Shown: piece by piece, positions 1-64,000 of the stretch | Numbering within the stretch: position 1 is the first letter of the stretch | Layout of the letters: every line of letters starts with the position of its first letter | From: Candidatus Sericytochromatia bacterium | Lineage (GTDB): Bacteria; Cyanobacteriota; Sericytochromatia; S15B-MN24; VGJW01 | Reading direction: 5' to 3' | NCBI GenBank assembly: GCA_035286125.1 | Contig: JAYKIS010000037.1 | Coordinates: 5,365 to 69,364 of the forward strand | DNA: 64,000 nucleotides | Notes under the pieces: generated by a model | Databases searched by the model: none | The model's input: the letters and a program-made list of their open reading frames with translations, nothing else | What the model was told of the DNA's origin: nothing | Translations under genes and position numbers: made by a program

Positions 1-587
1 GCGAGGTCGTGTTCCGGCTGTTCAGGCACTTGGGCGTCCCGCTTGATCGCGAGGCGGCCGATGCTCTCTATGCGGCGATCTCGACGGATACCGGGTCGTT
101 CCGGTACGAGGGTACGCGCCCGCATACACATCTGATGGCAGCGAGGCTCATCGAGGCCGGCGTCTCTGTCAGCCCGCTCAATCAGGCGCTTTACGAGGAG
201 ACCCCGGCCCGGGCGCTGCGTATCCAGGCTGCTGCACTGGGTCGCATGCGCGTTGCCCTTGGTGGGCGGGTGGCGCTTGCCTCGGTTTCCCGTGCCATGC
301 TTGCCGAGGCCGGTGCCGATGATGAGGACTGTGAAGGCATCGTCGAGCAGTTGCGGTCCATCCAGGGGGTCGACACGTCCGTTTTCATGCGCGAACTGGC
401 TTCCGGCGGCTGGAAGGTGTCCTTCCGGTCGAAGGGCCTGGTGGACGTCAATCGGGTGGCGCGGATCTGGGATGGTGGCGGGCACGTCCGGGCCTCGGGA
501 TGCACGGTGTCCGACGGGCCTGGCGTGTTTGAGGAGCGCTTCCTCGAGCAGATTGGCCTGCAACTGGACGGCGTACCGGTCGCGTGA
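1..587 (+). CDS. nrnA: DHH/DHHA1 phosphoesterase, NrnA-like (5' end lies outside the window)
   Basis: The ORF runs in frame from the window edge. It has the DHHA1-type GGGH motif (WDGGGHVRASG) and the 'AISTDTGSFRY' motif typical of NrnA-like proteins. Its stop overlaps the truB start (GTGA). Confidence 0.8.
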   Translation, partial: EVVFRLFRHLGVPLDREAADALYAAISTDTGSFRYEGTRPHTHLMAARLIEAGVSVSPLNQALYEETPARALRIQAAALGRMRVALGGRVALASVSRAMLAEAGADDEDCEGIVEQLRSIQGVDTSVFMRELASGGWKVSFRSKGLVDVNRVARIWDGGGHVRASGCTVSDGPGVFEERFLEQIGLQLDGVPVA

Positions 588-1444
588 CGCCGTCCGGTTT
601 GGCGGTCCTGCTCAAGCCGGCCGGCATGACCTCCTTCGAGGTCGTCTCCTGGGCCAGGAGGCGGTTCGCCGAGCGTCGCGTGGGCCATGCGGGGACACTG
701 GATCCCGCCGCCGCGGGGGTCATGGTCGTGGCTGTCGGGACTGCAACCCGTTGGTTGTCCTTCCTGGACGGAACCAAGGGCTATGTCGGGGAAGTGGCCT
801 TCGGGCGCGCGACATCGACGGGGGATGCCACGGGGACCACCTTGCTGCAGCAAGCGACTGCCGTCACGGAGGAGGTCCTGCGGTCCTTGCTGCCTGCTTT
901 CACGGGCACGATCCGGCAGCGACCGCCGGCTGTCTCGGCCGTGCGGATCGAGGGTCGGCGTGCGCACGAGCGCGTCAGGTCCGGTGAGGTCGTGGTGGTC
1001 CCTGAGCGCGAGGTCCGTATCGAGCAACTCGAGTTGCTCGCCTTCGATGAGGCCCGGCAGGTGGCGAGGCTGGCCGTGACGTGCTCGGCAGGGACCTACA
1101 TCAGGTCGTTGGCCGAAGACCTGGGCAGGGCACTCGAGGTCCCTGCGCATCTCTCGTTCCTCGTGCGGACACGGGCCGGAGCGTGGACCCTCGCGGACGC
1201 GGAAGCCTTGGACGAAGAAGGCCCGTCTCCGGTCCTGTGGCCTGTCGACACGGCGATGGCGCATTGGCCCCGGGTCGATCTGGACGCGCCCGACGAAATC
1301 ATGGCGTTCCGACAGGGCAAGGCCCAGGCCTCGACCGGCGGACCTGAGGGCAAACTTGCCGTCTGGCACCTGGGCCGCTTTGCAGGCCTGGCTCGTATGG
1401 ACGCCGGATTGCTCAGGCCCGAGCGGGTCGTGCCCCAGGCGTGA
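584..1444 (+). CDS. truB: tRNA pseudouridine(55) synthase TruB
   Basis: Has the catalytic-Asp motif HAGTLDPAAAGV near the N-terminus and the length is typical. The GTG start overlaps the upstream stop. Confidence 0.9.
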   Translation: MTPSGLAVLLKPAGMTSFEVVSWARRRFAERRVGHAGTLDPAAAGVMVVAVGTATRWLSFLDGTKGYVGEVAFGRATSTGDATGTTLLQQATAVTEEVLRSLLPAFTGTIRQRPPAVSAVRIEGRRAHERVRSGEVVVVPEREVRIEQLELLAFDEARQVARLAVTCSAGTYIRSLAEDLGRALEVPAHLSFLVRTRAGAWTLADAEALDEEGPSPVLWPVDTAMAHWPRVDLDAPDEIMAFRQGKAQASTGGPEGKLAVWHLGRFAGLARMDAGLLRPERVVPQA

Positions 1445-2570
1445 ACGAATCCTCAGGTCGGTCGGCGCGTGTGCCCACGAACCAGCGGATAATCTCCACG
1501 ATGCGCTCCACGGCGCGGCCGTCCCCGTAGGGGTTTACGGCCCGCGCCATCGTCGCATAGGCCTCCGGGTCATCGAGCAAGCGGAGTGTCTCGGTGATGA
1601 TGGTGTCCCGATCCGTGCCCACCATGCGTACCGTGCCTGCCGTGACGGCCTCCGGGCGTTCCGTCGTGCTGCGCAGGACCAGCACCGGCTTGCCCAGCGA
1701 CGGAGCCTCTTCCTGCACGCCGCCGGAGTCCGTCAGGATAAGCGTGGCATCCCGCATGGCCTCGATGAACGGCAGGTAGTCGAGGGGCGGCAGGATGCGC
1801 ACTCTGGGGTGGTCACCCAGGTGGCGACGGCCCACTTCCTGCACCAGGGGGTTCAGGTGCAAGGGTACCACCGCCTGGACGTCAGGCCGTGCCTCGAGAA
1901 TGGCACGGACCGCAGCGAAGATCCCTTCCATCGGGGCACCCCAGTTCTCGCGCCTATGGGCCGTGACGAGCAGTGTCCGCCTCTCGCCGGCCTGCTGATC
2001 GGGCAGGTTGCCGGCAACCTGGAGCAGGGCGTCGATGACGGTGTTGCCCGTCAGGTGAATGGCTTCGTCCGCGATGCCGTCCTTGCGGCAGGCAGCCGCA
2101 GCCGTCTCGGTCGGGGCAAAGTGCAGCGTGGCCATCTGGGAGATGAGCCGCCGGTTCATTTCTTCGGGGAAGGGGTTGTAGCGCTCGGTCGTTCGCAAGC
2201 CGGCTTCGACATGGCCAACTGGGATTTGCTTGTAGAAGGCTCCCAGTGCGGCGGCAAAAGCTGTGGTGGTGTCACCCTGCACCAGCACCAGGTCGGGACG
2301 ATGGTGCTCGAGGACCGGCTCCAACTGGGCCAGGACTCTGGCCGTCAGGCTTTCGAGCGTCTGTCCGGCCTGCATCAGGTCCAGGTCGACCTCCGGAACA
2401 ATGTCGAAGAGATCCAGCACTTGGTCCAGCATCTGCCGATGCTGGGCCGTCACCGCCACGCGGGCATCCAGGTCGGGTCGGGCGGCCAGGGCCTTGACGA
2501 GGGGTGCCATCTTGACGGCCTCGGGGCGGGTGCCGAAGATGCTGAGAATGACGGGGCGACGTTGGTTCAA
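1413..2570 (-). CDS. wecB: UDP-N-acetylglucosamine 2-epimerase (non-hydrolysing)
   Basis: Contains FGTRPEAVKMAPL and GHVEAGLRT...NPFPEE motifs. I place the start at TTG 2570, which overlaps the upstream gene's TGA (TTGA coupling). That gives the canonical N-terminus MNQRRPVILSIFGTRPE. The track ORF extends to 2648. Confidence 0.9.
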   Translation of the reverse strand: MNQRRPVILSIFGTRPEAVKMAPLVKALAARPDLDARVAVTAQHRQMLDQVLDLFDIVPEVDLDLMQAGQTLESLTARVLAQLEPVLEHHRPDLVLVQGDTTTAFAAALGAFYKQIPVGHVEAGLRTTERYNPFPEEMNRRLISQMATLHFAPTETAAAACRKDGIADEAIHLTGNTVIDALLQVAGNLPDQQAGERRTLLVTAHRRENWGAPMEGIFAAVRAILEARPDVQAVVPLHLNPLVQEVGRRHLGDHPRVRILPPLDYLPFIEAMRDATLILTDSGGVQEEAPSLGKPVLVLRSTTERPEAVTAGTVRMVGTDRDTIITETLRLLDDPEAYATMARAVNPYGDGRAVERIVEIIRWFVGTRADRPEDSFTPGARPARA

Positions 2571-3712
2571 GGGGTCGTACCTGGCTGGGGCTGGGTGGAT
2601 GGGGTCGGAGGGTCGATGGCTGCGGCTCGCGATCGCTTGAGTCGCCACCCGCCCCAGCCCAGTGCTGCGGTGCTGGCCAGAAGCATGGGCCAGGTGCCCG
2701 GGTTGCCGAGCAGACCTAGGGCGATGCCGGCGAGCGCCAGGCTGAGGCCGTAGATGAAGATGACGGTGGTGCGGTGGGACAACCCGGCGCCCAGCAGGCG
2801 ATGGTGGAGATGGCCCCGATCTGGCGCGAACACGGGCTGCCGGTTCCAGAGACGTCGCAGGATGGCGAAGGTGGTGTCCACTATGGGCACGCCCACGATG
2901 AGCAGCGGCAGCGCCAGCGCGGCGGCCGTCACCAGCTTGAAGACGCCCATGACCGAGATGCCTGCCAGCATGAACCCGAGGAACAGGCTGCCGCCGTCGC
3001 CCATGAAAATCTTGGCCGGGTTGAAGTTGTAGCGAAGGAAGCCGATGGTGCCGCCCAGTAGGGCCAAGGCCAAGGTCGCGGGCAGGATCTGCCCGGTCTG
3101 GATCGCAATCGTGACGAGGGCCAGGGCTCCGATGAGCGTGATGCCCGCAGCAAGGCCGTCCAGGCCATCGACTAGGTTGATGGTGTTCGAGATGCCGACC
3201 AGCCAGAATGCGGTGATACCGAGACTGACGAGGGGTAGATCGGCTACTGTAGGAAACGCCAGCAGGCCGCCGTCCACCCAGGACAGGAATTCGATGCGCA
3301 GGCCCAGCTTGAAGGCCAGGACCGCCGCGGCCAGTTGGCCGGCGAGCTTGACCCGTGCCGACAGGGGGTGGAGATCATCCACGATGCCCAGCAGGAAGAC
3401 CAGTCCCGCACCCGCGGCCAGGCCGAGGAGGGGGCCGCCGACCAGCAGGTGCCGCCCAGGCACCAGGTTCTCGACCAGCAGAAGGCTGGCGACCACGCCC
3501 AGGAAGATGGCGATACCACCGAGGCGGGGAATCGGCACGGTGTGGACTTTCCGGGCATCGACGGGATCGACGCGACCGAACTTGTAGGCGAAGCGGGTCA
3601 CCCACGGAATCGCCAAGTCGGTTGCCAGCCACGCTGCAAGCAGGGTGACGGTCAGGAGGAGCGCCCCGTAGGGCCCGAAGGCTCCCGGATCGCCGGGGGG
3701 CAAGGGCGGCAT
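2567..3712 (-). CDS. Undecaprenyl-phosphate GlcNAc-1-phosphate transferase (WecA/TagO, MraY-like family)
   Basis: Polytopic membrane protein with the NLVDGLDGLAAG motif. The start is taken at ATG 3712, just after the glyA stop. The track ORF start at 3775 would overlap glyA. Confidence 0.85.
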   Translation of the reverse strand: MPPLPPGDPGAFGPYGALLLTVTLLAAWLATDLAIPWVTRFAYKFGRVDPVDARKVHTVPIPRLGGIAIFLGVVASLLLVENLVPGRHLLVGGPLLGLAAGAGLVFLLGIVDDLHPLSARVKLAGQLAAAVLAFKLGLRIEFLSWVDGGLLAFPTVADLPLVSLGITAFWLVGISNTINLVDGLDGLAAGITLIGALALVTIAIQTGQILPATLALALLGGTIGFLRYNFNPAKIFMGDGGSLFLGFMLAGISVMGVFKLVTAAALALPLLIVGVPIVDTTFAILRRLWNRQPVFAPDRGHLHHRLLGAGLSHRTTVIFIYGLSLALAGIALGLLGNPGTWPMLLASTAALGWGGWRLKRSRAAAIDPPTPSTQPQPGTTP

Positions 3713-3717
3713 GAGGC

Positions 3718-4992
3718 TCAGATCGCGGCTCCGGCGGGCGCGAATACGCCGGGATAGAGGGGATGGGCACGACACAGGCCCAGGACGCGGTCCCGGCAGG
3801 ACGCGATGACACCTTCGTCTTCCGGATGGTGCAAGGCATCGGCGATGGCCTCGCCGAGCAGGGTCACGGCGCTGGGGCCCAGGCCCCGAGTCGTGATGGC
3901 CGGCGTGCCCAGGCGCAGGCCGCTCGTCACGAAGGGACTCTGCGGGTCATCGGGGATCGTGTTCTTGTTGGCCGTGACCTCGATGCGCGCCAGAACGGCC
4001 TGGGCTTCCTTCCCCGTCAGCCCGACGGACCGCGTGTCCACCAGCACGAGGTGGTTGTCCGTTCCGCCCGTGACGAGGGTGATCTGCCGTTCCAGCAGGG
4101 TGTCGGCCAGAACCCTGGCATTGGCGACCACCTGCTCCTGATAGGCCCGGAAGCCCGGCTGGAGCGCCTCGTGGAAGGCCACGGCCTTGGCGGCGATGAC
4201 GTGCATGAGCGGACCACCTTGCAGGCCGGGGAAGACGGCCTTGTCCAGGGCCTGGGCGTGGGCGGCGCGGCTCAGGATGATGCCGCCACGGGGGCCGCGC
4301 AGCGTCTTGTGTGTGGTCGACGTGACGACGTCGGCGTGGGGTACGGGCGACGGGTGGACGCCGGCTGCGACAAGGCCTGCAATGTGGGCCATGTCGACCA
4401 TCAGGACGGCACCCGCCTCGCGGGCGATAGCGCCGAAGGCCGCGAAGTCGAGGGTGCGGGCATAGGCCGAGCCGCCGGCCAGCAGGATGCGCGGCCGCAC
4501 CGCCAGGGCGCGAGCCCTGACATGGTCCATGTCAAGCAGGCCCGTGGCTGTATCGACACCGTAGGACTCGGCCTTGAACCACTTGCCGCTGAAGTTGACG
4601 GGGCTGCCGTGCGTGAGGTGTCCCCCGTGGGACAGGTTCATGCCCAGGAAGGTATCGCCGGGCTGCATGAAGGCCATGAAGACGGCCATGTTGGCCTGCG
4701 CGCCCGAGTGCGGCTGGGTGTTGGCATGCTCGGCCCCGAAGAGTTCCCGGGCCCGCGCATTGGCGAGGTCCTCGGCGATGTCCACGATCTCGCAGCCGCC
4801 GTAGTAGCGCTTGTGGGGCAGGCCTTCCGCGTACTTGTTGGTCAGGACCGAACCCATGGCTTCCATGACGGCGGGCGAAGCGACATTCTCCGAGGCGATC
4901 AGCTCCAGACCGTCCTGTTGACGCAGGAGCTCGCGGTCGAGGACGTCGGCGATGGCGGGATCGACGCGACGCAGGTGGTCGATGGCGAACAT
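3718..4992 (-). CDS. glyA: Serine hydroxymethyltransferase
   Basis: N-terminus [12 protein letters not shown]...LIASEN, plus the PLP-lysine motif [12 protein letters not shown]. The 233 codons upstream of it in the track ORF are Arg/Pro-rich read-through and not credible. Confidence 0.95.
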
Positions 4993-5009
4993 GGCGGCTG
5001 GCTCCGGGG

Positions 5010-5462
5010 TCAACGACGGGGCGGGGCGGTTTCGAGCGCGGCGATCTGCTGGAGGCGGGTCTCGTGGCGGCCCCCCTCGAAGGCTTCGGCGAGGAACGCC
5101 TCGACGCAGGCACGGGCCATGTCCTCGCCGATCAGGCGCGCACCCAGGCACAGCACGTTGGCATCGTTGTGGGCGCGGGCCAGCTTGGCCGAGAGCGGCT
5201 CCTGGACCAGGGCCGCCCGAACGCCATCGACCTTGTTGGCTGCGATCGAGACGCCGATGCCCGAGCCGCAGATCAGGATGCCGCGATCGACTTCCTTGCG
5301 GGCCACGGCTCCGGCGACCTTGCCGGCGACCTCCGGGTAGTGGACCGGTTCCGGGCTGTCGCAGCCATAGTCGATGACGCCGTGCCCCATCTGGCCAACA
5401 AGGGCCTCCAGGGTCTCCTTGAGGAAGAACCCGGCGTGGTCGCTCCCGATTCCGATACGCAA
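5010..5462 (-). CDS. rpiB: Ribose-5-phosphate isomerase B
   Basis: Motifs IGSDHAGF and [17 protein letters not shown] start with an AGGAGG RBS 6 nt upstream. Confidence 0.9.
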
Positions 5463-5488
5463 GGCTTCCTCCTGCCAATCGCCTCGCC

Positions 5489-5494
5489 ATTATA
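5489..5494 (-). promoter_or_regulatory. Candidate -10 box (perfect TATAAT on the minus strand) for rpiB
   Basis: TATAAT lies 26 nt upstream of the rpiB TTG, directly after the hairpin at 5502-5534. I found no convincing -35 element. Confidence 0.3.
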
Positions 5495-5501
5495 GCCCAG
5501 T

Positions 5502-5534
5502 GGGGCGCACCCGGCCTCGTGCCGCGTGCGCCCC
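5502..5534 (-). terminator. GC-rich stem-loop downstream of the lipoprotein gene
   Basis: GGGGCGCAC-C-CGGC-CTCGT-GCCG-C-GTGCGCCCC forms a nested inverted repeat 15 nt after the stop at 5549. There is no clear U-tract. Confidence 0.4.
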
Positions 5535-5548
5535 GACCCCGGGTTGCG

Positions 5549-6193
5549 TCAGGGCTTTGCGATACCCGGTGTCTGACCCAGCTTGCGGGCGACGCGGGCC
5601 ACGAAGGCCCGGACGACCTCGGTCTCGAAGGTCTCCAGGCGCTCCATTTCGACGGGCAGGGTTGCCCCGAGCGCCTTGATGCCCTTGTCATTCAGAATCT
5701 CGATGGCATCGAGCTTGGCATCGAGGAGGCTCGTCAGCTTTGCGGGCTTGTCGATCATGGCCAGGAACTCGAGATGGACGTCTTCCACCGTCCGGTCTTT
5801 CATGCCCTGCCACAGGGAGGCGCGCAGCGCCTTGACCTGGGCCTGGTCAAGCGCCAGCAGGCGCTTCCGGATTTCGTCCAGGGACTCGGCCTCGTCGGGA
5901 TGGCGCAGCGCCAGCGCATCAATGATGGCATTCAGGCGCTGGGTGCGCATGGTCGGAATGCGGGCCAGGGCCTCGATGCGGTCCTGGACGGGCAGCTCCG
6001 CGACGGTCTTGTCCTTGGCCATGATGGCGGGGACTGCCGTGACGGGTGTGCTGGTGATGGCGGGTGCTTCCGTGACGGGTGCGCTTGTCTTGGCGGGGGC
6101 TTCCGTAACGGGTGTGCTCGTGATGGCCGGGACAGACTGGCCGCAGCCGCACATGCCGACAAGCAGGGCTCCCGTCGCAAGGGACTTCCTCAT
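5549..6193 (-). CDS. Lipoprotein of unknown function with an 11-aa tandem repeat
   Basis: [18 protein letters not shown] gives a signal peptide plus lipobox. A GGAGGAGG RBS precedes ATG 6193. The rest of the protein is helical. The track ORF (to 6709) is an upstream extension overlapping rbgA. Confidence 0.8.
6037..6131. repeat. 33-bp in-frame tandem repeat, about 2.9 copies
   Basis: ccgtgacgggtgtgctggtgatggcgggtgctt / ccgtgacgggtgcgcttgtcttggcgggggctt / ccgtaacgggtgtgctcgtgatggccggg. These encode [11 protein letters not shown] / [11 protein letters not shown] / [11 protein letters not shown] in the lipoprotein linker. Confidence 0.85.
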
Positions 6194-6308
6194 GACCTCC
6201 TCCTTCTGGCCGGCAGTCGTGGTGGTCCTGCCGGATGACCCGGAGCATGGCCACGTCGCCGCCAGCCACGCGAGGCCCGGTCCGATGCCGCGAATGGACC
6301 CGAGGGCC

Positions 6309-7190
6309 TCAGGACGGGCTTCGGGGCGACTCTGGCGCGGGACGGCCTGCCGGTCGTTCGTCCCAGCCGACCGGACCATAGGCGCCCTCGCGCAGTTCGG
6401 AGAGAAAGCTGCGCCCGGCTCTCTCCAGATCCGGTCCGCCGACGTTGACCCAGCCTCGTGCCATGGCCAGGGCCGCCAGGTCTGCCGGGCTGCCCGCTGC
6501 CGCGTAGGCGGCAGGGGCCATGACGGGCAACCGATGCAAGGCTGAACGGGCAACCTCGAGCGGGTCCATCGCCTCGAGCGGAATGGCACCCACGAGGGCC
6601 AGCTTGAAGGCAACGAGGAGATCATCCAGCCTCGGGGGCACGAGGCCCGGAGTATCGAGCAACTCGAGGTCCTTGCCCAACTTGATCCAGCCCGGTGCCC
6701 GGGTGACACCGGGCTTGTCGCCTACCTGCGCCTTGCGCGCGCCGGCGAGGCGGTTGATCAGGCTGCTCTTGCCGACATTCGGCAGGCCCAGGACCATCAC
6801 CCTGAGTGGTCGGGGCAACCGCCCTCGGCGCGCCATGCGGGCATCGATGGCCCGCTTCGCGGCTTGCAGCCGCTGGCGCAGCGCCGGCAAGCCGCGGCCG
6901 TTGCGGCCATCGATTTGCAGGGCGTCGTGGTGCTGGGTCCAGGCCCGGATCAGGCCGGGGTCGGCAAGGTCCGTCTTGGTGTAGACGAGGATATGAGGCT
7001 TCTGGCCGATGAACTTGCGGGCTTCGCGGAACCGGGAGCTGTCCGGGATGCGCGCGTCGGCAACCTCGATGACGGCATCGACCAGGGCCAGGCGATCGGC
7101 CAGTGTCTTCTGGGCCTTGGCGATATGGCCCGGGTACCACTGGACCTTGGGAAGGTCCAGCGCGTCGTCGGTCGGGCGTTCGGGGTTCAT
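6309..7190 (-). CDS. rbgA: Ribosome biogenesis GTPase A (YlqF/RbgA)
   Basis: WYPGHIAKA motif and circularly permuted GTPase motifs (TKTDL ... GLPNVGKSSLINRL ... DTPG). Confidence 0.9.
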   Translation of the reverse strand: MNPERPTDDALDLPKVQWYPGHIAKAQKTLADRLALVDAVIEVADARIPDSSRFREARKFIGQKPHILVYTKTDLADPGLIRAWTQHHDALQIDGRNGRGLPALRQRLQAAKRAIDARMARRGRLPRPLRVMVLGLPNVGKSSLINRLAGARKAQVGDKPGVTRAPGWIKLGKDLELLDTPGLVPPRLDDLLVAFKLALVGAIPLEAMDPLEVARSALHRLPVMAPAAYAAAGSPADLAALAMARGWVNVGGPDLERAGRSFLSELREGAYGPVGWDERPAGRPAPESPRSPS

Positions 7191-7205
7191 GGGGCCTGCA
7201 AGACA

Positions 7206-7235
7206 ACGGGGGATGACCGGATGGCCATCCCCCGT
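7206..7235 (-). terminator. Stem-loop between rplS and rbgA (terminator or attenuator)
   Basis: ACGGGGGATG-N10-CATCCCCCGT forms a 10-bp stem. On the minus strand it is followed by TGTCTTG. Confidence 0.5.
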
Positions 7236-7249
7236 CGGATCGTGAATCG

Positions 7250-7657
7250 TCAGACGGTGGCGGGTTCGGGCTTCTTGGCGGCCGCAGGCTTGGGGTCGCG
7301 GGCCTTTTCCTTGATGCGGGCAGCCTTGCCTTGCAGGCCGCGGAGGTAGTAGATGCGCGCGCGACGGACGTCACCGCGGCGCAGCACTTCGATGCGGTCG
7401 ATGCGGGGAGAGTGGACCGGGAAGACGCGCTCGACGCCCACACCCTGGAAGATGCGACGCACGGTCACGGTCTGGCTGATGCCGACGCCCTGCACCTTGA
7501 TGACGACGCCTTCGTACGCCTGGATGCGCTCCTTGCCACCCTCGACGATGCGGGCGAAGACCTTGACGGTGTCGCCGGCGTTCATCGCGGGACGATCCGT
7601 GCGCAGGTTGCCGGCGGCCACTTCTCTCAGGATCTGATGGGCGTTGAGACGGCTCAT
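7250..7657 (-). CDS. rplS: 50S ribosomal protein L19
   Basis: Characteristic L19 sequence (GDTVKV...[15 protein letters not shown]...[19 protein letters not shown]) with a basic C-terminal tail. Confidence 0.95.
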
Positions 7658-7782
7658 TGGACAAATACTCCGTAAAGCAGTAAATCAGGACTCCCACTGT
7701 ACCGTCAGGGCGCGTGCTTGGCAAGGCCTCCTCTCCGCCTGTCGACGCGCCCCGCGCCCGGCCCGATCTCGAGGAGCCCGTC

Positions 7783-8166
7783 ATGAGCACCCTGCAGCGC
7801 CAATTCGATCTGCCGATGGACGAGGTGCTGTCGCGCCTGCCCGAGGCGCTCAAGTCGGAAGGCTTCGGCATTCTGACGGAAATCGATGTCGCCGGTACGC
7901 TGAAGACCAAGCTCGACGTCTCGTTCCGGCCCTACCGAATCCTTGGTGCGTGCAACCCCGTCCTGGCCCACAGGGCGCTTGGCCAGGACCTGGCCATCGG
8001 TACGGTGATGCCCTGCAATGTCGTCGTCTGGCAGGAGGGCGAGGGTACGGTCGTGCGAATCGTCGACCCCGTGGCGACGGTTCAGGCAGCCTGCGGAGAT
8101 GCCCTGTGCGATCTTGCGGAGGAAGTTCGCAGCAAGCTCGACAACGTGCTGGACCGCATCGCCTGA
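7783..8166 (+). CDS. DUF302 domain protein
   Basis: About 127 aa with the DUF302-like pattern EGFGILTEIDV...LGACNP...PCNVVV. GAGGAG RBS before ATG 7783. Confidence 0.7.
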   Translation: MSTLQRQFDLPMDEVLSRLPEALKSEGFGILTEIDVAGTLKTKLDVSFRPYRILGACNPVLAHRALGQDLAIGTVMPCNVVVWQEGEGTVVRIVDPVATVQAACGDALCDLAEEVRSKLDNVLDRIA

Positions 8167-8185
8167 ACGACCCGCCGCCGCGGGG

Positions 8186-8941
8186 CTAGCGACGCAGGCA
8201 GCTGCCACAGGGCTTGAAGCCCTCGGCCTTGCCCGCCTCCGCCGAGGAGAATCCCTTGCGGGAGCCCTGGGCAATCTTTCGGGCCCAGCGGCAGCTTGCC
8301 TCGTGGAGCTTGCCCGTCCGGGTGTTCGCGACGAACGGCGTGTCGAAAGGCGTCTCGATGGCCTGGGCATACCCACCGCCCGACTGTACCGGCGCGTGCG
8401 CCACGCCGCCGCCGAGGGCGGGCTGACCTACGCTGGCCGGAGCTGCCCGGCCCCCGTGGCGGAATTCGTAGGGACTCTGCTTCAGGCCGTCCCGGCTGTT
8501 CCAGATACCCTTGCCCGCCTGCCGCGCGACGCGCTGGGCCTCGAGGAAGCGGTCGCTGTAACGCACGTTGGGCGGCGCCGTGTAGAGCATGGCCAGGCCC
8601 TCTCGGACCAGCGCCTCATTGACCAGTTCCTTGCCGACGAAGACATAACCCAGCAAGCGTCCGTACTTGTCCCGTTCCTGGACGTCCGTCTCGACGCGCA
8701 CCGTCTTGCCGGCCACCTTGCCCTGGGTGAAGGCCTTGGCCCGGGGACCCCAGGGCGCCTGGGCCTTCTCGGGACAGTCGATGCCCAGAAGCCGGATCTT
8801 CTCGACACCGTTCCGGCCGGCCACGGCGACGGTATCGCCGTCCGAAACGCGCACGACCCGACCTTCGAGGACCAGCGCACGGGCCGGCGTTGCGAGCAGC
8901 ACCGCCACCAGGATCGGCAGCAGAAGGCGGTCAATCCTCAT
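8186..8941 (-). CDS. Secreted thermonuclease (SNase-like) with a C-terminal His/Cys3 tail
   Basis: Signal peptide, then SNase motifs (DGDTV...IRLLGIDCPE...DKYGRLLGYV). The C-terminus reads KLHEASC...GFKPCGSC. Confidence 0.8.
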   Translation of the reverse strand: MRIDRLLLPILVAVLLATPARALVLEGRVVRVSDGDTVAVAGRNGVEKIRLLGIDCPEKAQAPWGPRAKAFTQGKVAGKTVRVETDVQERDKYGRLLGYVFVGKELVNEALVREGLAMLYTAPPNVRYSDRFLEAQRVARQAGKGIWNSRDGLKQSPYEFRHGGRAAPASVGQPALGGGVAHAPVQSGGGYAQAIETPFDTPFVANTRTGKLHEASCRWARKIAQGSRKGFSSAEAGKAEGFKPCGSCLRR

Positions 8942-11081
8942 GGAAGCGCTTGCCCTCCCGGGCCATCTCGACCAGCATTGCGCACGGCATGAAACGGTCC
9001 CCGCATGTGGCCTTCAGGCGCTCCATCCGGGCGACGATATCGGCGGGACCCACCAGGTCGACATAGCGGAAGGGGCCGCCCGTGAAGGGCGGGAAGCCCA
9101 AGCCCAGGATGGCGCCCAGGTCGCCATCCCGCGCGCTGCCCAGAATTCCTTCCTCGAGGCACCGCACGGCTTCGTTGACCATCAGCAACGCCAGGCGATC
9201 CACCATCTCGGCAGCCGGGAAGGACTTGCGCGAGGGGCCTCCGAAGAAGCCGTAGACCTCGGGATTGACCTGCTTCTTGCCCGACTTGCCCTTCTTCTCG
9301 GGTGGATAAAGGTAGAAGCCCTTGGCATTCTTGCGGCCGCAGTAGCCGGCATCAACGAGTTTCGCGGCTGCCGGACTGGTCTTCCAGCCGCGCTCGGCGA
9401 AGGCAGCACCCAGATCCCGGGCGATGTGCGCGCCCACGTCGATGCCGACCTCATCGAGGAGTGCGATGGGGCCCACGGGAAAGCCGAAGTCCTTCAGGGC
9501 CTTGTCCAGGGCCTCGATATCCGCCCCTTCCTCAAGCAGCAGCATGGCTTCCCCGACGAAGGGGGCCAGGATGCGGGTGGTGTAGAAACCCGGTCCATCC
9601 TTCACGACGATGCAGGTCTTGCCCTGCTTGACGCCGTAGGCGAGGGCCGTTGACAGCGCCCAGTCGGCCGTCTTGTCCGTCACGATGATCTCGAGCAGGG
9701 GCATCTTGGGCACAGGCGAGAAATAGTGCATGCCAAGGACGCGTTCGGGATGTTTCGCACCCTCGGCGATCCGGCCAATCGGCAGGGCCGAGGTGTTCGA
9801 CGCGAAGACGGCCTGCGGATGCAGCACGGCCTCGGCGTCTGCCAGGATCTGGCGCTTGAGCTCCAGCTTCTCGAAGACGGCCTCGATGACCAACTCGCAA
9901 CCGGCCAGGTCCTGCGTGTCTGTCGAGAACACGAGGTTCGACCATTGGCGGTCACGTTCGAGGCGCGTCAGGCTGCCCGACTTCTCGCGCTTGGCAAGGC
10001 CTGCGTCGAGGTTCTTTGCTGCCTTGCCCAGCGAAGCTGGCGTCAGGTCCTTGAGTACGACGGTGTTCTGGCTCATCGAGACGGCGGCGATGCCTTCGCC
10101 CATGAAGCCGGCACCCAGGATGCCCAGGCGGGAGACGCGCCGGGGAGGCGGCAAGTGCTCGCCGGCCTTCTTGACGTCCGTCATCGCGAGGAACAGCTTG
10201 ATCAGCGCCTTGCCCTTGCTGTCGCCGACCAGCGCGCCGAAGCCTTGCTGCTCGGCAGCTGCACCGGCCCGGAAGCCCCGCGCCTGTCCCGCCTCGATGC
10301 AGTCGAGGATGCGCAGGGGGGCGGGATACAGCCCGCGGGTCTTGCGCAGGACATCCTTGCGCGCCTGTCCGAGAATGAACGCGCGGCCCGGTCCCGTTGC
10401 CGCGAGGCGATCGAGGGGGGTCGGCTTGCGGGGCTTGCGCCGCAGCGAACCCTCTGCGAGCTGCAGGGCGGCGCGGGCGGCCACGTCGACGATGCCTCTG
10501 GGCGAGGTCAGGTGATCGACCAACCCCAGCTTGAAGGCCTTGCGCGCCTTGAATCTGCTGCCAGTCAGGATGGCCGGAAGCGCGGCAGCCAGGCCGATCA
10601 GCGCCGGCAGGCGCTGGGTTCCGCCGGCTCCGGGCAGGACGCCCAGCTGGACCTCGGGAAGGGCCAACTGCGTCTTGGAGTCATCGCTGGCGACCCGGTA
10701 ATGGCAGGCCAGGGCCACCTCGAGGCCCCCGCCCAGCGCGACGCCGTGGATGGCGGCCACGATGGGCTTGCGGCTGGCGGCCACACGATCCAGCAGGCGA
10801 TGTCCCTCGGTCACGAGTGCCGTGCCCTGGGCCGCGTCGAGGCCCACGAACTGTTTCAGGTCCGCGCCGGCGATGAAGCTGTCCGGCTTGGCGCTGGCCA
10901 GCACGCCCGCCTTGAGCGAGGGATCTGCTTCGAAGCCGTCGAGTGCAGCCGCGAAGTCGCCGAAGAACCGGCTGGACAAGATGTTGACGGGACTTTCCGG
11001 CGTGTCGAACCACAGGATGCCGACGCCGTCGGGACGCTTCTCGAGGCGGATGGCCGGGGGCTGTTCGGTCAGGTTGGACAT
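8931..11081 (-). CDS. fadJ: Fatty-acid oxidation complex alpha subunit (enoyl-CoA hydratase / 3-hydroxyacyl-CoA dehydrogenase)
   Basis: N-terminal crotonase fold (FIAGADLKQF, AAIHGVALGGGLEVALAC) and an NAD-binding GILGAGFMGEGIA. The 716-aa length is typical. It follows the thiolase gene, as in fadIJ. Confidence 0.9.
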   Translation of the reverse strand: MSNLTEQPPAIRLEKRPDGVGILWFDTPESPVNILSSRFFGDFAAALDGFEADPSLKAGVLASAKPDSFIAGADLKQFVGLDAAQGTALVTEGHRLLDRVAASRKPIVAAIHGVALGGGLEVALACHYRVASDDSKTQLALPEVQLGVLPGAGGTQRLPALIGLAAALPAILTGSRFKARKAFKLGLVDHLTSPRGIVDVAARAALQLAEGSLRRKPRKPTPLDRLAATGPGRAFILGQARKDVLRKTRGLYPAPLRILDCIEAGQARGFRAGAAAEQQGFGALVGDSKGKALIKLFLAMTDVKKAGEHLPPPRRVSRLGILGAGFMGEGIAAVSMSQNTVVLKDLTPASLGKAAKNLDAGLAKREKSGSLTRLERDRQWSNLVFSTDTQDLAGCELVIEAVFEKLELKRQILADAEAVLHPQAVFASNTSALPIGRIAEGAKHPERVLGMHYFSPVPKMPLLEIIVTDKTADWALSTALAYGVKQGKTCIVVKDGPGFYTTRILAPFVGEAMLLLEEGADIEALDKALKDFGFPVGPIALLDEVGIDVGAHIARDLGAAFAERGWKTSPAAAKLVDAGYCGRKNAKGFYLYPPEKKGKSGKKQVNPEVYGFFGGPSRKSFPAAEMVDRLALLMVNEAVRCLEEGILGSARDGDLGAILGLGFPPFTGGPFRYVDLVGPADIVARMERLKATCGDRFMPCAMLVEMAREGKRFHED

Positions 11082-11108
11082 GGCAGGATTCCTGGCGTGA
11101 GGTGGCGA

Positions 11109-12410
11109 TCAGGCGATGGCGTCGAGGACAAGGGCGTGGCCGAGTGCGCCCGCGGCACAGGCGCTGACGACGGCGTGGCGGCCGCCGCCCGCCGCGAGGC
11201 GTTGGGCCGCCATCATCACGAGGCGGGCCCCCGTCGCTCCGAAGGGATGTCCGATCGAGAGCGAACCGCCCCAGGCATTGAGGCGTTCGTCGGGCACTTC
11301 GCCCAGGGCTCCGTCCGCCCCGAGGCGGTCCCGGCAGAAGGCCGCGTCCTGCATCAGTTTCTGGATGGCGAGGACAGGGGAAGCGAAGGCCTCGTGAATC
11401 TCGAAGACGTCGATGTCCGCCAGCGCCAGTTCCGCCGCGCGCAGGGCCGCAGGGACCGCCAACGCGGGTCCCAGAAGCAGCTCCTCGACGGGGTCGAGGC
11501 CGACGAACGAGGAGCTCCGGAATGCCGCGAGCGGCTGCAGGCCCAGCGATTGGGCGGCTTCCTCGCTGGTGATGAGCACGGCTGATGCGCCATCCGTCAG
11601 GAACGAGCTGTTGCCGGCCGTCACGGTCCCGAACTTCCGATCGAAGACCGGGGACAGCTTCGCAAGTTTTTCGAGGCTGGTGTCCCCACGGATGCCGTTG
11701 TCCGCGGCTACGGGTTCGAACGTCGGTGCCACGGGCACGGGCACGATCATGCGGGCGAGGTCGCCGCGTTCCGCAGCCTTGGCCGCGTTCACGTGTGAGG
11801 CCACGGCGAGGCGATCCTGCGCCTCGCGGGTGATCCCGAGGGCCTTGGCGAGACGCTCGGCGTTGTCCCCCATCGTCAGGCCGGTCGAGAACTCGGCGAT
11901 GGCCGGCGCATCGGGGACCAGATCCCGGGCCTTCAGGCCAGCTGCGAGCTTGAGGAGGTCTGCAGGGCCTCGGGCCTTCTGGGCGGCGATCAGGCGCTTG
12001 CGAACCGGCCGGCTGTAGCGGATGGGCACGTCCGAGAGCGTTTCCGCCCCGCCCGCGATCACGATGTCCGCCGACCCCGACGTGATGGCCTCGATGGCGC
12101 TCATGATGGCGACGTTCGAGGATGTGCACGCCGCACTCACGGTAAAGGCGGGGCAAGCCTGCGGCAGGCCGCACGCGAGGCCGACCTCACGGGCCAGGTT
12201 GGAGGTCCGGGGTTCCGAGATGACCGTGCCCAGGATCATGCGGTCGACGCTTGCGGGATCGAGGCGTGTACGCGTCAGCAGTCCGGCCACCGCGGCCCGG
12301 GCAAGGTCGTAGGCCCGCCAGTCCATGAAGGCGGTTCCGGACCGCATGAACGGGGTCCTTGCCCCGGCCACGAGCACGGCGCGGCGGCCACGATAGCGGA
12401 CAGCGGACAT
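11109..12410 (-). CDS. fadI: 3-ketoacyl-CoA thiolase
   Basis: Thiolase motifs (VSAACTSS active-site Cys region; C-terminal CAAGALG). Start taken at ATG 12410 (MSAVRYRGRRAVLVAGARTPF). The track ORF begins 35 codons upstream. Confidence 0.9.
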   Translation of the reverse strand: MSAVRYRGRRAVLVAGARTPFMRSGTAFMDWRAYDLARAAVAGLLTRTRLDPASVDRMILGTVISEPRTSNLAREVGLACGLPQACPAFTVSAACTSSNVAIMSAIEAITSGSADIVIAGGAETLSDVPIRYSRPVRKRLIAAQKARGPADLLKLAAGLKARDLVPDAPAIAEFSTGLTMGDNAERLAKALGITREAQDRLAVASHVNAAKAAERGDLARMIVPVPVAPTFEPVAADNGIRGDTSLEKLAKLSPVFDRKFGTVTAGNSSFLTDGASAVLITSEEAAQSLGLQPLAAFRSSSFVGLDPVEELLLGPALAVPAALRAAELALADIDVFEIHEAFASPVLAIQKLMQDAAFCRDRLGADGALGEVPDERLNAWGGSLSIGHPFGATGARLVMMAAQRLAAGGGRHAVVSACAAGALGHALVLDAIA

Positions 12411-12493
12411 GGACGGGGACCTCGTGCTTGGCTGCGGACAGGTTGCGGATGTCTTGGACGGTCGTCCTAATCTGACCTTACCACGCGAGGGGC

Positions 12494-12542
12494 GGGGGGA
12501 AACCCCCAAAGGCAACGGGCGGCCTCTCGAGGAGACCGCCCG
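12494..12542 (-). terminator. Stem-loops downstream of tRNA-Thr
   Basis: On the minus strand: CGGGCGG-N13-CCGCCCG, followed by TTGCCTTTGGGGGTTTCCCCCC. The second part is a GGGGG-TTT-CCCCC mini-hairpin in T-rich context. Confidence 0.5.
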
Positions 12543-12552
12543 TCGGCACCAG

Positions 12553-12624
12553 AGCCGAAGATGGGATTTGAACCCACAACCTACGGTTTACGAAACCGTT
12601 GCTCTGCCGTTGAGCTACTTCGGC
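12553..12624 (-). tRNA. tRNA-Thr (anticodon CGU)
   Basis: Hand-folded cloverleaf: acceptor GCCGAAG/CTTCGGC, D-arm GCTC-AACGGCA-GAGC, anticodon arm ACGGT-TTCGTAA-ACCGT, T-arm GTGGG-TTCAAAT-CCCAT. Length 72 nt. CCA is not encoded. Confidence 0.9.
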
Positions 12625-12711
12625 AAGCTTGGCCGTGCTGGTGGCCCGGGCGTACACTTTGCCATGGATATGCTCGATTGTCGATGGCGGCACAGGGGGT
12701 AGCATGGGGCC

Positions 12712-14085
12712 GTGGGCATAGCCTCCCGGCGTTCCGTCCGCGCCACGATCCTCTGCGGGATCCTGGCGCTGACCGGTTGCGGGGATTCGGCAGGCCTGCC
12801 GGACGTGATGCCGCTGGCCGGGCTGCCGCCATCCCGGGTTCCCGACCGTTTCCTCTGGGGCGTCTCGGTAGCCGGACATCAGGTCGAGGGCGGCGAGGCC
12901 CCCACCCAATGGCGGGCGTGGGAACAGGCCGGGAACGTTCCGGATCGCACGCGACCGCAGGGCGATGCGTGGTGGCGCTGGCGCGAGGACCTGGCGATGG
13001 CCCGGCAGATGGGCCTGACCGCCTATCGTTTCGGGGTGGAATGGGCGCGCGTCGAACCTTCCGAGGGCGCTTTCGACGACAGGGCCTTGGCCCGGTATGC
13101 GGCCATCGCCCGCGAGGCGCGTCGCCTCGGCATGCGGCCCATCGTGACGCTGCTTCACTTTTCCTATCCGTCGTGGCTCGACAAGCCCGACTTCTATGGG
13201 CGCAAGGGCTGGGAGCGCAGGGATGCCCCTGAGCGCTTCGCGCGATATGTCGCACGGGTGGCACGCCTCATCGCGCCCGAGGACCCGCTCTGGCTGACGC
13301 TCAACGAACCGACGATGATGGCCTACAAAGGCTACGTTGACGGCCAATTTCCCCCCGGTGAGCGCGATCCATGGAAGGGCATGCTCGTCCTCGGACGCCT
13401 GCTTCAGGGCCATGTCCTCGCGCGTGAGGTCCTGAAGCAGGTTCAACCGGGGGCGCTCGTCGGGTTCACGCACTACCTGCTCGCCATGCACCCGTTCCCG
13501 ATTGCGCCGATCGGTCTCGGGGACCTGGGTCGTCCCCTGCCGCGCGTACCTTTCGGTCCCCTGGAGCCCGATCTCTGGGTGATGGACTTCCTCGAACCAC
13601 GAGCGTTGGCAGAGGTCGACTTCCTGGGCATCGACGCCTACACGGCCGTCTCCCTCTCCCGCCCCGATCCCGGTCCTTATGCCCGCTGGCCAGTGGCTCC
13701 GCATGGCCTCAGGGAAGCCGCCCGGCGCGCCTGGCACCATGTCGGCCGCAAGCCGCTGCTGTTCACCGAGAACGGCATGGCGACCGACGATGGCCGTCCC
13801 CGCCGGGATGGCTGGAGCCGTTCGGCCTACATGGTGGCCCACATCGGCATGGTCGAGGAACTGCGGCGTTCGGGCGTGCCGGTCTGGGGCTATTGCCACT
13901 GGACGCTTTACGACAACTGGGAGTGGGGCTCCCGCAAGCCACGCTTCGGCTTGTATTCGATGGATGCCGGGGATCGGGTCCGTCGGCCGACGGCAGCCGT
14001 GGCGACCTACCGACAGATCGTCCGGGACGGCGGCATTCGTCCGGCGCTCGTCGAGCAGGTCCGGCGCCTGCCTTCCGCACCCTAG
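12712..14085 (+). CDS. Glycoside hydrolase family 1 (beta-glucosidase-like) lipoprotein
   Basis: Has the GH1 acid/base motif LTLNEP and the nucleophile motif FTENG. The N-terminus has a lipobox (LALTGCG). GTG start. Confidence 0.85.
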   Translation: MGIASRRSVRATILCGILALTGCGDSAGLPDVMPLAGLPPSRVPDRFLWGVSVAGHQVEGGEAPTQWRAWEQAGNVPDRTRPQGDAWWRWREDLAMARQMGLTAYRFGVEWARVEPSEGAFDDRALARYAAIAREARRLGMRPIVTLLHFSYPSWLDKPDFYGRKGWERRDAPERFARYVARVARLIAPEDPLWLTLNEPTMMAYKGYVDGQFPPGERDPWKGMLVLGRLLQGHVLAREVLKQVQPGALVGFTHYLLAMHPFPIAPIGLGDLGRPLPRVPFGPLEPDLWVMDFLEPRALAEVDFLGIDAYTAVSLSRPDPGPYARWPVAPHGLREAARRAWHHVGRKPLLFTENGMATDDGRPRRDGWSRSAYMVAHIGMVEELRRSGVPVWGYCHWTLYDNWEWGSRKPRFGLYSMDAGDRVRRPTAAVATYRQIVRDGGIRPALVEQVRRLPSAP

Positions 14086-14447
14086 GCGGGGGCCGGAAAC
14101 CGCACGGCCAGCAGTGCCTCTTCGGCCATGCCGGATGCCTGGTACCACAGCAGATCGTCCGAATCCGGCCCCAGGATGACGGCCACGTGACCCGCCGTAG
14201 GGCCGGCCTCCCTGGGCGGATGGCACAGCCGGATGCCTGCGTCCCCCGATGGCGGATGGTCCGGACGGCGTGCGTCCCGCAACGTGATGCCCAGCGTCAT
14301 CGCGACCCCCAGGGCCATGCCGTCCCACGGGGCCTCTGCAAGCAGGACTCGGCTACCGGTGCGCGTCCCCAGCCACCCCAGTGCCAGAGTGGCCGCGGCC
14401 TCGGGCGTCTGGCAACAGGGCGCGTCTTCGTGCGGACGTGGCATCAT
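14082..14447 (-). CDS. Hypothetical 121-aa protein
   Basis: It exactly fills the gap between the GH1 and phosphatase genes. I hand-checked GC3 at roughly 80 percent G/C. I recognise no family. Its stop shares a CTAG tetranucleotide with the GH1 stop. Confidence 0.45.
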   Translation of the reverse strand: MMPRPHEDAPCCQTPEAAATLALGWLGTRTGSRVLLAEAPWDGMALGVAMTLGITLRDARRPDHPPSGDAGIRLCHPPREAGPTAGHVAVILGPDSDDLLWYQASGMAEEALLAVRFPAPA

Positions 14448-14952
14448 GCGTCCATGTCAGGTCGATTCCGGGGCGGGTGTCCACGTGCACTATGACTGGA
14501 TTACGCCTCGCGTGGCCCTGGGGTCCCGGCCCGCCAGTGCATGGGATCTCCGGGAACTGGCCCTGGAAGGAGTCACGCATGTCGTGAACATGGCGGCCGG
14601 ACTTGAACTGGGGCAGATCCTGGTCGAGGCATCCGCCGGTGGGCTCGACCCCTTGCCTGCGGTTGCCGCATTCCCCATCGGGGATGCCGAGGATGGCGCC
14701 GGTGCGCGGGGGCACCTGCTGCGCCAGGCCGTGGCGCACGTCGCTCACGTGCTGGATCAGGCCGAGGGGCATCGCGTCTATGTGCATTGCGTCCACGGGG
14801 TCTCGCGCTCGGCGACCGTCGTGCTGGGATGGCTGATGCACGATCAGGGCATCGGGGTAGGCGAGGCGTTGTCCCGGCTCAAGGCGGCGCGCCCCAAGGC
14901 CTCGCCGCATCCGCTGCTGGTGGCCGAGATGCTGGACGTACCTACGGTCTGA
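14446..14952 (+). CDS. Dual-specificity (Cys-based) protein phosphatase
   Basis: Active-site loop HCVHGVSRS (HCxxGxxRS). The start is ambiguous: ATG 14446 abuts the divergent ORF, and GTG 14485 is the alternative. Confidence 0.75.
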   Translation: MRPCQVDSGAGVHVHYDWITPRVALGSRPASAWDLRELALEGVTHVVNMAAGLELGQILVEASAGGLDPLPAVAAFPIGDAEDGAGARGHLLRQAVAHVAHVLDQAEGHRVYVHCVHGVSRSATVVLGWLMHDQGIGVGEALSRLKAARPKASPHPLLVAEMLDVPTV

Positions 14953-14965
14953 CGACCCAAGAGGA

Positions 14966-14998
14966 CGACCCCCCCGGCAAGGATTGCCGAAGGGGTCG
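14966..14998. terminator. Bidirectional stem-loop between convergent genes
   Basis: CGACCCC-cc-CGGCAA-GGA-TTGCCG-aa-GGGGTCG, lying between the stops at 14952 (+) and 15018 (-). Confidence 0.45.
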
Positions 14999-15017
14999 CT
15001 GCGACGGTCCAGAGGTC

Positions 15018-16136
15018 TCAGAACGAGACGCCGGCCTCGAAGAACGGACCGGACTCCACCGTCGCCCGGAAGGTGTCCTGCAGCGTCTTGGCCTTGGCCA
15101 CGGCATCATTCTGGATGGCAGTGGGGGCCGAGCCATTGAGCACGCTCGTGGGATTCAGGCCCGTCGGCAGGGCCGAGCCCAGCAGGCTGCCGAAGGCGGA
15201 GCCGAAGTCCGTGCCATAGCCCGTCAGCCGGAAGCGCTGGCCGAACTTGACCTTGATGCCATAAAGCGTGAAGCCGAGGGCCGCCTCGGCCTCCGCGGGG
15301 GCCAGGGTCGCGGCTGCTGCAGCTCCGTCCGCCACCGTCAGCGGCGCGATGCCGCCCAGCAGATCAAGGCCGGCGCTGACGGGACCGAGGCCCAGGCCCA
15401 GACCGTAGCCCACAAGGAACTCGTTGAGCGACACGTCCTTGTCCGGTGCGACACCCGGGATGCCCCGATAAGTCTCGCGACGGTAGCCGGCACGCAGGCC
15501 GAGCGCCTTGCCGTAGAAGCCGGTGTAGCCCTGGCTGAGCAGGGGAGAAGGGGCTGAGAGCAGCGAACTGGCAACCGAGGCAGTCTGGGCGTTTCCGGGG
15601 GCGGTCCGCATGCCCGCGGCCTCGAGGCCGCCCGAGAAGATCAAGAAGCCCAGTTCGGCCTTGAGCGCGTTGAGTGATGCGCCGCTGGAGGCCTGGGAGG
15701 CGAGCTTGGGGTTCTGCAGGTTGGGGATCGTGACCGCCGCGTTGGTCACAGGAACGGTGAAGCTGGTGTCCTCGAACGACACGAAGTTGTTGCTCACGTC
15801 CTGCTGGTATCGCGAACCTGCCATGACCTCCATCCAGAAGAAGGGGGGCAGCTTGGGAGGCCAGCCAAGGTTCATGCCGCCGGATGCCGGGGCCTCATCG
15901 GCCGTCTCCTTGGCAACCTTGCCGCTCATGACGAGGCCGTCGGTCGTGCCGCCGGGAGCCTTGGCAGGCGCAGCCGCCGGTGCGGCCGGCGCGGGAACGG
16001 CCGGGGGAGCCGGCACGGCGGGGGCATTGTCCGCGGGCGCAGGGCTGGAGCGCCGGATCTGGGCCTGGGCAGGCGCGGCGATGACAATCGAGGCTGCGAG
16101 CAGGGCAACGGTGCCGATGGGTCTGGTGATGTTCAT
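15018..16136 (-). CDS. Outer-membrane beta-barrel protein of unknown function
   Basis: Signal peptide ending AAPAQA, a Pro/Ala-rich linker, alternating Gly/aromatic-rich strands, and a C-terminal ...FFEAGVSF (terminal Phe). Confidence 0.75.
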   Translation of the reverse strand: MNITRPIGTVALLAASIVIAAPAQAQIRRSSPAPADNAPAVPAPPAVPAPAAPAAAPAKAPGGTTDGLVMSGKVAKETADEAPASGGMNLGWPPKLPPFFWMEVMAGSRYQQDVSNNFVSFEDTSFTVPVTNAAVTIPNLQNPKLASQASSGASLNALKAELGFLIFSGGLEAAGMRTAPGNAQTASVASSLLSAPSPLLSQGYTGFYGKALGLRAGYRRETYRGIPGVAPDKDVSLNEFLVGYGLGLGLGPVSAGLDLLGGIAPLTVADGAAAAATLAPAEAEAALGFTLYGIKVKFGQRFRLTGYGTDFGSAFGSLLGSALPTGLNPTSVLNGSAPTAIQNDAVAKAKTLQDTFRATVESGPFFEAGVSF

Positions 16137-16154
16137 GGTGTCGGGGGAGCCTCC

Positions 16155-17609
16155 TCAGGTCTCCAGGGCATGGTCCAGCAGCAGGCTGGCCTCTCCAAGG
16201 CTCTTGCGCTTCAGCGCCGATTCGACTTTGGCAATGTCGGATCGGAGCTTCGCTGCCTTGGTCACGGTGGGGTCCGCGAGCAATTCGGAGGTGCGCAGCA
16301 GGTCCATCGCGGCCTTGCGCGCGGCCGCATGCTGGCCACCCTTGATTTCGTTGGCGCAGGATTCGGCCAGATCCGCCATCTGGTTCGAGCGATTCACGAT
16401 GAGCCCGTCGAAGACCTCGGCGGTGCGCGCGAGGACGCTGGCGCTACGCAACAGGTTGGGGTCGATTTCGCCCTTCATCATCTTGCGGAGCGCCATCCCG
16501 CCCTTGATGAGCTCGACGGCCCGGCCGAAGACCTGATCTCCCATCACGGCGCTGCCGCAATGGACCAGGATGGCAAGCGGCACGACGAAGGGATACTGCC
16601 TGGCCTTGAGGGTCTCGACCAGTTGCAGCAACTGCTTGTCGATGAGCTTCCACTTGTCCTGATTGCCCACGGCCGAGACCTCGGTCCGATCGGTGACTTC
16701 GGGAATCTCGACGTCCTCGCCACCTGCAGCCACGACCGAACCTGCCGTGATGACCTGTTCCGACAGATCGGCGACCGCAGCGAAGTCCTTGGCAGTGAGG
16801 CCCTTGAGCAGCTTGCCGCCGACCTTGGCCAGGAACCGCGACTGGCGGTGCATCTCCTTGTCGAGACGGACGAGGCGGACGTCGAAGTCGCGGCACCACG
16901 TTTCGATCGTGTCGGGCTCCCGGGCCTCGAGTGCTTCCTGCAGCTTGGGGACGATGCCGCGAACCTCGCGAGCCTCCTTCAGAATGTCGTCGCCAAGCAG
17001 GCCGATTTCCCCCACGAGGCGCACGGCCAAAGGCTTGAGCACGGCCGCATTTCGGCTGCGAGCGGCATCCCGGAGCACCTTTTCGAGGCTGTTCAGTGCC
17101 TCGATGCGGGCTGCCTCGGTACGCAGCAGGCTGTCGGCCTCCGCCGTTCGGTCCTCGAGGAGCAGGCCGATGGCCGCGACGTCTCCGCGGTCATACATCG
17201 GCTTCAAGTCGTCGATGAGCGGCTTGCGGCGCTTGAGGTCCTTGGGCTCATCCTTGCGCCGGAAGAAGCTCTCGATGCGGATGCGCATCGTCTGCGTCAG
17301 TTCGTTGGTCTTGCTCCTGGGCTCGTCACCCTGAGCCTTTCCCCACGTGCGCCCGGTGGGCGAGGCGACGCTATCACCGGCCTTGCGTGCGGAAAAGAAG
17401 TCCTTGGGCGGAGCCTTGCCTTCGGGGACGGCGGCCGGATCCAGCTTGCCTGTACCGCGCGCCGCGAGCGGCCCGGTACCTCTTGGCGGGGCGGTGCGGC
17501 CCTTGGCGGCGATGGAGCCGGTGCGGCCCTTTCTGCCCTTTTTTCTACCCTTCTTGCCACGACCGAAGCCCCCCTTCAGGAGGTCCAGCAGTTTGTTAAG
17601 GAGGCCCAA
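16155..17609 (-). CDS. Hypothetical 484-aa helical protein with an N-terminal amphipathic helix and a polybasic tract
   Basis: No signal peptide or TM segment. N-terminus MGLLNKLLDLLKGGFGRGKKGRKKGRKGR. High GC3. Its stop is 18 nt from the OMP start. Confidence 0.7.
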   Translation of the reverse strand: MGLLNKLLDLLKGGFGRGKKGRKKGRKGRTGSIAAKGRTAPPRGTGPLAARGTGKLDPAAVPEGKAPPKDFFSARKAGDSVASPTGRTWGKAQGDEPRSKTNELTQTMRIRIESFFRRKDEPKDLKRRKPLIDDLKPMYDRGDVAAIGLLLEDRTAEADSLLRTEAARIEALNSLEKVLRDAARSRNAAVLKPLAVRLVGEIGLLGDDILKEAREVRGIVPKLQEALEAREPDTIETWCRDFDVRLVRLDKEMHRQSRFLAKVGGKLLKGLTAKDFAAVADLSEQVITAGSVVAAGGEDVEIPEVTDRTEVSAVGNQDKWKLIDKQLLQLVETLKARQYPFVVPLAILVHCGSAVMGDQVFGRAVELIKGGMALRKMMKGEIDPNLLRSASVLARTAEVFDGLIVNRSNQMADLAESCANEIKGGQHAAARKAAMDLLRTSELLADPTVTKAAKLRSDIAKVESALKRKSLGEASLLLDHALET

Positions 17610-17690
17610 TCTTCCACCTGACGGTCACGGGAGCATCGCAGTCTAGCATTACCGCCGCCCGCCCGTTGTGACCAAAGTCCGCAGACGCGC

Positions 17691-18698
17691 TCAGTGATAG
17701 GGAATGGGTAGAGGTGGCCGGTAGCGGGGGCGCTCGACCTTGGTGCCGGCGATATCCGGCAGGTAGGTGATCATCTCGCCGCGGAGTGTAGACACCGTGA
17801 AGCCTGTCTCCAGCTGCTCGCGATACATCGGCATGTAGTACTGCATCGGCGAGTCAGGCGTGTCGTCAATAAGTTGCAGCTTGGCGTCGAATACGAGGTT
17901 GTTGTTGCTGAGGACATTGCCGCCCCACATCAGGATGTAATTCCGGGCCGGTTCGGGCGGCACCGGACGCTCGCGCCGGACGCTGTCATCGAAGCGCATC
18001 GTGACCCGACCCTGCTGTATGGTGGCGCCGGTGCAAAAGGCCCTCATCGCGGGTGGGGGAATCATGCGGTCCGGATAGAGGATGATGTCGTTGCCCTCGA
18101 TACGCACGCCCTTGTCCTCCCGGGCCTGCAGCATCTCTGCGAGGTCTACCCCGACGACGTCCAGCAGGCCCTTGACCGGCAGGCCATTGGACTTGATCCG
18201 ATCCGGGCGCAGGACGAGTTGCCCCTTGCCGTTGGGGCGCAGATCCCCCTCGATTTCGCAGATGGTGGTGACACCGAACTTCTTGAGCTTGGCCGTTTGG
18301 CGCAAGCGCCCATTGCTGCAAGAGATGCGGATGTCGCTGATGGGCGAGTTCGGGAAATTGAATACGTACCGGTTCATCAGCGCGGCCATGGCCTGCTCCG
18401 TCATGGTGAACTCGGCCACGTGGACCTTGACCAGATAGTCGTTGACGTTGCCGGGAATGAGTGGCTTGCCCAGGTCGTAGGGCAACAGGTCTGCATCCAT
18501 CGCGGGAATGTCGACAACGATCTGCTCGTCGATTCGGTAGGCCACGTTCTGCATGTAGAAACGGGTCGGGGCACCCTTGGGTTCCTCGAAGGGGGTTCGC
18601 GTGGGTGTGGGCGCCGGCACCTCGGTGCCTGCAGGGGAGCCGCCGCAGCCGGCCAGTGCTACGCAAGCCACGGCCGCAAGGGCCTTGAGCCTTTGCAT
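17691..18698 (-). CDS. Lipoprotein of unknown function
   Basis: MQRLKALAAVACVALAGCGG gives a signal peptide plus lipobox. The track ORF starts 10 codons earlier at 18728. I am not confident of any family assignment. Confidence 0.7.
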   Translation of the reverse strand: MQRLKALAAVACVALAGCGGSPAGTEVPAPTPTRTPFEEPKGAPTRFYMQNVAYRIDEQIVVDIPAMDADLLPYDLGKPLIPGNVNDYLVKVHVAEFTMTEQAMAALMNRYVFNFPNSPISDIRISCSNGRLRQTAKLKKFGVTTICEIEGDLRPNGKGQLVLRPDRIKSNGLPVKGLLDVVGVDLAEMLQAREDKGVRIEGNDIILYPDRMIPPPAMRAFCTGATIQQGRVTMRFDDSVRRERPVPPEPARNYILMWGGNVLSNNNLVFDAKLQLIDDTPDSPMQYYMPMYREQLETGFTVSTLRGEMITYLPDIAGTKVERPRYRPPLPIPYH

Positions 18699-18799
18699 CG
18701 TGGACGAGGGGGCGCCGTGGGGGTGCATACTCTGATTGTCGTCGGAGAGGCTGCCAAACTGACGTCTTGGGGTTAAGGTTCGCTGATGGGATGCCTAAA

Positions 18800-19789
18800 T
18801 CATACCGGTTTGGCATAGGTATCGAGTACGGTGAAGAGGGCCTCGGCCGTGCGGGTCTGGTTGACGGCGTGGCGCAACTCGGCGGAACCCGGAAGGCCCT
18901 TGGTGTACCAGGCCACATGCTTGCGGCACTCTGGCACGCCTTGCGCCTCGCCCTTCTCCTCGATGAGCAGCCGGCAATGTTCCCGGGCCACCCCGAGGCG
19001 AACGTCCGGTGCAGGCTCGGGGGGCATTTCCCCGGTCTTCAGGTATGTGTCGATGCGCGGTATGATCCAGGGATTCCCTTGGGCGCCCCGGCCGATCATG
19101 ACGCCGGCGCAGCCCGAGGCCTTGAGACGCTCCGCGGCAATCAGGGGGTCCCAGAGGTCCCCGTTGCCGACCACGGGAACGGAGACGGCCGAGGCCACCT
19201 CGGCAATGGCCTCCCAGTCAGCAGAGCCCGAGTACATCTGGCTGCGCGTCCGGCCGTGGACCGTGATCATCTGCACCCCGCAGGATTCCGCGAGCCGGGC
19301 GACGGCGACATGGTTCCGCAACTGCTCGTCCCAGCCCAGCCGCATCTTGATCGTCACGGGGACCTGGTCGCCCACGGCTCCGACCATCGCCGTCAGGATG
19401 CGCCCGAGCAGGGGCAGGTCCTTGAGCAGGCCGCTGCCGTCGCAGTTCTTGGCAATCTTGGGGACGGGACAGCCCAGGTTCAGGTCGATGACGTCTGTGC
19501 CTGCGGCCGCAAGGATCCGGGCTGCCTGGCCCATGGTCTCCGGTTCGTGGCCGAAGATTTGCAGGCCAAGAGGACGCAGGCCCGGCGGGATGTCGACCTT
19601 CAGGCGACTCTTCCAGTGGACCAGACCCACGGCGCTGAACATCTCGTGGAAGATCAGGGATCGTTGGTCGAAACGACGCAGGAGCTTCAGATAGGGGACA
19701 TCGCAGACGCCGCACATCGGCGCCAGGATCACCCGGCTGTCGAGCGTCAGCGGGCCAATGCGGAAGGGTTGTTCAAGTGCGGGGGGCAT
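18800..19789 (-). CDS. dusB: tRNA-dihydrouridine synthase
   Basis: Dus motifs LAPMCGVCDxPY, LNLGCPVPKI and MIGRGAQGNPW. 329 aa. Confidence 0.9.
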   Translation of the reverse strand: MPPALEQPFRIGPLTLDSRVILAPMCGVCDVPYLKLLRRFDQRSLIFHEMFSAVGLVHWKSRLKVDIPPGLRPLGLQIFGHEPETMGQAARILAAAGTDVIDLNLGCPVPKIAKNCDGSGLLKDLPLLGRILTAMVGAVGDQVPVTIKMRLGWDEQLRNHVAVARLAESCGVQMITVHGRTRSQMYSGSADWEAIAEVASAVSVPVVGNGDLWDPLIAAERLKASGCAGVMIGRGAQGNPWIIPRIDTYLKTGEMPPEPAPDVRLGVAREHCRLLIEEKGEAQGVPECRKHVAWYTKGLPGSAELRHAVNQTRTAEALFTVLDTYAKPV

Positions 19790-19795
19790 ACCCCG

Positions 19796-20176
19796 TCAAG
19801 AATACCGCTCAAGTGACGCCGGGCGCAGCCCCCTGTACTGCTGACAGAAGGCTTCGTAGACGGGCGCGAACAGTTCGAAGGCGCCGGCGCGCATCCGGGT
19901 CGGGGGCAACGCCGACCCCCAGCCACCCAGGTGAATGATGAGGTCCTGGGAAGCCATCGAAAGGTCGCGCATCCCCTCGATCAACCGAGCCGCCTCCTCG
20001 CCCGAGCACCCTTCGATGCAGCCGAGGAAGCCTTCGCCCGAGTCCGCGATCCGGATCGAGATGCGCCCCTCCCCGAAACGATCGAGCAGGGCCTCCGTGG
20101 TTCCGGCCACGTCGCAGGCCTCGGCGTCCCCGTCAAGCTGGAAGACAAAGGCGTGTCCACGCGGCTCGAACATCAA
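19796..20176 (-). CDS. Hypothetical 126-aa protein
   Basis: High GC3 on hand inspection. Its stop is 7 nt upstream of the dusB start. No motif recognised. Confidence 0.55.
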   Translation of the reverse strand: MMFEPRGHAFVFQLDGDAEACDVAGTTEALLDRFGEGRISIRIADSGEGFLGCIEGCSGEEAARLIEGMRDLSMASQDLIIHLGGWGSALPPTRMRAGAFELFAPVYEAFCQQYRGLRPASLERYS

Positions 20177-20319
20177 TGCCCGTGACCCCTTTCGCCCGTG
20201 GATGCGACCATTTGGCCCCCTTTTTCGTACCCCCGGAGGCGAGTCGCGTAACCCCGCGATTGACGCCCCCGCCCATCCCCTGATAGCCTTGGCCGCCCCT
20301 AGCCGTCTTGAGGAACCTC

Positions 20320-20547
20320 GTGCCCCAGCCCGCCCTGCGCCACCGCATCCGCGTCCGACATGCCGATGGCACGGTGATGGAACTCGACCGGGACCCCGAG
20401 CGCGAGGTTGGCGAACTGGTCACGGCCGACGCCTTGGCGTGGCCCGGTGCTCCCGTGAAATTCATCGTCACGGGGAAGTCGGTCCAGCCCGGTTCCGATG
20501 TCGAGCCCCGCGAGACGGTCTACCAGGTCCAGCCCGTCGGCGCCTGA
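20320..20547 (+). CDS. Hypothetical small protein (75 aa)
   Basis: High GC3. A GAGGAA RBS lies 4 nt before GTG 20320. The track ORF starts at TTG 20308. Confidence 0.45.
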   Translation: MPQPALRHRIRVRHADGTVMELDRDPEREVGELVTADALAWPGAPVKFIVTGKSVQPGSDVEPRETVYQVQPVGA

Positions 20548-20615
20548 ATCGGTCCCGGCCGCAAGAAGGCCGCCCGCCAGAAGCTGGCGAGCGGCCCGTC
20601 CGCGTTTCCGGAACG

Positions 20616-21731
20616 CTACTTCAGGATGAAGCCGACGCCGACCTCATAGGTGAAGCCGCCCACATCGACGGTGTTGTCGAGGCCATTTGCCGTCGCCTGG
20701 CGAATGCCCTTCTGCGCGGGGAAGTTGACGAAGCCCAGATTGAGGAAACTCTCCGGGGTGAAGCGAAGCATCAGTCCCGCCTTGGTCAGCAGGGCGTTGC
20801 GGAAGTCGTTGTCGCCCACGATGAAGCCCTGGCCGAGGCCGCCGTAGAGGTTGACGACCCGGTTCTTGGTCTCCTTGTAGAACAGCGGATCGAGGGACAG
20901 CAGGAAGGCTGCGTTGAGGTTGAACAACTGGACACTGACTTCCTGCTTGACGGGCTTTCCGAGCGACGAGAATCCGCCCTCGAGGCCGAATGCGAAGTTC
21001 TCGAGGAAGCTGCTTTGGCGCAGCAGCCCGAGGCTCAGGCCAAGACTGCCATCGGCGGTGACGGGCGTACCGGTTCCGGGGTTGCCGCGCGAGGTCGACA
21101 GCCCCTGGAACACGCCGCTGATGTACAGGCCCGAGTCTCCGTAGCGCCGCTCTTCCTCGGCCTTCTGGCGGCGCTCGGCCACGACGTCGCGGTTGGGCTC
21201 GGTCTGGAAGCTCTTGGACCAGACGATGGCACCATCCAGCGCCCGGACGAGCTTGAAGTTGACGATGACGTTCTTGCCCGTGCCCATGGTGTGCCACATC
21301 AGCACGCCGTCGACGCCCAACTGGTGGCCGATCTCGGCAAGCCGCGCGTTGCTCTCGATGGTATTGGAGTAGCTGAAGCTCCTGTCGTCGGACACGACAC
21401 GCGGGGTCCGGCATTCGCGACACTCGACGACCCGGAACCGGTTGGTCCGGATCAGTTCGTCCGTGATACGGGACTCGATGAGCGAGTTGAGTTCGGGAAA
21501 GCGGTCCTGGCGGGTCTCCCGGAAGACCACGACCTTGACGAGGCCCGGATCCACCGTCCGGATGGAATCAGGGAACCCGGCGAAGAGTTGGTCGAACAGT
21601 GCCGGGCTGGTCAGCATGGCGACGGCCGGATCCTCGCTGACAGCCTGCTTGTTGTCGGCGGCCAGAGCTGCCGGCACGTGCAGGCCGAGTACAGCCAGGC
21701 CGGCGAGGGTAACGAGGGTGCGACGAATCAT
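20616..21731 (-). CDS. Outer-membrane protein: CsgG/LpoB/FlgO-like N-domain plus a C-terminal beta-barrel-like region
   Basis: Signal peptide MIRRTLVTLAGLAVLGLHVPAALA. The N-domain pattern (VVVFRE...LNSLIESRITDELIRTNRFRVVE...LGVDGVLMWHT...NFKLVRALDGAIVW) matches the small periplasmic ring/activator fold. The C-terminal half has amphipathic Gly/aromatic strands. This is the third gene of the 20616-25449 operon. Confidence 0.65.
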   Translation of the reverse strand: MIRRTLVTLAGLAVLGLHVPAALAADNKQAVSEDPAVAMLTSPALFDQLFAGFPDSIRTVDPGLVKVVVFRETRQDRFPELNSLIESRITDELIRTNRFRVVECRECRTPRVVSDDRSFSYSNTIESNARLAEIGHQLGVDGVLMWHTMGTGKNVIVNFKLVRALDGAIVWSKSFQTEPNRDVVAERRQKAEEERRYGDSGLYISGVFQGLSTSRGNPGTGTPVTADGSLGLSLGLLRQSSFLENFAFGLEGGFSSLGKPVKQEVSVQLFNLNAAFLLSLDPLFYKETKNRVVNLYGGLGQGFIVGDNDFRNALLTKAGLMLRFTPESFLNLGFVNFPAQKGIRQATANGLDNTVDVGGFTYEVGVGFILK

Positions 21732-21765
21732 CGGGGTCACCTGAATCAGGGTTTGGTGGCAGGGG

Positions 21766-23460
21766 TCAGCGGCGGGAACGGGCATTGATGCGCCCCAGGC
21801 TCTGTCGGACGTCCGTCAGGCCGGGGTCGAGGTCCAGGGCTCTGGACCAGGAGATGCGGGCAAGCCCCAGGTCACCCATCTTGTAGTAGATGGAGCCCTG
21901 CAAGGCCAGGACCTGGGCATTGTCCGGTGACAGGTCGAGAGCTCGTGCCACCTCGGCCAGGGCCTTGTCGTAACGTCCCGAGTAGGCGAGACGCTGGGCC
22001 GACAGAAATCGACGCTGGATCTCCCCGGCCAGGGCCGCCACTTCACTCGGCGAAGGTGTCAACACCACGACTGGTGGCGAGGGATAGGGGGGAGGTGTCG
22101 GATAGGGCGGTGGCGTCGGATACGTCGGGAACTTGAAGTCCGTAGGCAGCTTGTTCTCGATTTCGATCTTCGAGACGGACTCGACCTTGGAGCGTTCCGA
22201 CACCTCGCTGCGTTGCGTCGCGTCGGATCGGATCGTGCTGTCGCTGCGGATGTTGGTGTCGGAACGGTTGTCCGACCGCGCGTTCGTGTCCTGCTGGAAA
22301 CGTGCCTCGGAGCGCTGCATGCCGGCGGGTCCGTAGCCCTCTCCTCCCATCATGGCCTGTGGCGCGCGCATCACCGCGGGCTCGGCCACGGCAGGCTTGG
22401 GCTCGGGACTGGGTTCAGGGGGCACCACAACCTTCATGTACAGGTCGCGATCCTCGGGGAACAGCAGGCTTTCCAGATCCACCGAACTGCCCTTGCGCTT
22501 CAGGCGGATGAAGTCTCCCCCCTGGCGCGGCGGATCGGCAGGCGTTGCCACTGCCGGTGCGACAGGCGTGGCCTGCGCGGGCGCGGCCGCCACCACGGCC
22601 GGCCTGACCGGCACGAACTCGTCGAGACGGGGCACCCGGGGCGTAGGCTCGGATACGAAGCGGAATGCGGGTGCTGGCGTCTCGCCCGGTTGCCGTGCAT
22701 AGGGGTTGGCGCGGGGTGCGGCAAGGGGTGCCGCCATGGGCGCAGGCGGTGGTGCCACGCGCAGCCCGGGCCCGGATGGACGCGCGGAGGGCACGGCCAC
22801 GACGGTGGTCGGCGGCGCGGGAACCTCGCCGCCAGGCACAACGGGGGCCTGGGGTGCAGGCGGCAGGGGGCCGACGGCCGCCGCGGGCACTGGGGGCGGC
22901 GTGACGGGGACCGAGGCGCCTTCCGCGGGGGTCGGGCCAGCCGTGAGCACGGGGGCCACGGCCGGTTCGGGCCCGACGGCCACCTCCTGAGGACTCGTCG
23001 AGGCCGGGGGAGCATCGGGCACTTCGGGGGCGGAAGCGGCTTCGACCGGCGCAGCGACTGCGGCGGCCACCTCCCCGGCGACTGGCGCCTCCGTCGGCGT
23101 CACGGCCTCCGGATGCGCAGCGGCTGGTCCTGGCTCGGCCTTGGCCGCCACGACCTCACCGGGCCGACCGGTCACGCCCGAGGCGACGTCGACGACCTCG
23201 CGCAGGCGGCCCTCCTCGAATCGGAGAACATACCGGGCGGAGCCCGGCTGGCCGTAGGTCATCTCTTCGATCGTGCCTTCGGGACCCCCGGTCATCTGCG
23301 ACAAGGGCACGCCAAGGAACTCGACCACCTTCTGGGGGCTCATGCCCGGGCGAAGTTCGCCCAGGTGCTCGACGGCCGCGTGAGCCCGGGCGACGACGGG
23401 ATGCACGATCAGGCTGGCTGCCAGCCCGAAGGCCATCAGGGAGGGACGGCGCGAACCCAT
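21766..23460 (-). CDS. Secreted BamE(SmpA/OmlA)-like / Pro-Ala-rich / TPR protein
   Basis: Signal peptide, then LRPGMSPQKVVEFLGVPL...YVLRFEEGRLREV (BamE-like). That is followed by about 300 aa of P/A/V-rich sequence, RSD-type repeats and YPTPPP repeats. The C-terminus has TPRs (YSGRYDKALAEVARALDLSPDNAQVLALQGSIYYKMGDLGLARISWSRALDLDP). Confidence 0.7.
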   Translation of the reverse strand: MGSRRPSLMAFGLAASLIVHPVVARAHAAVEHLGELRPGMSPQKVVEFLGVPLSQMTGGPEGTIEEMTYGQPGSARYVLRFEEGRLREVVDVASGVTGRPGEVVAAKAEPGPAAAHPEAVTPTEAPVAGEVAAAVAAPVEAASAPEVPDAPPASTSPQEVAVGPEPAVAPVLTAGPTPAEGASVPVTPPPVPAAAVGPLPPAPQAPVVPGGEVPAPPTTVVAVPSARPSGPGLRVAPPPAPMAAPLAAPRANPYARQPGETPAPAFRFVSEPTPRVPRLDEFVPVRPAVVAAAPAQATPVAPAVATPADPPRQGGDFIRLKRKGSSVDLESLLFPEDRDLYMKVVVPPEPSPEPKPAVAEPAVMRAPQAMMGGEGYGPAGMQRSEARFQQDTNARSDNRSDTNIRSDSTIRSDATQRSEVSERSKVESVSKIEIENKLPTDFKFPTYPTPPPYPTPPPYPSPPVVVLTPSPSEVAALAGEIQRRFLSAQRLAYSGRYDKALAEVARALDLSPDNAQVLALQGSIYYKMGDLGLARISWSRALDLDPGLTDVRQSLGRINARSRR

Positions 23461-23463
23461 GGC

Positions 23464-25449
23464 CTAGCCCTCCGCCAGCGTCTTCATCGAGAAGCGACCC
23501 TGGCGCACCATGTCCCGGATCCGGCCCACCACCTCGCGGCGGGCGGTCTCGGCACCATCCGGATCGACAGGCTGGCCCTCGAGACGTTCGAGCGCGTCCA
23601 TCAGCAGGGCGCGCCGCTTGTCGGTCATAGCGCCCAGCACGGCTTCCTGCAGGGGCTCCTCGGCGTCACGGATCGCCTGGGCGACGACGCCGGGATCAAG
23701 TTCGCGCACCGCGTCCTTGATGACGGCGGCAGGCAGTCGTGGCAGGTCGGCGAAGGTCAGGTACAGTTCGCGAACCTTGCGCATCATGTCGGGGTTCTGG
23801 GTCTTCAGGTTGTCGAGGATGCGCTGCTCGGTCGTCGCGTCGGCATTGTCGAGGATGTTGACCAGCAGGCCGACGCCGTCGGTGACGACGGCGCTGAAGG
23901 ACGGCGCCTGCGATGCCTTCATCGCCAACTTCTCGGCAATGCTCTCGAAGGTCGTGAGCGGGATGGCCTCGAGCTCGCCCAGCGCCGTCGCGACGGGCCC
24001 CTGTTCCTCGACCGGCCACTTGGCCATCAGGCCGGCAGCCCGCTTGTAGGGCAACTGGGACAGCACCAGGGCCCGGACCTTGGAACCCTCGTCCTGCAGA
24101 ATCCAGAGTACCTGGGAATCGTCGATGCGATCGAGGAAGCTGAAGGGTGCCAGCTTGCGCCCGACCTGGGCGCCCTGCTCGGCCTTGGCTGCGACGAGCA
24201 GGGGATAGGCCTCCTCGAGCACGGCGACGGCTTCATCGGTCGCCACATCGCGGGTCGAGAGCAGCGCGGCCTCGACGCGGGTCCTCTCCTCATCGGCGAG
24301 GCCGGGCACGGTCCTGGCGGCCTGGGCCATGCCGAGGACGCGAAGCAGGTTGGCGACCTTTTGCAGGCCTTCCTCGCGCCGGGCGAGGCCGCCGATCATC
24401 GGCGCGGCCAGCTCGGGTTGCTCGAGCAGCATGGCCACGATCTCCTGACGCAGGGCCTGCGCGGCCCGAGCTGCCCGCTGTTCTTCCGCAGACGGCCCTG
24501 CGGGGGCCTGAGCCTCCTTGGCTGGCTGGGGCATCAAAGCCGACGCCCAGGCCGGAGGTGCATCAGTGGCAGGAGCGGCATCCGGCTTTCGGCGCCGCAG
24601 CAGCGCAATCAGGCCCAGGACGAGGCCGAGCCCCAGCAAGCCGAGCAGGACCGCCAGCATGGTGCGGATGGCAGGATCGCTCTCGCCGGCAACAGGTGCG
24701 GTTCCGGCTGCCAAGGGGGCGGCGACGGGCAGGCCGGCTGCCGTCGTCACGCTGTCCGTGCCGGTGGCGGCCAAGGCGGCGGCCTTCTGCAGCGTCGGCG
24801 GGAACTGCCGGTTCATGATCTCGAGGCTGTCGCCGCGGGCGAAGTTGAGGTCCGCCTTCTGGTAGATCAGCTTCTCGATGAAGTCGCGCTCTTCCTGAGC
24901 GAGGTTCTTCTCGATGACCGTCAGGATGCGGACGCGGTCGATGCGCAGGCCCGCCGCTTCCGCGACAGGGGCCGCAGCCTGCTGGGCCACGGGAGGCAGC
25001 GACGGCGGCGCCGCGACTGGCGCCGCTGCCGGCCTCGCTGCGGCGGGACGCGCCGGCAGGCCGGGCAGGTCGACCTCGTCCGGATCCAACGGTTCGGTCC
25101 CGGGCAGGTTGGCCGTGAGCGCCGGCTGCAACGGGGCCGGCAACACCTGCAGCGGACGCGGTCCCTGCCCGTGGATGCGCTGCATCTTGACACGGACCTG
25201 GACGATGAACCTGTCGTTGCCCAGGTAGGATGTCATCGCCTGCTTGAGGCTCTCCTCGAGCAGTTTCTCGTAGCTCAGCTCCTCGAGCACCACGCCGTCC
25301 TGCCGGGCGTCGGTCGGACCCGCCGGCAACTGCGCGAGCGCAGGTTCCGCGAACGCGCCGGGCAGGCTGGCCAGGACCGCCACGCAAACCGCACGCAAGG
25401 CGCCGGAAAGGGGCTGGGCGCTCGCCGAGAAGGGCCGTGGGGCTCGCAT
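23464..25449 (-). CDS. Membrane protein: FliF-like periplasmic ring motifs, a TM segment and a FliG-like cytoplasmic region
   Basis: Start at ATG 25449 (MRAPRPF..., with hydrophobic segment ALRAVCVAVLASLPGAFA). There are two ring-building-motif-like segments, a TM helix (IRTMLAVLLGLLGLGLVLGLIALLRRRK) and about 340 aa that align by eye to the FliG N, M and C domains (PFSFLDRIDDSQVLWILQDE; YLTFADL...VRELD...AIRDAEEPL...MTDKRRALLMDALE). See findings. Confidence 0.65.
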   Translation of the reverse strand: MRAPRPFSASAQPLSGALRAVCVAVLASLPGAFAEPALAQLPAGPTDARQDGVVLEELSYEKLLEESLKQAMTSYLGNDRFIVQVRVKMQRIHGQGPRPLQVLPAPLQPALTANLPGTEPLDPDEVDLPGLPARPAAARPAAAPVAAPPSLPPVAQQAAAPVAEAAGLRIDRVRILTVIEKNLAQEERDFIEKLIYQKADLNFARGDSLEIMNRQFPPTLQKAAALAATGTDSVTTAAGLPVAAPLAAGTAPVAGESDPAIRTMLAVLLGLLGLGLVLGLIALLRRRKPDAAPATDAPPAWASALMPQPAKEAQAPAGPSAEEQRAARAAQALRQEIVAMLLEQPELAAPMIGGLARREEGLQKVANLLRVLGMAQAARTVPGLADEERTRVEAALLSTRDVATDEAVAVLEEAYPLLVAAKAEQGAQVGRKLAPFSFLDRIDDSQVLWILQDEGSKVRALVLSQLPYKRAAGLMAKWPVEEQGPVATALGELEAIPLTTFESIAEKLAMKASQAPSFSAVVTDGVGLLVNILDNADATTEQRILDNLKTQNPDMMRKVRELYLTFADLPRLPAAVIKDAVRELDPGVVAQAIRDAEEPLQEAVLGAMTDKRRALLMDALERLEGQPVDPDGAETARREVVGRIRDMVRQGRFSMKTLAEG

Positions 25450-25551
25450 GCAGGTCACCGGGGCAGAGGGTCGGGGCAGGATTCTTTGTCTTCTCCGGAC
25501 CTTGCGGCAGGCGACCGGAGCTGTGTTGGACATCACCATACCCCATGCGCC

Positions 25552-26742
25552 ATGCTCTCAAAAGCCATGACAGGGAGAACCGTGGACAACGGGATCATCC
25601 GGGGCCGTACCTGGTACCTGGATGTGCACGCCACGACCCCGGTCGCCGAGGAGGTCCTGGCGGCGATGTGGCCCTGGTTCTCCGAGCGGTTCGGCAATCC
25701 CGCATCCTCGGGGCACGCCTGGGGCTGGGAAGCCCGGGGCGGTCTGGAGGGTGCCCGCGACCGGCTTGCCGGCCTCCTGGCCGTCGCGTCCGGCGAACTG
25801 GTCTTCACGAGCGGGGCGACCGAGGCCAACCACCTTGCCCTCACGGGTGTCCTCGAGGCGGCCGGGGTCGGAAGCCGCCTCATCTGCCAGCCGACCGAGC
25901 ACGCCTCGGTCCTCGAGGTCGCCCGTCGCTGGGGGCGGCAGGGCGGACGCGTGACGTTCCTGCCTGTGGACGGGGACGGCATGGTACCGCCCGAGGCCCT
26001 CGAGGATGCCCTGCGCGATCCGGCTGCCCTTGTCTCCGTGATGGCGGCCAACAACGAGATAGGGACGCTTCAACCCCTGGCGGAGCTGGGTGCCCTGTGT
26101 CGTGCGGCCGGCGTACCGCTGCATGCCGATGGCGCTCAGATACCGGGGCGCGTTCCCCTGGGGCAGGTTGTCCCGCACGTGGCCTTGTTGTCGCTTTCAG
26201 CCCACAAGGCCTATGGTCCCAAGGGAGTCGGCCTGCTCATGGTGAGGCGCCGGGGCCCAAGGGTTCGCCTCGAGCCGCAGGTCCTCGGGGGCGGACAGGA
26301 GGGGGGGCGTCGGGGAGGTACCGTCCCCGTGCCCTTGGTCGTCGGCCTCGCTGCCGCTCTGGACAGGGCAGAGGCTGGTGTCGGGGCGTGGTCGCGTCGG
26401 GGGCGCGATGCCGCGGCTTGCTGGCGCCGTGTCGTGGACGACGCCTTGCCGGGTGTCCGGTGGCTGGGCCATGCCGACCGTCGCCTGCCCGGCCACCTTG
26501 CCTTCGTGTTGCCGGACCGCACGGCGACGGATCTGATGCGCGCCTGCCCCGAGCTCGGGCTCTCCAGCGGCGCTGCGTGCCAATCCGGTGCGCCCAGCCA
26601 CGTCCTGCAGGCCTTGGGCTTCACGGCGGCCGAGGCTGGCCGCATGGTCAGGCTCGGCTGGGGTCCCCATCTCGACGAAAAGGACCCCGAGCTTGTGGCC
26701 GGGGTCCTCGAGCGCGGCCTTGGATGCCGCGGCTTGGCCTAG
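25552..26742 (+). CDS. Cysteine desulfurase (NifS/IscS class V aminotransferase)
   Basis: PLP-lysine motif SLSAHKAYGPKG and catalytic-Cys loop SSGAAC. This is only the last ~397 codons of the 1509-aa track ORF. The start could be ATG 25552 or ATG 25567. Confidence 0.85.
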   Translation: MLSKAMTGRTVDNGIIRGRTWYLDVHATTPVAEEVLAAMWPWFSERFGNPASSGHAWGWEARGGLEGARDRLAGLLAVASGELVFTSGATEANHLALTGVLEAAGVGSRLICQPTEHASVLEVARRWGRQGGRVTFLPVDGDGMVPPEALEDALRDPAALVSVMAANNEIGTLQPLAELGALCRAAGVPLHADGAQIPGRVPLGQVVPHVALLSLSAHKAYGPKGVGLLMVRRRGPRVRLEPQVLGGGQEGGRRGGTVPVPLVVGLAAALDRAEAGVGAWSRRGRDAAACWRRVVDDALPGVRWLGHADRRLPGHLAFVLPDRTATDLMRACPELGLSSGAACQSGAPSHVLQALGFTAAEAGRMVRLGWGPHLDEKDPELVAGVLERGLGCRGLA

Positions 26743-26891
26743 GCGGCCTGGGGGACGGCGAGGTCCAGGGTCTGGCCGCACACGCAGGCGGTCACCTCAC
26801 CGCGGACAGGCTCCACGTGAAGGATGATGCCGCAGGTGGCGCACTGGACCTCGAGGGCCGTGGTCGCGCGGGTTGGCAAGGACTTGAACAA
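26739..26891 (-). CDS. Small zinc-ribbon protein (50 aa), absent from the ORF track
   Basis: TTG start 6 nt after an AAGGAG RBS. Sequence MFKSLPTRATTALEVQCATCGIILHVEPVRGEVTACVCGQTLDLAVPQAA. By hand count 45 of 49 third positions are G/C. CxxC...CxC spacing fits a zinc ribbon. Confidence 0.5.
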   Translation of the reverse strand: MFKSLPTRATTALEVQCATCGIILHVEPVRGEVTACVCGQTLDLAVPQAA

Positions 26892-27005
26892 CAGTGGCTC
26901 CTTCCGGATTGCGCACGTGTCCCGCCCGTGGGGTACGAGACGATGCGTGCCAAGGTTGATTTTACCCAGCTATCCGGCTCACGAGTCAATGACAGCGGAG
27001 GATCC

Positions 27006-27485
27006 GTGGCTCCCGATGACCTGATCGCGACGGCCCTCGCCCCAGCCGTGGCCATGTCCACCGGGGCCATCCTCGCCACGAGCCTTCAAGGCCGCTTCTC
27101 GTCCATCGTCGATCGCATCCGGGAACTGGCCGCCGAACGCCGTCAGTTGCGGACCCAGGTGGCCTTGTCCGAACCCGAGGGTGCGCGCCTTGCACGCATC
27201 GAGCGGCAGTTGCCCCTGATGGTGGCCCGTGGACGCTGGGTTCAGGCCTCTGTCGTCTTCTTCTACGGGGGCATCGCTGCTTTCCTCGCCTGCACCCTTG
27301 CCTTGGCCTTCGCGGCGCGTCGTGTCCCGGGCGCGTGGCGTCCGGCTGCCGAGGTCTGCTTCCTCGTGGGCCTGTCGGGACTGCTTGCCGGCGTGGTGAC
27401 CGAAATTCTCGAAATGCGCCTCGCCTTCCGGGTCGTTCGGGTCGAGGTCGGTGGCGAGGGTCCGGCGACCACCCGGGCGACATGA
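27006..27485 (+). CDS. DUF2721-like membrane protein
   Basis: GTG start after GGAGGA. Hydrophobic helix, then a charged coiled segment (RIRELAAERRQLR...), then two TM helices, which is the DUF2721 layout. This is only the tail of the 682-aa track ORF. Confidence 0.6.
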   Translation: MAPDDLIATALAPAVAMSTGAILATSLQGRFSSIVDRIRELAAERRQLRTQVALSEPEGARLARIERQLPLMVARGRWVQASVVFFYGGIAAFLACTLALAFAARRVPGAWRPAAEVCFLVGLSGLLAGVVTEILEMRLAFRVVRVEVGGEGPATTRAT

Positions 27486-27502
27486 CCTGCTAGCATGCCG
27501 GC

Positions 27503-27826
27503 ATGAGCGATGCGGTACGCGTGGGACGGGTGGACGAGATCCCCGAGGGCACCTGGAAGGTGGTCACGGTCGGCGAGCATGAGGTGGTCGTGGTTCATGC
27601 CGAGGGGGGCTTCTGGGCCATCGACGATGCGTGTCCCCATCGCGGGGGCCCCTTGTCCAAGGGCTTCCTCGAGGGGCGTAACCTCTACTGCCCCCTGCAT
27701 GGCTGGCCCTTCGACATCACGACCGGCGAGATGCCGGGCAGTCCCGACCTCTGTGTCGCCCGGTTCCCCGTGACCGTCACCGGTGATGAGGTCTTCGTGG
27801 GGCCCGGTCCTCTGGGCCAGGGCTGA
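27503..27826 (+). CDS. Rieske [2Fe-2S] domain protein (NirD-like small subunit)
   Basis: Rieske ligand motifs CPHRGGPL and CPLHGW. 107 aa. Confidence 0.85.
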   Translation: MSDAVRVGRVDEIPEGTWKVVTVGEHEVVVVHAEGGFWAIDDACPHRGGPLSKGFLEGRNLYCPLHGWPFDITTGEMPGSPDLCVARFPVTVTGDEVFVGPGPLGQG

Positions 27827-27969
27827 TTCGGCGGCGTCGGCCCTACAGGCCGAGAGAGGCCTCGAGCAAGCCCAGCCGGGCGTCCAGCACCGCCATGCAG
27901 GCGATCAGTTCGGGACTGGGTTCCGGCTGGCAGGAGGATTCGGGGCGGGCGACGGCCATGCCTTATTCT

Positions 27970-27989
27970 AGGAGGCGTGGCCGCCTCCT
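27970..27989. terminator. Perfect 8-bp stem-loop immediately after the acs stop
   Basis: AGGAGGCG-TGGC-CGCCTCCT. There is no U-tract on either strand, so its function is uncertain. Confidence 0.35.
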
Positions 27990-27990
27990 G

Positions 27991-29982
27991 TCACCCTTCG
28001 TCGTCCTGACGGAGCGTCGCGAGGACGGACAGGTCCTCGAGTGTCGTCGTATCCCCGAAGGCCTCGCCGCCACCGGCGAGTTCCCGCAGCAGGCGCCGCA
28101 TGATCTTGCCGGACCGGGTCTTGGGGAGGGCGTCGGTGAATCGGACGTCCTCGGGGCGCGCGATGGCGCCGATTTCGGTGGCGACATGGTTGCGAAGCTC
28201 GGCTTTCAGGGCCTCGTCGCCCTTGCGCCCAGCCTTGAGGGTCACGAAGGCGACGACGGCCGTGCCCTTGACCTCGTCGGGCCGACCGACGACGGCTGCC
28301 TCGGCCACTGCGGCGTGGCTGACGAGGGCCGATTCGATTTCCATCGTCCCGAGGCGATGGCCCGCGACATTGATGACATCGTCCACCCGCCCCATGATCC
28401 AGTAGCAGCCCTCGGCATCCCGGCGGGCCCCGTCACCGGTGAAGTAGCTGCCGGGGACCTGAGACCAGTACTGGGCCAGGTAGCGGGCGTGGTCGCCGTG
28501 GATGGTCCGGGCCATCGAGGGCCACGCCTCCCGGATGACGAGGTAGCCGCCCTGGCCGTCCGGAACGGGTTGTCCCTGACCGTCGACGATATCGGGCTTG
28601 ATCCCGAAGAACGGCTGGGTCGCCGACCCCGGGCGCGTCGTGGTGATGCCGGGCAGCGGAGCAATCATGACCGCCCCGGTTTCCGTCTGCCACCACGTGT
28701 CGACGATCGGGCAGCGTTCACCGCCTATCGTGCGGTGGTACCACATCCAGGCCTCGGGGTTGATGGGTTCGCCGACCGTGCCCAGCAGGCGCAGCGTGCT
28801 CATGTCGTGGCGTGCAGGATGGTCGTCGCCCAGCCTCATGAAGGTACGGATGGCCGTCGGGGCGGTGTAGAGGATGGTGATGCCCCAGCGCGCGATCATC
28901 GACCAGAAGCGATCCGGCCCCGGATACAGCGGGGCGCCCTCGTACATGAAGACCGTGGCACCCGAGAGCAAGGGGCCGTAAACGACGTAGCTGTGGCCCG
29001 TGATCCAGCCCACGTCTGCCGTGCACCAATAGACGTCCTGCTCCTTCAGGTCGAAGATGAACCGCGAGGTCAGGAAGACCTGGGTCATGTAGCCCCCGGT
29101 GGTGTGAACCAGGCCCTTGGGCTTGCCCGTCGTGCCACTGGTGTAGAGGATGAAAAGCCGGTCTTCGGCACCTACGGGCACGGCCTCGTGCTGCTCGCCC
29201 ACCTGGCTGCGGCGCTCGTGCCACCAGAGGTCCCGGCCCTCGGTCCACGCGACGGGCGTGCCGGTGCGTCGCACGACGAGGACGTGTTCGAGCGTGGGGA
29301 TGGACGGTGCGGCCGCATCGACCTGCGCCTTGAGCTGGACCACCTGGCCTCGGCGCCACCCCCCGTCGGCGGTGATGATGGCCCGGGCTCCCGCGTCGTT
29401 CATGCGGTCCTTGAGTGCTTCGGCGCTGAAGCCGCCGAAGACCACGGAATGGACCAGGCCCAGTCGGGCGCAAGCCAGCATCGCGATGGCTGCCTCGGGC
29501 ACCATCGGCATGTAGATGCCGACGCAATCCCCCTTGGCGAGCCCGAGTTCCGACAGGACCAGCGCCATCCTGCAGACTTCGCGGTGCAGTTCGAGGTAGG
29601 TCAGCGTGCGGGTGTCGCCTGGTTCGCCTTCCCAGATGATGGCGGCCCGATTCCGCGCCGGTCCGTCGAGATGGCGGTCGAGGCAGTTGTAGGCGAGATT
29701 CGTCGTGCCGTCCTCGAACCAGCGCGTTTCGGGTCCGGAACCGGATCGCACCGTCTGGAACGGCCGGAACCAGTGCAGCTCGCGCGCGACCTCGCGCCAG
29801 AAGACCTCAGGCACTTCCCGGGACAGGGCCTGCAGACGTTCATGGCGGTCCGGATCCCCGACTGCGGCGGTACGGCTGAAGCCCTCGGGCGGGGGGAAGG
29901 CCCTGGACTCATGCAGCACCGAGGCGATCGCGGCCGGTTCCTGGGGCATGGGGCGCTCCTTGTTGTCGGGATTGCCCGACAT
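27991..29982 (-). CDS. acs: Acetyl-CoA synthetase
   Basis: AMP-binding motif [11 protein letters not shown], plus [22 protein letters not shown] and [11 protein letters not shown]. Start at ATG 29982, or at ATG 29949 with a GGAG RBS. The track ORF extends to 31797 and that extension is spurious. Confidence 0.95.
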
Positions 29983-30033
29983 TGTGCCTGAGCCCCGGAT
30001 GAGGTGACAAACTCCGTGACGCTGGCTTGAAGG

Positions 30034-31530
30034 GTGCAGATACCTGCCGCCGTGGGGCATAACATGGGAGATTGTCCGGCGGTCGCATCCGCCGGGCAGG
30101 GAGACGCTGCCTTGTCCCAACAGGACCTCTTGACCCCGGCCCCGGCCCCTCGCACGGTCGTGGCCCGCCTGATCGCCCAACGCTACGGTCGGGTTCTGGA
30201 TGGCGACATGGCCGAGATGGCCCTCGAGCGCCTGGGGCGTCCCGGCGAGGAGCCCGAGGCCACGGCGCAACGTCTCGTCCGGGATCCCGAGGCCCACGAG
30301 CAGGACCTTATCCGCATGGCTGCGGTGGGCGAGACGTGGTTCTTCCGGGACCCTCTGCATTTCAGGTTGCTCGAGGAGGAACTGCTTCCCCGGTTGCTCC
30401 GGGATCTGTCGCGGCCCATCGTGGCGTGGGTGGCCGGCTGTTCGACGGGTGAAGAGGCCTACAGCCTTGCCATTGCGGCGCGACGGGTCCTGGGTGACGA
30501 GGCCCCCCACCGCATCCGCATCCTGGCCACCGATCTCAACCCGGCCTTCATCCAGCGTGCCCGCGCTGGCCTGTTCCTGAAGCGCAGCTTCCGGGGCACG
30601 ACGCTCGAGGACCTTGCCCCGTGGCTCGACGCCGAACCGGACGGCTACCGCGTCAAGGCCGAGGTGCGCGAGATGGTGACCTTCGCGACGCACAACCTTG
30701 TGCCTGACGAGGGCTACCAGACGCTGCTCGAAGGTCAGGCCGACATCGTCCTCTGTCGCAACGTGCTCGCCTACTTCGCCAAGGACACGTGTCGCTCCGT
30801 CAACCGCAAGCTTGCAGCGTGCGTGGCACCCGGCGGGGCCTTGCTGCTCGGGCCGGCCGAGACGGTACTGCACGACGCGGGTGCCCTTCGCCTCGAGCAA
30901 CGCGATGGTCTGTTCTATTACACCAGACCCGCGGATTCGGTTCCGGGCTCGATGCCGCCCGACATGCCCCTCCCGAGGGCCGTGCGCGCCGCCGAGTTCC
31001 GGCGGGCCACGGGTTTCCTCGGGGCGACCCCGCGGGCTCCGTATCACGGGGGCACCGGTCCCCTGCAACCGCTGCCGTTCCGCGCCGAGGTGGCCGAGGA
31101 GCCTTCGCCGGATGAGGGCCTGCTGGGTGAGGCGCTCATGCTGATTGATGTCGGCAATCTCGCCGACGCCGTCGTGCTGTGCCAGGCCGCGCTCGAGGAG
31201 GATCCCTGTCGTCCGGCTGCGCACTTCCTGCTTGGCCTTGCCCGTCGCCTTCAGGGCTCCTACCAGGAAGCCGTCCACCTGTTCCGGGCCGCCGCCTATC
31301 TCCAGCCCGATGACTGGCTCGCGCCGTTCCACCTTGCCGAGTCCTACCGCTCGCTGGATCGCTGGGACGAGGCCATCCGCGAGTACCGCAGCTGTCTGGC
31401 CCGCATGGATGCCGGACAGGTCGAGCCTGCCCCGGCCCTGCTCGGCGGCTTCTCCATCGCGTACTTCCGCAAGGCCTGCGAGCGCCACATCGAGCAGCTG
31501 GGCGAGATCCTGAGCGAACCCTCGGCGTGA
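30034..31530 (+). CDS. cheR: CheR-type protein-glutamate O-methyltransferase with C-terminal TPR repeats
   Basis: [27 protein letters not shown] and [19 protein letters not shown] motifs. The C-terminal ~150 aa are TPR-like. The start is uncertain: GTG 30034 or ATG 30064. Confidence 0.8.
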
Positions 31531-31598
31531 TGCTTTTGGCTCTGCCCGACTGACGCACGTCACCGAGGTTCTTCCGCTCGTCCGCCACAATCGGGCGT

Positions 31599-32942
31599 AT
31601 GAAGCGCGTGTACGTGGATGCGACGGAACGTCTGGAACGGGCCGATCGCGGGGCCTATGCGCCCGGGGACTGGGCGCGGCTTGCCGGTGTGGCAGCCCGC
31701 ATGCGGGAGGGCTGGCCCCGCGAGGAGCTGTTGTCTCCTGCGGCCTTGCCACCCACGCGCCGCGTGCAGCCGGCCGAGGAGCGTGCTGTCCGCGCAATCG
31801 TGGGGCGCTGCGGGGATCGCGCCGTCCTGGCGTGGCCGGAAGCCTTGGCGCCCTGGGGGGTGGGTGAGCTGTTGCTGCGGGAGTGGCTCGTCCGCGATCC
31901 CGGCCGCATCCTGGTCCTGGCGGCTCCGGGCAGGCTCGAGGCGTGGCGGCGTGTCCTTGAGGGCGCAGGACCCCGCGTCCACTGCATCGCGCAGGGCGAG
32001 CCCCTGCCGGATGAAGCGTTCACGGGTTGGCTCGTGGATCGGTGCGATCGGGGGCTTGCCGAGTTGCCCCGACCGGATGGTGTGCGGCGTGTCGTCCTGC
32101 TGGCGCCCCGCCCGTGGCCGGAGGAAGTTGGCCTGGCCGCGCTCTCCGATTGGCTGGGCAAGCGTGATGTGCCCCTGGTGTCTCTCGAACAGGCCATGGT
32201 GGTCGAGGAGACGGCACCAGCCGTCACGCCTGCGGCAATCGAGGGACGGTTGGTCGCCGTTCGGCCCTCGATAGCCGAAGGGGCCCTTCTGGCCGAGGTT
32301 GCCGCCCTCTCGGACTGGTTGGTCGAGACGGGACGCCTCGACGCGGTCGAGATTGCCGGGCCGTGGGTTCGCTTGTTGGCGACGGCCGAGGCCTGGCCCG
32401 GAGCCATTCCCCAGGTTGCCGCCCACCTGCTGGATCGGGAACGTGAACCGTTGGCCAAGGCGCGCCTGCTCTCCCTGTTGCGCGCGGGCCTGGAGGCGTG
32501 GGAGGTCGGGCCATCCCTCGAGGGGACGTTGCAGGCTCTCGTAGCGACCAGTCATCTCAGGGTCCGCCTCGCGGTCGCAACCTCGGTGATGGGCGAAGCT
32601 CTTGCGGCCCGCATGCCGGCAGGCGTCGACGTGGTGGTCGATGGCGAGGTCGGTCCGGACGCGGTGCATGACCTCTGGTTGCACGCCGAGCCCGTCATGC
32701 ACCCCCTGGACATGGCCAGTCGTAACGCGACCGGTAGCCGCCACCATCACCTGGTCCTCGCCGGCGGGCGCCTGCATCGGTGGCTGGCTGCACTCGATGT
32801 CCGTGGCCTGCTCGATGCCTCAGGTCCGATGTGGGCCGAGTGGGTCGCGAGACTTCCGGTCGCGATGGGGCCGGTCGACATCTGGCGCAATCCCGAACAG
32901 GCTGCGAGCCGCCTGGCCTCCATCCGTGACCAACTGGGCTGA
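31599..32942 (+). CDS. Hypothetical protein; possibly a degenerate (catalytically dead) SNF2-like two-lobe helicase
   Basis: A real gene by GC3 and by tight coupling to the next ORF. By-eye spacing resembles SNF2 motifs with the catalytic residues replaced: [16 protein letters not shown] for [27 protein letters not shown] for LIVxPxSLxxNW, VVLLAPRPW for DEAH. The assignment is an inference. Confidence 0.6.
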
Positions 32943-32956
32943 GGTTGGGCCCGAAC

Positions 32957-34918
32957 ATGCAGGATCCGACACTTCGTACCTTTACGCTTGACTTCTATCG
33001 GCGCCAGGGCGCCGATGCCTCCCCGCTCGACACCCAGCGGCGACGCTGGGAGGTGCGCCTGGGTGATCGGCGCTTCGATATCTCGTTTGCTGCCGGCGAG
33101 GACGCCGAGGCCATTGCCCCGGGTTCGCCGCGGCTCAAGGAGATTCTGGCGGAGTGCGAGGAGCGGGGGGCCGTCTCCCATCGCCACGTCGTCGTCGAGC
33201 CCATCGCCGATCCGGCCGCCCTGCTGCTGGGCGTGGCCCCCGAGGGCTGGATGCTTTCCCGCGTGCGGCTCGAGCGGGTCCGCACCCGGCGTGTCGTCGC
33301 CTTCTCCCATCGGGTCGCCTACGGTGCCGGTGTCTTGCCCCACCCCATCGAGGAGACACACGTCGACATCCTGGATCCCGTTACGGGCATGGCCTGCCCT
33401 GCCCTCGTCGACGCGTTGTCGGGCACCCAGGTCTTGCCGACCGATCCACCGCGCGACCTGCCGGCGCTGGGTCCGCTGCATGCTCGTGCGCTGGCCCTCG
33501 TCGACGCCCGGACCAGCGTCCGGGGAGAGGCCCTCGAGCGACAGCTTGGCGGCCGGCGCACCGAGTCCGTGACCCGCATCCGCCGGCACTACGGCTCGCT
33601 GCGCGAGGATGCCCGACAGCGGGAAATCCGCACCCTGGAGGAGAACCTGGCCAAGGTCCTAGGTGCCATCCGCGGTGCGTTGCCGGGCGATCTGGCCGAT
33701 CTGAGCCGGGAGGGTGCCGAGATGGCACGCCGTCTCGATGCGGCTCGCAAGGGGCAGACCGTTGCCCTGACTTCGCTGGCGCGTCTCGAGGAGGAGGCCG
33801 TCAGGGCCGAGGAGGCCGCGCACGAGGTCACGCTGACCACCGAACTCGTAGCCCTGCACGTCATCAGCTTCGATGAGGTCACCTACCTGGCACGCTTCGT
33901 GCGCCCGGCCGAGGAGAGCTTGCCGTCGGTCGAGTCTCCCGAGGTCCGTCTGGGCTACGTGCCTGTGACGCGCCAGATCCTGATGCCCGACTGCGGCGTC
34001 TGTGGCGAGGTCGTGGACGACCCCGTGATGACGGGCTCGCTGACCCTGGCCTGTCGGACATGCATCCGGGCTTGTCCCTCATGCAGCCGCCCTTGCGAGG
34101 ATCAGGGACAGGCCGTCACAGCCTGCGGCACTTGTTCGGTCGCGTTGTGTCCCGCTTGCGACGCGACCTGCGGGGATTGCCAGGAGCATGTCTGCGCGTC
34201 GGACCGTGCTGCCTGCGGAGCGTGCGGTGCCCCGGTGTGCGCAGGTTGTCGCGGAGTCTGTGCCGAGGACGGCGCGGTCGTCTGTACCGGTTGTCGCGTC
34301 GAGGCCGGTGGTGGCTTTGCCTGCCAGGCGCATCTGGGGACTTGCTCGGGTTGCGGGATCCGGGGCCTTGCCTCCGGCATGGTGCCGTGCGGAGTGTCCG
34401 GCGAACCGTCCTGCGCCTCGTGCCTCGGCAGTTGCGCTGCCTGTGGCGTCAAGGTCGCGCGTCGCCTGATGCTCGAGGGCGTCGGGGGGGCCTATTGTCC
34501 GGATCATGCGGGCACTTGCCGCACATGCTTCGAGGTCGTGCGTGCCGATGACCTCGGTACCTGTGCCTCGTGTGGCCGCCATCAGTGCGGAAGCCATCGG
34601 CCCGAATGCGTCTCGTGCGGCCTGCCTGCGTGCGGGGAATGCGCGACGGCGGAGCGGTGCGGTGTCTGCAGCCGTCTCGAGCCCCTGTCGATTGTGGATC
34701 CCCGGGCCAGGATGCTGGCCCGCGAACTGGGCTTGCGTGGCGTCCGGAACCTATTGCTGGCTGAGGTCGGCGGGTCCCGCGTCATCGAGTGGCAAGGCAG
34801 CCTGGGGCGCTGGGGACGCATGGCCTGGGACGCCTCGGGACGTCAGGTCGCGGCCTTCCGCTACGGACCCGTCACCGCCATGGTCCAGGAGGTCATGGCC
34901 CAGTTCCGGCCTGCTTGA
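32957..34918 (+). CDS. Hypothetical protein: YqhG-like N-region, coiled coil and a 17x CxxC poly-zinc-ribbon array
   Basis: ATG 32957 follows a GAGG that overlaps the upstream stop; the track start is TTG 32945. The N-terminus has IAPGSPRLKEIL. The middle is a heptad-like charged region. Residues encoded at 33992-34669 contain 41 Cys. Confidence 0.7.
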   Translation: MQDPTLRTFTLDFYRRQGADASPLDTQRRRWEVRLGDRRFDISFAAGEDAEAIAPGSPRLKEILAECEERGAVSHRHVVVEPIADPAALLLGVAPEGWMLSRVRLERVRTRRVVAFSHRVAYGAGVLPHPIEETHVDILDPVTGMACPALVDALSGTQVLPTDPPRDLPALGPLHARALALVDARTSVRGEALERQLGGRRTESVTRIRRHYGSLREDARQREIRTLEENLAKVLGAIRGALPGDLADLSREGAEMARRLDAARKGQTVALTSLARLEEEAVRAEEAAHEVTLTTELVALHVISFDEVTYLARFVRPAEESLPSVESPEVRLGYVPVTRQILMPDCGVCGEVVDDPVMTGSLTLACRTCIRACPSCSRPCEDQGQAVTACGTCSVALCPACDATCGDCQEHVCASDRAACGACGAPVCAGCRGVCAEDGAVVCTGCRVEAGGGFACQAHLGTCSGCGIRGLASGMVPCGVSGEPSCASCLGSCAACGVKVARRLMLEGVGGAYCPDHAGTCRTCFEVVRADDLGTCASCGRHQCGSHRPECVSCGLPACGECATAERCGVCSRLEPLSIVDPRARMLARELGLRGVRNLLLAEVGGSRVIEWQGSLGRWGRMAWDASGRQVAAFRYGPVTAMVQEVMAQFRPA

Positions 34919-37900
34919 GCAGGGCCTCGACCCGCCGCAACTCCTGACCTGCGCGAATCCCCTCGAAGAGGTCCCTCGCGCCCAGCAGCAGGCTGTCGGC
35001 CTCGTGGACCTGGCCGGCTCGGGCAGCGACCCACGCGGCGTGAACCATGGCCCGACCCTTCTCCAGGGCATGGCCGTGGCTTCGCAGGGTCTCGATGGAG
35101 GCACGAATGAGGTGCAGGGCCTCGTCGGTGCTGTCAGCCATCATCAGGAGTCGGGCGCGAAGCACGTCGATCGAGGCTGTCTCGGCCTGCTGCCCTGTGG
35201 CTACGGCCAGCTCGCGCGCCTTGTCCAGGACCGCTCGTGCCTCCTCCGCACGGCCGGCAAGCAGTTGCGCGTGGCCCAGGCCACGCAGGACTTCTGCCGC
35301 ATAGGTGCCGGCCCCGGCGCGTTCGAGGAGGCCTGCCGAGGCCTCGAAGAACGGAATGGCGGCCTCGGCTTCGTCACGGGCCAGATGGACCTGGCCCAGG
35401 AAGTTGGTGCATGCGGCACGACCGAGCGGATTGCCCAGGGCCTCGTACAGGGCATCGGCGCCGCGCAGGGCATCCTCGGCCTCGTCGAGCAGGCCGAGCT
35501 TGAGGCGCAGGCCTCCCAGGTTGTTGAGGATATGGGCGCCGCGCGAGCGGTCGCCGATGCGTGAACAGATCGCGTGGGCCCTTGCATAGGCATCCGCCGC
35601 GGCCGCCCAGTCCCCGGACATTTCCTGAGCCATGGCGAGGTTCGTCAGACCGACCACGCGGCGAGGAACGTCCTTGGCCTCGTCCACGAGCAGGAGCATG
35701 CGCTGGTAGTAGCCGATCGCCTCGTTGCCCCGGCGACGGCTGGCGAGGTTGCCGAGGATGTTCATGATGTCGGCGACGACGAGGGGATGCCGTTCCGGGC
35801 GGACGAGTGCCAGGGCGGCCTGGCACTGCCCCTCGGCGTCGCCGAGGGCCCCCGTTGTCAGCCATTGTTCAGCCAGTGTGGCCCGCAGCGTCGCCTCCTC
35901 GACGGGGTCCCGGGTCGCCGCGATGCGCTCCTGGCAGCGCGCGATCGCCTTGTGGGTCTCACCCTGGCGGATCAGGGCCCGGATCAGCCCGGCTTCCCAT
36001 GCCCCTCGATCGAGATGGTCCGGCACCAGGCTGATGGCGGTCTCCAGGTGTTCCCGGGCCGTGGAGACCTCACCTGTCGTGGTCTCGACCGCAGCGAGAT
36101 GGGCGAGCAGCGAGGCCCTGTCGGCTACCCGGGCCGGGTTCGCGTGCAGGCGATCCAGGTGCTCGAGCGCCTGGTTGTAGAGCCGGATGGCCTCTTCGTT
36201 GCCGAAGGCGTGACGGGCTTCGTCCCCGGCCTCTGCGGCGTAGCGGGCCGCGGGTTCGTCTCGATCGGCCCGTGCCATGTGGTGGGCAAGTGTCCGCGCA
36301 CGACCCGGCGTGCCGGGCAGGTCACGCCGCTCGATGGCGAGGGCAGCCCGTTCGTGCCAGTCCCTGCGGGTCGCCAGCAGCAGGTTCTCGTAGGCGACCT
36401 CCTGGGCCACGACCTGGTTGAAGGCGTGGCGGCCGTCCGGCATGCGGTACAGGAACCCGAGCCGGACCAGATCACCGAGTTCCGCCTCGACCTCGCGGTC
36501 GAGTATGGTCCGCAAGAGCGCATCCTCGACGGTCCTGCCCAATACCGAGGCCACCTGCAAGGTCTGACGCTGGGCGGATTCGAGTTGGTCGAGGCGCGCT
36601 GCAAGGGCCCCTTGGACGCTGCCGGGCAGCTTGAATTCCGTGCGGCCTTCGGCAACGGCCCAGGTCGCGCCCGTCCGGATCAGGACCCCTGCTTCCTGGA
36701 CCGTCCGGATCAACTCCTTGAGGTAGAACGGGTTGCCTTCGGCACGTGCGAGGATTTCGTCGAGCAATTGCCTGACGGGTGTGCCGAGGGACTCGGGCGA
36801 GGCCTGGAGCAGGGTGGTCGCGAGGGCTTCGGCCTCCTCGGCCACGAGGGGGGCCAGCGGCATCGGTTCCAGCAGGCCATGCTGGGTCACGGCCGAGGGC
36901 AAGGCTTCCGGATCGCGGCTGGCGAGGACCAACAGCAACGGCACGTGGCCTCCTTCCCTGCCCAACCGGCTGATGAGGCCGCCCAGCCATTCGAGAGAGG
37001 GTGCGTCGGCCCACTGGAGGTCATCGAGGACGAGGATGGTCGGCGTTTCCCTCGCCATGGCGGTCAGCAGGTCGTCGAGGACGACGAAGCTTGCTGACCG
37101 GCGCTGCTGGGGCGGCAAGCTGGCAACCTCGGGATGGTTTACGGGAAGGCCCAGCAGGTGGGCGAGCGAGGACGCGCTGCGGGGGACGTTGTAGGGCAAC
37201 CATCGCGCCACGAGGGTTTCGAGTGCGACCAAGGCCGCATCCGGGCTTGCAGGTGTCTCGCCCAGCAGGGGTTGGAGGACGGAGATGGCGAGCGCATGGG
37301 CCCGATCGCGGTCGAAGGATACGCCCCGGCCCCAGACCACGAGGGCCCCTTCCTGGCGAAGCCGCCGGGTCTCATGTCGGATGAGCAACGACTTGCCGGT
37401 TCCGACCGCTCCCCCGACCAGCAGGCCCGCTGGTCTTCCCGCACGGGCCGCACGCCACGCCGAGGCCAGTTGCTTGCGTTCCCTGGCACGGCCGATCAGG
37501 TCCGTCGCCTGGTCCGTCATCGTCGGGCCCGTTCCCTCGGCCGGGCCGAGAATCAGCCAGGCCTGGACGGTCTGGTCGCGCCCCCCGGCCTGCACTGCGT
37601 CGCGGGCTTCAGCAGTGAAATGCCCCTGCACCTGCTGCCAGGTATCCGCCGAGACGAGGACGCCGCCGGGCGGTGCCGCGGCTTCCATCTTCGACGCGAT
37701 GGCCACCGTTTCGCCCGTCACCGTGTAGTCGGATCTCTGGGTCCCCCCCACGCTGCCGGCTACCACGAGGCCGGTATGCAGGCCGACCCTGACCCTGAGG
37801 CGGATGCCCGTCTGTTGTTCCAGGTCCGCTGCAAAGGCCTGCGCCGCCTTCTGCATGGCCCATCCGGCCATCACGCCGCGCAACGGATCGTCCTCGTGGG

Positions 37901-38324
37901 AGACAGGGGCCCCGAAGAGGGCCATGATGGCATCGCCGATGTACTTGTCGACCACGCCGCCATAGCGGTAGATCGGTTCGGTCAGAACCTCGAAGAAGCG
38001 GTTGACGATGCTCGCGACGGCCTCGGGATCCATCTTCTCGGACATCGCGGTGAAGCCCGAGACGTCCGTGAACAGTACCGTGACGACACGGCGGTCCGAT
38101 TGTTGCAGCTCCGTCGTGGGTGTGGGCCGTGCCATCGGGGCACCAGGGGCCGTGAGGGCCTGCTGCAGGTCGCCGGCCTGCCGGGCCCCGCATCGGGTGC
38201 AAAAGGCGTGGTCCGGCGCGACGGGCGCGCTGCACGACGCGCAAGGCAGGCCGACGGCCACGCCGCATCCCTTGCAGAAACGGGCGTGGGCCGGGTTCTG
38301 CGTGCCGCAGGACGGACAACCCAA
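34893..38324 (-). CDS. Double zinc ribbon / class III adenylate-guanylate cyclase / AAA(STAND) ATPase / TPR protein
   Basis: N-terminus CPSCG...CKGCG...CASC...CTRCG. Cyclase core VTVLFTDVSGFTAMSE...KYIGDAIMALFGAP...VRVGLHTG. P-loop GGAVGTGKS. Long C-terminal TPR array. TTG start. Confidence 0.9.
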   Translation of the reverse strand: MGCPSCGTQNPAHARFCKGCGVAVGLPCASCSAPVAPDHAFCTRCGARQAGDLQQALTAPGAPMARPTPTTELQQSDRRVVTVLFTDVSGFTAMSEKMDPEAVASIVNRFFEVLTEPIYRYGGVVDKYIGDAIMALFGAPVSHEDDPLRGVMAGWAMQKAAQAFAADLEQQTGIRLRVRVGLHTGLVVAGSVGGTQRSDYTVTGETVAIASKMEAAAPPGGVLVSADTWQQVQGHFTAEARDAVQAGGRDQTVQAWLILGPAEGTGPTMTDQATDLIGRARERKQLASAWRAARAGRPAGLLVGGAVGTGKSLLIRHETRRLRQEGALVVWGRGVSFDRDRAHALAISVLQPLLGETPASPDAALVALETLVARWLPYNVPRSASSLAHLLGLPVNHPEVASLPPQQRRSASFVVLDDLLTAMARETPTILVLDDLQWADAPSLEWLGGLISRLGREGGHVPLLLVLASRDPEALPSAVTQHGLLEPMPLAPLVAEEAEALATTLLQASPESLGTPVRQLLDEILARAEGNPFYLKELIRTVQEAGVLIRTGATWAVAEGRTEFKLPGSVQGALAARLDQLESAQRQTLQVASVLGRTVEDALLRTILDREVEAELGDLVRLGFLYRMPDGRHAFNQVVAQEVAYENLLLATRRDWHERAALAIERRDLPGTPGRARTLAHHMARADRDEPAARYAAEAGDEARHAFGNEEAIRLYNQALEHLDRLHANPARVADRASLLAHLAAVETTTGEVSTAREHLETAISLVPDHLDRGAWEAGLIRALIRQGETHKAIARCQERIAATRDPVEEATLRATLAEQWLTTGALGDAEGQCQAALALVRPERHPLVVADIMNILGNLASRRRGNEAIGYYQRMLLLVDEAKDVPRRVVGLTNLAMAQEMSGDWAAAADAYARAHAICSRIGDRSRGAHILNNLGGLRLKLGLLDEAEDALRGADALYEALGNPLGRAACTNFLGQVHLARDEAEAAIPFFEASAGLLERAGAGTYAAEVLRGLGHAQLLAGRAEEARAVLDKARELAVATGQQAETASIDVLRARLLMMADSTDEALHLIRASIETLRSHGHALEKGRAMVHAAWVAARAGQVHEADSLLLGARDLFEGIRAGQELRRVEALLKQAGTGP

Positions 38325-38331
38325 TCTGGTT

Positions 38332-38739
38332 TCAGTCCTTCAGGGCAAGGACCTGCTGACCCAGCAGGACGACTGCCAGCGATTCCGGGTCGGTGCCGAT
38401 CTCGCGGGCCGCGGTCCGCAGCTTGCGTGCAAGTGCCGAAGGCAAGGTCAGGGTCATCGCTGCCTCTTCAGGTGCGACGGTCGGGCCGCGTTCCGCAATG
38501 TCTTCATGCTCGTCTGCCGGAGCCTGCCACGTACGGACGACGGGGCCGCGCGGACGGTCGTCGCGCTGGCGGGGCGGGCCAAAACGGCCACGGGGCGGCC
38601 CGTCGCCGTCGCGCCGGCCCGGACCTGCACCTTCCCTGCGTCCGGGACCCTCGCCGTCGCGGCGTCCGGGACCTCTCGGGGGACGTCCACCGGGGCCATC
38701 GGGGCCACGGGGTGGGCGGGGTGGGCGGGGACTGGGCAC
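38332..38739 (-). CDS. Arg/Gly/Pro-rich protein with a C-terminal ribbon-helix-helix-like segment
   Basis: GTG start 8 nt after an AGGAGA RBS. The C-terminus MTLTLPSALARKLRTAAREIGTDPESLAVVLLGQQV fits a strand-helix-helix pattern. The stop is 8 nt before the cyclase start. GC3 in the N-terminal half is only moderate, so a shorter product from the internal ATG is possible. Confidence 0.5.
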   Translation of the reverse strand: MPSPRPPRPPRGPDGPGGRPPRGPGRRDGEGPGRREGAGPGRRDGDGPPRGRFGPPRQRDDRPRGPVVRTWQAPADEHEDIAERGPTVAPEEAAMTLTLPSALARKLRTAAREIGTDPESLAVVLLGQQVLALKD

Positions 38740-38845
38740 GATGGGGCTCTCCTGCGAGGTTGATGCAGCCTTACCGTACCCGCTCAGGCCACTCCTGCGC
38801 CAGCAGGCGGGCTCCTGGCCCGGTCAATTGGGCTATGATGGGCCC

Positions 38846-39583
38846 GTGAGCCAAGTGAACGTGGCCCTGGCCTTCGGGGCCGGCCTGATGTCTTTCCTTT
38901 CGCCGTGCGTCCTGCCCCTGGTTCCCGGCTACCTGTCGTTCGTCGCGGGCGTCTCCCTCGACGAGCTCAAGAGCGGCGCCTCGCGATCCCCCGAGGCACG
39001 TGGCCGGGTCCTGGCCCAGACCCTGGCCTTCGTCCTCGGGTTCTCCGCGGTCTTCGTGATGCTGGGTGCCTCGGCCACGACCCTGGGCGCCCTGCTGCTG
39101 GATCACCAGGTGGCCATCAGCCGTGCCGCAGGGGCGATCGTCGTCCTGTTCGGCCTGCACGTGGCCGGATGGGTGCGGCTGCCATTCCTCTATCAGGAGC
39201 GTCGGGCCACCGTGCGCACGAAGCCGGCGGGCTTCGTCGGGGCCTTTGTCGTCGGCCTGGCGTTTGCCTTTGGCTGGACGCCATGCATCGGACCGATCCT
39301 GGCCTCGATCCTGACGCTGGCCTCCCAGGAAGAGACCCTGGGCCAGGGCATCGGCCTGCTGGGCGCCTACTCCGCAGGGCTTGCCCTGCCCTTCCTCGGG
39401 GCGGCGCTGGCGTTCGATCACCTTCTGGGCCTCTTCGACAAGGTCAAGCGTCATATGCGCGCCGTCGAGATTGGCAGCGGCCTGCTGCTGGTCGCCGTGG
39501 GCATCCTGCTCGCGACCGGCGGCCTGACCCTCCTGTCCGGGTTCGTCCAGCGCCTTCCCCTGCTCAACCGCCTCTCCATCTAG
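38846..39583 (+). CDS. ccdA: Cytochrome c biogenesis / thiol-disulfide transporter CcdA (DsbD-like TM domain)
   Basis: FLSPCVLPLVPGYLSF and GWTPCIGPIL motifs with about six TM helices. GTG 38846 is the start. The upstream 151 codons of the track ORF are spurious. Confidence 0.85.
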   Translation: MSQVNVALAFGAGLMSFLSPCVLPLVPGYLSFVAGVSLDELKSGASRSPEARGRVLAQTLAFVLGFSAVFVMLGASATTLGALLLDHQVAISRAAGAIVVLFGLHVAGWVRLPFLYQERRATVRTKPAGFVGAFVVGLAFAFGWTPCIGPILASILTLASQEETLGQGIGLLGAYSAGLALPFLGAALAFDHLLGLFDKVKRHMRAVEIGSGLLLVAVGILLATGGLTLLSGFVQRLPLLNRLSI

Positions 39584-39590
39584 GTTCCTC

Positions 39591-40064
39591 GTGATCGTCT
39601 TGCCTGCCTCGCTGACCTTCGATTGGCTGTCTGCCCGGGACCCGCGTGTCCGCGAGGCCATCGCCGTCCGCTGGGCGGTCTTCGTCGAGGAACAGGGCTT
39701 GCCGGCCGATGAAGAGGTCGACGAGTGGGACGGCATCTGCGATCACCTTGTGGCGACGCTCGACGGTGCGGTCGTCGGGACGGCCCGTCTGGTTCCCCAG
39801 GATGCCCATACGGTGCGGATTGGCCGTGTCGCCGTGCGTCGTGAGGCCCGCCACCAGGGGGTGGCGACGCGTCTGATGCTTCGGTGCGAGGCACGGGCTG
39901 CCGAGCAGGGGCGCGAGGTCGTCAGGCTCTCGGCCCAGTGGGGCGTGGTCAGCTTCTACGAGCAATTGGGCTATGCCGTGACCGGTGATCCCTACCTCGA
40001 GGCGGGTCTGGTCCATGTGGCGATGACCAAGCGGATCGAGCCGCAGCAGGGTTCGATCGTTTAG
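39591..40064 (+). CDS. GNAT family N-acetyltransferase
   Basis: Acetyl-CoA binding motif RIGRVAVRREARHQGVATRLM. 157 aa. Confidence 0.8.
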   Translation: MIVLPASLTFDWLSARDPRVREAIAVRWAVFVEEQGLPADEEVDEWDGICDHLVATLDGAVVGTARLVPQDAHTVRIGRVAVRREARHQGVATRLMLRCEARAAEQGREVVRLSAQWGVVSFYEQLGYAVTGDPYLEAGLVHVAMTKRIEPQQGSIV

Positions 40065-40095
40065 CCGGGGCTTCCCTGAAGCTTAACCCTGCCTT

Positions 40096-40125
40096 CGCAA
40101 GTGGCGCAGCCCCGTCGCCGATATC
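40096..40125 (+). promoter_or_regulatory. Candidate promoter, site 1 of 3: CGCAAG-N18-GATATC
   Basis: The -10-like element ends 44 nt upstream of the lipoprotein ATG at 40169. The architecture is shared with sites 40931-40961 and 53981-54010. Confidence 0.3.
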
Positions 40126-40168
40126 TTCTCCAAGTGGTTCCCGAACCGATCGCCTACGGAGAGTCCCG

Positions 40169-40801
40169 ATGTTTCCGAACCGACGTGCACTGGTTGGCCT
40201 GCTCGCGACTGCGGCCATGGCATCCAGCCTCGTCCTCTCCGGATGTGGCACCCGTGTCGGCTCGACCGGTGATCCCAACGAGGAAGAGCCTCCCGCACCG
40301 ACCCAGCCGGCTCCGGCTCCCTCGGCCGATCCCGGCCTGCCCTCGCCCGGGTTGCCTTCGCCAGGTCAGCCTGACCCCGGACTCCCCACCGTGCCTGTCC
40401 AGCCTGATCCCGGCACCAAGCTGCTCGTCTCCCAGAAGCTATTCAAGACCGAGCTCCTGGGCTGGTTCTCCAAGCCCTACATCGAGGTCATGGTGACCAA
40501 TCCCGGTCAGTCCACCCTCAGCGGCACGCTGACGATCAACTTCACCAAGAAGGGTGAGTCCACCGGCGACGACCAGACGCGGCCCGTCTCCCTCGGTGGC
40601 AACCAGACGCAGACGATCCGCATCTCCGCCATCAAGGGCAATCCCGATGGTGCCCGATTCTCCGTCACCACCGACACCCCGGTTTCGGCGCCTGCAGGCT
40701 ACGGCAGCGGCTACGGTAACGGGTACGGCAGCGGCTACGGTACCGGCTACGGATCCCAGCCCTACGGGGCCGTGCCCCAGGGCAGCAGCTACCGCTACTG
40801 A
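40169..40801 (+). CDS. Lipoprotein with a CARDB-like beta-sandwich core and a Gly-Tyr repeat tail (paralog 1)
   Basis: Lipobox LVLSGCG, a Pro-rich linker, the core VTNPGQSTLSGTLTINFTKKG, and the tail GYGSGYGNGYGSGYGTGYGS. Confidence 0.8.
   Translation: MFPNRRALVGLLATAAMASSLVLSGCGTRVGSTGDPNEEEPPAPTQPAPAPSADPGLPSPGLPSPGQPDPGLPTVPVQPDPGTKLLVSQKLFKTELLGWFSKPYIEVMVTNPGQSTLSGTLTINFTKKGESTGDDQTRPVSLGGNQTQTIRISAIKGNPDGARFSVTTDTPVSAPAGYGSGYGNGYGSGYGTGYGSQPYGAVPQGSSYRY
40697..40756 (+). repeat. Coding tandem repeat (GGC TAC GGN NNN) x5 encoding a GYGx repeat
   Basis: Read directly: ggctacggcagc ggctacggtaac gggtacggcagc ggctacggtacc ggctacggatcc. Confidence 0.9.
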
Positions 40802-40930
40802 TCCTGCGCGATCTGAGGGGCTTCGCCAGGCTTCCGAGCCGCGGCGGAGCTCGTTGCCTTTGGGGGCGTCCCTTCTCGGCGCTCCATCCCCATGCTTAAA
40901 TCTCCCTTAGCCGAATCTTTGCCGAAAAGA

Positions 40931-40961
40931 CGCAAGACCCCCTCTCCAAGGGGCCGATAAC
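40931..40961 (+). promoter_or_regulatory. Candidate promoter, site 2 of 3: CGCAAG-N19-GATAAC, preceded by GAAAAGA
   Basis: Ends 47 nt upstream of ATG 41008. The 12-mer AAAGACGCAAGA is identical to the one at 53976-53987. Confidence 0.3.
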
Positions 40962-41007
40962 CCATACATCACAGGCGCAGGGCCTGGAAGGACTGGAGGG
41001 AACCCCG

Positions 41008-41667
41008 ATGTCGAAGCGGATGCTGCGGATGGTCGCCGTCCTCGGAGCGCTCATGCTGACCGGGTGCGGCGGTACCGATACCTATGTCGATCCGGGCCTG
41101 GGCAGCTCGCCCACCTACCCTTCCGACCCGGGAAGCAGCTATCCCTCGCCCTCAAACCCGAGCTATCCGAACCCGGGCTACCCGAATCCGGGCTACCCCT
41201 CGAACCCGGCCGTTCCCGCGACCCCGCCGACCGCCTCCGTGGTCTCGAAGTCCCGGACCGCGGGCTTCCTGTATCTCTTCGGCCGCAAGATGAAGGCCCA
41301 GATCCAGGTGTCGAATCCCGGCCAGTCGATGTCCTCGGCCACGCTGACGATCACCTTCATGAAGGGTGGCCAGACGGTCGAGACCATGACGCAGACCCTT
41401 GACCTTGCCCCGGGCGAGAATCGGCAGATCGAGGTTTCTTCCACCAAGGCCGCCGACGACGTGACCGCCTACGCCACTTCGAATGGCGGCGGGGCCGGCG
41501 GCTATCCCACCCCGGTGGGCGGCTATCCTGGCGGCGGCAGCTTCGGGGGCGGTACCGGCTACGGCAATGGTGGCAGCTATGGTGGTGGTTACGGCAGCGG
41601 CACCGGTTACGGCAGCGGTACCGGCACTGGCTACGGCAGCGGCTACGGCAACGGTTACGGGGGCTGA
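41008..41667 (+). CDS. Lipoprotein with a CARDB-like core and a Gly-Tyr repeat tail (paralog 2)
   Basis: Lipobox LMLTGCG, a YP(S/N)P-rich linker, the core VSNPGQSMSSATLTITFMKGG, and the tail GTGYGNGGSYGGGYGSGTGYGSGTGTGYGSGYGNGYGG. Confidence 0.8.
   Translation: MSKRMLRMVAVLGALMLTGCGGTDTYVDPGLGSSPTYPSDPGSSYPSPSNPSYPNPGYPNPGYPSNPAVPATPPTASVVSKSRTAGFLYLFGRKMKAQIQVSNPGQSMSSATLTITFMKGGQTVETMTQTLDLAPGENRQIEVSSTKAADDVTAYATSNGGGAGGYPTPVGGYPGGGSFGGGTGYGNGGSYGGGYGSGTGYGSGTGTGYGSGYGNGYGG
41551..41664 (+). repeat. Coding Gly-Tyr repeat region
   Basis: Repeated ggctacggc/ggttacggc units are visible up to the stop codon. Confidence 0.85.
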
Positions 41668-41682
41668 GCCCCAGGCGCGGTC

Positions 41683-42372
41683 TTGACCTCGCGTCGCGGA
41701 ACGCCCGGGCAGGAAGCTGGTTGGACCAGCCTCCTGCCCGTCGTCGTGCTGCTCGGCACCATGGGTGCCGTTGCCTGCCTGCACGGCCTCATCGTGCTCG
41801 ATCCGATGGGCGCCACGGCCTTGCTCGGCCATGCCCTCGATCGGGTGACATGCCGCCAGGTGGCCCCCTTGCTTGCGGCACTCGTCGTCGCGGCCGAGTC
41901 GGCATCGGCCCTAGCAGGCGCGATGGTCGTGATGGCCCTGCAGGAGGGTTGGGCTGCGCTGCGCTTGCTGGGCCGTGATCCCTGGACGTGGTGGGGGCCT
42001 TCCGCGCTCATCCGGGGCAGCCGGGAGGGTGCCTTGCTGACGGCTGCCGGGTTCCTCGCTTTCGTGGCGGGTGGCGGCATCGTGCTCGCACTCCTCGGGC
42101 GTTCAATCGAGCCTTGGTTGGGCGCCTTCGTGCGGCCGGCCTTGCTGCCTGACGTCGTTCTCGGCATCCTCAAGGGTGCCGTGCTCGGCTGCGGTATCCA
42201 GGCCTTGGCCTTCCGTGTCGGCTTGCGGTCCGTGCGCGATCTCGAGCGGGGCAACGGTCCCGGTGGGGATGCTGCCGTGGGCGGGGCAGCGGGCGTGGCG
42301 GTCGTTCACGCCTTGATGTTCCTTGCCGTCGCCGAAGCTGTCTGGGTCCTGTTCGTGGAGGGTGGGGCATGA
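41683..42372 (+). CDS. MlaE/YrbE-like ABC permease (first of two)
   Basis: Polytopic, about 229 aa, in an operon with a second permease, an MlaF-like ATPase and an MCE protein. The TTG start is uncertain. Confidence 0.65.
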   Translation: MTSRRGTPGQEAGWTSLLPVVVLLGTMGAVACLHGLIVLDPMGATALLGHALDRVTCRQVAPLLAALVVAAESASALAGAMVVMALQEGWAALRLLGRDPWTWWGPSALIRGSREGALLTAAGFLAFVAGGGIVLALLGRSIEPWLGAFVRPALLPDVVLGILKGAVLGCGIQALAFRVGLRSVRDLERGNGPGGDAAVGGAAGVAVVHALMFLAVAEAVWVLFVEGGA

Positions 42373-43058
42373 GCCGCCTCGACCCGCGGGAGGGCATGCT
42401 GGTCGCTTCGGCACGCGTCGCCGTGCACGCCTTCCGTCATTCGGTGCTGCCCGTGATGCTCTTGTCCGCCTTGCTTGCATTGGCGCTCACGGTGCTGGCC
42501 ATCCGTCCCTTCCTGACCCTGGGGGTGCCGGCCAAGATCGGCGCACTCGAGGGCAGGTTGTTCATCGACGAACTGATGCCGCTCCTCGCGACGGCGCTGG
42601 TGACGGCGCGCTGGGGCACGGCGCGGACGGCCGAGGCGGCGATGATGCAGCACGGCGGGCAGCGGGACGTCCTGCGCCTGCTCGGTCGTTCCCTGGCCAC
42701 CCGCTTGTACCTGCCGGGCGTCTTCGGTCTGGTCGTGGCCTTGCCTGCGCTGACCCTATGGGCCATCTGGGCGGCCTTCCTCGCGGCGGCGCTGGCCGCC
42801 AGGTGGCACGCGGGCCTGCCGCTCGACCTGTTCTGGTCCGAGGTGGATCGGGTTGCCGCACCGTCGGACTTGCTCCTTGCCTTGGTCAAGGGGATGGTCT
42901 TCGGGGCTGCGATAGCGGTGCTGACGACTCGGGCCGGGTTGGGGGCCGCGCCAGGGCCCCGCGGCCTCGCCGCGGCCGTGACCAAGGGCGTCGTGCGGAC
43001 GACATGGCTGGTGGGCGTGGCCAATCTCATGCTGACGTGGGGCTGGACAACGCGATGA
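42369..43058 (+). CDS. MlaE/YrbE-like ABC permease (second of two)
   Basis: ATGA overlap with the upstream gene. Polytopic. Similar in size to its neighbour. Confidence 0.65.
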   Translation: MSRLDPREGMLVASARVAVHAFRHSVLPVMLLSALLALALTVLAIRPFLTLGVPAKIGALEGRLFIDELMPLLATALVTARWGTARTAEAAMMQHGGQRDVLRLLGRSLATRLYLPGVFGLVVALPALTLWAIWAAFLAAALAARWHAGLPLDLFWSEVDRVAAPSDLLLALVKGMVFGAAIAVLTTRAGLGAAPGPRGLAAAVTKGVVRTTWLVGVANLMLTWGWTTR

Positions 43059-43762
43059 TCGGGGACATCCTGCTCGAGGCTCGTGGTGTCAGCCTGCTCG
43101 CGGGTGGCCGCATCCTTGCGGACGGCATCGACCTCGAGGTCCGGGCTTCGGAACGGGTCTGTCTCGTGGGGCCTTCGGGTGCGGGCAAGTCGGTGCTCCT
43201 GAAGACGCTCATCGGCGCCATGCGACCTGCCAGTGGCGAGATTCTCCTGCTGGGCGGCGATCCGGCGGTCCTTCCCGAGGGCATCGCCCGGCATTTGGGC
43301 ATGGCCTTTCAGGATGGTGCGCTCTTCCCTTCGATGACCGTGGGCGAGAACGTTGCCTTGCCGCTGGAACTGGCCGGCCTGGCGAGCGAGGTTCGTGACA
43401 GGGTGCCCGAGGTGCTCCGTCGGGTCGGCCTCGAGGATGCCTCGGATCGCCGGCCGATGGACCTTTCGGGCGGCATGCGAAAGCGTGCCGGGCTCGCTCG
43501 TGCGCTGGTCATGAGACCGCGGTTGCTTCTGCTGGACGAACCGACCAGCGGGCTGGATCCCGTCACGGCCCGGGACATGGCCGAGGTCGTGGCGGATGCC
43601 GCCGAGGATGCGGGCTTGCTCGTCGTTACCCACGATCCGGTCCTGGTGGCACGCCTCGGGGAGCGGGTCCTGGTCCTCGAGGGAGGTCGGCTGCGGCCGT
43701 CGTCGGGTGACCCGTGGTGGCAGGCCTTCCTCGCGGCAAGTCATGCCGGGCCGCCATGCTAG
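43055..43762 (+). CDS. MlaF/Mkl-like ABC ATPase
   Basis: Walker A GPSGAGKS, signature LSGGMRKR, Walker B LLLLDEPTSGLD. ATGA overlap at 43055. Confidence 0.9.
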   Translation: MIGDILLEARGVSLLAGGRILADGIDLEVRASERVCLVGPSGAGKSVLLKTLIGAMRPASGEILLLGGDPAVLPEGIARHLGMAFQDGALFPSMTVGENVALPLELAGLASEVRDRVPEVLRRVGLEDASDRRPMDLSGGMRKRAGLARALVMRPRLLLLDEPTSGLDPVTARDMAEVVADAAEDAGLLVVTHDPVLVARLGERVLVLEGGRLRPSSGDPWWQAFLAASHAGPPC

Positions 43763-43772
43763 ACTGCCGCTG

Positions 43773-44651
43773 ATGGTCCCCGATTGGCGACGCCTGACCC
43801 CATGGCGCGGGGGGCTGTTGGCCATGGCCCTGACGCTGGCTGCTGGTGTGGCCTTGTGGTTCGGTCTCTCGCCGGGCAGTTCGCTCGGCGGGATGCGCGT
43901 GACGGCTCGATTCACCGACGTCACCGGGCTGCCCCGGGACGGCGTCGTCCAACTTGGCGGTGTTCCCGTGGGCAGGGTCGTCAACCTCTCCTGGCGAGAA
44001 GGAGCGGCCGAGGTCGCCATGGTCCTCGATCGGCGGTTGGCCTTGCCCCGGGATACCGAGGCCGTCCTGCGGGCCCGAAGTCTACTGGGCGAGCGCTTCA
44101 TCGACCTGCGTCCCGGTGCGCGTCCCGATCAGCCGCTCCGGGAGGGTGATCGCCTCGAACGGACCCGCCGCACGCCTGATCTGGACAGCCTGCTTGGTGC
44201 CCTTCCGGCAGCGTCGGTCGAAGGACTTGCTGAAGGAGTCACCGGTACCGTCGTCGAGATGCGCCAGTTGGTACGCCGGCTGGATGCCACACTCGACCGG
44301 GTCGACAGGACGTTGGCAGTCGTGGAGCGCCTGTCGGTCGAGACCGGCAAGGACGTGGGAACCCTGCGCCAGATGGCCGAGGAGCTGCGGCCTGCGCTGC
44401 AGGGCACGCTCAGGGATACGGGTCGTGCGGCGCGTACGCTCGATCGGGTGCTTGACCGTGAGGTCGCGGCGTTCCTTGCCGAGGGTACCCGGACTGTGCA
44501 CAGACTCGACAAGCTCTCCTTGCGCCTGGACGGAACGCTGGTGCGTCTCGATCCGGTGCTGGACCAGGCGAAGGAGGTGGTCGACCCCGACTATCTGCGA
44601 CGCCTCTTCCGCGAGGAAGGCGTCCGGGTCCACGTCGCGCCGTTCCGCTGA
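43773..44651 (+). CDS. MCE/MlaD-family substrate-binding protein with a helical C-terminal extension
   Basis: N-terminal TM helix, then the MCE core (VTARFTDVTGLPRDGVVQLGGVPVGRV...AEVAMVL), then a long helical repeat tail. Confidence 0.8.
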   Translation: MVPDWRRLTPWRGGLLAMALTLAAGVALWFGLSPGSSLGGMRVTARFTDVTGLPRDGVVQLGGVPVGRVVNLSWREGAAEVAMVLDRRLALPRDTEAVLRARSLLGERFIDLRPGARPDQPLREGDRLERTRRTPDLDSLLGALPAASVEGLAEGVTGTVVEMRQLVRRLDATLDRVDRTLAVVERLSVETGKDVGTLRQMAEELRPALQGTLRDTGRAARTLDRVLDREVAAFLAEGTRTVHRLDKLSLRLDGTLVRLDPVLDQAKEVVDPDYLRRLFREEGVRVHVAPFR

Positions 44652-44663
44652 CCCGTACGGGCG

Positions 44664-45197
44664 TCAGTAGTCGACGCGCAGCCTTGGCTGGGTAGCGTCG
44701 CGTTCGGCCGTTGCCTCGGCCGCCTGCCAGGCCTCCCACGCCCCCAGTCCCCAGGGGACCATCGCGGCAAGCATGCCCAGGGCGGCACCGGGCAACAGGT
44801 TGCCATCGGCGCCGATGAAGCGGCCGGTGAACAGGGCCTGGCTCGCAAGGCCGACAAAGGCTCCGCTGGCCATCGTCACGCCGGCGACGGTCCAGCCTCG
44901 TCCCTGCTGGCCCAGCCAGATCTGTCCGCCACCCGGCAGGGCTACGCCCATGCCCATGGCGATCCATGGATTAGGTGCCGTCGCGAGGGCGATGGTTTCC
45001 CGGGGCACCTTGACGACACCCGAGGCCGTGACGACCTCGAGCGTGCTCTCGTCCTGCTTCTGGATACGGCCCTCCAGCCGGGTGCCGTTCCGCAGATACA
45101 GGGTTTCGGCGCTGGCAGGGCCTGCGTGCAGCAGCACCGGAGCGGCCATCAGGCTCGCCAGCGTGACGGCGGGGAGGGGCGGGGAAAGGGATGGCAC
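44664..45197 (-). CDS. Hypothetical membrane protein (signal peptide, small beta domain, two or three TM helices)
   Basis: GTG start 5 nt after GAGGA. Signal-like PLPAVTLASLMAAPVLLHAGPASA. Gly-rich TM segments. It lies 9 nt downstream of glcE. Confidence 0.55.
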   Translation of the reverse strand: MPSLSPPLPAVTLASLMAAPVLLHAGPASAETLYLRNGTRLEGRIQKQDESTLEVVTASGVVKVPRETIALATAPNPWIAMGMGVALPGGGQIWLGQQGRGWTVAGVTMASGAFVGLASQALFTGRFIGADGNLLPGAALGMLAAMVPWGLGAWEAWQAAEATAERDATQPRLRVDY

Positions 45198-45205
45198 GGG
45201 ATTCC

Positions 45206-46396
45206 TCAAGCCAGACAACCGGGCAAGGCGTCCGGGTTCATGATGTCGTCCGGATCGCAGGTCCGCTTGAGGGCCAGCCCCAGACCGCCATCCGTTCGGG
45301 ATGGCCCTTGCTGGCCCGCCCCCGGGCCGACGACGATCTGCCACAGTCCTCCGCCTGCCTCGACCCAGTTGTGGATCGGAGGAGCCGGCATGTCGGGATC
45401 TCCCCACAAGGCAAGGTCTAGCCGTCCCCTTCCGGGGTCTCCCGAGAAGGCCCAGCGTCGCCCCTCGGCCTTTCTCGTCTCCAGCCAGCCGGCAAGGGTC
45501 TGCAGGGTCGGGATGATCCGTGAGGGCAGGATGGCGAGGGTCCATGCCAGCCTTGGGGGATCCGGATCGGCCCAGAGGGGGCCGAGGCTCCGGTGGCGAC
45601 AGGCTGCGGGCAGCGAATCCGAACCGGATACGGGCCACCGCGCCGAAACGGCCCGGACGACGAGCGAAGCGCCTTCGAGGCCGGCCAGCAGGCTCCATGA
45701 GAGGGGGGTGCCCCACGGCAGCCCCTCGACCGGCTGCCATGCGAGGGCATCCTCTCGGGCAGGCGTCGCCGAGGTGATGCGGAGCCACGTCAGAGGCGCA
45801 TGCCACCAGGGCTGCAGGGCCTCCGACAGAGGCTCGGCGCCATTGCCTTCCTGTCTGAACTCGACCCAAGCCTCGGGTGCCGGCGCGACCTTGAAGGTCA
45901 CGGATAGCAGCAGGCCCAGCGTGCCTCGGCTGCCGCACCACAGCCGGACGGCGTCATACCCGGCGACGTTCTTGACGACCCGAGCGCCGATGCGCTGGGG
46001 CACACCCGATCCCAGGACGGTATCCGCGCCAAGGACCCAGGCGCGCGGCATGCCTCGCCCGTGAAGGCGCGGGCCTGTGGTGCCGTGGGCGACCAGCCCG
46101 CCGACAGTACCTCCCTCGGGTGCATCGAGGGGCAATGCCTGGCCTTCGATGGAGAGGCGGTCGGCAAGCTCGGCAACGGTCATGCCTGCCGGTGCCGTCA
46201 CGATGAGGTCTTCGGGGTGGTGGAGCCATTCGCCTGCGCTTGCGAGGACCCGCACCTCCCGGCCCTGCGGGGTGCCGGACAGGGGGCGTGTCCCCCCGCC
46301 GACCGGCCTGAGCAGGGTGCGGGTGGCCCGAGCCTCCCGGATGAGGCGCACGGCTTCTTCCGGATGAGCGATTCGCAGGCTGGTGGCGTCGCTCAT
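45206..46396 (-). CDS. glcE: Glycolate oxidase FAD-binding subunit GlcE-like
   Basis: FAD-binding PCMH-type N-domain (RPVGGGTRPL...; VKNVAGYD). Its start overlaps the glcD stop. The track ORF extends spuriously to 46846. Confidence 0.75.
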   Translation of the reverse strand: MSDATSLRIAHPEEAVRLIREARATRTLLRPVGGGTRPLSGTPQGREVRVLASAGEWLHHPEDLIVTAPAGMTVAELADRLSIEGQALPLDAPEGGTVGGLVAHGTTGPRLHGRGMPRAWVLGADTVLGSGVPQRIGARVVKNVAGYDAVRLWCGSRGTLGLLLSVTFKVAPAPEAWVEFRQEGNGAEPLSEALQPWWHAPLTWLRITSATPAREDALAWQPVEGLPWGTPLSWSLLAGLEGASLVVRAVSARWPVSGSDSLPAACRHRSLGPLWADPDPPRLAWTLAILPSRIIPTLQTLAGWLETRKAEGRRWAFSGDPGRGRLDLALWGDPDMPAPPIHNWVEAGGGLWQIVVGPGAGQQGPSRTDGGLGLALKRTCDPDDIMNPDALPGCLA

Positions 46397-47808
46397 CGGG
46401 GTTGGTCCTCGAGGCAGGAGCGGATAGGCAGGGCCTTGTCGGGGTTCCATCTCCCCCATGGGTCCCAGGCATGGCGGACGGCCTGCTGCCACGCCAGGGC
46501 GTCGGCATCGAACATCTTCCCGAGCGCGGCACGCTTTTCGAGGCCTATGCCGTGTTCGCCGGTCAGGGTGCCCCCCATGGCCATGCACATGTCGAGGATG
46601 TCGAGGCCGGCCTGCTCGACGGCACGGACCCGTTCCGGATCGGCTGCATCGAAAAGGACCACGGGGTGCAGATTGCCATCGCCGGCGTGAAAGACGTTGG
46701 CGATGGCAAGGCCGTGGGAGTGGCCGATTTCCGCGATTCTTTCCAGGGCCTCGGGCAGCAGGGACGGCCGGATCACGCCGTCCTGGATGATCTGGGCCGG
46801 GGCCAGCCGGCCCAGGGCGGCTACCGCTTTCTTGCGCGCCAGCCACAAGCGATCACGTGCCGCAGGGTCGTGGGCCGTGTGCACCGGGTTGGCACCTGCC
46901 GCGACGAGCACGGTCTCGAGGAGGCACGCCTCGGCCGCGACCTCGGGCGGGGTCCCGTCGAGCTCGATCAGCAGCAGGGCCGCGGCCTCCCGAGGCAAGC
47001 CGGCGGCGAAGGCATCCTCGACTGCCGCGACGACCTGCCTGTCGACCATTTCGAGGGCCGCAGGAAGAATGCCGCCCTTCAGGATCCGACCGACCCCCTC
47101 GGCTGCGGCGCGGACCGTCGAGAAGGCCGCAAGGACCGTGTGCACGGCCTGGGGACGGGGGACCAGCCTGACGGTTGCCTCGGCCAGGAAGCCGAGCGTT
47201 CCCTCGCTGCCCGTGAAGACCCCGAGCAGGTCGAGGCCGTGCCCGAGGCCCGTGGGATGTCCGAGCTCCACGATGGAGCCATCGCCCCGGACGACGCGGG
47301 CGGCGAGGACGTGTTGCACGGTCATCCCGTGCTTCAGCGTGTGGGGGCCTCCCGCATTCTCGGCGATGTTGCCCCCGAGCGTGCACGTCGACTGGCTCGA
47401 GGGATCGGGAGCAAACGTCAGGCCCAGGGGGCGCACCATCGCGTCGAGGTGCGCGTTGACCACACCCGGTTGCACGACTGCGAGGCCATCCTGCGCGGAC
47501 AGGGCCAGGATCCGCCGCATCCCCGAGGTCAGGACGACGACGGCATCCGGACTGGGCGTTGCGCCACCCGAGAGGCCCGTGCCGGCGCCCCTTGGCGTGA
47601 GGCACACGTCGTGCCGGGTCGCCCACCGGCAAAGCGTGACGAGGTCTCCCGTGGTCTCCGGCCGGACGACGGCCTGGGCCTTCATGCTGGCCAGCACATA
47701 GGCGTCACGATCATAGGCCCGCGCGATCGCCGGGCCGGACAGGACCTTGGTCGACCCGAGGCTGCGGGTCAACTCGGCGAGGGCCATGGCGGAAGGTGGA
47801 GTCGGCAC
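46393..47808 (-). CDS. glcD: Glycolate oxidase subunit GlcD (FAD-linked oxidase)
   Basis: PRGAGTGLSGGA and GGNIAENAGGPHTLKHG motifs and a C-terminal GTLTGEHGIGLEK. Start at GTG 47808 or ATG 47787. Confidence 0.9.
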   Translation of the reverse strand: MPTPPSAMALAELTRSLGSTKVLSGPAIARAYDRDAYVLASMKAQAVVRPETTGDLVTLCRWATRHDVCLTPRGAGTGLSGGATPSPDAVVVLTSGMRRILALSAQDGLAVVQPGVVNAHLDAMVRPLGLTFAPDPSSQSTCTLGGNIAENAGGPHTLKHGMTVQHVLAARVVRGDGSIVELGHPTGLGHGLDLLGVFTGSEGTLGFLAEATVRLVPRPQAVHTVLAAFSTVRAAAEGVGRILKGGILPAALEMVDRQVVAAVEDAFAAGLPREAAALLLIELDGTPPEVAAEACLLETVLVAAGANPVHTAHDPAARDRLWLARKKAVAALGRLAPAQIIQDGVIRPSLLPEALERIAEIGHSHGLAIANVFHAGDGNLHPVVLFDAADPERVRAVEQAGLDILDMCMAMGGTLTGEHGIGLEKRAALGKMFDADALAWQQAVRHAWDPWGRWNPDKALPIRSCLEDQPR

Positions 47809-47900
47809 CAGGCCATGCTAAGCCATCCCGCAAATTGGCCCTCCGTGCCCGATTCGGGTACCATGGCCCCGTAGTGGCAGGCGCCACGCGTCTATTTGCC

Positions 47901-48509
47901 TTGTTTACAGGTCTTGTTGAAGCCATCGGACGTGTCCAAGCCCGACACGAAGGCCGATTTACCTTTGCGGCCCCCTTTGCCTCCGAATTGGTGCGCGGAG
48001 AGTCCGTGGCCGTCTCGGGTGCCTGCCTGACGGTGGTGGATGTCGAGGGCGCGGGCTTCACAGTCGACGTCTCGGAGACAACACTTGCCATGACGACGAT
48101 GGGAAGCTGGCAGCCTGGCAGGGAAGTCAACCTCGAGCGTGCCTTGGCCCTCGGTGATCGCCTGGGCGGGCACCTCGTTTCCGGCCATGTCGAGGGCCTC
48201 GCGACCCTCGCCGCTGTCACGCCCCTGCCTGAGGGCGCCTACCGCTTGCAGTTCTCCGTCTCCCGGGATCAGCTTGCCCTGATGCTGCCCCAGGGGTCGA
48301 TCGCGGTCGACGGCGTCTCCTTGACCCTGAACGACGTGACTGACGACGGCTTTACGGTGACGATCATCCCCGAGACGTGGGCCCGGACAACGCTGTCCAG
48401 GTTGGTGCCGGGCGATCCCGTCCATCTAGAGAACGACATGCTGGCCAGGCATGTCCATCGCTGCCTCCAGCCGTGGCTGGAGAGGTTCGCCGCGCGAGGA
48501 GGCGCGTAA
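47901..48509 (+). CDS. ribE: Riboflavin synthase alpha chain
   Basis: The TTG start gives the canonical (M)FTGLVEAIG. There are two lumazine-binding repeats ([13 protein letters not shown] / [12 protein letters not shown]). Confidence 0.9.
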
Positions 48510-48513
48510 CACC

Positions 48514-49710
48514 ATGACTCAGCTCGCAGAAATGCCCGAAGTCCTCGAGGCCCTTCGCCGGGGCGAGATGGTCGTCGTCGTCGACGACGAGGATCGCGAG
48601 AACGAGGGTGACCTCGTCATGATCGCCGAGCACGCGACGCCTGAGGCGATCAACTTCATGGCCACGCACGGCCGGGGCCTGATTTGTCTGACGCTGACGC
48701 CCGAGCGGGGCAAGGCCCTCGACCTGGGCCTGATGGTGCCCGAGAACGAGGGAACCGACGGCACGGCCTTCACGGTCTCGATCGATGCCGTACATGGCGC
48801 CACGACCGGCATCTCGGCCAAGGATCGGGCCAGGACCGTCGCCGTGTGCCTCGATCCCGCCTCCCGGCCCGAGGACCTCAGGCGTCCCGGTCATATCTTC
48901 CCCCTGATTGCCAAGCCAGGCGGCGTCCTTGCCCGCGCTGGCCATACCGAGGCCGCCTGTGACCTCGCGCGCCTTGCCGGTAGCGAGCCTGCCGGCCTCA
49001 TCTGCGAGGTGCTGCGTGACGATGGCGACATGGCTCGCCTGCCCGACCTGCTGGTCTTCGCGCGGACCCATGGTCTGCTGATCACGTCCGTGGCCAAGGT
49101 CATCGCCTGGCGGCTCGAGCGGGAGCGCTTCGTCGTACGCAAGACCGAAGCCCGTCTGCCGACCCGCCACGGCGAGTTCAAGGTCGTCGGCTACGAGAAC
49201 GTCCTGACCGGCGGGCAGCATCTCGCCCTGGTGATGGGTGATCCGACCCGGGAAGGCGTGCTGGTGCGCATGCATTCCGAATGCCTCACGGGTGATGCCT
49301 TCGGGTCGTTGCGGTGCGACTGCGGGCAGCAGCGCGAGGCGGCGCTCGAGGCCATTGCCCGGGAAGGGCACGGCGTCTTCGTGTACCTGCGCCAGGAGGG
49401 CCGGGGCATCGGCCTGCTCAACAAGCTTCATGCCTACCGCTTGCAGGATGAAGGCATGGATACCGTCGAGGCCAACCTCGAGCTCGGCTTCCCGCCCGAC
49501 CTGCGCGACTACGGTCAGGGAGCCCAGATCCTCGTTGAGCTGGGTGTCCGGCAGATGCGGCTGCTGACCAACAACCCCCGCAAGGTGGTCGCCCTCGAAG
49601 GGTATGGCCTCGAGGTCGGGGGACGCGTGCCGATGCCGGTGGAGCGCAACGCGTACAATGAAAGTTACTTGCGCACCAAGGCCGAAAAGCTGGGGCACAT
49701 CCTGTCCTGA
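48514..49710 (+). CDS. ribBA: Bifunctional 3,4-dihydroxy-2-butanone-4-phosphate synthase / GTP cyclohydrolase II
   Basis: [12 protein letters not shown] and [18 protein letters not shown] motifs. GAGGAGG RBS. Confidence 0.95.
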
Positions 49711-49726
49711 GACAGGGGAGGCAATC

Positions 49727-50215
49727 ATGTCGGACAGGCTCGAAGGCGGACTTTCCGGTACGGGAAGGCGCTTTGCCATTGTCGCGTCGCGGTTCAATGA
49801 TTTGGTGGTCGAGCGTCTGGTTGCCGGCGCCCGCGACGCGCTGATCCGGCATGGCGTGGCTGCGGAAGACCTGGTCGAGGTCTGGGCTCCGGGTGCCTTC
49901 GAGCTCCCCGTCGTGACGGCCGGTTTGTTGCGCGATCGTCCCGACCTCGACGGCGTCGTGGTCCTCGGGTGTGTCATCCGTGGGGATACGGCGCATTTCG
50001 AACACGTCGCCTCGCCCGTGGCCGCGCAACTGGCGGCACTGGCCCGGGAGTCGGTCAAACCAGTCGGTTTCGGTGTCCTGACCACCGATACGCTCGAGCA
50101 AGCGCTCCAGCGTGCCGGCGCCAAGGCCGGCAACAAGGGTTGGGAGGCGGCCATGGCCGTCCTCGAGACGGCCAATCTCCTGCTCCGCATCCAGGGTGCC
50201 CCGCTGCGCCGTTAG
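49727..50215 (+). CDS. ribH: 6,7-dimethyl-8-ribityllumazine synthase
   Basis: RFAIVASRFN..., WAPGAFELP and GCVIRGDTAHFE motifs. GGGGAGG RBS. Confidence 0.95.
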   Translation: MSDRLEGGLSGTGRRFAIVASRFNDLVVERLVAGARDALIRHGVAAEDLVEVWAPGAFELPVVTAGLLRDRPDLDGVVVLGCVIRGDTAHFEHVASPVAAQLAALARESVKPVGFGVLTTDTLEQALQRAGAKAGNKGWEAAMAVLETANLLLRIQGAPLRR

Positions 50216-50264
50216 GCGTCCGGTGGCGAGGGGTACGCAAGGCTTGTCCTCGCTCCCTTCCGGA

Positions 50265-51044
50265 ATGCTGATGCCTGTCGTCTCACGTCGTGTCCTGCCC
50301 TTGCTGGCCACAGGCCTGCCGTGCGTGGTGCTGTGGGCGTGCTCGACACAGCCCCAGGGGTCGGCGACCACCACGGGTGCCAACCCGGTGCTGCCCCTGT
50401 CCGTCGGGGTGCAGGCAGGAACACCTCGTCCCCTGGTCTCGGCTTCCCCGACGACGCCGCCGCCGCTCTTCAAGCCGGTGACGCCCACGCCTGCGCCCAC
50501 TCCCACGCCGACCCTGGTCCCGATGGGTATCGCCATCGAACCGGCCGTGGCGCGCAACGAAGCCTATGCGTTCAACCAATTCTTCGTTCCTGCCGTCCCG
50601 GGCGAGGCCGAGAAACCCGACCTGCCCTACACGCGCGAGTGGGTTTCCGTCATCCAGTTCGGTCGTCCCGCCGGGGATGCCCTGCCCTCCGTCGTGGAAA
50701 CGACCCAGCCCGTTCTCGGCGCGTGGACGCTCTCTGCGACCGGCCGACGTGCGGCCATCGGTGCGGCAACGCCGGAACCCGGTGCCTTCGTCCTGTTGAC
50801 GGCCTTGCAGCCTGCGACGGCCTCCGAAGCTGCCGTCGCGACGGCCAGTCACGCCCGTATCCGGATCCTGCCCCAGGCGGAGCCCTTCCTGGGTGAGGTC
50901 ACGGCCCTCCTGACGGTGGCGCCTGCGGTGCCTGTCGCGTTCGTGCCCAGCCTGCCCGTGGCGCGGCGCGTGGCGACTGTCTCGATCGAGGCAGCCAATG
51001 TCGGGACGCCGCTGTTCCAGATCACTGGGCTGGGAGGACGGTAA
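50265..51044 (+). CDS. Lipoprotein of unknown function
   Basis: MLMPVVSRRVLPLLATGLPCVVLWACS (lipobox) followed by a Pro/Thr-rich linker. Its stop is 2 nt before the next gene. Confidence 0.65.
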   Translation: MLMPVVSRRVLPLLATGLPCVVLWACSTQPQGSATTTGANPVLPLSVGVQAGTPRPLVSASPTTPPPLFKPVTPTPAPTPTPTLVPMGIAIEPAVARNEAYAFNQFFVPAVPGEAEKPDLPYTREWVSVIQFGRPAGDALPSVVETTQPVLGAWTLSATGRRAAIGAATPEPGAFVLLTALQPATASEAAVATASHARIRILPQAEPFLGEVTALLTVAPAVPVAFVPSLPVARRVATVSIEAANVGTPLFQITGLGGR

Positions 51045-51046
51045 CC

Positions 51047-53938
51047 GTGATGGCCATGCGTCGCCTCCTGCCCTTGATGATGGCTGGCTTGATGCTGCTG
51101 CCTGCCTGTCGCACGGCCGTGGCGCCCGCGGTTCCTGTGGCAGGCGCTGCAGCGGCCACGCGTCCGACCCCACTGGCCGCGGTCGATCATGCCGATGGCC
51201 TGGCCATCTCGGTGCAGGCGCCCGAGGCCCTGCCGGCGGCGAAGTCCGGCTTGCCCGAGCAGCTTCAAGGACAGCCTTACGGTCTGCTCTCGGTCGCCAT
51301 TGCCTGGCCCCAGCCTACCGAGGTGCGCCGGACCCAGGGTATTCCCACGCAGGCACGCAGCATCCGGATGCGGGTGATCGGCTCCGATGGCAAGGTGCGC
51401 CTGTCCGACTTCTTCTTCAACACGGGCCGGGGCGCGGTCAACAGCAAGACCTATGCCCTCAAGGCGGAGACCGGCATGCTGGTCGAGGTCAGGGCCTACC
51501 TGGAGTCCCAGGCGGATCTCGAGGCCGGGCCGGCAGCCGGTCAGACTTCCAAGTATGCCAACGAGGGTGGTTCGGAGCCCCAGTTCAATGCGGGCCAGGT
51601 GGTGGGCAAGGAATACAACATGGTCGGGCGCCGCGTCCTTGCTGAGGGCCTCAAGGCCAACTTCCAGGTGGTCCTCTTCTCGCGGAATCCCGTCAACGTC
51701 AGTCTGGACAGCAGTCAACTGGTCGCCGGCATCGGTGGGTCTCCGGCGTGGGGCCTCGGGGGCGATCCCTTCTTCCCCAACTTCGTGAGTGCGGCCCGGT
51801 TCGCGGAATTGGCCAATCCCCGCAACCTCTACCTCGACACGTGGAATGGTCGCCGCCGCCTGTTCTTCAATGTCAACCCGACCTTCGACGTCGAGGATCC
51901 CAAGGAGCGTCACATCGTGATGATGCTCGACCAGGCCGGACTCGAGGCTGTCCAGACGGACGCTCAGGCGCGGGCAAAACCGGTGCTTCAGCAGGTCTTC
52001 GGGGGGGCTCGCCTCCTCGGGCCTGAGGACCTCACGACCCAACCCTTGCGCAACCGATTCTTCGGGAACTTCACACTGTCGGCCTTCCGCTTGCCTAGCG
52101 CAGCAGGGGCCGTGCCGCAACTGGTCTTCGATTCGGTCGTGGGTGACGCGCGTACCTTCTCAAGCCTGCCGGCCGCATCCCTGGCGGACATCCTGGAGAG
52201 TACCAGCAAGTCCAGTCCGATTGACTTCGGCAGCACGGGGCTCGACAAGTCGGCGGTCGACATCTCGGGCTTTGCCTCGGGTCAGGGTGGCGCAGGCGTC
52301 CTGATTGCCGATCCTAAGGCTGTCTACGAGGTCCTGGATGACAAGTTGCCCAAGCTGCTGGCTGCTGGCGCGGCAGCACCCACTGCCACCCCCGATGCGA
52401 CTTCCGACGTTGCCGCTGCCGACGTCATCCTCTCGGGCAAATCCATCGTGGCCGTCGCCGGCATGACGCGCGCGCCCTCGAAGACCTACGTGTTCGCCAC
52501 CCAGACGGCATTGCTCTACGGCGTGGCCGACAAAGTCCGGCTCGTTCTCGGCAGTTCGACGGCTACCGGGAGTCTCGAGGCGGCGGCGGCCGGGACAGGC
52601 GTCGGGCGTTTCGACGTCGGCATCGGCAACATTCGTGATGTGGTGGCCTCGCCTGCATCGGCCTCGGTGCTCTACGTGGCCGCCGATGACAAGATCCTGC
52701 GCCTGGTCCTTCCGGCGGACCAGACGACGATGACGGTTGATTCCTCCCCGATGGAGATCTTTGCCCCCGGCTTCATCCCGACATCGCTCGCCGTGTCGCC
52801 TGATGGCACGAGGTTGGCGGTCGTGGGTCTGGACAAGCAACTCGAGGTCTATGCCGTCGGTCCCGGTCCCGCCGATGCCTCGACGTGGAAGGTCCAGACG
52901 GTGGCGCCCGTGAAAGCCGTCAGGCGTGCCGAGTTCGTGCCGTCACCCGGTGCCGCTGTGCTCCTTGCCTTCTCGCACGATGCCGATGTGGGCCAGTCCC
53001 AGATCACGGCGTTGACTGTGGGTGCATCGACGAAAAGCACCTTGCTTGACGGGCGCTCGGTCTACGACAGCCAGATCGGGGATGGCAACAGGATCAGCCA
53101 GACCATGATCGGCGTAACCGAGGGTGGCGGGCACATCGACAAGCCTGCGGCCATTTCTGTCACGCCAAGCGGCAGCGTGCTCGTGGCAGACCCCGTCATC
53201 AAGCGCATCCGGCACCTCGACATGCCTGGCGGTACCCAGGGAGTTCTCCAGTCCCTGGTGACCAGCATCCCGGACGCGGACCCCCCGTTCTATGTCCTGG
53301 ATGCGCCCGAGGGCGTGGACGTCGACAAGTTCGGAACGGTCTTCATCGCCGACAGCAACAACTACTACATCAGGATATGGAAGCCCTCGTGCGGCTTCAG
53401 CTCGGTGAAGGTTCCGGTGGTCGCAGGCTCCGGACAGCAGGGCTACAACCTGGACAACATCAACGCCACCCTCGTCCAGTTGGGCAAGGTCACGCGCGTC
53501 AAGGTCGAACGAAGCACTTCCGGGAGGCGGCGCATCTTCTTCATCGATGGCAAGCGGGTGCGGATGCTCAATCCCCGCAATCCGGCCGTCACTGCGCCTT
53601 TGGATGATTGTGTCGGTCCGTCGAGAGATCCTTACTTCCAGTACATCGTGTCCACGATTGCGGGCGACGGTACCGGTACGGACAAGACCAATGCGGCCCA
53701 GTTCGCCCTCACGGCACCGACCTGGCTGGATGTCGATTCCCGTGGCTATGTCTATGTCGCCGACGGCAAGACCATCTACCGCATCGACCCCGATGCCGGG
53801 ACCATCGTTGCTGCCTACACGGCCGAGGATGCGGCCATCACCAGCTTTGTCATCGATGACCAGGACCCGAGGGTCCGGGAAGTCTACTTCACCAAGGCCG
53901 GAAACCAGACCATCCGGAAGCTGATCCTCGAGGACTGA
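51047..53938 (+). CDS. Large (963 aa) lipoprotein with C-terminal NHL/beta-propeller-like repeats
   Basis: Lipobox LMLLPAC. The C-terminal third has repeats of the type P.G..VD..G.V.VAD..N..I (AISVTPSGSVLVADPVIKRIRHL; GVDVDKFGTVFIADSNNYYIRIW; WLDVDSRGYVYVADGKTIYRI). Confidence 0.7.
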   Translation: MMAMRRLLPLMMAGLMLLPACRTAVAPAVPVAGAAAATRPTPLAAVDHADGLAISVQAPEALPAAKSGLPEQLQGQPYGLLSVAIAWPQPTEVRRTQGIPTQARSIRMRVIGSDGKVRLSDFFFNTGRGAVNSKTYALKAETGMLVEVRAYLESQADLEAGPAAGQTSKYANEGGSEPQFNAGQVVGKEYNMVGRRVLAEGLKANFQVVLFSRNPVNVSLDSSQLVAGIGGSPAWGLGGDPFFPNFVSAARFAELANPRNLYLDTWNGRRRLFFNVNPTFDVEDPKERHIVMMLDQAGLEAVQTDAQARAKPVLQQVFGGARLLGPEDLTTQPLRNRFFGNFTLSAFRLPSAAGAVPQLVFDSVVGDARTFSSLPAASLADILESTSKSSPIDFGSTGLDKSAVDISGFASGQGGAGVLIADPKAVYEVLDDKLPKLLAAGAAAPTATPDATSDVAAADVILSGKSIVAVAGMTRAPSKTYVFATQTALLYGVADKVRLVLGSSTATGSLEAAAAGTGVGRFDVGIGNIRDVVASPASASVLYVAADDKILRLVLPADQTTMTVDSSPMEIFAPGFIPTSLAVSPDGTRLAVVGLDKQLEVYAVGPGPADASTWKVQTVAPVKAVRRAEFVPSPGAAVLLAFSHDADVGQSQITALTVGASTKSTLLDGRSVYDSQIGDGNRISQTMIGVTEGGGHIDKPAAISVTPSGSVLVADPVIKRIRHLDMPGGTQGVLQSLVTSIPDADPPFYVLDAPEGVDVDKFGTVFIADSNNYYIRIWKPSCGFSSVKVPVVAGSGQQGYNLDNINATLVQLGKVTRVKVERSTSGRRRIFFIDGKRVRMLNPRNPAVTAPLDDCVGPSRDPYFQYIVSTIAGDGTGTDKTNAAQFALTAPTWLDVDSRGYVYVADGKTIYRIDPDAGTIVAAYTAEDAAITSFVIDDQDPRVREVYFTKAGNQTIRKLILED

Positions 53939-53980
53939 GGTCCACACCAAAAAGATTTCCGCGCCTTTTCTCTTGAAAGA

Positions 53981-54010
53981 CGCAAGAAGAAGCCCTAGGA
54001 TGGCGATGTT
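53981..54010 (+). promoter_or_regulatory. Candidate promoter, site 3 of 3: CGCAAG-N18-GATGTT, preceded by GAAAGA
   Basis: Ends 52 nt upstream of ATG 54062, in an unusually AT-rich 120-nt intergenic region. Confidence 0.3.
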
Positions 54011-54061
54011 AATCCTTGGTTAACTTCTTCTTACCCTTTCTTCCAGGAGAATCCGGACACC

Positions 54062-55318
54062 ATGCGCAAGGCGATGGGGCTTTTGTTGGTGGCGGCGACG
54101 GTCGGTTGCGGCCAGCAGGTGGCAGGTTCGGTCGCTACGGCGACCCGCAGCGCGTCCATGGACGTGGCAGCTCAGGCGGCCCGTGAGATCGTCGTGATGG
54201 TCGATCCCGCCGCTGCCGCGCAGGCCAGCCGGACCGTCAAGGCCATGGGAGCGGCCGTGTCGCGCACGTTCCGCCTCAAGAGCGAGGTCCAGGTCGTCCG
54301 TATTCCCGATGGCGTCGATCGCGACCTCTTCCTTGCCCGCCTGCGGAAGCAGCCTGGCGTCAGGGCCGCCGTGCCGCAGCGTGTCTACCGGGCCATCCCC
54401 GTCGTCCAGGAAGCCGAGTTGGCGCGCGAGGTCGGTGCCCTGATCAGCATCAACGACCCCAGCTTCTCGAAGCAGTGGGCCTACGGTCGGACCGGTACGC
54501 CTGCCAACTGGGAAGGCATCGATGCCTCCGGTACGCTGGTGGCGGTCGCGGACACCGGTGTCGATGCCGCGCATCCCGACCTAGGCGGCCGGGTCCGCAG
54601 CGGCCAGAACTTTGCCGGCGGCACGGGCACGGGCGACAAGGTCGGCCACGGTACCCACTGCGCCGGTATCATCGGCGCCACCGGCAACAACAGCCAGGGC
54701 ATCGCGGGTATCGTCTGGAACGCTCCGATCCTCGCCATCAAGGTGCTCGGGGACAACGGCTCCGGCACGACAGAGGGTGTGGCCCAGGGCATGAAGTCGG
54801 CCGCCGATGCCGGCGCCAAGGTGCTCAACATGAGCCTCGGTTCCGACACCACCGACATTGATCCCGTGATGCATGACGCCCTCGAGTATTGCTTGGCCAA
54901 GGGGACTGTCGTCATCTGCGCCGCGGGCAACAACGGCCGGTTCGTCGGCTCGCCTGCCAACGATCCTCTTGCCATTGCCGTCTCGAGCACCAGCGATGGC
55001 ATGTTTGGCGGCGAGAAGATCTCCGGCTTCTCGAGCCGCGGCAAGCAGGTCTGGGTCTCGGCCCCCGGCGGCGGCATCATCAGCACGCTTCCCACGACCG
55101 GCAGCCAGATGGGGACGACCTACGGCAAGGCCTCGGGCACCTCGATGGCGTGTCCGTTCGTTGCCGGTACGGCGACGATGATGCGCGCCGCGCATCCCGA
55201 CTGGTCCGTGGCCCAGGTTCGCGATGCCCTCAAGGCGTCGACGGATGACCTCGGTACCCCCGGCTTCGACGAGCTCTACGGGCATGGCCGGGTCAACCTG
55301 GCCAAGGCCTCGCGCTGA
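54062..55318 (+). CDS. Secreted subtilisin-like serine protease (S8 family)
   Basis: Signal peptide, an inhibitor_I9-like propeptide, and the catalytic triad motifs VAVADTGVD, HGTHCAGI and GTSMACPFVAG. Confidence 0.9.
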   Translation: MRKAMGLLLVAATVGCGQQVAGSVATATRSASMDVAAQAAREIVVMVDPAAAAQASRTVKAMGAAVSRTFRLKSEVQVVRIPDGVDRDLFLARLRKQPGVRAAVPQRVYRAIPVVQEAELAREVGALISINDPSFSKQWAYGRTGTPANWEGIDASGTLVAVADTGVDAAHPDLGGRVRSGQNFAGGTGTGDKVGHGTHCAGIIGATGNNSQGIAGIVWNAPILAIKVLGDNGSGTTEGVAQGMKSAADAGAKVLNMSLGSDTTDIDPVMHDALEYCLAKGTVVICAAGNNGRFVGSPANDPLAIAVSSTSDGMFGGEKISGFSSRGKQVWVSAPGGGIISTLPTTGSQMGTTYGKASGTSMACPFVAGTATMMRAAHPDWSVAQVRDALKASTDDLGTPGFDELYGHGRVNLAKASR

Positions 55319-55338
55319 CGCTCGCACGGTCATAGAGG

Positions 55339-55366
55339 AGAGGCGCCCCGAAGCCGGGGCGCCTCT
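55339..55366. terminator. Bidirectional terminator hairpin
   Basis: AGAGGCGCCCCG-AAGC-CGGGGCGCCTCT forms a perfect 12-bp stem between the convergent stops at 55318 and 55371. Confidence 0.6.
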
Positions 55367-55370
55367 TGCC

Positions 55371-57005
55371 TCATGGGTGCGGGCCGAGGGGCAGGTCGAA
55401 CCAGAAGGTCGCACCTTGGTCGGGTGCGCTCGTGACCCCCATTTCGCCGCCGTGAGCCTCCACGAGGGCCCTGGCCACGTACAGCCCCAGGCCGGAACCA
55501 CGTCTCGCGCCGACAGAGCGGCGGGCCCCCTGAAAGTATTTCTCGAAAACCCTGTTGAGGTCGGCCTCTTCGATGCCTACGCCGGTGTCCGCCACGCTGA
55601 CGGTCACGCAGCCGGGGCCGGTGGCGAGGGTGACCCGGATCTCGCCGTGCTTGGGCGTGAAGCGGATGGCGTTGCTGATCAGGTTCAGCAGCACCTGGGT
55701 GATGCGTTGCGGATCGCACAGGACCTCCAGCATCGTCTCCGTGTCCGGGACCACCAGCCGGACGCCCGCATCCTGAAGCTGGGGCCAGAGGCTGGATCCT
55801 GCCTGGCGGACAAGCTCGGCCAGGTCCACCTCGCGTGGGGACAGGCTGAAGGTTCCTGCCTCCAGCTTGGCGTAGTCGAGGAGATCGTCGACCAACCGCT
55901 GCAGGCGGTTCGCACCCAGTTGGATCTCGCGCAGAAAGTCCAGCTGCCGGGTGTTCAGGGGACCTTCCAGGCCGTCCTCGAGTAGTTCGGCATGGCCGAT
56001 GATGGAGGCCAAGGGCGTATGCAACTCGTGCGAGGCTGCGCTGACGAAGTCGTCGCGCAAGCGGTCAAGCTGGTGCTGGCGGGCCTGATGTTCCTGGTCG
56101 CGGCGAACGCGTTCGGCGCGTTCCGTGACCTCGATGGCCAGCAACAGGGTGCCGGCACGGTCGGAATCCGGCCCGACCGGTTCGATGACCAGATCCCAGT
56201 AGGAGGTCTGGCCGTCTTGCCAGTGGGGCAGGCGCATCGGCAAGGCCTCGATGCGCAGGGGGCCCTCAGGTACGCGGCGTTGCGTCAGATCGAGGTCCGT
56301 CACGGTTGCCAGAAGCTCGAGCACGGGTTGGCCGAGCAGCTCGAACTCATCCTTGCCGAACCACGCGGTGACCTGGGGACTGACCCAACTCAGGCGACGG
56401 TCACCATCGAGCAGGGCCATCATGGCCGGCAGTTGGCGAATGACCTGATCGGAAAAAGCGCGTTGGCGACTCATGCGCAGGGCTGCCACGAGCTGATCCG
56501 CCAGCATGGTCGTCAGCAGGGTGTCCCTGGGCGGGAAGACTTTGGGGTCTTCGTAGATGACGTAGACGTGGCCCCGGGTCTTGCCTGATTCGACCAGTGG
56601 CGCACCCAGGAAGCTGCGAAAGCCCCAGGTCTCGCCCAAGGCCCGGGCGATTTCCGCGGCATCCCCGGTGAACTCCCGGACATCTTCCACAAGGATGAGG
56701 CCCTGGGGCAGGGTTCCGGGCAAGGTCTCTGCAGGCTGCATCTGCAGGCTGGCGATCATGGACCTGGCCTTCTCGAGCAGCTCATTCTGCTCGGCTTCCG
56801 TGCGCCCACGGACCCAGAGATCCTCGATTCGGGAATGCCCGTGTTCCTGCTGGAGGACGACCGCGCAATACTTGGCCTCGAGGATCTCGGCCATGCGCCG
56901 CAAGCCGAGTCCGACAAGGGTACCGGCCGTCGCTCCCTGGGCGAGGGCGCGGCTGAGGTCTCCGAGCAGGCGCAGCTCGGGCAGATGGGACGACTCGGTA
57001 ACCAA
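55371..57005 (-). CDS. Cytoplasmic sensor histidine kinase (GAF-PAS-HisKA-HATPase)
   Basis: H-box SHELHTPLASI, N-box LLNLISNAIRFT, and G-boxes DTGVGI and GSGLGL. Start taken at TTG 57005 (AAGAGG RBS) to avoid overlapping the thiolase. No response regulator lies adjacent. Confidence 0.85.
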   Translation of the reverse strand: MVTESSHLPELRLLGDLSRALAQGATAGTLVGLGLRRMAEILEAKYCAVVLQQEHGHSRIEDLWVRGRTEAEQNELLEKARSMIASLQMQPAETLPGTLPQGLILVEDVREFTGDAAEIARALGETWGFRSFLGAPLVESGKTRGHVYVIYEDPKVFPPRDTLLTTMLADQLVAALRMSRQRAFSDQVIRQLPAMMALLDGDRRLSWVSPQVTAWFGKDEFELLGQPVLELLATVTDLDLTQRRVPEGPLRIEALPMRLPHWQDGQTSYWDLVIEPVGPDSDRAGTLLLAIEVTERAERVRRDQEHQARQHQLDRLRDDFVSAASHELHTPLASIIGHAELLEDGLEGPLNTRQLDFLREIQLGANRLQRLVDDLLDYAKLEAGTFSLSPREVDLAELVRQAGSSLWPQLQDAGVRLVVPDTETMLEVLCDPQRITQVLLNLISNAIRFTPKHGEIRVTLATGPGCVTVSVADTGVGIEEADLNRVFEKYFQGARRSVGARRGSGLGLYVARALVEAHGGEMGVTSAPDQGATFWFDLPLGPHP

Positions 57006-57040
57006 CTTGGACCTCTTGGGACCGTCGGGACCTTCCGCTG

Positions 57041-58219
57041 CTAGCCCTTGACGGTCAGCACTGCAGCAATGCCTTGACCGCCGCCAATGCACAGCGTGAC
57101 GAGTGCGTGGCCACCGCCTCGCTGCTGAAGCTGGTCGATGGCCGTCAGCACGAGGCGGGTCCCGGAGGCAGCCAAGGGATGCCCGAGGGCGATGGCACCG
57201 CCCTGACGGTTGATGCGGTCGGTCGGGATCCCCAGGCCCTTGCAGACCGCGATGGCCTGTGCGGCGAAGGCCTCATTGACTTCGATGACCGCCATGTCCT
57301 CGAGGTTAAGGCCCGCACGTACAAGGGCCTTCTGGCTGGCCGGTACGGGACCGTAACCCATGTAGCCGGGCTCGACGCCCGCAACGGCCCAACTGGTCAA
57401 CGTGGCGACAGGCGTCAGGCCCTGACGGGCTGCCCACCCTTCCGTCGCCATGACGACGGCGGCAGCACCATCGTTGATGCCGCTGGCGTTACCGGCGGTC
57501 ACCGTCCCGTTGTCCTTGAAGCGCGCAGGCAGGCGGGAAAGACCTTCAATCGTCGCATCCGCCCGCACGTGTTCATCCGTCGCAAGCTCGATTTCGCCCT
57601 TGCGACCTGCCACGCGAACAGGCACGATCTCGCGGGCAAGCGCTTCCCGAGCGGCGTGAGCCCGCGCGTGCGAGGCCAGGGCAAAGGCATCCTGTTCTTC
57701 ACGCGAGATGGCGTACTTGTCCGCCAGGTTCTCAGCCGTGATGGCCATGGGGGTCTTGCAGTAGGCATCCGTGAGTGCGGACCACAACGTGTCCACGAGG
57801 GGCATGGCATTCATGGCGTGGCCCCAGCGTGCCTTCGGGACGACGTAGGGGGCCGTGCTCAGGCTCTCGGTGCCACCTGCCAGCACCGTCTCGGCCTCTT
57901 CGAGCAACATGTCCTGAGCTCCCGTGATGATGGCCTGAAGGCCCGAGCCGCACAAGCGGTTGACCGTGAGCGCCGGCGTCTCCACGGGCGTGCCTGCACG
58001 AAGACCCACGTGTCGCGCGAGGTAGGCCGCGTCATCCTTGCAGTGGACGACATTGCCCATGACCACGTTCTGGATGTCCATGGCGGAGACACCCGAGCGC
58101 AAAAGGGCACCTTCCGCCGCGATGACGCCAAGGTCCGTGGGCGAGAGGTCGCGTCCCTGACCCCCGAACTCGAGGAAGGGCGTGCGGGCCCCCCCGAGGA
58201 TGACGATGGCGGGTGGCAT
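57041..58219 (-). CDS. Acetyl-CoA C-acetyltransferase (thiolase II)
   Basis: NRLCGSGLQAI (active-site Cys), NEAFAAQ and CIGGGQGIA motifs. 392 aa. Confidence 0.9.
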   Translation of the reverse strand: MPPAIVILGGARTPFLEFGGQGRDLSPTDLGVIAAEGALLRSGVSAMDIQNVVMGNVVHCKDDAAYLARHVGLRAGTPVETPALTVNRLCGSGLQAIITGAQDMLLEEAETVLAGGTESLSTAPYVVPKARWGHAMNAMPLVDTLWSALTDAYCKTPMAITAENLADKYAISREEQDAFALASHARAHAAREALAREIVPVRVAGRKGEIELATDEHVRADATIEGLSRLPARFKDNGTVTAGNASGINDGAAAVVMATEGWAARQGLTPVATLTSWAVAGVEPGYMGYGPVPASQKALVRAGLNLEDMAVIEVNEAFAAQAIAVCKGLGIPTDRINRQGGAIALGHPLAASGTRLVLTAIDQLQQRGGGHALVTLCIGGGQGIAAVLTVKG

Positions 58220-58251
58220 GGGCGCCTCCTTCCGAGGGGTCCGGGTCTGGA

Positions 58252-59184
58252 TCAGGATTTCAGCTTGGGGTCGAGGGCGTCACGCAGGCCGTCGCCGATG
58301 AAGTTGATCGACACGACCGTCAGGAAGATCATGATGCCCGGATAGACGGCCAGCCAAGGCGTCGCGATCATGTACTGCTGGGCATTGCTCAGCATGTTGC
58401 CCCAGCTGGGGACCGGCGGCTGGATGCCCATGCCCAGGAACGACAGGCCGCTCTCGAGAATGATGGCTTCGCCCACTTGCAGCGTGGCCGCCACGAAAAT
58501 CGGCGCCATCGCATTGGGGATCAGATGCCGCGTGATGATCCAGGCGGACTTGCCGCCGACGGATCGCGAGGCTTCGATGAACTCCTGCTCGCGCAGCGAC
58601 AGGAACTCGCCCCGGACCAGACGCGCTACACCCATCCACGAACTGGCCCCGATGATGACGGCGATGAGTGCCAGCTGTTGCAGCTCGGGGGCGATGAACG
58701 GCACCAGGGTCTTGCCCCGCGTGAAATTCGAGAGGACGAGCAGCAGCATCAGCAAAGGGATGCAGAGGAACATGTCCGTCATCCGCATGCCCAGGGTATC
58801 GATCCATTTGCCGAAATAGCCGGTGATGGCGCCGATGAGCGTGCCGATCAGGACGCCGAGCACGGCGGCCGAGAGACCGACGAAAAGCGAGATGCGGCCG
58901 GCATAGAGGAGGCGTGCCAGCACGTCCTGCCCCAGTTCGTCCGTGCCCAGGGGGTGGGCCAGGGTGGGCACCAGCTGGTTCGTGTTGGACAGGTCCTGCG
59001 CATCGTAGGCCGGAAGGAACCACGGCCCGATGATGGCGCCCAGGACGAGCACCAGGAGCATGACACTCGAGGCCACGGCCAGGCGATGCTTCAGGAAGCG
59101 GCGCAGCACCATGGCCCCGAAGGATTCGGGCGGTGGCAGGGTTGCGCCCGGACGGGCGTCACGAGGGGCAGTTGCGGTAGCCAA
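58252..59184 (-). CDS. Peptide ABC transporter permease (OppC/DppC)
   Basis: BPD-transporter EAA-type loop (EASRSVGGKSAWIITRHLIPN). Start placed at TTG 59184, 8 nt after a GAGG that overlaps the oppB stop. The track start at 59229 would overlap oppB by 35 nt. Confidence 0.85.
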   Translation of the reverse strand: MATATAPRDARPGATLPPPESFGAMVLRRFLKHRLAVASSVMLLVLVLGAIIGPWFLPAYDAQDLSNTNQLVPTLAHPLGTDELGQDVLARLLYAGRISLFVGLSAAVLGVLIGTLIGAITGYFGKWIDTLGMRMTDMFLCIPLLMLLLVLSNFTRGKTLVPFIAPELQQLALIAVIIGASSWMGVARLVRGEFLSLREQEFIEASRSVGGKSAWIITRHLIPNAMAPIFVAATLQVGEAIILESGLSFLGMGIQPPVPSWGNMLSNAQQYMIATPWLAVYPGIMIFLTVVSINFIGDGLRDALDPKLKS

Positions 59185-59194
59185 AGCAGGAACC

Positions 59195-60145
59195 TCAGTC
59201 GTACCGGATGCGCGGGTCGAGGGCGGCATAGGCGATGTCGGCCAGGATGTTGGACACGACGACCAACGCGGCCGAGATCGTCAGGATGGCCATGATGACC
59301 GGATAGTCGCTGCGACCCAGCGAGTCGAAGAACAGCCGTCCGATCCCCGGCCACGCGAAGATGGTCTCGGTCATGATGGCGCCCCCGAAGATACCCGGCA
59401 GGGCCAGCGCGATGATGGTCACCACGGGAACCAACGCATTACGGAAGGCATGCCGACCGATGACGCGGAATTCGTCGAGGCCCTTGGCGCGGGCGGTACG
59501 GACGTACTCCTGGCGGATGACCTCGAGCATCGAGCTGCGCATGTACCGGCTCCAGGAGGCCACGGAGACGATGGACAGCATCGTCACGGGCAGGACCAGG
59601 TGTTCGATCAGGTCGAGCAGGCCGGTCTCGCCCAGGTCGTGGACGCCTCCCGAAGGCAGCCATTTGAGCTGGGCCGCGAACAGCAGGAGCAGCATCACGC
59701 CAAACCAGAAGACCGGAAGGCTATAGCCGATGAAGGCGAAGGTCGTGACGCCGAAGTCAAAGGGCGTGTACTGCTTGACGGCGCTCATCACGCCCAGGAA
59801 CACGCCAATGGCCAGCGAGACGATGAACGACGTGCCCATCAGCACCAGCGTGTTCGGCAGGAACGAAGCGATCATCTCCGTCACGGCCTGGCCCGTGAAG
59901 AGCGAGTTCCCGAGGTTGCCCGTCAGCAGGGACCGCAGCCAGTACAGGTACTGCATGTACAAGGGCTGATCCAAGCCCATGATGTGCTTGATCTTCTCGA
60001 GGTCCTCGGGGCGGACCCGAGGATTCTGGGTGTAGGCCGCAAGCGGCCCGCCCGGCATCAGGTGCATGATGCAGAACAGCAGCAGGGTGACGCCCAGCAG
60101 CAGGGGCAGGCTGGTCAGCAGCCGCCGCAGGATATAGGCACCCAT
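59195..60145 (-). CDS. Peptide ABC transporter permease (OppB/DppB)
   Basis: N-terminus MGAYILRRLL...LLLFCIMHLMPGGP and the EAA loop RTARAKGLDEFRVIGRHAFRNA. Confidence 0.9.
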   Translation of the reverse strand: MGAYILRRLLTSLPLLLGVTLLLFCIMHLMPGGPLAAYTQNPRVRPEDLEKIKHIMGLDQPLYMQYLYWLRSLLTGNLGNSLFTGQAVTEMIASFLPNTLVLMGTSFIVSLAIGVFLGVMSAVKQYTPFDFGVTTFAFIGYSLPVFWFGVMLLLLFAAQLKWLPSGGVHDLGETGLLDLIEHLVLPVTMLSIVSVASWSRYMRSSMLEVIRQEYVRTARAKGLDEFRVIGRHAFRNALVPVVTIIALALPGIFGGAIMTETIFAWPGIGRLFFDSLGRSDYPVIMAILTISAALVVVSNILADIAYAALDPRIRYD

Positions 60146-60149
60146 GGTC

Positions 60150-61855
60150 TCAGCTGCCCTGCTTGATCGACCACTCGTGGCAGTTCCAGAGGTTGCCTGC
60201 CGAGGTGGGGTTGGGCTTGAAGCCCTCGATGCGCTGGTTGACGACGTTGAGTGTCGTCCAGACCAGCAGCGGCATCATCGGGGCGTCCTGGGCCAGCAGC
60301 AGCTGGATGCGCTTGTATATCTTCGCGCGCTCCGCCGTATTGACCGTCTTGTTGCCGGCCTCCGTCAGCTTGTCGACCTCGGGATTGCTGTAGCGTGTGT
60401 AGTTCTGGCCAGCGGGCGGATGCTGCTTGCTGTTCCAGAGGAAGATGTTGTTCGGATCGATGTTGCTGACCCAGGCGTAGAGGCCAAGGTCATACTGGCC
60501 GCTGTACAGCAGGCCGTCCGGCCGACCGAAGAGCTTGGGCCCGGGGACGTTGTTGATCTCGAGGTTGATGCCGACGGCCTTGAGGTAGCTCTTCATGACC
60601 TGCTCGGTCAGCTCGCGGGGCTTGCGGCCGCTGGTCGAAGCGATGCCCAGCTTGAGCTGCTTGCCATCCTTGGCGCGGAAGCCGTCCGCCCCCATCGTCC
60701 AGCCGGCTTCGTCCAGGAGCTTCTTGGCGCCTTCGGGGTCGAAGGCCGACAGCTTCTCGACGGCGGGTTCGTAGTAGGTGGTGTTGAGCGGCGACTGGTC
60801 GCTGTAGGCCGCCTTGTAGAGGCCCTTGTAGATCTTGGCCGAGATCTCCTCGCGGTTGATGGCCATCGAGATGGCACGACGGACCTTGACGTCGGCCAGG
60901 ACGGGATTGGCGAGGTTGAAGTCGAGATGCTCGTAGGAGAGGGAGGGCGTCTCATGGATCACGACGCCGGACATCTGCTTGAGCTGGTCGTACTGTGTCA
61001 GCGCGGCGCTCTGGTAGATGTCGATGGCCCCGGCCTGCAACTGGGTGTAGGCATTGTTCTCGTCCGGAATGATCTTGAAGACGATGGTCTCGACCTTCGG
61101 CTTGCCGCGGTAGTAGGCCGGGTTCGCCTCGTAGGTGATGTGGTCGCCGGGCACCCACTCCTTGAACTTGAAGGCTCCGGATCCGACCGGGGCGCGGTTC
61201 CATGCCGACTGGTTGAAGTGGCTGTCGCCGGGCTTGTCCTGCTTCTTGAGGTCCGCCTCGAGCAGGTGTCGCGGGAAGATGCCGCCAAACAGCCCCAGGT
61301 AGGGGGCGTAGATTTCCTTGAAGTGGACGACGACGGTCTGGGCGTCCGGGGTATCGATGGCCTTGATCTTGTCGTAACCATCACGGCTGGTCACCTTGAC
61401 CGCCGGGTCCTGATAGACCTGCCATGTGAATTTGACGTCATCCGAGGTCACGGGCCTGCCGTCGTGCCATGTGGCCTTGCGCAACTTGTAGGTCACGGCC
61501 ATGCCCTTGCCCTCGAGCTTGACGCCCTTGTTCTCGAGCGTGGGCACGGTCTCCTGGCCGAGACCGTGCCCTTGTTCTCGAGCGTGGGCACGGTCTCGGC
61601 CAGGTCTGCGATGTACTCCATCTTGTCGTTGACGGTGATGAGTGCGCTCATGATCGGCGTGATGGCATCGACGGTGGCCATCATGCTCGAGATGGCCCCG
61701 TTCAGGGTCTCGGGCTCCTGCTGGTTGTGGATGACGATGGTCCGTGCCATGGCGCCGCCTTCCGGACCACCCGTCTTGGCGGGTTGGTCGCCCCCCTTGC
61801 CGGCGCAGCCGGCGAGCAGGCCGAGGGACAGGAGCGAAGGCAGGACGCGGCGCAT
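60150..61855 (-). pseudogene. Family-5 peptide/nickel substrate-binding lipoprotein (OppA/DppA), split by a 44-bp duplication
   Basis: The N-terminal fragment (61493-61855, lipobox LLAGCAG) and the C-terminal fragment (60150-61547) both encode ...TVPTLENKG at their junction. Removing 44 bp restores a single frame. This could be a real frameshift or an assembly artefact. Confidence 0.7.
61525..61597. repeat. Direct 29-bp repeat (period 44 bp) with an embedded inverted 15-mer
   Basis: cccttgttctcgagcgtgggcacggtctc occurs at 61525-61553 and again at 61569-61597. The spacer ctggccgagaccgtg is the reverse complement of the sequence flanking the second copy (cacggtctcggccag). Confidence 0.9.
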
Positions 61856-61913
61856 GGCGGGGGTGGTGCTCCGGACGGTCATGGGTGGGGGAGGGACGGG
61901 CAAGGACCGCGGG

Positions 61914-62930
61914 TCAGGCGACCGAGCCCGGAAGGCCGGCCATCGGCAACGTCACGGCCGGGTGATGGTGGCAAGCCACCATGTGGCCGGAGCCGGTGTC
62001 GACGAAGGCAGGGTCCTCGACGCGGCAACGGTCGATGGCCACGGGGCAACGCGTGTGGAAGCGACAACCCGAGGGCGGATTCACCGGGCTGGGGATGTCG
62101 CCTTGCAGGATGACGCGTTCCCGCTTGAGCGTCGGATCCGGCTCGGGCACGGCCGAGAGCAAGGCCTGGGTGTACGGGTGCTTCGGATTGGCGTAGAGCT
62201 GGTCCGAGGTGCCGAGTTCGACCATCTTGCCCAGGTACATGACGGCGACCCGGTCGCTGATGTGCTGGACGGTGGCCAGGTTGTGGGCGATGAACAGGTA
62301 CGTCAGCCCGAACTCGTCCTGCAGATCGTCCAGCAGGTTGAGGACCTGCGCCTGCACCGACACGTCAAGCGCCGAGACGGGTTCGTCGGCCACGATGAAG
62401 CGCGGCTTGATCGCGAGGGCGCGGGCAATGCCGATGCGCTGGCGTTGGCCGCCCGAGAACTCGTGGGGATAGCGGCCCGAGTAGGTCGGGGACAGGCCGA
62501 CGCGTTCCAGAAGCTCCTTGACGCGCTTCTGCACGGCAGCCTCGTCGCCCACGCCGTGGACCCTCAGCGGTTCGGCGATCGAGTCGCCGATGGTCATCCG
62601 GGGGTCAAGCGAGGCGTACGGGTTCTGGAACACGATCTGCATCTGCTTGCGCATCTCGCGCATCCGGTCGGCAGGCAGTTGAAGCAGGTCCTGGCCGTCG
62701 AACGTGACCTGTCCGGCCGTGGCCTCGATCAACCTCAGGATGAGCCGGCCCGTCGTGGACTTGCCACAACCGGACTCGCCCACCAGGCCCAGCGTCTCGC
62801 CGGGCATCACATCGAAATCGAGTCCGTCGACCGCCTTGACGGCCCCTACCTGCTTCTTGAAGAGGATGCCGCGATGGATGGGGAAGTGCTTCTTGAGGTT
62901 GCGAACCTGCAGCAGGGGGGTGGTGCTCAT
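61914..62930 (-). CDS. Peptide ABC transporter ATPase (OppF/DppF)
   Basis: Walker [10 protein letters not shown], signature [15 protein letters not shown], Walker [13 protein letters not shown]. Confidence 0.9.
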
Positions 62931-63943
62931 GGAGCCATGGCCTCCTCGGCGGCGGCAGACGCGACCCAGCAGCGTACCTGGTGGTCCGCGGAGATCGACG
63001 TCAAGCGGGGCATCTGGTCACAGGTGCCCGGCTGGTAGCTGGTGCACCGCGGCGCGAACGAGCAACCGGGCGGCAGGTGGGCCAACGATGGCGGCTGGCC
63101 TTCGATGGGCACGAGGCGTTCCTTGCTGCCACCCATCCGGGGGATGGACTTGAGCAGGCCCTGCGTATAGGGGTGGGCGGGGTTGGCGAAAAGCGTCTGG
63201 ACGTCGGTATATTCGACGACCTTGCCGGCGTACATCACCGCGACGTGGTCGCACATCTCGGCGACGACGCCGAGATCGTGGGTGATCAGCACGACGGCCG
63301 CTTGCCGCTCGGTGCGGATCTTGCGCATCAGGTCCAGGATTTGGGCCTGGATCGTGACGTCGAGTGCCGTCGTGGGCTCGTCGGCGATCAGTAGGTCCGG
63401 CTCGCACGCCAAGGCCATCGCGATGATGGCGCGCTGGCGCATGCCGCCCGAGAACTGGTGCGGATAGTCGTCGACCCGGTTCTCGGGAGAGGGGATCCCC
63501 ACGTCGGTCAGGGCCTTGATGGCGCGTTGCCTGGCCGTTGCACGGTCGACCTGCTGGTGGAGGATGATGGCCTCCATGATCTGCTCGCCCACCGTCAGGA
63601 CCGGGTTGAGACTGGTCATCGGGTCCTGGGAGATGAGGGCGATCCGGTTGCCGCGAATCTGCCGCATCTCGGGTTCGGGCAGCTTCAGCAGGTCCTGGCC
63701 CTGAAACAGGATCTGGCCACCTACCGTCCGTCCGTTGGGGCCTGAAACGAGCCGCATGATGGAAAGCGAGGTGATCGACTTGCCACAGCCGGACTCGCCG
63801 ACGATACCCAGGATATTGCCGCGCTGGACCTCGAAGTCCACGCCATCAACGGCCTTGACGACCCCTTCATCCGTGAAGAAGTGGGTCTGGAGACCGGAAA
63901 CCTTGAGCAATGCTTCGGCCACGTCGGGGGGGTCCTCCTGCAT
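62927..63943 (-). CDS. Peptide ABC transporter ATPase (OppD/DppD)
   Basis: Walker A GESGCGKS, signature [15 protein letters not shown], Walker [13 protein letters not shown]. Start at ATG 63943; the track ORF starts 15 codons earlier. Confidence 0.9.
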
Positions 63944-64000
63944 CGGACGATCCGAAACGATAGCACGCGGACGGCCGTGTTGCCACAATCCGTACGGACG

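Follow-up and report, generated by a model that had tools for sequence, protein, structure and literature searches.

A natural FliF-FliG fusion with periplasmic and outer-membrane partners: non-stator parts of a probable non-flagellar, flagellar-motor-like machine

The core of the flagellar motor comprises the MS-ring protein FliF, the rotor protein FliG and the stator proteins MotA/MotB or PomA/PomB. Engineered fusions of Salmonella and Vibrio FliF and FliG assemble MS/S-rings (PMC6079021, PMC11481574, PMC10941966), so a fused FliF-FliG architecture is compatible with ring formation. In Vibrio, FlgO makes an outer-membrane-anchored ring around the motor, within the H-ring (PMC13521929). Outside the flagellum, Tol-Pal (TolQRA-TolB-Pal-CpoB) and ExbBD-TonB combine an ion-driven 5:2 motor with periplasmic coupling to an outer-membrane partner, and in the GldLM/T9SS gliding motor, AglRQS-Glt and ZorAB, as in the machine proposed below, a motor of the MotAB family powers non-flagellar work across the envelope. 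To our knowledge, none of the latter three uses FliG or FliF homologues, and their A/B subunits represent other branches of the MotAB family.

We analysed a three-gene module in a 64-kb window (i.e. the whole stretch of DNA that was studied), the host lineage of which is Tanganyikabacteria-like, within the Sericytochromatia. A preliminary description had reported three tightly packed genes on one strand between a divergent and a convergent neighbour, and the listing of open reading frames confirmed both this arrangement and the spacing given for it: g1 (23464..25449, 661 amino acids), g2 (21766..23460, 564 amino acids) and g3 (20616..21731, 371 amino acids) all lie on the minus strand, with 3 nt between g1 and g2 and 34 nt between g2 and g3. 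The divergent neighbour is a class-V aminotransferase gene (Pfam Aminotran_5), and a convergent 79-amino acid ORF (20308..20547, plus strand) bounds the module. The start chosen for g1 is that given by NCBI for a 100%-identical protein (P0001), the longest g1 ORF extending to 25539; the longest g3 ORF begins at 21785, which would give a 20-nt overlap with g2. The GC3 of the three genes (0.80-0.86) is typical of real genes in a window of 68% GC.

The product of g1 is a natural FliF(RBM3+collar)-TM-FliG fusion and a putative rotor subunit. As had been proposed, it has a hydrophobic N-terminal segment (a signal or TM1 segment) and a single transmembrane helix, which is equivalent to FliF TM2 (amino acids 259-286; 24592..24675, minus strand; model and alignment). 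Between them, the model, Foldseek and HMM alignment place a periplasmic RBM3-type ring-building motif (amino acids 53-213; 24811..25293, minus strand). In the AlphaFold model, the confidence of which is modest (mean pLDDT 57), this motif runs alpha-beta, insert, beta-alpha-beta; the insert (amino acids 93-166) occupies the position of the collar, is predicted to be disordered and contains a near-invariant LPG motif at amino acids 128-130, and an RGD motif follows at amino acids 205-207. The FliF signal of the single sequence is weak (YscJ_FliF_C, E 0.015). A profile of 26 family sequences, limited to the N-terminal part of g1, matched Vibrio FliF at E 2.5e-6 (2.5e-6 to 8.5e-8 across family profiles) over 257-491, from RBM3 via the collar to TM2, and in the alignment LPG lies opposite IPG, and RGD opposite RGD. 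Foldseek searches with the g1 model returned ~19 FliF RBM3/collar/MS-ring entries at a probability of 1.0. LPG is kept in 115-116 and RGD in 104-115 of 118 fusions, and nearly all family members have a hydrophobic segment at the TM2-equivalent place. The preliminary description had envisaged several ring-building motifs; one is indeed present, but it is the only one and is split by the ~75-amino acid insert. RBM1 and RBM2 are absent from g1, as judged by the lack of a YscJ_FliF hit and a periplasmic part of only ~200 residues.

The cytoplasmic part of g1 (amino acids 361-654; 23488..24369, minus strand) contains FliG_N, FliG_M and FliG_C domains that score 36.9, 37.5 and 67.7 bits, all above the Pfam gathering scores, in keeping with the resemblance to full-length FliG noted previously. 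It matches PDB FliG at E 1.6e-23 (4e-43 with a broader profile), and the FliG_C model resembles 1qc7 with a TM-score of 0.9 (Foldseek). A generic MgtE_N repeat devoid of FliG signal, which would have refuted the preliminary description, is ruled out for the C-terminal region by the three domains above cut-off and the PDB match. The torque helix DKRRALLMDALE lies within this part. Of the FliG residues compared, R281 (K in g1) and D288 (D in g1) have conserved equivalents; that of K264 is R, and those of D289 and R297 are A and E. Only 38 of the 118 fusion-family members have an acidic residue at the D288 position and, as far as sequence comparison can tell, conservation of the torque interface is no more than partial. 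The EHPQR motif with which FliG binds FliM is lost (EHPQ is replaced by DEGSK).

g2 encodes a secreted periplasmic TPR protein, in which the C-terminal repeats that had been foreseen were recovered (two to three TPRs, amino acids 487-560; Pfam TPR_2, E 2.3e-9). The BamE-like N-domain described with them (amino acids 31-95) stands only as a weak resemblance, since its match (Pfam BamE, E 0.021) falls below the Pfam cut-off. Between the two lie a Pro/Ala-rich linker, a conserved IRLKRKG...FPEDRDLY motif, a Ser/Arg-rich stretch and PTPPPYP repeats. The C-terminal TPR core adjoins g1 in nearly all loci.

g3 encodes a secreted outer-membrane protein, the AlphaFold model of which (pLDDT 76.5) consists of an alpha/beta domain, a charged helix and eight beta strands. 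Both an LpoB/FlgO-type domain and a barrel-like C-terminal half had been suggested, and both are borne out: Foldseek matched the alpha/beta domain to LpoB (TM-score 0.67), the TolB N-domain and PelC, and the barrel to those of OmpA/Ail/OmpX (E 2e-7 for the OmpA TM domain), and 13 of 15 g3 family members match Pfam FlgO (best E 1.7e-6). The N-domain of g3 is of the same fold and Pfam family as FlgO of the Vibrio H-ring. FlgO, however, is a small lipoprotein with an N-terminal Cys anchor, whereas g3 lacks a lipobox and relies on its C-terminal 8-stranded barrel for anchoring; nor were the partners of FlgO, FlgP and FlgT, seen with g3.

The fusion architecture occurs in at least 116 clusters (50% identity). 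In contrast to the engineered fusions, which are laboratory constructs with full-length FliF that operate inside a complete flagellum, g1 represents a separate, natural and N-terminally truncated family. The preliminary description would have been contradicted by a lack of synteny in relatives; the three genes were found together in every relative with enough flanking sequence, and the syntenic relatives range from 97% to ~22% identity and belong to several phyla. The reading frames are intact, and dN/dS is 0.05-0.17 over all three genes (0.07-0.09 for g1 within the clade, indicating strong purifying selection, 0.12-0.17 for g2 and 0.05-0.10 for g3) at dS ~0.8-1.7.

Our main new result is that, elsewhere, the module and flagellar-type motA/motB form one operon. 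In relatives at 53-56% identity, motB lies directly upstream and motA directly downstream of the module, and in more distant lineages the order is g3-g2-g1-motA-motB. Both stator genes are present, in one of these orders or permuted, in 16 of the 18 non-redundant loci outside the window's clade, and the hosts of operon-linked loci include gamma- and deltaproteobacterial MAGs; at L033 and L039, g1 has no adjacent motAB. The module-linked MotA has its best match to MotP/PomA (full length, 174 bits), with C. sporogenes MotA scoring 148 bits, PomA 129 bits and TolQ merely E 0.002, and MotB carries the MotB_plug, an OmpA domain and the transmembrane Asp. In the linked MotA, the equivalents of PomA R88K89/E96E97 are RK/ED; the E98 equivalent is retained in 17/17 module-type MotAs, and an R281/E98-type charge pair is kept as in the flagellar motor. 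By these sequence features, the stators of the module are clearly of the flagellar type (PomA/MotP, with plug and OmpA domain) and not of the ExbBD/TolQR type.

In the window's own clade (clade A), motAB is missing at the module locus in all three species, and no MotA/ExbB or MotB genes were found in the 64-kb window with Pfam on GC3-filtered candidate genes and with local MotA/MotB HMMs. The idea that a stator is encoded elsewhere, put forward in the preliminary description, gains support from the operon linkage in other lineages and from an unlinked motB-motA pair on another contig of GCA_035285865.1, an 89%-identical relative that carries a g1 orthologue. A second orthologous-looking locus for this pair was found, and the 90% cluster to which the MotA of the relative belongs also includes a MotA carrying the name Tanganyikabacteria. 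Because the stator genes are unlinked in this clade, their use by the module is inferred from orthology only.

We consider it probable that g1, g2 and g3 are the non-stator parts of a five-component, envelope-spanning, flagellar-motor-like but non-flagellar machine, as the homologies of the parts and a conserved operon without flagellar genes support; a non-flagellar ring or scaffold across the envelope had already been hypothesised. g1 joins the C-terminal half of FliF (RBM3, collar-position insert and TM2) and the whole of FliG in one polypeptide, in place of the two proteins of the flagellum, and thereby enforces a 1:1 FliF:FliG stoichiometry. By analogy with FliF and the engineered fusions, g1 should oligomerise into an inner-membrane ring that would carry a periplasmic S-ring/collar-like part on top and a FliG ring underneath. 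PomA/MotP-like MotA5B2 stators, the MotB of which combines a plug and the conserved Asp with an OmpA-like domain as its peptidoglycan anchor, would provide the drive, from the same operon in most lineages and from a separate motB-motA locus in the Tanganyikabacteria-like one; homology and gene linkage suggest that they would use ion flow to exert torque on the torque helix of FliG_C and so rotate the ring. g2 and g3 would be the periplasmic and the outer-membrane partner, either as the load to be set in motion or, in the manner of the H-ring, as an anchor or bushing. Since the module has no export gate, rod, hook, filament or FliM/FliN switch, its output would not be flagellar swimming; surface motility, movement of outer-membrane components, and envelope or polysaccharide-related work are candidates. 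On balance we favour a stator-coupled, envelope-spanning, non-flagellar rotor, with ring formation, rotation, output and g1-g2-g3 contacts inferred in the absence of any experiment or in situ image. A literature search found no description of the five-gene machine, which is apparently widespread and undescribed.

The stators might instead drive a force-transducing complex of the Tol-Pal or TonB kind, in which MotAB docks on the FliG-like domains of a g1 assembly that does not turn continuously and acts through the periplasmic TPR protein on the outer-membrane protein, for envelope maintenance, outer-membrane tethering or export. We regard this as unlikely, though not negligible. The parts run parallel to those of Tol-Pal (a motor pair, an inner-membrane transducer, a CpoB-like TPR protein and an outer-membrane partner with a TolB-N/LpoB fold), the torque-helix charges are conserved just in part, and Wza/Wzc/Wzy export genes adjoin one operon. 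The long Pro-rich periplasmic spacer of g2 in this clade recalls TonB, but it is missing from most g2 proteins of the family, which are only ~190-260 amino acids long. Further, the motor subunits are flagellar-type rather than TolQR/ExbBD-type, and the inner-membrane partner is not TolA or TonB but a genuine ring-building FliF-RBM3/FliG protein, for which we know of no role other than forming a rotating ring.

That g1-g2-g3 of this clade works without stators, having stayed on as a passive tether or scaffold across the envelope after motAB left the locus, and that the unlinked MotAB serves something else, has in our view only a slim chance of being correct. The absence of motAB from the locus in 3/3 clade-A species would fit, as would the cNMP-binding/FeeM-like gene that always follows the unlinked motB-motA pair and the residue equivalent to MotA R90, which is R/K in 11/17 module-type MotAs but a non-basic S or H in the unlinked clade-A MotAs. 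In a neighbour-joining tree, however, the unlinked MotAs fall together with those of type i that are linked to the module at L001 and L009. The FliG part is the best conserved region of g1, both within clade A and between clades, and, besides the strong purifying selection on g1, there is no obvious use for cytoplasmic FliG domains in a passive tether.

We think it very improbable that the module represents fliF-fliG of an ordinary flagellum, with accessory genes and with the remaining flagellar genes elsewhere in the genome. The g1 protein is named 'FliG C-terminal domain-containing protein' by NCBI and 'flagellar motor switch protein FliG' by JGI, a CheR gene lies 4.6 kb from the module, and some Melainabacteria, which are non-photosynthetic cyanobacterial relatives, are flagellated (PMC6340189). 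But g1 scores only 13 with TIGR00206 (cut-off 130) and 73 with TIGR00207 (cut-off 227), and Pfam scans of the candidate genes in the 64-kb window that passed the GC3 filter revealed no flagellar gene, as had been stated before. Unlike the flagellar motor, which has an ATPase and LP-ring among its parts, the module has a TPR protein and an outer-membrane barrel protein as its constant partners, and no flagellar export, rod, hook or C-ring/switch genes accompany the operon in ~25 distinct loci, proteobacterial ones included. Although the rest of the genome was not inspected, the absence of RBM1/RBM2 and of the EHPQR motif for FliM binding, together with an operon without flagellar genes, makes it very unlikely that this is the genome's sole flagellar fliF-fliG. 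Finally, the notion that the genes are non-functional, decaying leftovers of a flagellum since lost, which the disappearance of the stator genes from the locus in this clade might suggest, is already effectively refuted by the intact reading frames, the low dN/dS of g1, g2 and g3 and a gene set kept across phyla with near-invariant motifs.

Membership of the convergent 79-amino acid ORF in the rotor system that we favour is doubtful, and no counterpart was found beside the module in other phyla. It is a conserved neighbour in both clade A and clade B, is present in L006 and L011 too, and is 47% identical to an 86-amino acid L001 protein (tblastn, E 1.6e-18).

The module consists of three minus-strand genes, g1 (23464-25449), g2 (21766-23460), and g3 (20616-21731), which encode products of 661 (counted from the NCBI start of the 100% identical protein P0001), 564, and 371 amino acids, respectively. 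The ORF coordinates agree with the packed, same-strand block proposed in the preliminary description, with intergenic gaps of 3 nt (g1/g2) and 34 nt (g2/g3), and its boundaries were also placed correctly, with a divergent class-V aminotransferase gene on one side and a convergent 79-aa ORF, which is kept in relatives, on the other. The GC content at third codon positions of g1, g2, and g3 is 0.80-0.86 in a window with a GC content of 68%, which indicates that they are genuine genes. The source of the window is a non-photosynthetic relative of Cyanobacteria, and g1 is 97% identical to a protein from a Candidatus Tanganyikabacteria MAG and 89% and 79% identical to proteins from two Sericytochromatia MAGs. 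Within the window's own clade of three Tanganyikabacteria-like species (clade A), the dN/dS values of g1, g2, and g3 were 0.05-0.17, i.e. all three are under strong purifying selection; dN/dS against a 54% identical relative was left out because synonymous sites were saturated. Two small ORFs without family assignment lie beside the module (19796-20176 on the minus strand, 126 aa, and 20308-20547 on the plus strand, 79 aa), and both are kept there in both Sericytochromatia clades and were not found in other phyla. In a promoter and terminator scan of 20200-25800, no signal on the relevant strand exceeded the expectation from shuffled sequence, and an Rfam search of the whole window detected a single tRNA and, upstream of g1, no riboswitch.

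The C-terminal region of g1 had been described as FliG-like, and we found that FliG_N (residues 361-421, 36.9 bits), FliG_M (residues 445-515, 37.5 bits), and FliG_C (residues 546-654, 67.7 bits) all matched it above their Pfam gathering scores. A profile of eight g1 orthologues matched Thermotoga maritima FliG at E 1.6e-23 and also full-length FliG of A. aeolicus. The AlphaFold model of g1 has a modest overall pLDDT of 57, with values of 70-85 in the folded parts, and a Foldseek search with this model returned A. aeolicus full-length FliG at E 2.3e-11, with a TM-score of 0.9 and an rmsd of 1.4 Å for FliG_C. A generic MgtE_N helical repeat was considered for g1 and rejected, as MgtE_N matched at only E 0.008 compared with 1e-18 for FliG_C. 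Further, we note that features by which FliG is recognized in the flagellum are altered in g1. The FliM-binding EHPQR motif of FliG_M is lost (T. maritima EHPQ aligns to DEGSK, with deGlk as the profile consensus), and, across 118 FliF-FliG proteins of the g1 type (hereafter, fusions), only its E is conserved. At the torque-helix positions that correspond to E. coli K264, R281, D288, D289, and R297, g1 has R, K, D, A, and E; the R281 equivalent is R or K in 106/118 fusions and the D288 equivalent is acidic in 38/118. The FliG equivalog model (TIGR00207) scored 73.1 bits against g1 and did not reach its cut-off of 226.7.

The N-terminal half of g1 is related to FliF, and here the evidence from structure and sequence has to be weighed separately. 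In the model, the periplasmic part comprises a helix (residues 53-76), a strand (81-92), a Pro-rich insert that is disordered (93-166), a second strand (167-179), a second helix (185-199), and a third strand (208-213). This is the fold of one ring-building motif, broken exactly where RBM3 of FliF bears its β-collar. The periplasmic ring-building-motif-like segments suggested previously are thus present as an RBM3-type motif, but there is only a single, interrupted one. In the Foldseek search, about nineteen FliF MS-ring, RBM3, or collar entries followed FliG (probability 1.0, E 0.006-0.055) and ranked ahead of PrgK. The Pfam family YscJ_FliF_C matched the single g1 sequence weakly (E 0.015) and 12 of 26 diverse family members, at best with 4.3e-5. 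The full-length family profile matched Vibrio FliF at E 8.5e-8 (residues 256-578) and Salmonella FliF at E 1.2e-5 (residues 216-558), and a profile of the N-terminal halves of 26 members, when compared with the PDB, had Vibrio FliF as its first match (E 2.5e-6, residues 257-491). The latter alignment spans helix 1 and strand 1 of RBM3 and TM2 of FliF; in it, a near-invariant LPG of the family is aligned with an IPG that lies in the Vibrio FliF collar region, and a near-invariant RGD pairs with the FliF sequence GRGDLLNV. As an N-terminal profile of 14 members yielded no FliF match in the PDB and 26 members were needed, we regard the FliF signal in the sequence as genuine, though weak. The export-gate-housing RBM1 and RBM2 (Pfam YscJ_FliF) found no match in g1, which has only ~200 periplasmic residues, and the alignment of the g1 family to FliF starts only at about residue 216-257. 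The FliF equivalog model (TIGR00206) scored 13.2 bits, short of its cut-off of 129.75. Overall, we conclude that g1 is a natural fusion in which the C-terminal half of FliF is joined to FliG. Judged by equivalog scores, RBM1/2, the EHPQR motif, and the flagellar context, it falls outside membership of FliF and FliG, yet it shares their domains.

The product of g2 carries a signal peptide, followed by an N-terminal domain that is weakly BamE-like (15.1 bits, E 0.021, half of the Pfam profile covered, compared with a gathering score of 23.2), a Pro/Ala-rich linker, a conserved IRLKRKG...FPEDRDLY motif, and two to three TPRs, as expected for the secreted protein with linker and C-terminal TPRs that had been predicted. 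The linker is hypervariable, and the length of the protein is 564 aa in the window, 625 aa in one relative (L006), and 923 aa in another (L001, 12023-14794), in which long PVAVATP-type repeats occur. The BamE-like domain is kept within Sericytochromatia and is missing from g2 in other phyla, where the protein is short (190-260 aa), consists of the motif and TPR core, and in some cases is a lipoprotein. This indicates that the periplasm-spanning spacer is a clade-specific elaboration.

The signal peptide of g3 ends with ALAA|DNK, and no Cys follows, i.e. there is no lipobox. The predicted structure (pLDDT 76.5) consists of an α/β domain, a charged helix, and eight long strands (residues 202-371), in line with the secreted small α/β domain and barrel-like C-terminal half described from the sequence. 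Foldseek matched the N-terminal domain to LpoB (TM-score 0.67), the TolB N-domain, GNA1162, and PelC and the C-terminal half to OmpA, Ail, NspA, OmpX, and OmpW (E 2e-7 to 4e-4). On the basis of this model, we assign to g3 a predicted 8-stranded outer-membrane barrel of the OmpA/OmpX type as its membrane anchor. Pfam FlgO (PF17680) matched g3 of the window at only 12 bits (E 0.17, gathering score 22.6) and 13 of 15 family members, at best with 1.7e-6; a search of NCBIfam with g3 gave no match. Vibrio FlgO is a ring-forming H-ring protein anchored in the outer membrane (PMC13521929). However, it is a lipoprotein, and we rejected g3 as an orthologue of lipoprotein FlgO, as g3 has no lipobox Cys and is anchored by its C-terminal barrel instead.

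The synteny of the three genes was examined in relatives. The block is kept in relatives with 53-56% identity as well as in more distant lineages. In the former, the genes are packed tightly in the order motB-g1-g2-g3-motA, with acetyl-CoA synthetase, Rieske protein, and aminotransferase genes on one flank and 86-aa and 124-aa ORFs on the other, as in the window. Further-off loci have the order g1-g2-g3-motA-motB, and a Gammaproteobacteria MAG (L017) has motA-motB-g3-g2-g1. In the latter (5191-18819), a gene for a Sel1/SPOR protein precedes the five-gene operon, and BBP2_2, Wza (Poly_export), Wzz/GNVR kinase, and Wzy_C genes, which make up an exopolysaccharide export cluster, follow it. One lineage (L009, L010, and L021) has two stator sets in its operon, arranged as motA-motB-motB-motA (7733-10777 in L009). 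A metagenome scan with a 9-sequence alignment as the query yielded 24 further loci, which were annotated with HMMs built from the module proteins and in which g3-g2-g1-motA-motB prevails. When the window's clade was excluded, motA and motB adjoined the module in 16 of 18 non-redundant loci with enough flanking sequence and were absent in two. No further conserved neighbors across phyla were found beyond the five genes; in L001, genes for secreted proteins of 254 and 251 aa and a response-regulator kinase are clade-specific. We also note that, in one AT-rich metagenome locus (L039, 2660-6334), a 430-aa protein weakly similar to g1 is encoded directly upstream of a 789-aa g1 homologue, with neither motAB nor g3 nearby; the system may occur there in a split or duplicated form. 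From 1.84 billion representatives, an exhaustive profile search returned 3384 matches, 96 of them at E < 1e-30. Among the best 150 of the 3384 matches, 116 proteins are at least 540 aa long, were matched over the periplasmic, TM, and FliG parts, and nearly all have a hydrophobic segment at the position of the g1 TM helix. All of these are of uncultured origin, and the few named hosts besides Sericytochromatia are Gammaproteobacteria, Pseudomonadota, and Deltaproteobacteria MAGs. A scan of genome contigs found three close relatives only, because the search patterns were clade-specific, and does not amount to a phylum-wide census.

The stators encoded next to the module are of the flagellar type. 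Module-linked MotA matched MotP/PomA over its full length with 174 bits, C. sporogenes MotA with 148 bits, and PomA with 129 bits, and the equivalents of PomA R88K89/E96E97 are conserved as RK/ED. The linked MotB has a plug, the TM Asp, and an OmpA-like domain. The passages searched of a 2025 MotAB survey describe the plug, an OmpA-type anchor, and a large torque interface as traits specialized for flagellar rotation and do not describe this gene context (PMC12505986); the linked stators show the features of its flagellar-type FIT clade (a PomA/MotA-like A subunit with a large cytoplasmic domain and a B subunit with plug, Asp, and OmpA-like domain). The 174 bits of the linked MotA compared with the NCBIfam equivalog cut-off of 394 indicate a distinct subfamily. 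A different reading of the module is that it is a non-rotating force transducer resembling Tol-Pal, which we consider unlikely. The linked motor subunits are not of the Tol-Pal or ExbBD-TonB type, as the linked MotA matched TolQ (E 0.002) and ExbB (E 0.021) only marginally compared with MotP (E 2.8e-51), and the linked MotB matched ExbD at only E 0.089. A TolQR-type motor was rejected.

In the 64-kb window itself, neither tblastn nor MotA/MotB HMMs detected a stator gene, as the preliminary description had noted, and, in all three clade A species, the locus consists of g1-g2-g3 only. That description had also supposed a stator encoded elsewhere. GCA_035285865.1, which bears the 89% identical g1, has a motB-motA pair on another contig, and a MotA in the same 90% cluster as this unlinked MotA is named Tanganyikabacteria. 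The same arrangement is found on a Lake Tanganyika contig, and, in each case (L008, 9323-11937; L042, 5193-7906), the clade A motB-motA pair is followed by a gene for a cNMP-binding domain fused to a FeeM-like acyltransferase, which hints at cyclic-nucleotide control of the unlinked stator locus. In a rough neighbor-joining tree without bootstrap, the unlinked clade A MotAs group with the linked MotAs of L001 and L009, the two stator sets of the L009 lineage correspond to the two MotA subtypes, and all module-type MotAs are separate from the nearest flagellar-named MotAs. The unlinked pair and the tree grouping make a stator encoded elsewhere the best-supported reading for clade A, and its use by the module is inferred.

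The absence of flagellar genes claimed for the window was also confirmed, in that Pfam scans of the window, which did not cover the rest of the genome, found no families of the flagellar export apparatus, rod, hook, filament, or switch, and none of these families occurred within 10 kb in the loci of five relatives for which gene and Pfam tables were available. What has been observed is homology, linkage in operons to flagellar-type stators, purifying selection, and the lack of other flagellar genes at every locus examined, and from here on the scheme of rotation is inference. We think it reasonably likely that the module is a stator-driven rotor. In this scheme, g1 would form a ring in the inner membrane, with a periplasmic part that resembles the S-ring and collar and a cytoplasmic FliG ring, peptidoglycan-anchored MotA5B2 units would turn this ring through the torque helix, and g2 and g3 would be the periplasmic/outer-membrane partner, which would be either the load that is driven or an anchor resembling the H-ring. 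That rings can be built from this type of fusion is shown by engineered FliF-FliG proteins (PMC6079021, PMC11481574). In the absence of FliM and FliN, the device would lack the canonical switch. The weak points of the rotor reading are that the torque-interface charges are only partly conserved, that the collar insert is modeled with low confidence, and that there is no experiment.

The closest known system is the core of the flagellar motor, with which g1 shares the FliF and FliG domains, and we classify the module as a flagellar-type rotor-stator module in use outside the flagellum. To our knowledge, there is no setting other than the flagellum in which FliG, FliF, or flagellar-type MotAB is known. 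A literature search covering Sericytochromatia and Tanganyikabacteria, FliG or MotAB outside flagella, FliG-like proteins with FlgO, paralogues and fusions of FliG, and motors that are orphans or relics turned up nothing beyond engineered fusions, canonical motors, and the MotAB survey, so the system appears undescribed, in keeping with the preliminary description, which knew of no characterized system with such a composition. There is a substantial chance that the module merits the name of a new machine; that the five-gene set is an undescribed, free-standing, ion-driven rotor-stator-outer-membrane machine independent of the type III export apparatus remains a tentative proposal, which we do not hold to be probable. 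In several phyla, a conserved operon joins rotor-stator genes to those for a TPR protein and a barrel protein of the outer membrane, without genes for export or axial parts, and, if our interpretation is true, a rotor-stator module is able to work as an independent machine. For motor research, this would provide a stripped-down, possibly unidirectional rotor and, for evolution, an actual candidate for such a stand-alone module in the debate on how the flagellum was assembled from parts. Should the FliF, FliG, and MotA branches lie outside those of the flagellum, as a sister group, the motor module could once have existed in its own right, or may still do so, and would offer a concrete, testable intermediate for a modular origin of the flagellum; if they were derived instead, the module would represent a new case of exaptation, in which the motor serves the envelope or motility in a way that is not known. 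The operon also points to an as yet unidentified role in the envelope, both in Proteobacteria and in the uncultured relatives of Cyanobacteria that lack photosynthesis.

Several other gene sets were observed in the window. A gene for a CheR methyltransferase with C-terminal TPRs (30034-31530, plus strand) is followed by two ORFs without Pfam matches (31599-32942 and 32945-34918) and by a convergent gene (34893-38324, minus strand) for a protein with zinc-ribbon, adenylate/guanylate cyclase, AAA_16, and TPR domains. This set (30034-38324) also adjoins the module in L006 and may provide a signaling input to it, with no link to the module shown. At 41683-44651, two genes for MlaE-type permeases and one for an MlaD-domain protein form a lipid-transport-like cluster that is apparently unrelated to the module. 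Downstream of dus, three consecutive minus-strand genes (15018-18728) encode products of 372, 484, and 345 aa without Pfam matches, the last of which has a lipoprotein-like signal ending in LAGC; their order is kept in L006 and partly in a further relative, L011.

Follow-up and report, generated by a model that had tools for sequence, protein, structure and literature searches.

The flagellar rotor proteins FliF and FliG are, to our knowledge, known only within a machine built around the type III export apparatus. Canonical FliG is encoded between fliF and fliH in the flagellar cluster, the RBM1 and RBM2 domains of FliF surround the export gate, and the torque-helix charges of E. coli FliG that contact MotA are K264, R281, D288, D289 and R297; the 5:2 MotAB-type units are themselves rotary by construction. 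FliF and FliG have been joined end-to-end in one chain in engineered fusions from Vibrio and Salmonella, and the Vibrio construct (PDB 8z4d/8z4g) is reported to give S-rings of 34/35-fold symmetry (PMC11481574, PMC10941966). These are laboratory constructs of about 945 aa that contain full-length FliF with its three RBMs.

Other envelope machines offer partial likenesses. ExbBD-TonB, TolQR-TolA-TolB-Pal, GldLM, AglRQS-Glt and ZorAB are inner-membrane motors of the MotAB family that work with envelope partners and without a flagellum, but they have TonB/TolA/GldM-type shafts and non-flagellar, GIT-type A subunits and contain neither FliG nor an RBM ring. SctJ/PrgK, SctD and SpoIIIAG are built on the alpha-beta-beta-alpha-beta ring-building fold, but scaffold secretion channels and have neither FliG nor a stator.

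The gene described here lies in a 64,000-nt window (the whole stretch of DNA that was analysed) and, as judged from its sequence and a predicted structure, encodes a naturally occurring chain in which a reduced FliF is joined end-to-end to a complete three-domain FliG. With flagellar FliF and FliG it shares the RBM3 fold, an RGD-containing RBM3b sequence, the three FliG domains, a transmembrane (TM) helix with, behind it, a putative counterpart of the C-terminal helix that abuts FliG_N, an Arg/Lys at the R281 position, and MotA/MotB partners with R90/E98-type charges. Unlike them, it is one polypeptide rather than two chains and does not sit between fliF and fliH, and the family to which it belongs lacks RBM1 and RBM2, carries an LPGLP loop in place of the beta-collar, has lost EHPQR, falls far below the NCBIfam fliF/fliG cut-offs, has no nearby genes for FliM/N, the export apparatus, rod, hook or filament, and has TPR and outer-membrane-barrel partners of its own. 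It differs from the engineered fusions in being natural, in its length (560-780 aa across the family) and in possessing RBM3 only. The stator of its module is flagellar-type and the proposed target of that stator is a FliG ring, in contrast to the 5:2 machines above, to which the TolB-N/LpoB fold of one partner (X) is a further likeness.

The fusion gene and its selection

The features of the locus are as follows.

23464..25449, minus strand: fusion gene for a 661-aa protein, FliG preceded by a mini-FliF with RBM3 only (open reading frame and translation)
25330..25449, minus strand: putative signal peptide or N-terminal membrane anchor, aa 1-40, ending ...PALAQ (weakly hydrophobic aa 14-39)
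25174..25299, minus strand: RBM3a, aa 51-92, helix and strand (LEELSYEKLLEESLKQ...FIVQVRVKM) (AF2, profile alignment, Foldseek)
24952..25173, minus strand: Pro/Ala-rich insertion, aa 93-166, at the FliF beta-collar position (pLDDT 48-65, predicted disordered)
25054-25068, minus strand: LPGLP motif, aa 128-132, within the Pro/Ala-rich insertion
24802..24951, minus strand: RBM3b, aa 167-216, strand-helix-strand with RGD (...ARGDSLEIMNRQF) (Pfam, profile, AF2)
24589..24663, minus strand: predicted TM helix, aa 263-287, followed by RRRK (Kyte-Doolittle maximum 2.78)
24376..24453, minus strand: putative equivalent of the FliG-binding C-terminal end of FliF, a helix, aa 333-358 (LRQEIVAMLLEQPELAAPMIGGLA) (alignment to the separate mini-FliF of locus L039)
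24187..24369, minus strand: FliG N-terminal domain, aa 361-421 (Pfam FliG_N 5e-9, 37.2 bits, gathering score 25)
23905..24117, minus strand: FliG middle domain, aa 445-515, with degenerate EHPQ (DEGS) (Pfam FliG_M 3e-9, 37.4 bits)
23488..23814, minus strand: FliG C-terminal domain with torque helix, aa 546-654 (Pfam FliG_C 1.5e-18, 67.5 bits; alignment to T. maritima FliG 1lkv)
21766..23460, minus strand: TPR partner, 564 aa, secreted, Pro/Ala-rich, with C-terminal TPR repeats (Pfam TPR)
20616..21731, minus strand: partner X, 371 aa from the likely start MIRRTL (AF2 and Foldseek; adjoins the fusion gene in most loci)

The fusion reading frame runs from ATG 25449 to the stop codon at 23464-23466. 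The longest open reading frame extends upstream to 25539, and the start at 25449 is favoured by the relatives and by the deposited annotation; the deposited Candidatus Sericytochromatia MAG protein (P0001) is 100% identical to the 661-aa product. Purifying selection on the gene is strong: dN/dS is 0.05-0.11 against three orthologues, and for the FliG part alone the ratio is 0.01-0.075. A preliminary description had read the gene as a single polypeptide in five parts resembling a mini-FliF fused to FliG. All five parts are present in the translation, and the single-polypeptide reading is upheld by the Pfam matches to FliG_N, FliG_M and FliG_C, by the FliF RBM3 profile and Foldseek matches, and by relatives in which the two halves are split. 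The genes surrounding the fusion locus in the window are housekeeping genes, with no flagellar genes flanking it in the annotated flanks of the window, and a type III secretion or flagellar cluster within the window is thereby ruled out.

The FliF-like N-terminal half

N-termini resembling signal peptides occur throughout the family, with cleavage only inferred. Behind this segment the protein reads LEELSYEK...FIVQVRVKM and, after the Pro/Ala linker, RIDRVRIL...RGDSLEIMNRQF. In the AF2 model the first of these stretches, RBM3a, forms a helix (51-76) and a strand (81-92) with a pLDDT of 83-94, and in the comparison of the family profile with the PDB it is collinear with Vibrio FliF 264-316; the second, RBM3b, is modelled as strand 167-180, helix 185-199 and strand 208-214, corresponds to positions 94-147 of Pfam YscJ_FliF_C and is collinear with Vibrio FliF 417-459. 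Together they make up an alpha-beta-beta-alpha-beta core in the AlphaFold model (pLDDT 83-94). The top 18 Foldseek matches of this model are all FliF RBM3/collar (E 3.5e-5 to 5.7e-4), PrgK being number 19, and the PDB matches to the N-part family profile are FliF chains only (5.5e-5 to 9e-4). With single sequences the Pfam signal is weaker: YscJ_FliF_C gives an E-value of 0.015 for the window protein and matches 13 of 28 diverse family members, at best with 4.3e-5. The assignment of the N-part to FliF RBM3, inferred from sequence and modelling, is supported by four independent tests, and the sequence similarity is specifically to FliF RBM3 and not to the injectisome or sporulation RBMs.

Both stretches had been described beforehand as showing the helix-strand pattern of the FliF/SctJ ring-building motifs. 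The FliF RBM fold stands, but the stretches are not two separate motifs: profile, AF2 and Foldseek all indicate two halves of one RBM3, which appears as two parts because the Pro/Ala linker splits a single motif. No beta-collar strands are predicted by AF2 at the collar position, which is occupied by the Pro/Ala-rich segment with its LPGLP motif; all of 34 diverse fragments have the LPG, which is also the most frequent form in the 126-sequence family alignment, and the RGD of RBM3b is kept in 111 of the 126 members. RBM1/RBM2 (Pfam YscJ_FliF, PF01514) finds no match in the window protein or in the 28 members scanned, and the fusion protein scores only 13.2 bits against the cut-off of 129.75 bits of the NCBIfam fliF equivalog TIGR00206. 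The periplasmic part, earlier put at ~225 aa as against ~400 in FliF, comes to about 220 aa and is indeed far below FliF length.

Hydropathy likewise agrees with the TM helix and RRRK that had been described, in the form of a single strong hydrophobic helix at aa 263-287, after which about 370 residues remain. Given that RRRK follows the sole TM helix, the FliG part should be cytoplasmic by the positive-inside rule; an extracytoplasmic location would have refuted the fusion reading and is not what is inferred here. This placement is an inference from hydropathy and the positive-inside rule only, without a topology predictor.

The fusion junction and the split relatives

In some relatives the fusion is split, with a separate mini-FliF encoded directly upstream of an adjacent 310-aa FliG-like gene. 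A split mini-FliF matches YscJ_FliF_C with 4.7e-10 and 40.5 bits (gathering score 23.8), and the split mini-FliFs match this profile only and not PF01514. Since these relatives encode mini-FliF and FliG as separate genes, the junction can be located by alignment at about aa 356-361, just after a helix of putative FliF C-terminal type: aa 333-358 align with the C-terminal end of the mini-FliF that L039 encodes separately (...RQAIITLSVGNPETATNILNNWM...; ...NPETATNILNNWM). A PDB profile search with the 51-residue segment preceding FliG_N gave chance matches only (DnaG, designed repeats) and no FliF peptide. As this search was uninformative, the identification of aa 333-358 as the FliG-binding C-terminal helix of FliF rests on the alignment to split relatives. 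In a crude neighbour-joining tree of the FliG regions, 11 of 13 canonical-length FliGs cluster and six split-type proteins lie beside them; given the very short internal branches and the midpoint rooting, which was the only rooting used, the tree does not decide which arrangement is ancestral and which derived.

The FliG half

FliG_N, FliG_M and FliG_C all exceed the Pfam gathering score in the window protein, so that the likeness to the FliG consensus noted earlier survives a result that could have refuted it, namely the lack of a FliG_M or FliG_C match. Among 28 diverse members FliG_C and FliG_M are found in all 28 and FliG_N in 25, and the family profile matches T. maritima FliG structures at 1.6e-23; in sequence terms, chance falls far short of explaining such a likeness to FliG. 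The NCBIfam fliG equivalog TIGR00207 is not reached (73.1 bits against a cut-off of 226.7).

The replacement of EHPQR by DEGSKV, also reported in the preliminary description, is found at aa 453-458, and across the 126 members of the family Glu alone is conserved in the EHPQ column (119/126), the H, P and Q positions being variable. Charges persist on the torque helix, as had been claimed, in the stretch TDKRRALLMDALE at aa 609-621. By alignment with the E. coli residues, the charges that contact the stator appear to be partly conserved: of the 126 members, 114 have R or K at the R281-equivalent, 45 have an acidic residue at the D288-equivalent and 44 have one at the D289-equivalent (the pair being D618-A619 in the window protein), and the equivalents of K264 and R297 are not conserved in the family.

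A conserved module with its own stator

The ATG of the TPR gene lies 3 nt past the stop codon of the fusion gene, and TPR homologues adjoin it at almost every locus. Partner X has a signal peptide, and the AF2 model, made from homologues, gives it a periplasmic domain of the TolB-N/LpoB/FlgO type and an 8-stranded beta-barrel for the outer membrane, with Foldseek matches to the OmpA TM domain (2e-7), Ail, OmpX and LpoB (TMt 0.66); the orthologue of X at locus L001 has a weak FlgO match. A sequence-profile search of the PDB with X found nothing, so the fold assignment comes from AF2 and Foldseek only.

In relatives, MotA_ExbB and MotB_plug+OmpA genes adjoin the fusion gene, and the resulting five-gene module (fusion, MotA, MotB, TPR, X) recurs in Sericytochromatia, in many Gammaproteobacteria and on metagenome contigs. 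About 19 of 23 module MotA proteins retain an R...(+8)...E/D pair, spaced as R90 and E98 are in E. coli; the closest MotA relatives outside the module are flagellar MotA/PomA, and the module MotB keeps the plug, the Asp of YSD and the OmpA domain. No motA or motB occurs in the 64,000-nt window, and at locus L008 there is no MotAB within 10 kb of the fusion gene. In a sister MAG of the window clade motB-motA lie on a different contig, from which it is inferred that in this clade fusion, TPR and X form an operon and motB-motA lie elsewhere in the genome. No flagellar genes were found within about 10 kb at roughly 12 loci with annotated flanks, in contrast to a canonical FliG control (L041), which lies inside a full flagellar cluster. 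An anti-phage system of the Zorya type was considered and rejected, since the similarity found by PADLOC was merely generic for MotB/ZorB and weak for ZorA, with no match for fusion, TPR or X.

The architecture is common to more than 100 clusters at 50% identity, whose representatives are 540-780 aa long, and, among the best 150 representatives, at least about 120 share it. Every reading frame examined is intact and full-length. A word-indexed protein search returned only nine close relatives, probably through swamping by low complexity, and the family was revealed by an exhaustive profile search; related loci were located with a 12-sequence alignment. The hosts include Sericytochromatia, Gammaproteobacteria (among them Aliivibrio fischeri ES114) and one deltaproteobacterial MAG, and the module is also found on unclassified metagenome-derived contigs, where the fusion proteins have an identity of only about 20% with that of the window. 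Databases label the family proteins as FliG ('flagellar motor switch protein FliG'). No description of the family or module was found in the literature on natural FliF-FliG fusions, FliG-like/MotAB-like proteins, VF_A018x or Sericytochromatia flagella.

The Aliivibrio fischeri ES114 member

By gene content, the motA2B2 locus of A. fischeri ES114 (L035) is the same module, in the order X (350 aa), TPR (180 aa), fusion (579 aa), MotA2, MotB2, with the stator genes inside the operon and not unlinked as in the window clade. Its fusion protein shares only about 23% identity with that of the window. No other member has published genetics: motA2 and motB2 mutants of V. fischeri swim normally and both genes are outside the FlrA regulon (PMC3948606), while in one V. 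fischeri biofilm model motA2/motB2 expression dropped along with that of some flagellar genes (PMC10804989). The latter study gives their locus tags as VF_A0186/VF_A0187; the module genes are probably VF_A0183-VF_A0187 by position, only VF_A0186/7 being confirmed in papers. No discussion of the three genes upstream of motA2B2 was found in the literature searched.

Discussion

The fusion protein probably forms the core of an envelope machine that is driven by a stator and independent of the flagellum, with ring, rotation and output all inferred. That it belongs not to the flagellum but to a separate conserved module is a conclusion from locus-level evidence. In such a machine the RBM3 domains would assemble, at the periplasmic face of the inner membrane, into a ring resembling the S-ring, and this ring would hold a FliG ring, 1:1, beneath the membrane. 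Ion flow through a peptidoglycan-anchored MotA5B2 would push on the torque helix of FliG_C via the charge pairs that have been kept, and this push would turn the ring or at least strain it. Given that RBM1/RBM2 and the FliM-binding EHPQR are missing, the machine would lack an export gate, a rod and a switch complex. Output may be transmitted by the LPGLP loop to the TPR and outer-membrane barrel proteins, so that the module would couple ion-motive force to some undefined periplasmic or outer-membrane process. Ring formation, rotation and phenotype are inferred for the family, without experimental demonstration. The more specific proposal of a free-standing, axle-less, ion-driven rotary motor, in which MotAB spins a ring of FliF(RBM3)-FliG subunits without any secretion apparatus and the output goes through a TPR adaptor to an outer-membrane barrel protein, is tentative and must be regarded as doubtful.

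A non-rotating role is less likely again, but retains some force. Anchored FliG domains may dock MotAB-type units without spinning, as a scaffold or sensor that gates ion flow, senses ion-motive force or envelope stress, or serves as a stator reservoir, with the TPR and outer-membrane proteins as anchors. The torque-helix acidic pair is, after all, only partly conserved, both an axle and a bearing are missing (neither RBM1/2 nor a rod nor L/P rings are present), two-component systems adjoin the module in V. fischeri and L001, and linked MotAB is absent in some members. Nevertheless, the torque-contact R/E pair of MotA and the R281-equivalent of FliG are conserved, RBM3 is a ring-building motif whose fold is kept with high confidence, and 5:2 MotAB-type units are in general inherently rotary. 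That the protein is instead an accessory or alternative rotor part of a true flagellum, such as a second FliG/FliF for special conditions, is improbable: it has neither RBM1/RBM2 nor the FliM-binding EHPQR, its scores lie far under both equivalog cut-offs, the module brings its own stator and envelope partners, and the annotated loci, unlike the canonical control, have no adjoining flagellar genes. Several hosts (Aliivibrio, Bermanella and others) are flagellated and the database label is FliG, which would suit a flagellar role, as would the fall of motA2/motB2 in the biofilm model; against this stand the normal swimming of the mutants and the position of the genes outside the FlrA regulon.

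The reduced domain content and the loss of motAB from the locus in the window clade could also be taken as signs of a decaying, functionless remnant of a lost flagellar system. This is strongly disfavoured by the low dN/dS ratios, by the intact full-length frames and consistent lengths of the cluster representatives, and by the recurrence across phyla of the family-specific LPGLP and RGD motifs and of the same four partner genes. Least credible of all is an MgtE-N-like Mg2+-sensing module, unrelated to torque, as the C-terminal region. FliG and MgtE_N are homologous, and weak MgtE_N matches do occur in 24 of 28 members (best 5e-8), but the FliG_C, FliG_M and FliG_N profiles score much better and cover three domains, the MgtE transporter domain is absent, and gene linkage to MotAB is tight.

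With a stator-driven envelope machine as the preferred reading, the torque-receiving half of the rotor, stripped to what profiles and models identify as RBM3 and FliG, is found in a self-contained module across distant phyla. As a minimal rotor-stator unit that occurs in nature, with the 1:1 FliF:FliG stoichiometry built in, the module lends itself to structural and biophysical studies of torque generation, and it makes experimentally approachable the question of whether a MotAB-FliG-FliF core is useful without secretion, rod or filament. A. fischeri ES114 is a genetically tractable host for such work, in which the swimming of the stator mutants is already known to be unaffected. The finding also corrects FliG database labels that would wrongly imply flagellar motility in MAGs. 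If the module is an axle-less rotary motor, it would represent a new class of MotAB-powered envelope machine, and would be either a survivor related to a pre-flagellar rotor-stator core or the product of a radical reduction of the flagellum, two histories that the fused/split polymorphism and the spread across Sericytochromatia and Proteobacteria would separate.

The fusion gene and its product

Read on the minus strand of the window, the fusion gene has the following features:

25449, minus strand: ATG start codon of a reading frame of 661 aa
23464-23466, minus strand: stop codon
aa 263-287 of the product: one strong transmembrane helix, directly followed by RRRK and then about 370 more residues

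The product is 100% identical to a protein deposited from a Candidatus Sericytochromatia MAG; among genome records, the nearest (97%) was recovered from Lake Tanganyika, a MAG named 'Candidatus Tanganyikabacteria'. Due to the high G+C content of the window (about 68%), many spurious ORFs overlap the fusion gene. The frame of the gene has GC1/GC2/GC3 values of 0.75/0.49/0.86, a pattern as in real genes, and dN/dS values of 0.05, 0.07 and 0.11 against three orthologues indicate strong purifying selection. Each of the five parts that the preliminary description had claimed was found, namely a signal-peptide-like N-terminus, two helix/strand segments around a Pro/Ala-rich linker, the transmembrane helix with RRRK, and the C-terminal region of about 370 residues.

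An exhaustive profile search identified 3,384 FliG-like representatives and, among the best 150, about 120 are 560-780 aa long and match from the RBM3 region through FliG_C. Among the named sources are Sericytochromatia, gammaproteobacterial and 'Pseudomonadota' MAGs, one deltaproteobacterial MAG, cultured Bermanella and Marinicellulosiphila, MAGs of Bacterioplanoides and Thalassolituus, and Aliivibrio (A. fischeri ES114, A. logei and A. finisterrensis). Module-carrying genomes include GCA_035285865.1, GCA_035285595.1, the Tanganyikabacteria MAG VGJW01, OZ255726.1 and Bermanella R86531. Databases name them 'FliG C-terminal domain-containing protein', 'flagellar motor switch protein FliG' or 'hypothetical'.

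A conserved module without a flagellar context

Comparison of all loci identified five recurring components: X (350-390 aa), a TPR protein (180-923 aa), the fusion protein, MotA and MotB. The homology among the TPR proteins lies in their TPR unit at the C-terminus.

Gene orders at module, split and control loci
Gammaproteobacteria: X, TPR, fusion, MotA, MotB
L013, L016 and L017 (Sericytochromatia): fusion, TPR, X, MotA, MotB, with a second stator pair in L016 and L017
L001 (Sericytochromatia): MotB, fusion, TPR, X, MotA
L037 and L038 (about 20% identical): the same gene set, in L038 only as far as its short contig goes
L039 (split relative): MotA, MotB, a 382-aa protein, and a separate FliG-like gene (310 aa) with a start that overlaps the stop before it
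L041 (flagellar control): flgBC, fliE, fliF (534 aa, YscJ_FliF and YscJ_FliF_C), fliG, fliHIJ ... fliPQR, flhBA

In the window clade (the window, L006/L012, L007/L010 and L011), only the fusion gene and the genes for the TPR protein (564 aa) and X (389 aa) stay together, and the whole 64-kb window lacks motA and motB. In a sister MAG with an 89% identical fusion protein, motB-motA lies on a separate contig, and the stator of this clade is therefore unlinked rather than lost. No other flagellar genes were found at the annotated module loci; the canonical 333-aa FliG of L041, from the same hit list, is surrounded by a complete flagellar cluster. The neighbouring genes vary by lineage and include polysaccharide export genes (L009), Tad genes (L017) and two-component systems (V. 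fischeri and L001).

Several loci depart from this arrangement or add to it. A 771-aa family member on a 2.1-Mb contig (L008, 10001-13709) has no MotAB, TPR protein or X within 10 kb and is followed by a KAP-family P-loop NTPase gene; it may be a differently wired variant. A 38% identical member lies on a 3-kb contig binned as Stenomitos sp., a photosynthetic cyanobacterium (L014), which is either a binning error or the module in a lineage without any flagella. At two Sericytochromatia loci (L013, 8294-9595; L017, 8049-9662) a divergent gene for a DUF5723 protein, which may be an extra lineage-specific partner, lies directly upstream of the fusion gene. In a gammaproteobacterial MAG (L009, 12614-18819) a Sel1/SPOR protein is encoded before the module and a polysaccharide export cluster of the Wza/Wzc/Wzy type after it, and a Sel1 homologue likewise adjoins the fusion gene in L033; MotX of the Vibrio T-ring is also built of Sel1 repeats.

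The FliG half

The C-terminal part of the window protein matches the Pfam profiles FliG_N (5e-9), FliG_M (3e-9) and FliG_C (1.5e-18), each above its gathering score, which bears out its earlier reading as FliG-like; MgtE_N reaches only 0.0065. The family profile matched the FliG structures of T. maritima and A. aeolicus at 1.6e-23 to 8.6e-20. The fusion protein does not qualify as orthologous to flagellar FliG, scoring 73 bits with the NCBIfam fliG model against a cut-off of 226.7.

Residue conservation was counted in a family alignment of 126 sequences. The EHPQ motif of FliG binds FliM; in the family only its Glu is kept (119/126) and the window protein reads DEGS, consistent with the replacement first reported for it. 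On the torque helix, the equivalent of E. coli R281 is Arg or Lys in 114 of the 126 sequences, and the equivalents of D288 and D289 are acidic in 45 and 44 respectively (D618-A619 in the window protein). No conservation was seen at the equivalents of K264 and R297.

The FliF half

The window protein alone gives a weak Pfam match to YscJ_FliF_C (about 0.014), and the same place is matched in 13 of 28 diverse members, at best with 4.3e-5. A profile of the periplasmic part, made from 34 sequences and searched against 177,635 PDB sequences, found at E < 0.3 flagellar M-ring proteins only (5.5e-5, 1.8e-4, 2.4e-4 and 9e-4); its first half aligned with Vibrio FliF 264-316 (RBM3a) and its second half with 417-459 (RBM3b), including the RGD motif, which is present in 111/126 family members. 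In the AlphaFold model, a helix-strand ... strand-helix-strand core is predicted with confidence (pLDDT 83-94), with about 75 disordered residues in between. The 18 best Foldseek matches of this model among PDB structures belong without exception to FliF RBM3/collar (E 3.5e-5 to 5.7e-4, probability 1.0), and PrgK follows.

Some relatives are split: L039 and L040 carry the mini-FliF and FliG as separate genes. The 382-aa protein of L039 covers the whole YscJ_FliF_C model (4.7e-10, 40.5 bits, above the gathering score) and matches the N-terminal part of the window family with an hhalign probability of 97.3%. The split mini-FliF ends in '...GNPETATNILNNWMSSESESSEEL' and its FliG partner starts with 'MAEEMKLSGLEKAAILFKVLG'; in the fused proteins this end and start are directly joined, the join in the window protein being LRQEIVAMLLEQPELAAPMIGGLARREEGLQKVANLLRVLG. 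The proposal of a mini-FliF fused to FliG on one polypeptide is thus upheld. The two periplasmic segments had been read as FliF ring-building motifs, and their likeness to FliF holds; however, they are not two motifs but the halves of a single RBM3, given the agreement of the YscJ_FliF_C matches, the PDB profile search, AlphaFold and Foldseek, and the split relatives. RBM1, RBM2 and the beta-collar are all missing from the window protein; throughout the family, the place of the collar is taken by a variable loop whose LPG(L)P motif is essentially invariant.

Stator and envelope partners

The closest outside relatives of the module MotA are flagellar MotA/PomA of Bacillota, Marinimicrobia and others (33-38% identity), and about 19 of 23 sequences have an Arg and, eight positions on, an acidic residue, like R90/E98 of E. 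coli. In the module MotB, a plug and an OmpA-like domain accompany the channel Asp of the 'YSD' motif. X carries a signal peptide, and its AlphaFold model shows an alpha/beta domain at the N-terminus besides eight long strands. By Foldseek, the C-terminal half matches 8-stranded outer-membrane barrels (OmpA TM domain at 2e-7, Ail, OmpX, OmpW and NspA), and gammaproteobacterial X ends in ...GYRF, a typical beta-signal; the N-terminal half matches the LpoB C-domain (TMt 0.66) and full-length TolB chains, the N-terminal domain of TolB having the same fold as the LpoB C-domain, in agreement with a weak FlgO match of an X orthologue. The TPR proteins have signal peptides or a lipobox. Taken together, these features indicate that the module spans inner-membrane, periplasmic, peptidoglycan-binding and outer-membrane components.

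Tandem stator pairs in the order MotA-MotB-MotB-MotA occur in two Sericytochromatia MAGs (L016, 13645-16228; L017, 13633-16687) and are reminiscent of the flagellar motors with dual stators in Shewanella and Pseudomonas. In a window-clade sister MAG (L036, 9323-11937) the gene immediately after the unlinked motB-motA encodes a FeeM/acyltransferase-like protein of 372 aa that contains a cNMP-binding domain, a neighbour that hints at cyclic-nucleotide control of the stator. In one Sericytochromatia clade (L001, 16944-18480) motA is followed by two paralogues of about 250 aa with signal peptides and outer-membrane beta-barrel-like sequences; paralogues of this type are not present in the window.

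Other genes in the window

15018-18728, minus strand: three consecutive genes (345, 484 and 372 aa) downstream of dus
27991-31797, minus strand: 1268-aa ORF
30034-31530, plus strand: CheR methyltransferase fused to TPR repeats
31599-32942, plus strand: conserved gene, 447 aa
32945-34918, plus strand: conserved gene, 657 aa
34893-38324: large adenylate cyclase-AAA-TPR gene

The 1268-aa ORF as a whole was rejected as a gene; it is spurious and due to the high G+C content. Only its C-terminal part of about 650 aa (about 27994-29940) is an acetyl-CoA synthetase (ACAS_N, AMP-binding), and the portion upstream of this runs over the CheR gene, which lies on the opposite strand. The CheR-TPR protein is an orphan: this chemotaxis-type methyltransferase has no further che genes around it. 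Together with the 447- and 657-aa genes, neither of which has a Pfam match, its gene forms a trio (30034-34918, plus strand) that also adjoins acs at the sister MAG locus L006. The three genes downstream of dus, likewise without a Pfam match, are conserved and keep their order in L006 and L007 of the window clade, and do not adjoin the module in L001.

Discussion

The present analysis establishes a FliF-RBM3/FliG fusion, a dedicated flagellar-type stator with torque-contact charges, and envelope partners. The fusion protein lacks RBM1/2, the collar and the FliM-binding motif, and no axial or export genes belong to the module. It is possible to ask whether the protein is simply an orthologous FliF and FliG, yet it fails the equivalog cut-offs and lacks RBM1/2, the beta-collar, the EHPQR motif and a flagellar gene context. 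The fusion protein is built from FliF and FliG domains and most likely works with a MotAB stator as FliF and FliG do.

Published genetics of the module was found only for the stator of the V. fischeri copy: insertion mutants of motA2 and motB2 (VF_A0186/7; locus tags from PMC10804989) show normal swimming in soft agar, FlrA does not activate the genes, and the authors call the pair unique among sequenced Vibrio species (PMC3948606). No discussion of the three genes upstream of motA2B2, including the 579-aa fusion, inferred by position to be VF_A0185, was found in PMC3948606 or the other literature searched; the five module genes are probably VF_A0183-VF_A0187. A non-flagellar clade linked to FliG does not come up in the consulted passages of a 2025 survey on the evolution of MotAB.

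In the flagellum, the S-ring is built by RBM3, the stoichiometry of FliF to FliG is 1:1, and MotA5B2 units are rotary. Engineered FliF-FliG fusions are reported to retain ring formation (PDB 8z4d/8z4g; PMC11481574). It is suggested that the fusion protein forms a ring that would be turned or strained by MotAB via FliG_C, presumably without direction switching, given that FliM and FliN are missing. In the absence of an axle, the output would be handed on in the periplasm, where the LPGLP loop plausibly binds the TPR protein, which in turn may contact X in the outer membrane. A crude NJ tree does not separate redeployment from preservation; with either ancestry, the module is read as a flagellar rotor-stator core outside the flagellum, its rotation being inferred.

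Follow-up and report, generated by a model that had tools for sequence, protein, structure and literature searches.

The closest described counterparts of the locus analysed here are RapA/HepA-like Swi2/Snf2 ATPases and the partner gene that accompanies them in some Bacillota. E. coli RapA (HepA), an RNA polymerase (RNAP) recycling Swi2/Snf2 ATPase, works on post-termination RNAP–DNA complexes (PMC10334767), and a passage of PMC7385302 names B. subtilis YqhH HepA/RapA and lists it among the RNAP-interacting translocases. In Bacillales, the SNF2 gene yqhH lies directly upstream of yqhG (PF11079), which it overlaps or abuts, and the two ORFs described below follow the same order. Judged from sequence, ORF1–ORF2 is a variant of this already known pair, the SNF2 half of which is predicted to be ATPase-dead in this clade.

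The window, that is, the whole stretch of 64,000 nucleotides analysed, comes from a Candidatus Sericytochromatia bacterium (GCA_035286125.1, JAYKIS010000037.1:5365-69364), a lineage of non-photosynthetic relatives of cyanobacteria. The pair and its junction are as follows:

31599..32942, + strand: ORF1, 447 aa, a degenerate, predicted ATPase-dead SNF2-family protein of the YqhH/HepA type (hhalign, blastp, AF2/Foldseek, dN/dS)
32940..32959, + strand: gene junction consisting of TGA, the overlapping GAGG, a 14-nt spacer and the ORF2 ATG (read directly)
32957..34918, + strand: ORF2, 653 aa, with a YqhG-like module, a long helical arm, a Cys array and a C-terminal beta domain (AF2, hhalign, family alignment)

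ORF1 extends from the ATG at 31599 to the TGA at 32940–32942, and a GAGG at 32941–32944 overlaps this stop codon. Candidate starts of ORF2 are TTG at 32945 and ATG at 32957; since the N-terminus MQDPTLRTF is common to all ORF2 homologues, the latter was taken as the true start, which places 14 nt between the ORF1 stop and ORF2 and gives 653 aa ending at 34918. An earlier note on this DNA had reported the same stop, GAGG, pair of starts and ORF1 length, and direct reading reproduced them exactly. The strand of ORF1 was undecidable by composition alone (GC1 and GC3 are similar, ~0.8, and the antisense strand has a shadow ORF of 405 aa); it was settled by the homologues with 56–92% identity, which are annotated on the same (+) strand and are followed by ORF2 in every case.

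Neither ORF1 nor ORF2 matched any model in Pfam, NCBIfam or PADLOC. ORF1 failed to reach the gathering score of Pfam SNF2-rel_dom (PF00176), giving no match even at E<=10, and gave none with Helicase_C (PF00271, RecA-like lobe 2). Thus, the Pfam searches for SNF2_N, Helicase_C and YqhG, which the earlier note had proposed, were passed by neither protein, and both fall short of Pfam thresholds, unlike YqhH/YqhG. The links to SNF2 and YqhG were obtained through intermediate sequences and profile–profile comparison. The ORF1 clade alone matched the seven intact SNF2 partners, that is, the helicases encoded beside ORF2 homologues, with 93.7% probability (hhalign, P 1.9e-7, 292–406 columns), and together with the intermediate homologue L006 it did so with 98.3% probability (E 2e-14, 331 columns). 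At a relaxed threshold (-mact 0.05), the alignment reached through lobe 2 (1–428 of ORF1 vs 1–511). ORF1 also showed 29% identity over 146 aa to the SNF2 protein of locus L015 in blastp (E 4.7e-10). L006 aligned with the latter along its entire length (E 1e-20) and matched YqhH with E 1e-16; it scored 18.5 bits with SNF2-rel_dom (E 0.0011), under the 24.9 cut-off, and all six of its PDB matches were SNF2 proteins. Profile–profile significance and collinear motifs thus demonstrate common descent of ORF1 with bona fide SNF2 proteins, and the SNF2-like motif spacing, as read from the alignments, is far above chance.

The AF2 model of ORF1 (mean pLDDT 52.7) is confident only at aa ~50–195, where pLDDT is 64–87 and the beta-alpha-beta topology is that of RecA-like lobe 1. 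Among the top Foldseek matches in PDB, SF2 helicases such as ISW1, RapA and SWR1 predominated (E 2e-4 to 2e-2), so the fold match is generic for SF2 and not SNF2-specific. Lobe 2 was modelled at pLDDT <50; consequently, of the RecA-like lobes that the earlier note proposed to look for, the structural comparison recovered the first, and retention of the second is suggested by the alignment. Residues ~225–318, predicted to be helical at low model confidence, align with the segment between the two lobes of the intact partners.

Alignment with the intact partners located the following elements in ORF1:

31599..31709, + strand: conserved N-terminal peptide, aa 1–37, common to the intact partner helicases
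31842..31856, + strand: Walker A (motif I) remnant ALAPW, aa 82–86, replacing GLGKT (MAFFT and hhalign alignments)
31908..31958, + strand: retained motif Ia, aa 104–120, aligned with VLILCPAPLTTQWRGEL of the intact partners
32028..32048, + strand: motif II (Walker B) remnant WLVDRCD, aa 144–150, aligned with VVIDEAH
32091..32120, + strand: motif III remnant, aa 165–174, aligned with MLMLTATPIQN (LLLVTSTPIRS in L006)
32667..32759, + strand: motif V–VI remnant with the clade-specific His cluster, aa 357–387 (alignment with intact SNF2 partners)

The N-terminal peptide is invariant across the ORF1 clade, and the SNF2 proteins of L015 and L016 begin with MKRVYADSSPIFARMERADFDRPDWQRI and MKKVYRNVGEGVRRLVAEDFCHPDWQRL, respectively; it may be a partner-binding element. 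In Walker A, the Lys is replaced by Pro85 and the Thr by Trp86, and G.GK[ST] is absent from all five clade members. In motif II, DEAH has become DRCD (D147-R-C-D150), where Asp147 is invariant and the catalytic Glu is changed to Arg (to Gly in L006, which has DGAH). The segment VVLLAPRPW (aa 165–173), formerly read as motif II, corresponds to motif III (TATPIQN), while the assignments of the Q/I, Ia and V–VI regions held; ~17 aa are deleted after the motif III remnant. The arginines of motif VI (QRxGRxxRxGQ) were lost, their place being taken by MASR----NATGS with a 4-residue gap, and H357, H362, H368 and H382–384 are invariant in the clade alignment (A1). Core segments of ~28, 17 and 26 residues are missing. 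In sum, the alignment shows that the Walker A Lys and Thr, the catalytic Glu, motif III, motif V and the motif VI arginines were lost, and the N-terminal peptide, the beta-alpha-beta lobe 1, motif Ia and the aligned inter-lobe region were kept. The proposal of an SNF2 derivative of YqhH/HepA type with substituted ATP-binding and catalytic positions was therefore borne out at Walker A, the motif II Glu and the motif VI arginines, and ORF1 is homologous to the intact helicases upstream of ORF2 homologues. ORF1 lacks every ATPase motif of YqhH and is ~110–120 aa shorter, and in contrast to the active ATPase RapA it is predicted to be incapable of ATPase activity; its capacity for ATP binding and hydrolysis and for DNA translocation has probably been lost.

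ORF1 could still act as an NTPase or nucleotide sensor through non-canonical residues, for example, if Asp147 and the His cluster at aa 357–393 formed a new metal or nucleotide site. The Walker B Asp147 is indeed invariant, seven invariant His residues replace motifs V–VI at the position of the SNF2 ATP cleft by alignment, and L006 keeps the K-T in EPIKT besides its DGAH. Nevertheless, the P-loop Gly and Lys are absent in the window clade, as are the catalytic Glu and the motif VI arginines. We know of no SF2 enzyme that functions without these residues of motifs I, II and VI, which makes residual catalysis extremely improbable.

ORF1 is under purifying selection as strong as that on ORF2: dN/dS was 0.136–0.27 for ORF1 (0.136 at dS 0.33) and 0.10–0.15 for ORF2, with 0.118 for ORF2 in the comparison that gave 0.136. 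The protein could alternatively be a decaying, functionless relic, kept open only so that its translation can sustain that of ORF2 through coupling. Such decay would fit the loss of all catalytic motifs, the deletion of several core segments and the close juxtaposition of the ORF1 stop and the ORF2 start, and ORF1 is the fastest evolving of the four genes compared (identities of 92/73/56% for ORF1, 93/83/66% for ORF2 and 90/86% for Acs). However, its dN/dS of 0.136–0.17 at unsaturated to moderate dS is far under neutrality and near that of ORF2; the frame is open at full length in five genomes and in L006, across dS above 1; and 226 positions, those of the N-terminal peptide found also in the intact helicases among them, are invariant in a set of three sequences whose identity falls as low as 56%. 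A relic is thus highly improbable, and the ATPase turned pseudoenzyme that had been suspected is maintained (dN/dS 0.14) and is not debris.

Among 1.84 billion proteins clustered at 50% identity, the ORF2 family accounts for 15 representatives. The AF2 model of ORF2 (mean pLDDT 68.7) and the alignments delimit five parts:

32957..33517, + strand: YqhG-like N-terminal module, aa 1–187, including IAPGSPRLKEIL (hhalign vs YqhG, HMM, shuffles)
33518..33820, + strand: helical arm or coiled-coil hairpin, aa 188–288 (AF2)
33821..33976, + strand: beta-hairpin closing the YqhG-like module, aa 289–340, HEVTLTTELVALHVISFDEVTY (AF2, strand 291–316)
33992..34669, + strand: Cys array, aa 346–571 (41 Cys and 17 CxxC motifs by direct count)
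34682..34915, + strand: C-terminal basic beta domain, aa 576–653, containing VIEWQGSLGRWGR (AF2, four strands and a helix, pLDDT 77–89)

Pfam YqhG (PF11079, 25-bit cut-off) matched neither ORF2 nor any of 18 family members at E<=10, while a positive-control YqhG sequence scored 435 bits with it. In hhalign, the ORF2 family profile aligned with that of 120 YqhG proteins with P 2.1e-4 and 45% probability over 189–202 collinear columns (1–219/232 vs 1–229/244 of the 266 residues of YqhG), so that the N-terminal module is collinear with almost the whole of YqhG, the GSPRL motif included. The score of 34.4 was reached by none of 110 block shuffles (15.4±2.5, maximum 26), and an HMM of the module matched 120/120 YqhG sequences, with 18.4 bits at best. 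The YqhG landmarks first recognised by eye were confirmed in that IAPGSPRLKEIL aligned with IHFGSPRLHQIF of YqhG and the similarity of the whole module exceeded all shuffled controls. These weak but consistent similarities suggest distant kinship of the N-terminal module with YqhG, and ORF2 occupies the corresponding place in the gene order.

ORF2 exceeds YqhG 2.5-fold in length and differs from it by a longer arm, the 41-Cys array and the extra basic C-terminal domain. The arm consists of helices 188–238, 243–264 and 269–288 (pLDDT 82–92), and its greater length is apparent because the global hhalign alignment leaves aa ~233–278 unmatched. Across the family, the beta-hairpin has a strictly conserved E290 and an almost invariant H289; the global alignment places it, at low confidence, opposite YEPKI..IINGGLFYL at the C-terminus of YqhG. 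In the Cys array, invariance is seen at the opening ribbon (C346/349/366/369) and at the final CxxC (C568/571), C536/539/551/554/559/562 come close to it, and the number of mid-array CxxC motifs varies from 5 to 19 across the family. The array would be enough for ~8–10 predicted Zn(Cys)4 sites; aa 420–580 were modelled at pLDDT 80–89, and its only PDB sequence matches were weak ones to RING, B-box and LIM proteins. W612 of the C-terminal domain (pI 11.6) is nearly invariant, and the ORF2 model, this domain included, had no significant structural match in PDB. ORF1 and ORF2 are both mildly acidic and the Cys array carries a negative net charge, by which extensive nucleic-acid binding is not favoured.

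The survey of genomic context revealed an intact SNF2 gene directly upstream of the ORF2 homologue in L011, L012, L014, L015 and L016, a C-terminal SNF2 fragment in the same position in L013, and, in the three Bacillaceae loci L008–L010, YqhH immediately followed by YqhG. The genes are separated by 8–14 nt in L002 and L003 and by 193 nt in L006, and they overlap by 4 nt in L015 and by 14–32 nt in the Bacillaceae. ORF1–ORF2 is therefore the Sericytochromatia version of a two-gene module, distributed from Bacillota to the cyanobacterial sister lineages, in which a RapA/HepA-like (YqhH-type) SNF2 ATPase is directly followed by a YqhG-like partner. The idea of a remodelled yqhH/yqhG-type pair was thus upheld, intact-helicase versions and the matching gene order having been found. 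The intact relatives of ORF1 are 40–42% identical to Bacillus YqhH (E 1e-122). Like the window pair, the five long-form intact pairs, of which L016 is also from Sericytochromatia, have a partner composed of the YqhG-like module, the arm, the Cys array and a C-terminal W..G..WG domain, and their helicases carry the N-terminal peptide MK[RK]VY...DW as in ORF1. In contrast, these helicases score above threshold with SNF2-rel_dom (1e-30 to 1e-33) as well as with Helicase_C (1e-23 to 1e-27) and keep GLGKT, DEAH and motif VI, which the window clade and L006 lack. The long-form pairs are absent from Pfam. Since the elongated arm, the Cys array and the C-terminal domain occur beside intact helicases, they pre-date the loss of the ATPase; the coiled coil and Cys array that the earlier note ascribed to the remodelled pair are not tied to this loss.

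The intact partner helicases are 31% identical to the ATPase core of RapA (residues 147–713; hhalign, E 7e-42), but they lack its N-terminal RNAP-binding domain, spacer and C-terminal domain. They scored 206–227 bits with the NCBIfam RapA model (NF003426, cut-off 576), over the core only, and ORF1 did not match it. Direct comparison of ORF1 with RapA was not significant (P 0.5), and ORF2 and YqhG showed no similarity to any RapA domain.

Upstream of ORF1, and in the same orientation, is a gene for a CheR-TPR methyltransferase whose end is 68 nt away; a consensus scan for sigma-70 promoters and terminators found no such site in the gap. The order CheR–ORF1–ORF2–cyclase is kept in L002 and L003, and CheR–ORF1–ORF2 also in L004. 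The pair might accordingly belong to a signalling operon with CheR-TPR, perhaps together with the convergent cyclase-STAND-TPR gene adjoining ORF2, and not serve nucleic-acid transactions. However, the adjacency is little informative because the genomes sharing it are syntenic over the whole region, neither CheR nor the cyclase adjoins the pair in any of the distant family loci L011–L016, and the consensus scan covers promoters of the sigma-70 type only. We regard a signalling operon as quite unlikely.

The same surroundings bear on a role in anti-phage defence, in which case the pair would be akin to SNF2-like proteins of known systems (DrmD of DISARM, DpdE of Dpd or ZorD of Zorya) and ORF2 would act as a sensor. 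The cyclase domain of the convergent gene matches PycC (PADLOC), a gene for a two-PLD-domain protein follows the pair in L015, and the best NCBIfam scores of the intact relatives and YqhH were those with DrmD, DpdE and RapA. These scores are all far under the cut-offs (e.g., 277 vs 950 bits), though, and none of the PADLOC anti-phage models matched ORF1 or ORF2. Moreover, the Acs, CheR, DsbD, GNAT and Mla neighbourhood keeps its synteny between genomes at dS above 1 and is devoid of mobile-element or island features, the Bacillaceae yqhH/yqhG genes are at a constant site on the chromosome, flanked by gcv and comG genes, and no third gene is conserved across the surveyed family loci. A defence module is thus very unlikely.

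We favour, with a probability of roughly 0.6, the reading that the dead SNF2 protein and its YqhG-like partner form an ATP-independent scaffold complex. ORF1 would persist as a structural subunit on which the YqhG-like module of ORF2 docks, the long helical arm would project or dimerise, and the zinc-ribbon array and basic C-terminal domain would contact the target. This target might, speculatively, be that of the ancestral RapA/HepA-like motor, RNA polymerase or DNA-bound RNA polymerase, on which the complex could act by binding (occlusion, tethering or recruitment) and not by ATP-driven removal. The C-terminal cassette of spliceosomal Brr2 is an inactive helicase cassette used as a scaffold. 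By analogy, ORF1 may resemble it as a helicase derivative retained under selection after the loss of catalysis, thought to be an interaction or regulatory platform; the Brr2 cassette, however, is eukaryotic, of the Ski2-like branch and fused to an active cassette, while the ORF1 complex has no known active motor.

It is doubtful, if somewhat less so than the other alternatives, that the YqhG-like subunit carries an essential ATP-independent activity, which would make this Sericytochromatia clade a natural separation-of-function mutant where the motor became a pure scaffold and the ATP cleft a His cluster. In that case, the YqhG-like subunit could use its zinc-ribbon array and basic C-terminal domain to bind RNA polymerase or some other large assembly, the invariant His cluster could bind metal or sense redox or pH, and the pair would represent a new kind of bacterial pseudo-helicase regulator. 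As for the scaffold complex, an intact paralogous pair in the same genome, if present, would point instead to subfunctionalisation after duplication. The maintenance of an ATP-dead yet selected ORF1 suggests that the widespread bacterial SNF2/YqhG pair has a motor-independent job.

The gene pair and its neighbours are arranged in the window, which has a G+C content of about 68%, as follows:

30034-31530, plus strand: CheR-type methyltransferase, TPR repeats at the C-terminus, ends 68 nt before ORF1
31599-32942, plus strand: ORF1, 447 aa, ATG at 31599 to TGA at 32940-32942
31560-32777, minus strand: 405-aa ORF antisense to ORF1
32957-34918, plus strand: ORF2, 653 aa
34893-38324, minus strand: 1143-aa zinc-ribbon/cyclase/STAND/TPR protein, converging on ORF2, the 3' ends overlapping by 26 nt
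flanking gene, minus strand: acetate-CoA ligase (acs)

ORF1 is 100% identical to the protein VKP57_05215 of a Candidatus Sericytochromatia MAG, a class that is a sister group of Cyanobacteria. The coordinates of both ORFs in the earlier note proved correct, including the ORF1 stop codon and the GAGG overlapping it. Of the two candidate starts of ORF2, TTG at 32945 and ATG at 32957, the latter was chosen because every ORF2 homologue begins with MQDPTLRTF, which leaves a 14-nt spacer. Since G+C at codon positions 1 and 3 is about 80% in both cases, frame statistics are unable to tell ORF1 from the 405-aa antisense ORF. The strand was settled by homologues rather than by composition: the full-length relatives of ORF1 (92, 73, and 56% identity) lie on the same strand and are followed by an ORF2 homologue every time. 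The antisense ORF, which has no family matches and faces plus-strand homologues, was rejected as a GC-driven shadow. Other long shadow ORFs are found antisense to genes all over the window (698 aa at 27895-29991, plus strand, facing acs; 507 and 571 aa facing the cyclase gene). Their abundance comes from the rarity of stop codons at such GC1 and GC3 values, and consequently an ORF cannot be taken as coding from its length here. A paralogue of ORF1 or ORF2 was not found elsewhere in the window.

Neither ORF1 nor ORF2 matched any model of Pfam (even at E<=10), NCBIfam or PADLOC, thus the SNF2_N, Helicase_C, and PF11079 tests proposed in the earlier note were formally negative for both proteins, and a profile search of PDB sequences with ORF1 also found nothing. 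The SNF2 origin of ORF1 was established through its relatives. By scanning GTDB genomes with the ORF2 alignment, a divergent intermediate pair (L006, contig JAJXWQ010000153.1) was found, in which the counterpart of ORF1 shares 34% identity with it and has still recognisable SNF2 motifs (LLADDEALEPIKT; VVIDGAH; LLLVTSTPIRSGLQDL; HLDTPWDPRGLARRLDRARG). This protein gave a sub-threshold match to Pfam SNF2-rel_dom (E 0.0011, 18.5 bits), and all six of its phmmer matches in the PDB were SNF2 proteins. In hhalign, the ORF1 family aligned with the intact partner helicases over 331 columns (probability 98.3%, E 2e-14), while the window clade alone (ORF1 and its close relatives) gave a probability of 93.7% (P 1.9e-7) against seven intact helicases. 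Blastp detected 29% identity between ORF1 and the intact helicase of L015 over the first 146 residues (E 4.7e-10), and in the same alignments the ORF1 N-terminus matched the N-terminus of that helicase, MKRVYADSSPIFARMERADFDRPDW. The AlphaFold2 model of ORF1, built on a three-sequence alignment, had a mean pLDDT of 52.7; aa 50-195 reached 64-87 with a beta-alpha-beta topology. Foldseek matches of the model in the PDB were mostly SF2 helicases (E 2e-4 to 2e-2; TmcA/NAT10 helicase domain, MTR4, DHX36, Hef, ISW1, RapA, and SWR1), which supports a helicase-type lobe 1 in the modelled segment, though not specifically an SNF2 one.

Alignment with the intact helicases showed what became of the catalytic motifs:

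Q motif: LPHQ in intact helicases, LSHQ in L006, QPAE in the window clade
Walker A: GLGKT in intact helicases, EPIKT in L006, ALAPW (aa 82-86) in the window clade
Motif Ia: kept in intact helicases, L006, and the window clade
Motif II: DEAH in intact helicases, DGAH in L006, DRCD (aa 147-150) in the window clade
Motif III: TATPIQN in intact helicases, TSTPIRS in L006, APRPWPE in the window clade
Motif VI: RRLDRARG in L006, SR----NATGS in the window clade

The motif assignments made by eye in the earlier note held with one exception, VVLLAPRPW, which this alignment places at motif III rather than motif II. The window clade has also lost three segments: approximately 28 residues separating motif Ia from motif II, some 17 that followed motif III, and about 26 in lobe 2. 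Judged from these sequences, the series from intact helicase through L006 to the window clade looks like a stepwise decay of the active site. In the place of SNF2 motifs V-VI, ORF1 contains seven invariant histidines (H357, H362, H368, H382-384, and H393; aa 357-393, window 32667-32777), which are present in the window clade only and are missing from L006 and the intact helicases. This cluster may form a new site that binds metal or senses pH. Together with the retained Asp147, it is the sole basis for the alternative that ORF1 could be a non-canonical NTPase.

The alternative that ORF1 is a functionless relic is contradicted by the dN/dS values, calculated by the Nei-Gojobori method for the window against three relatives (L004, L003, and L002):

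ORF1: 0.136 against L004 (dS 0.33), 0.166 against L003, 0.27 against L002 (dS saturating)
ORF2: 0.118 against L004, 0.103 against L003, 0.147 against L002
CheR: 0.042 against L003, 0.095 against L002
Acs: 0.065 against L003, 0.071 against L002

As the reading frame is also intact in all five clade genomes, we concluded that ORF1 is a pseudoenzyme, as the earlier note had supposed, and that it is maintained: all ATP-site residues are lost, and both genes of the pair are under purifying selection.

Intact-helicase versions of the locus were revealed when the ORF2 N-terminal profile was used for an exhaustive HMMER search, which gave 15 family representatives. At every locus with upstream sequence (L011, L012, L014, L015, and L016) the preceding gene encodes a bona fide SNF2 helicase (SNF2-rel_dom 1e-30 to 1e-33, Helicase_C 1e-23 to 1e-27). 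At L013 (GCA_975902045.1, [Eubacterium] cellulosolvens), the family member, P0141, is preceded by a partial SNF2 sequence that corresponds to the C-terminal tail of the partner protein. This short form from a low-GC member of Bacillota (414 aa, only 5 CxxC motifs) may be a link between YqhG as found in Bacillus and the long form. The loss of ATPase motifs is confined to a small clade made up of L006, a Tanganyikabacteria MAG, the window genome, and two further MAGs of Sericytochromatia, while the intact pair of L016 comes from another Sericytochromatia genome. The Tanganyikabacteria member is also represented by a near-identical contig from Lake Tanganyika, the only find of a metagenome scan for further dead-helicase loci.

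The gene context was considered in relation to two other explanations, an anti-phage defence module and a CheR/cyclase signalling operon. The helicase subfamily is related to DrmD and DpdE, with scores below their cut-offs, which would favour a defence role; against it, PADLOC gave no match, the pair lies in a stable, syntenic part of the chromosome, and a conserved third gene is lacking. Three candidates for such a gene were rejected, as a methyltransferase occurs only at L014 and L016, a PLD protein only at L015, and CheR only in close relatives. The first is a small SAM-dependent methyltransferase of 183-188 aa just downstream of the intact pair (L016 9395-9946, L014 2542-3108; 55% mutual identity). 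The second, seen once directly downstream of the intact pair (L015 5982-7217), has two PLD-type (PLDc_2) domains and recalls defence-system architecture. With regard to signalling, no terminator-like or sigma-70-like site was found in the gap between the CheR-TPR gene and ORF1, and the two are possibly co-transcribed. In the convergent 1143-aa protein, a double zinc ribbon at the N-terminus is combined with a class III nucleotide cyclase domain, an NTPase of the AAA_16/STAND type, and TPR repeats. PADLOC PycC models match its cyclase domain (E 1.6e-28), and as a whole it is similar to the TOMM kinase/cyclase fusion, with a score below the cut-off. It adjoins the pair in L002 and L003 as well. 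However, the adjacency of CheR and the cyclase to the pair is found only among closely related syntenic genomes and therefore says little about a common operon function. The syntenic region of L002, a related Sericytochromatia genome, also encodes a protein of 604 aa that carries the FliG domains N, M, and C (1857-3671), far longer than a typical FliG.

The resemblance of ORF2 to Bacillus YqhG, noticed in the earlier note, was examined with a YqhG sequence whose family membership was validated by its 435-bit score on PF11079 and which fetched 120 YqhG proteins as a query. (The E. coli and S. aureus "yqhG" is a periplasmic protein and presumably an unrelated namesake.) At three Bacillaceae loci, yqhG overlaps the 3' end of the SNF2 gene yqhH (555-568 aa), and the chromosomal position of the pair is fixed among the Bacillaceae loci examined. 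With a five-sequence ORF2 profile, the hhalign comparison with YqhG was not significant (E 0.09-0.16). The exhaustive search added 14 divergent members, and the resulting 19-sequence profile gave P 2.1e-4 and a probability of 45%. The alignment contains 189-202 collinear columns (ORF2 1-219/232 against YqhG 1-229/244 of 266), begins at Met1 of both proteins and runs through IAPGSPRLKEIL / IHFGSPRLHQIF. Its score of 34.4 exceeded all 110 block-shuffled controls (15.4±2.5, maximum 26) and the reversed alignment (19). Additionally, the HMM of the ORF2 N-module matched 120/120 YqhG sequences (best 18.4 bits), while the Pfam YqhG model was reached by no ORF2-family member. Considering the profile similarity and the identical gene order, with a YqhH-type helicase gene upstream in either case, we accept the ORF2 N-module as a remote YqhG homologue, yet not as a member of PF11079. 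The global alignment also suggests, with low confidence, that YqhG corresponds to aa 1-316 of ORF2 with a shorter helical arm.

The AF2 model of ORF2 (mean pLDDT 68.7) divides the protein as follows:

N-terminal region: alpha/beta, poor to moderate confidence
aa 188-288: long helical hairpin, pLDDT 82-92
aa 291-316: long beta-hairpin
series of zinc-ribbon-like units with short strands: pLDDT 80-89 for aa 420-580
C-terminal domain: four strands and a helix

The C-terminal domain is basic (pI 11.6) and the Cys array is acidic. Forty-one of the 43 cysteines fall within aa 346-571, forming 17 CxxC motifs. Across the family, the cysteines of the first ribbon and of the last CxxC never vary and those of the terminal cluster C536-C562 hardly do, while the middle of the array contains 5 to 19 CxxC motifs or Pro/Ala-rich linkers instead. 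Profile matches to RING, B-box, and LIM proteins among PDB sequences were discarded as Cys-pattern noise. Foldseek found no significant match of the model in the PDB; the top one, the RapA chain of the RapA-RNAP post-termination complex (8t0l_F), was also taken as noise (E 0.02, TM 0.10). This match is curious given the RapA-like partner, and sequence profiles showed no RapA similarity. The earlier note had named the coiled coil and the Cys array as gains of the pseudoenzyme's partner, but they are not tied to the loss of the ATPase: the arm, the array, and the C-terminal domain are also present in partners of intact helicases, including that of L016, and are thus old traits of a long-form family rather than adaptations to ATPase death. 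This YqhG-like family, comprising the module, arm, zinc-ribbon array, and C-terminal domain, is undescribed and lies outside Pfam.

The intact partner helicases share 40-42% identity with Bacillaceae YqhH (E 1e-122) and 31% with the core of E. coli RapA (E 7e-42). YqhH is a poorly characterised RapA/HepA homologue. In B. subtilis it has been called HepA/RapA and listed among the RNAP-interacting Swi2/Snf2 translocases (PMC7385302). UV sensitivity has been reported for ΔyqhH in Bacillus (PMC10054049). The idea of a split RapA, where the YqhG-like protein would represent the N- or C-terminal accessory domains, was rejected, as neither the ORF2 family nor YqhG was significantly similar to E. coli RapA in hhalign (P 0.08-0.5). 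The pair descends from a RapA/HepA-like motor and a YqhG-like partner, tightly linked across phyla. We infer that ORF1 and ORF2 form a complex, in which ORF1 would be a non-catalytic scaffold. The conserved N-terminal peptide of the helicase and the YqhG-like module are the candidate interface. On the side of ORF2, contact with the target would be made by the basic C-terminal domain together with the arm and the zinc ribbons, although the acidity of the Cys array is a caveat here. More speculatively, this target might be RNA polymerase, free or DNA-bound, inherited from RapA/HepA, and the complex might act through binding and not through translocation.

The locus is a variation of a known, uncharacterised pair, with a newly recognised long-form partner family, and extends YqhH/YqhG-type relatives to Clostridia-like and cyanobacteria-related lineages. 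The literature searched contained no paper on the YqhG family of the Bacillus type or on a dead SNF2 protein from bacteria, and to our knowledge few helicase-derived pseudoenzymes are known in bacteria, to which ORF1 adds an example. That both genes are kept under purifying selection although the ATPase is completely lost argues for a complex with a role beyond DNA translocation and singles out the partner subunit and the N-terminal peptide of the helicase for study. The graded series from intact helicases through L006 (EPIKT, DGAH) to the window clade could guide mutagenesis of the tractable Bacillus proteins.
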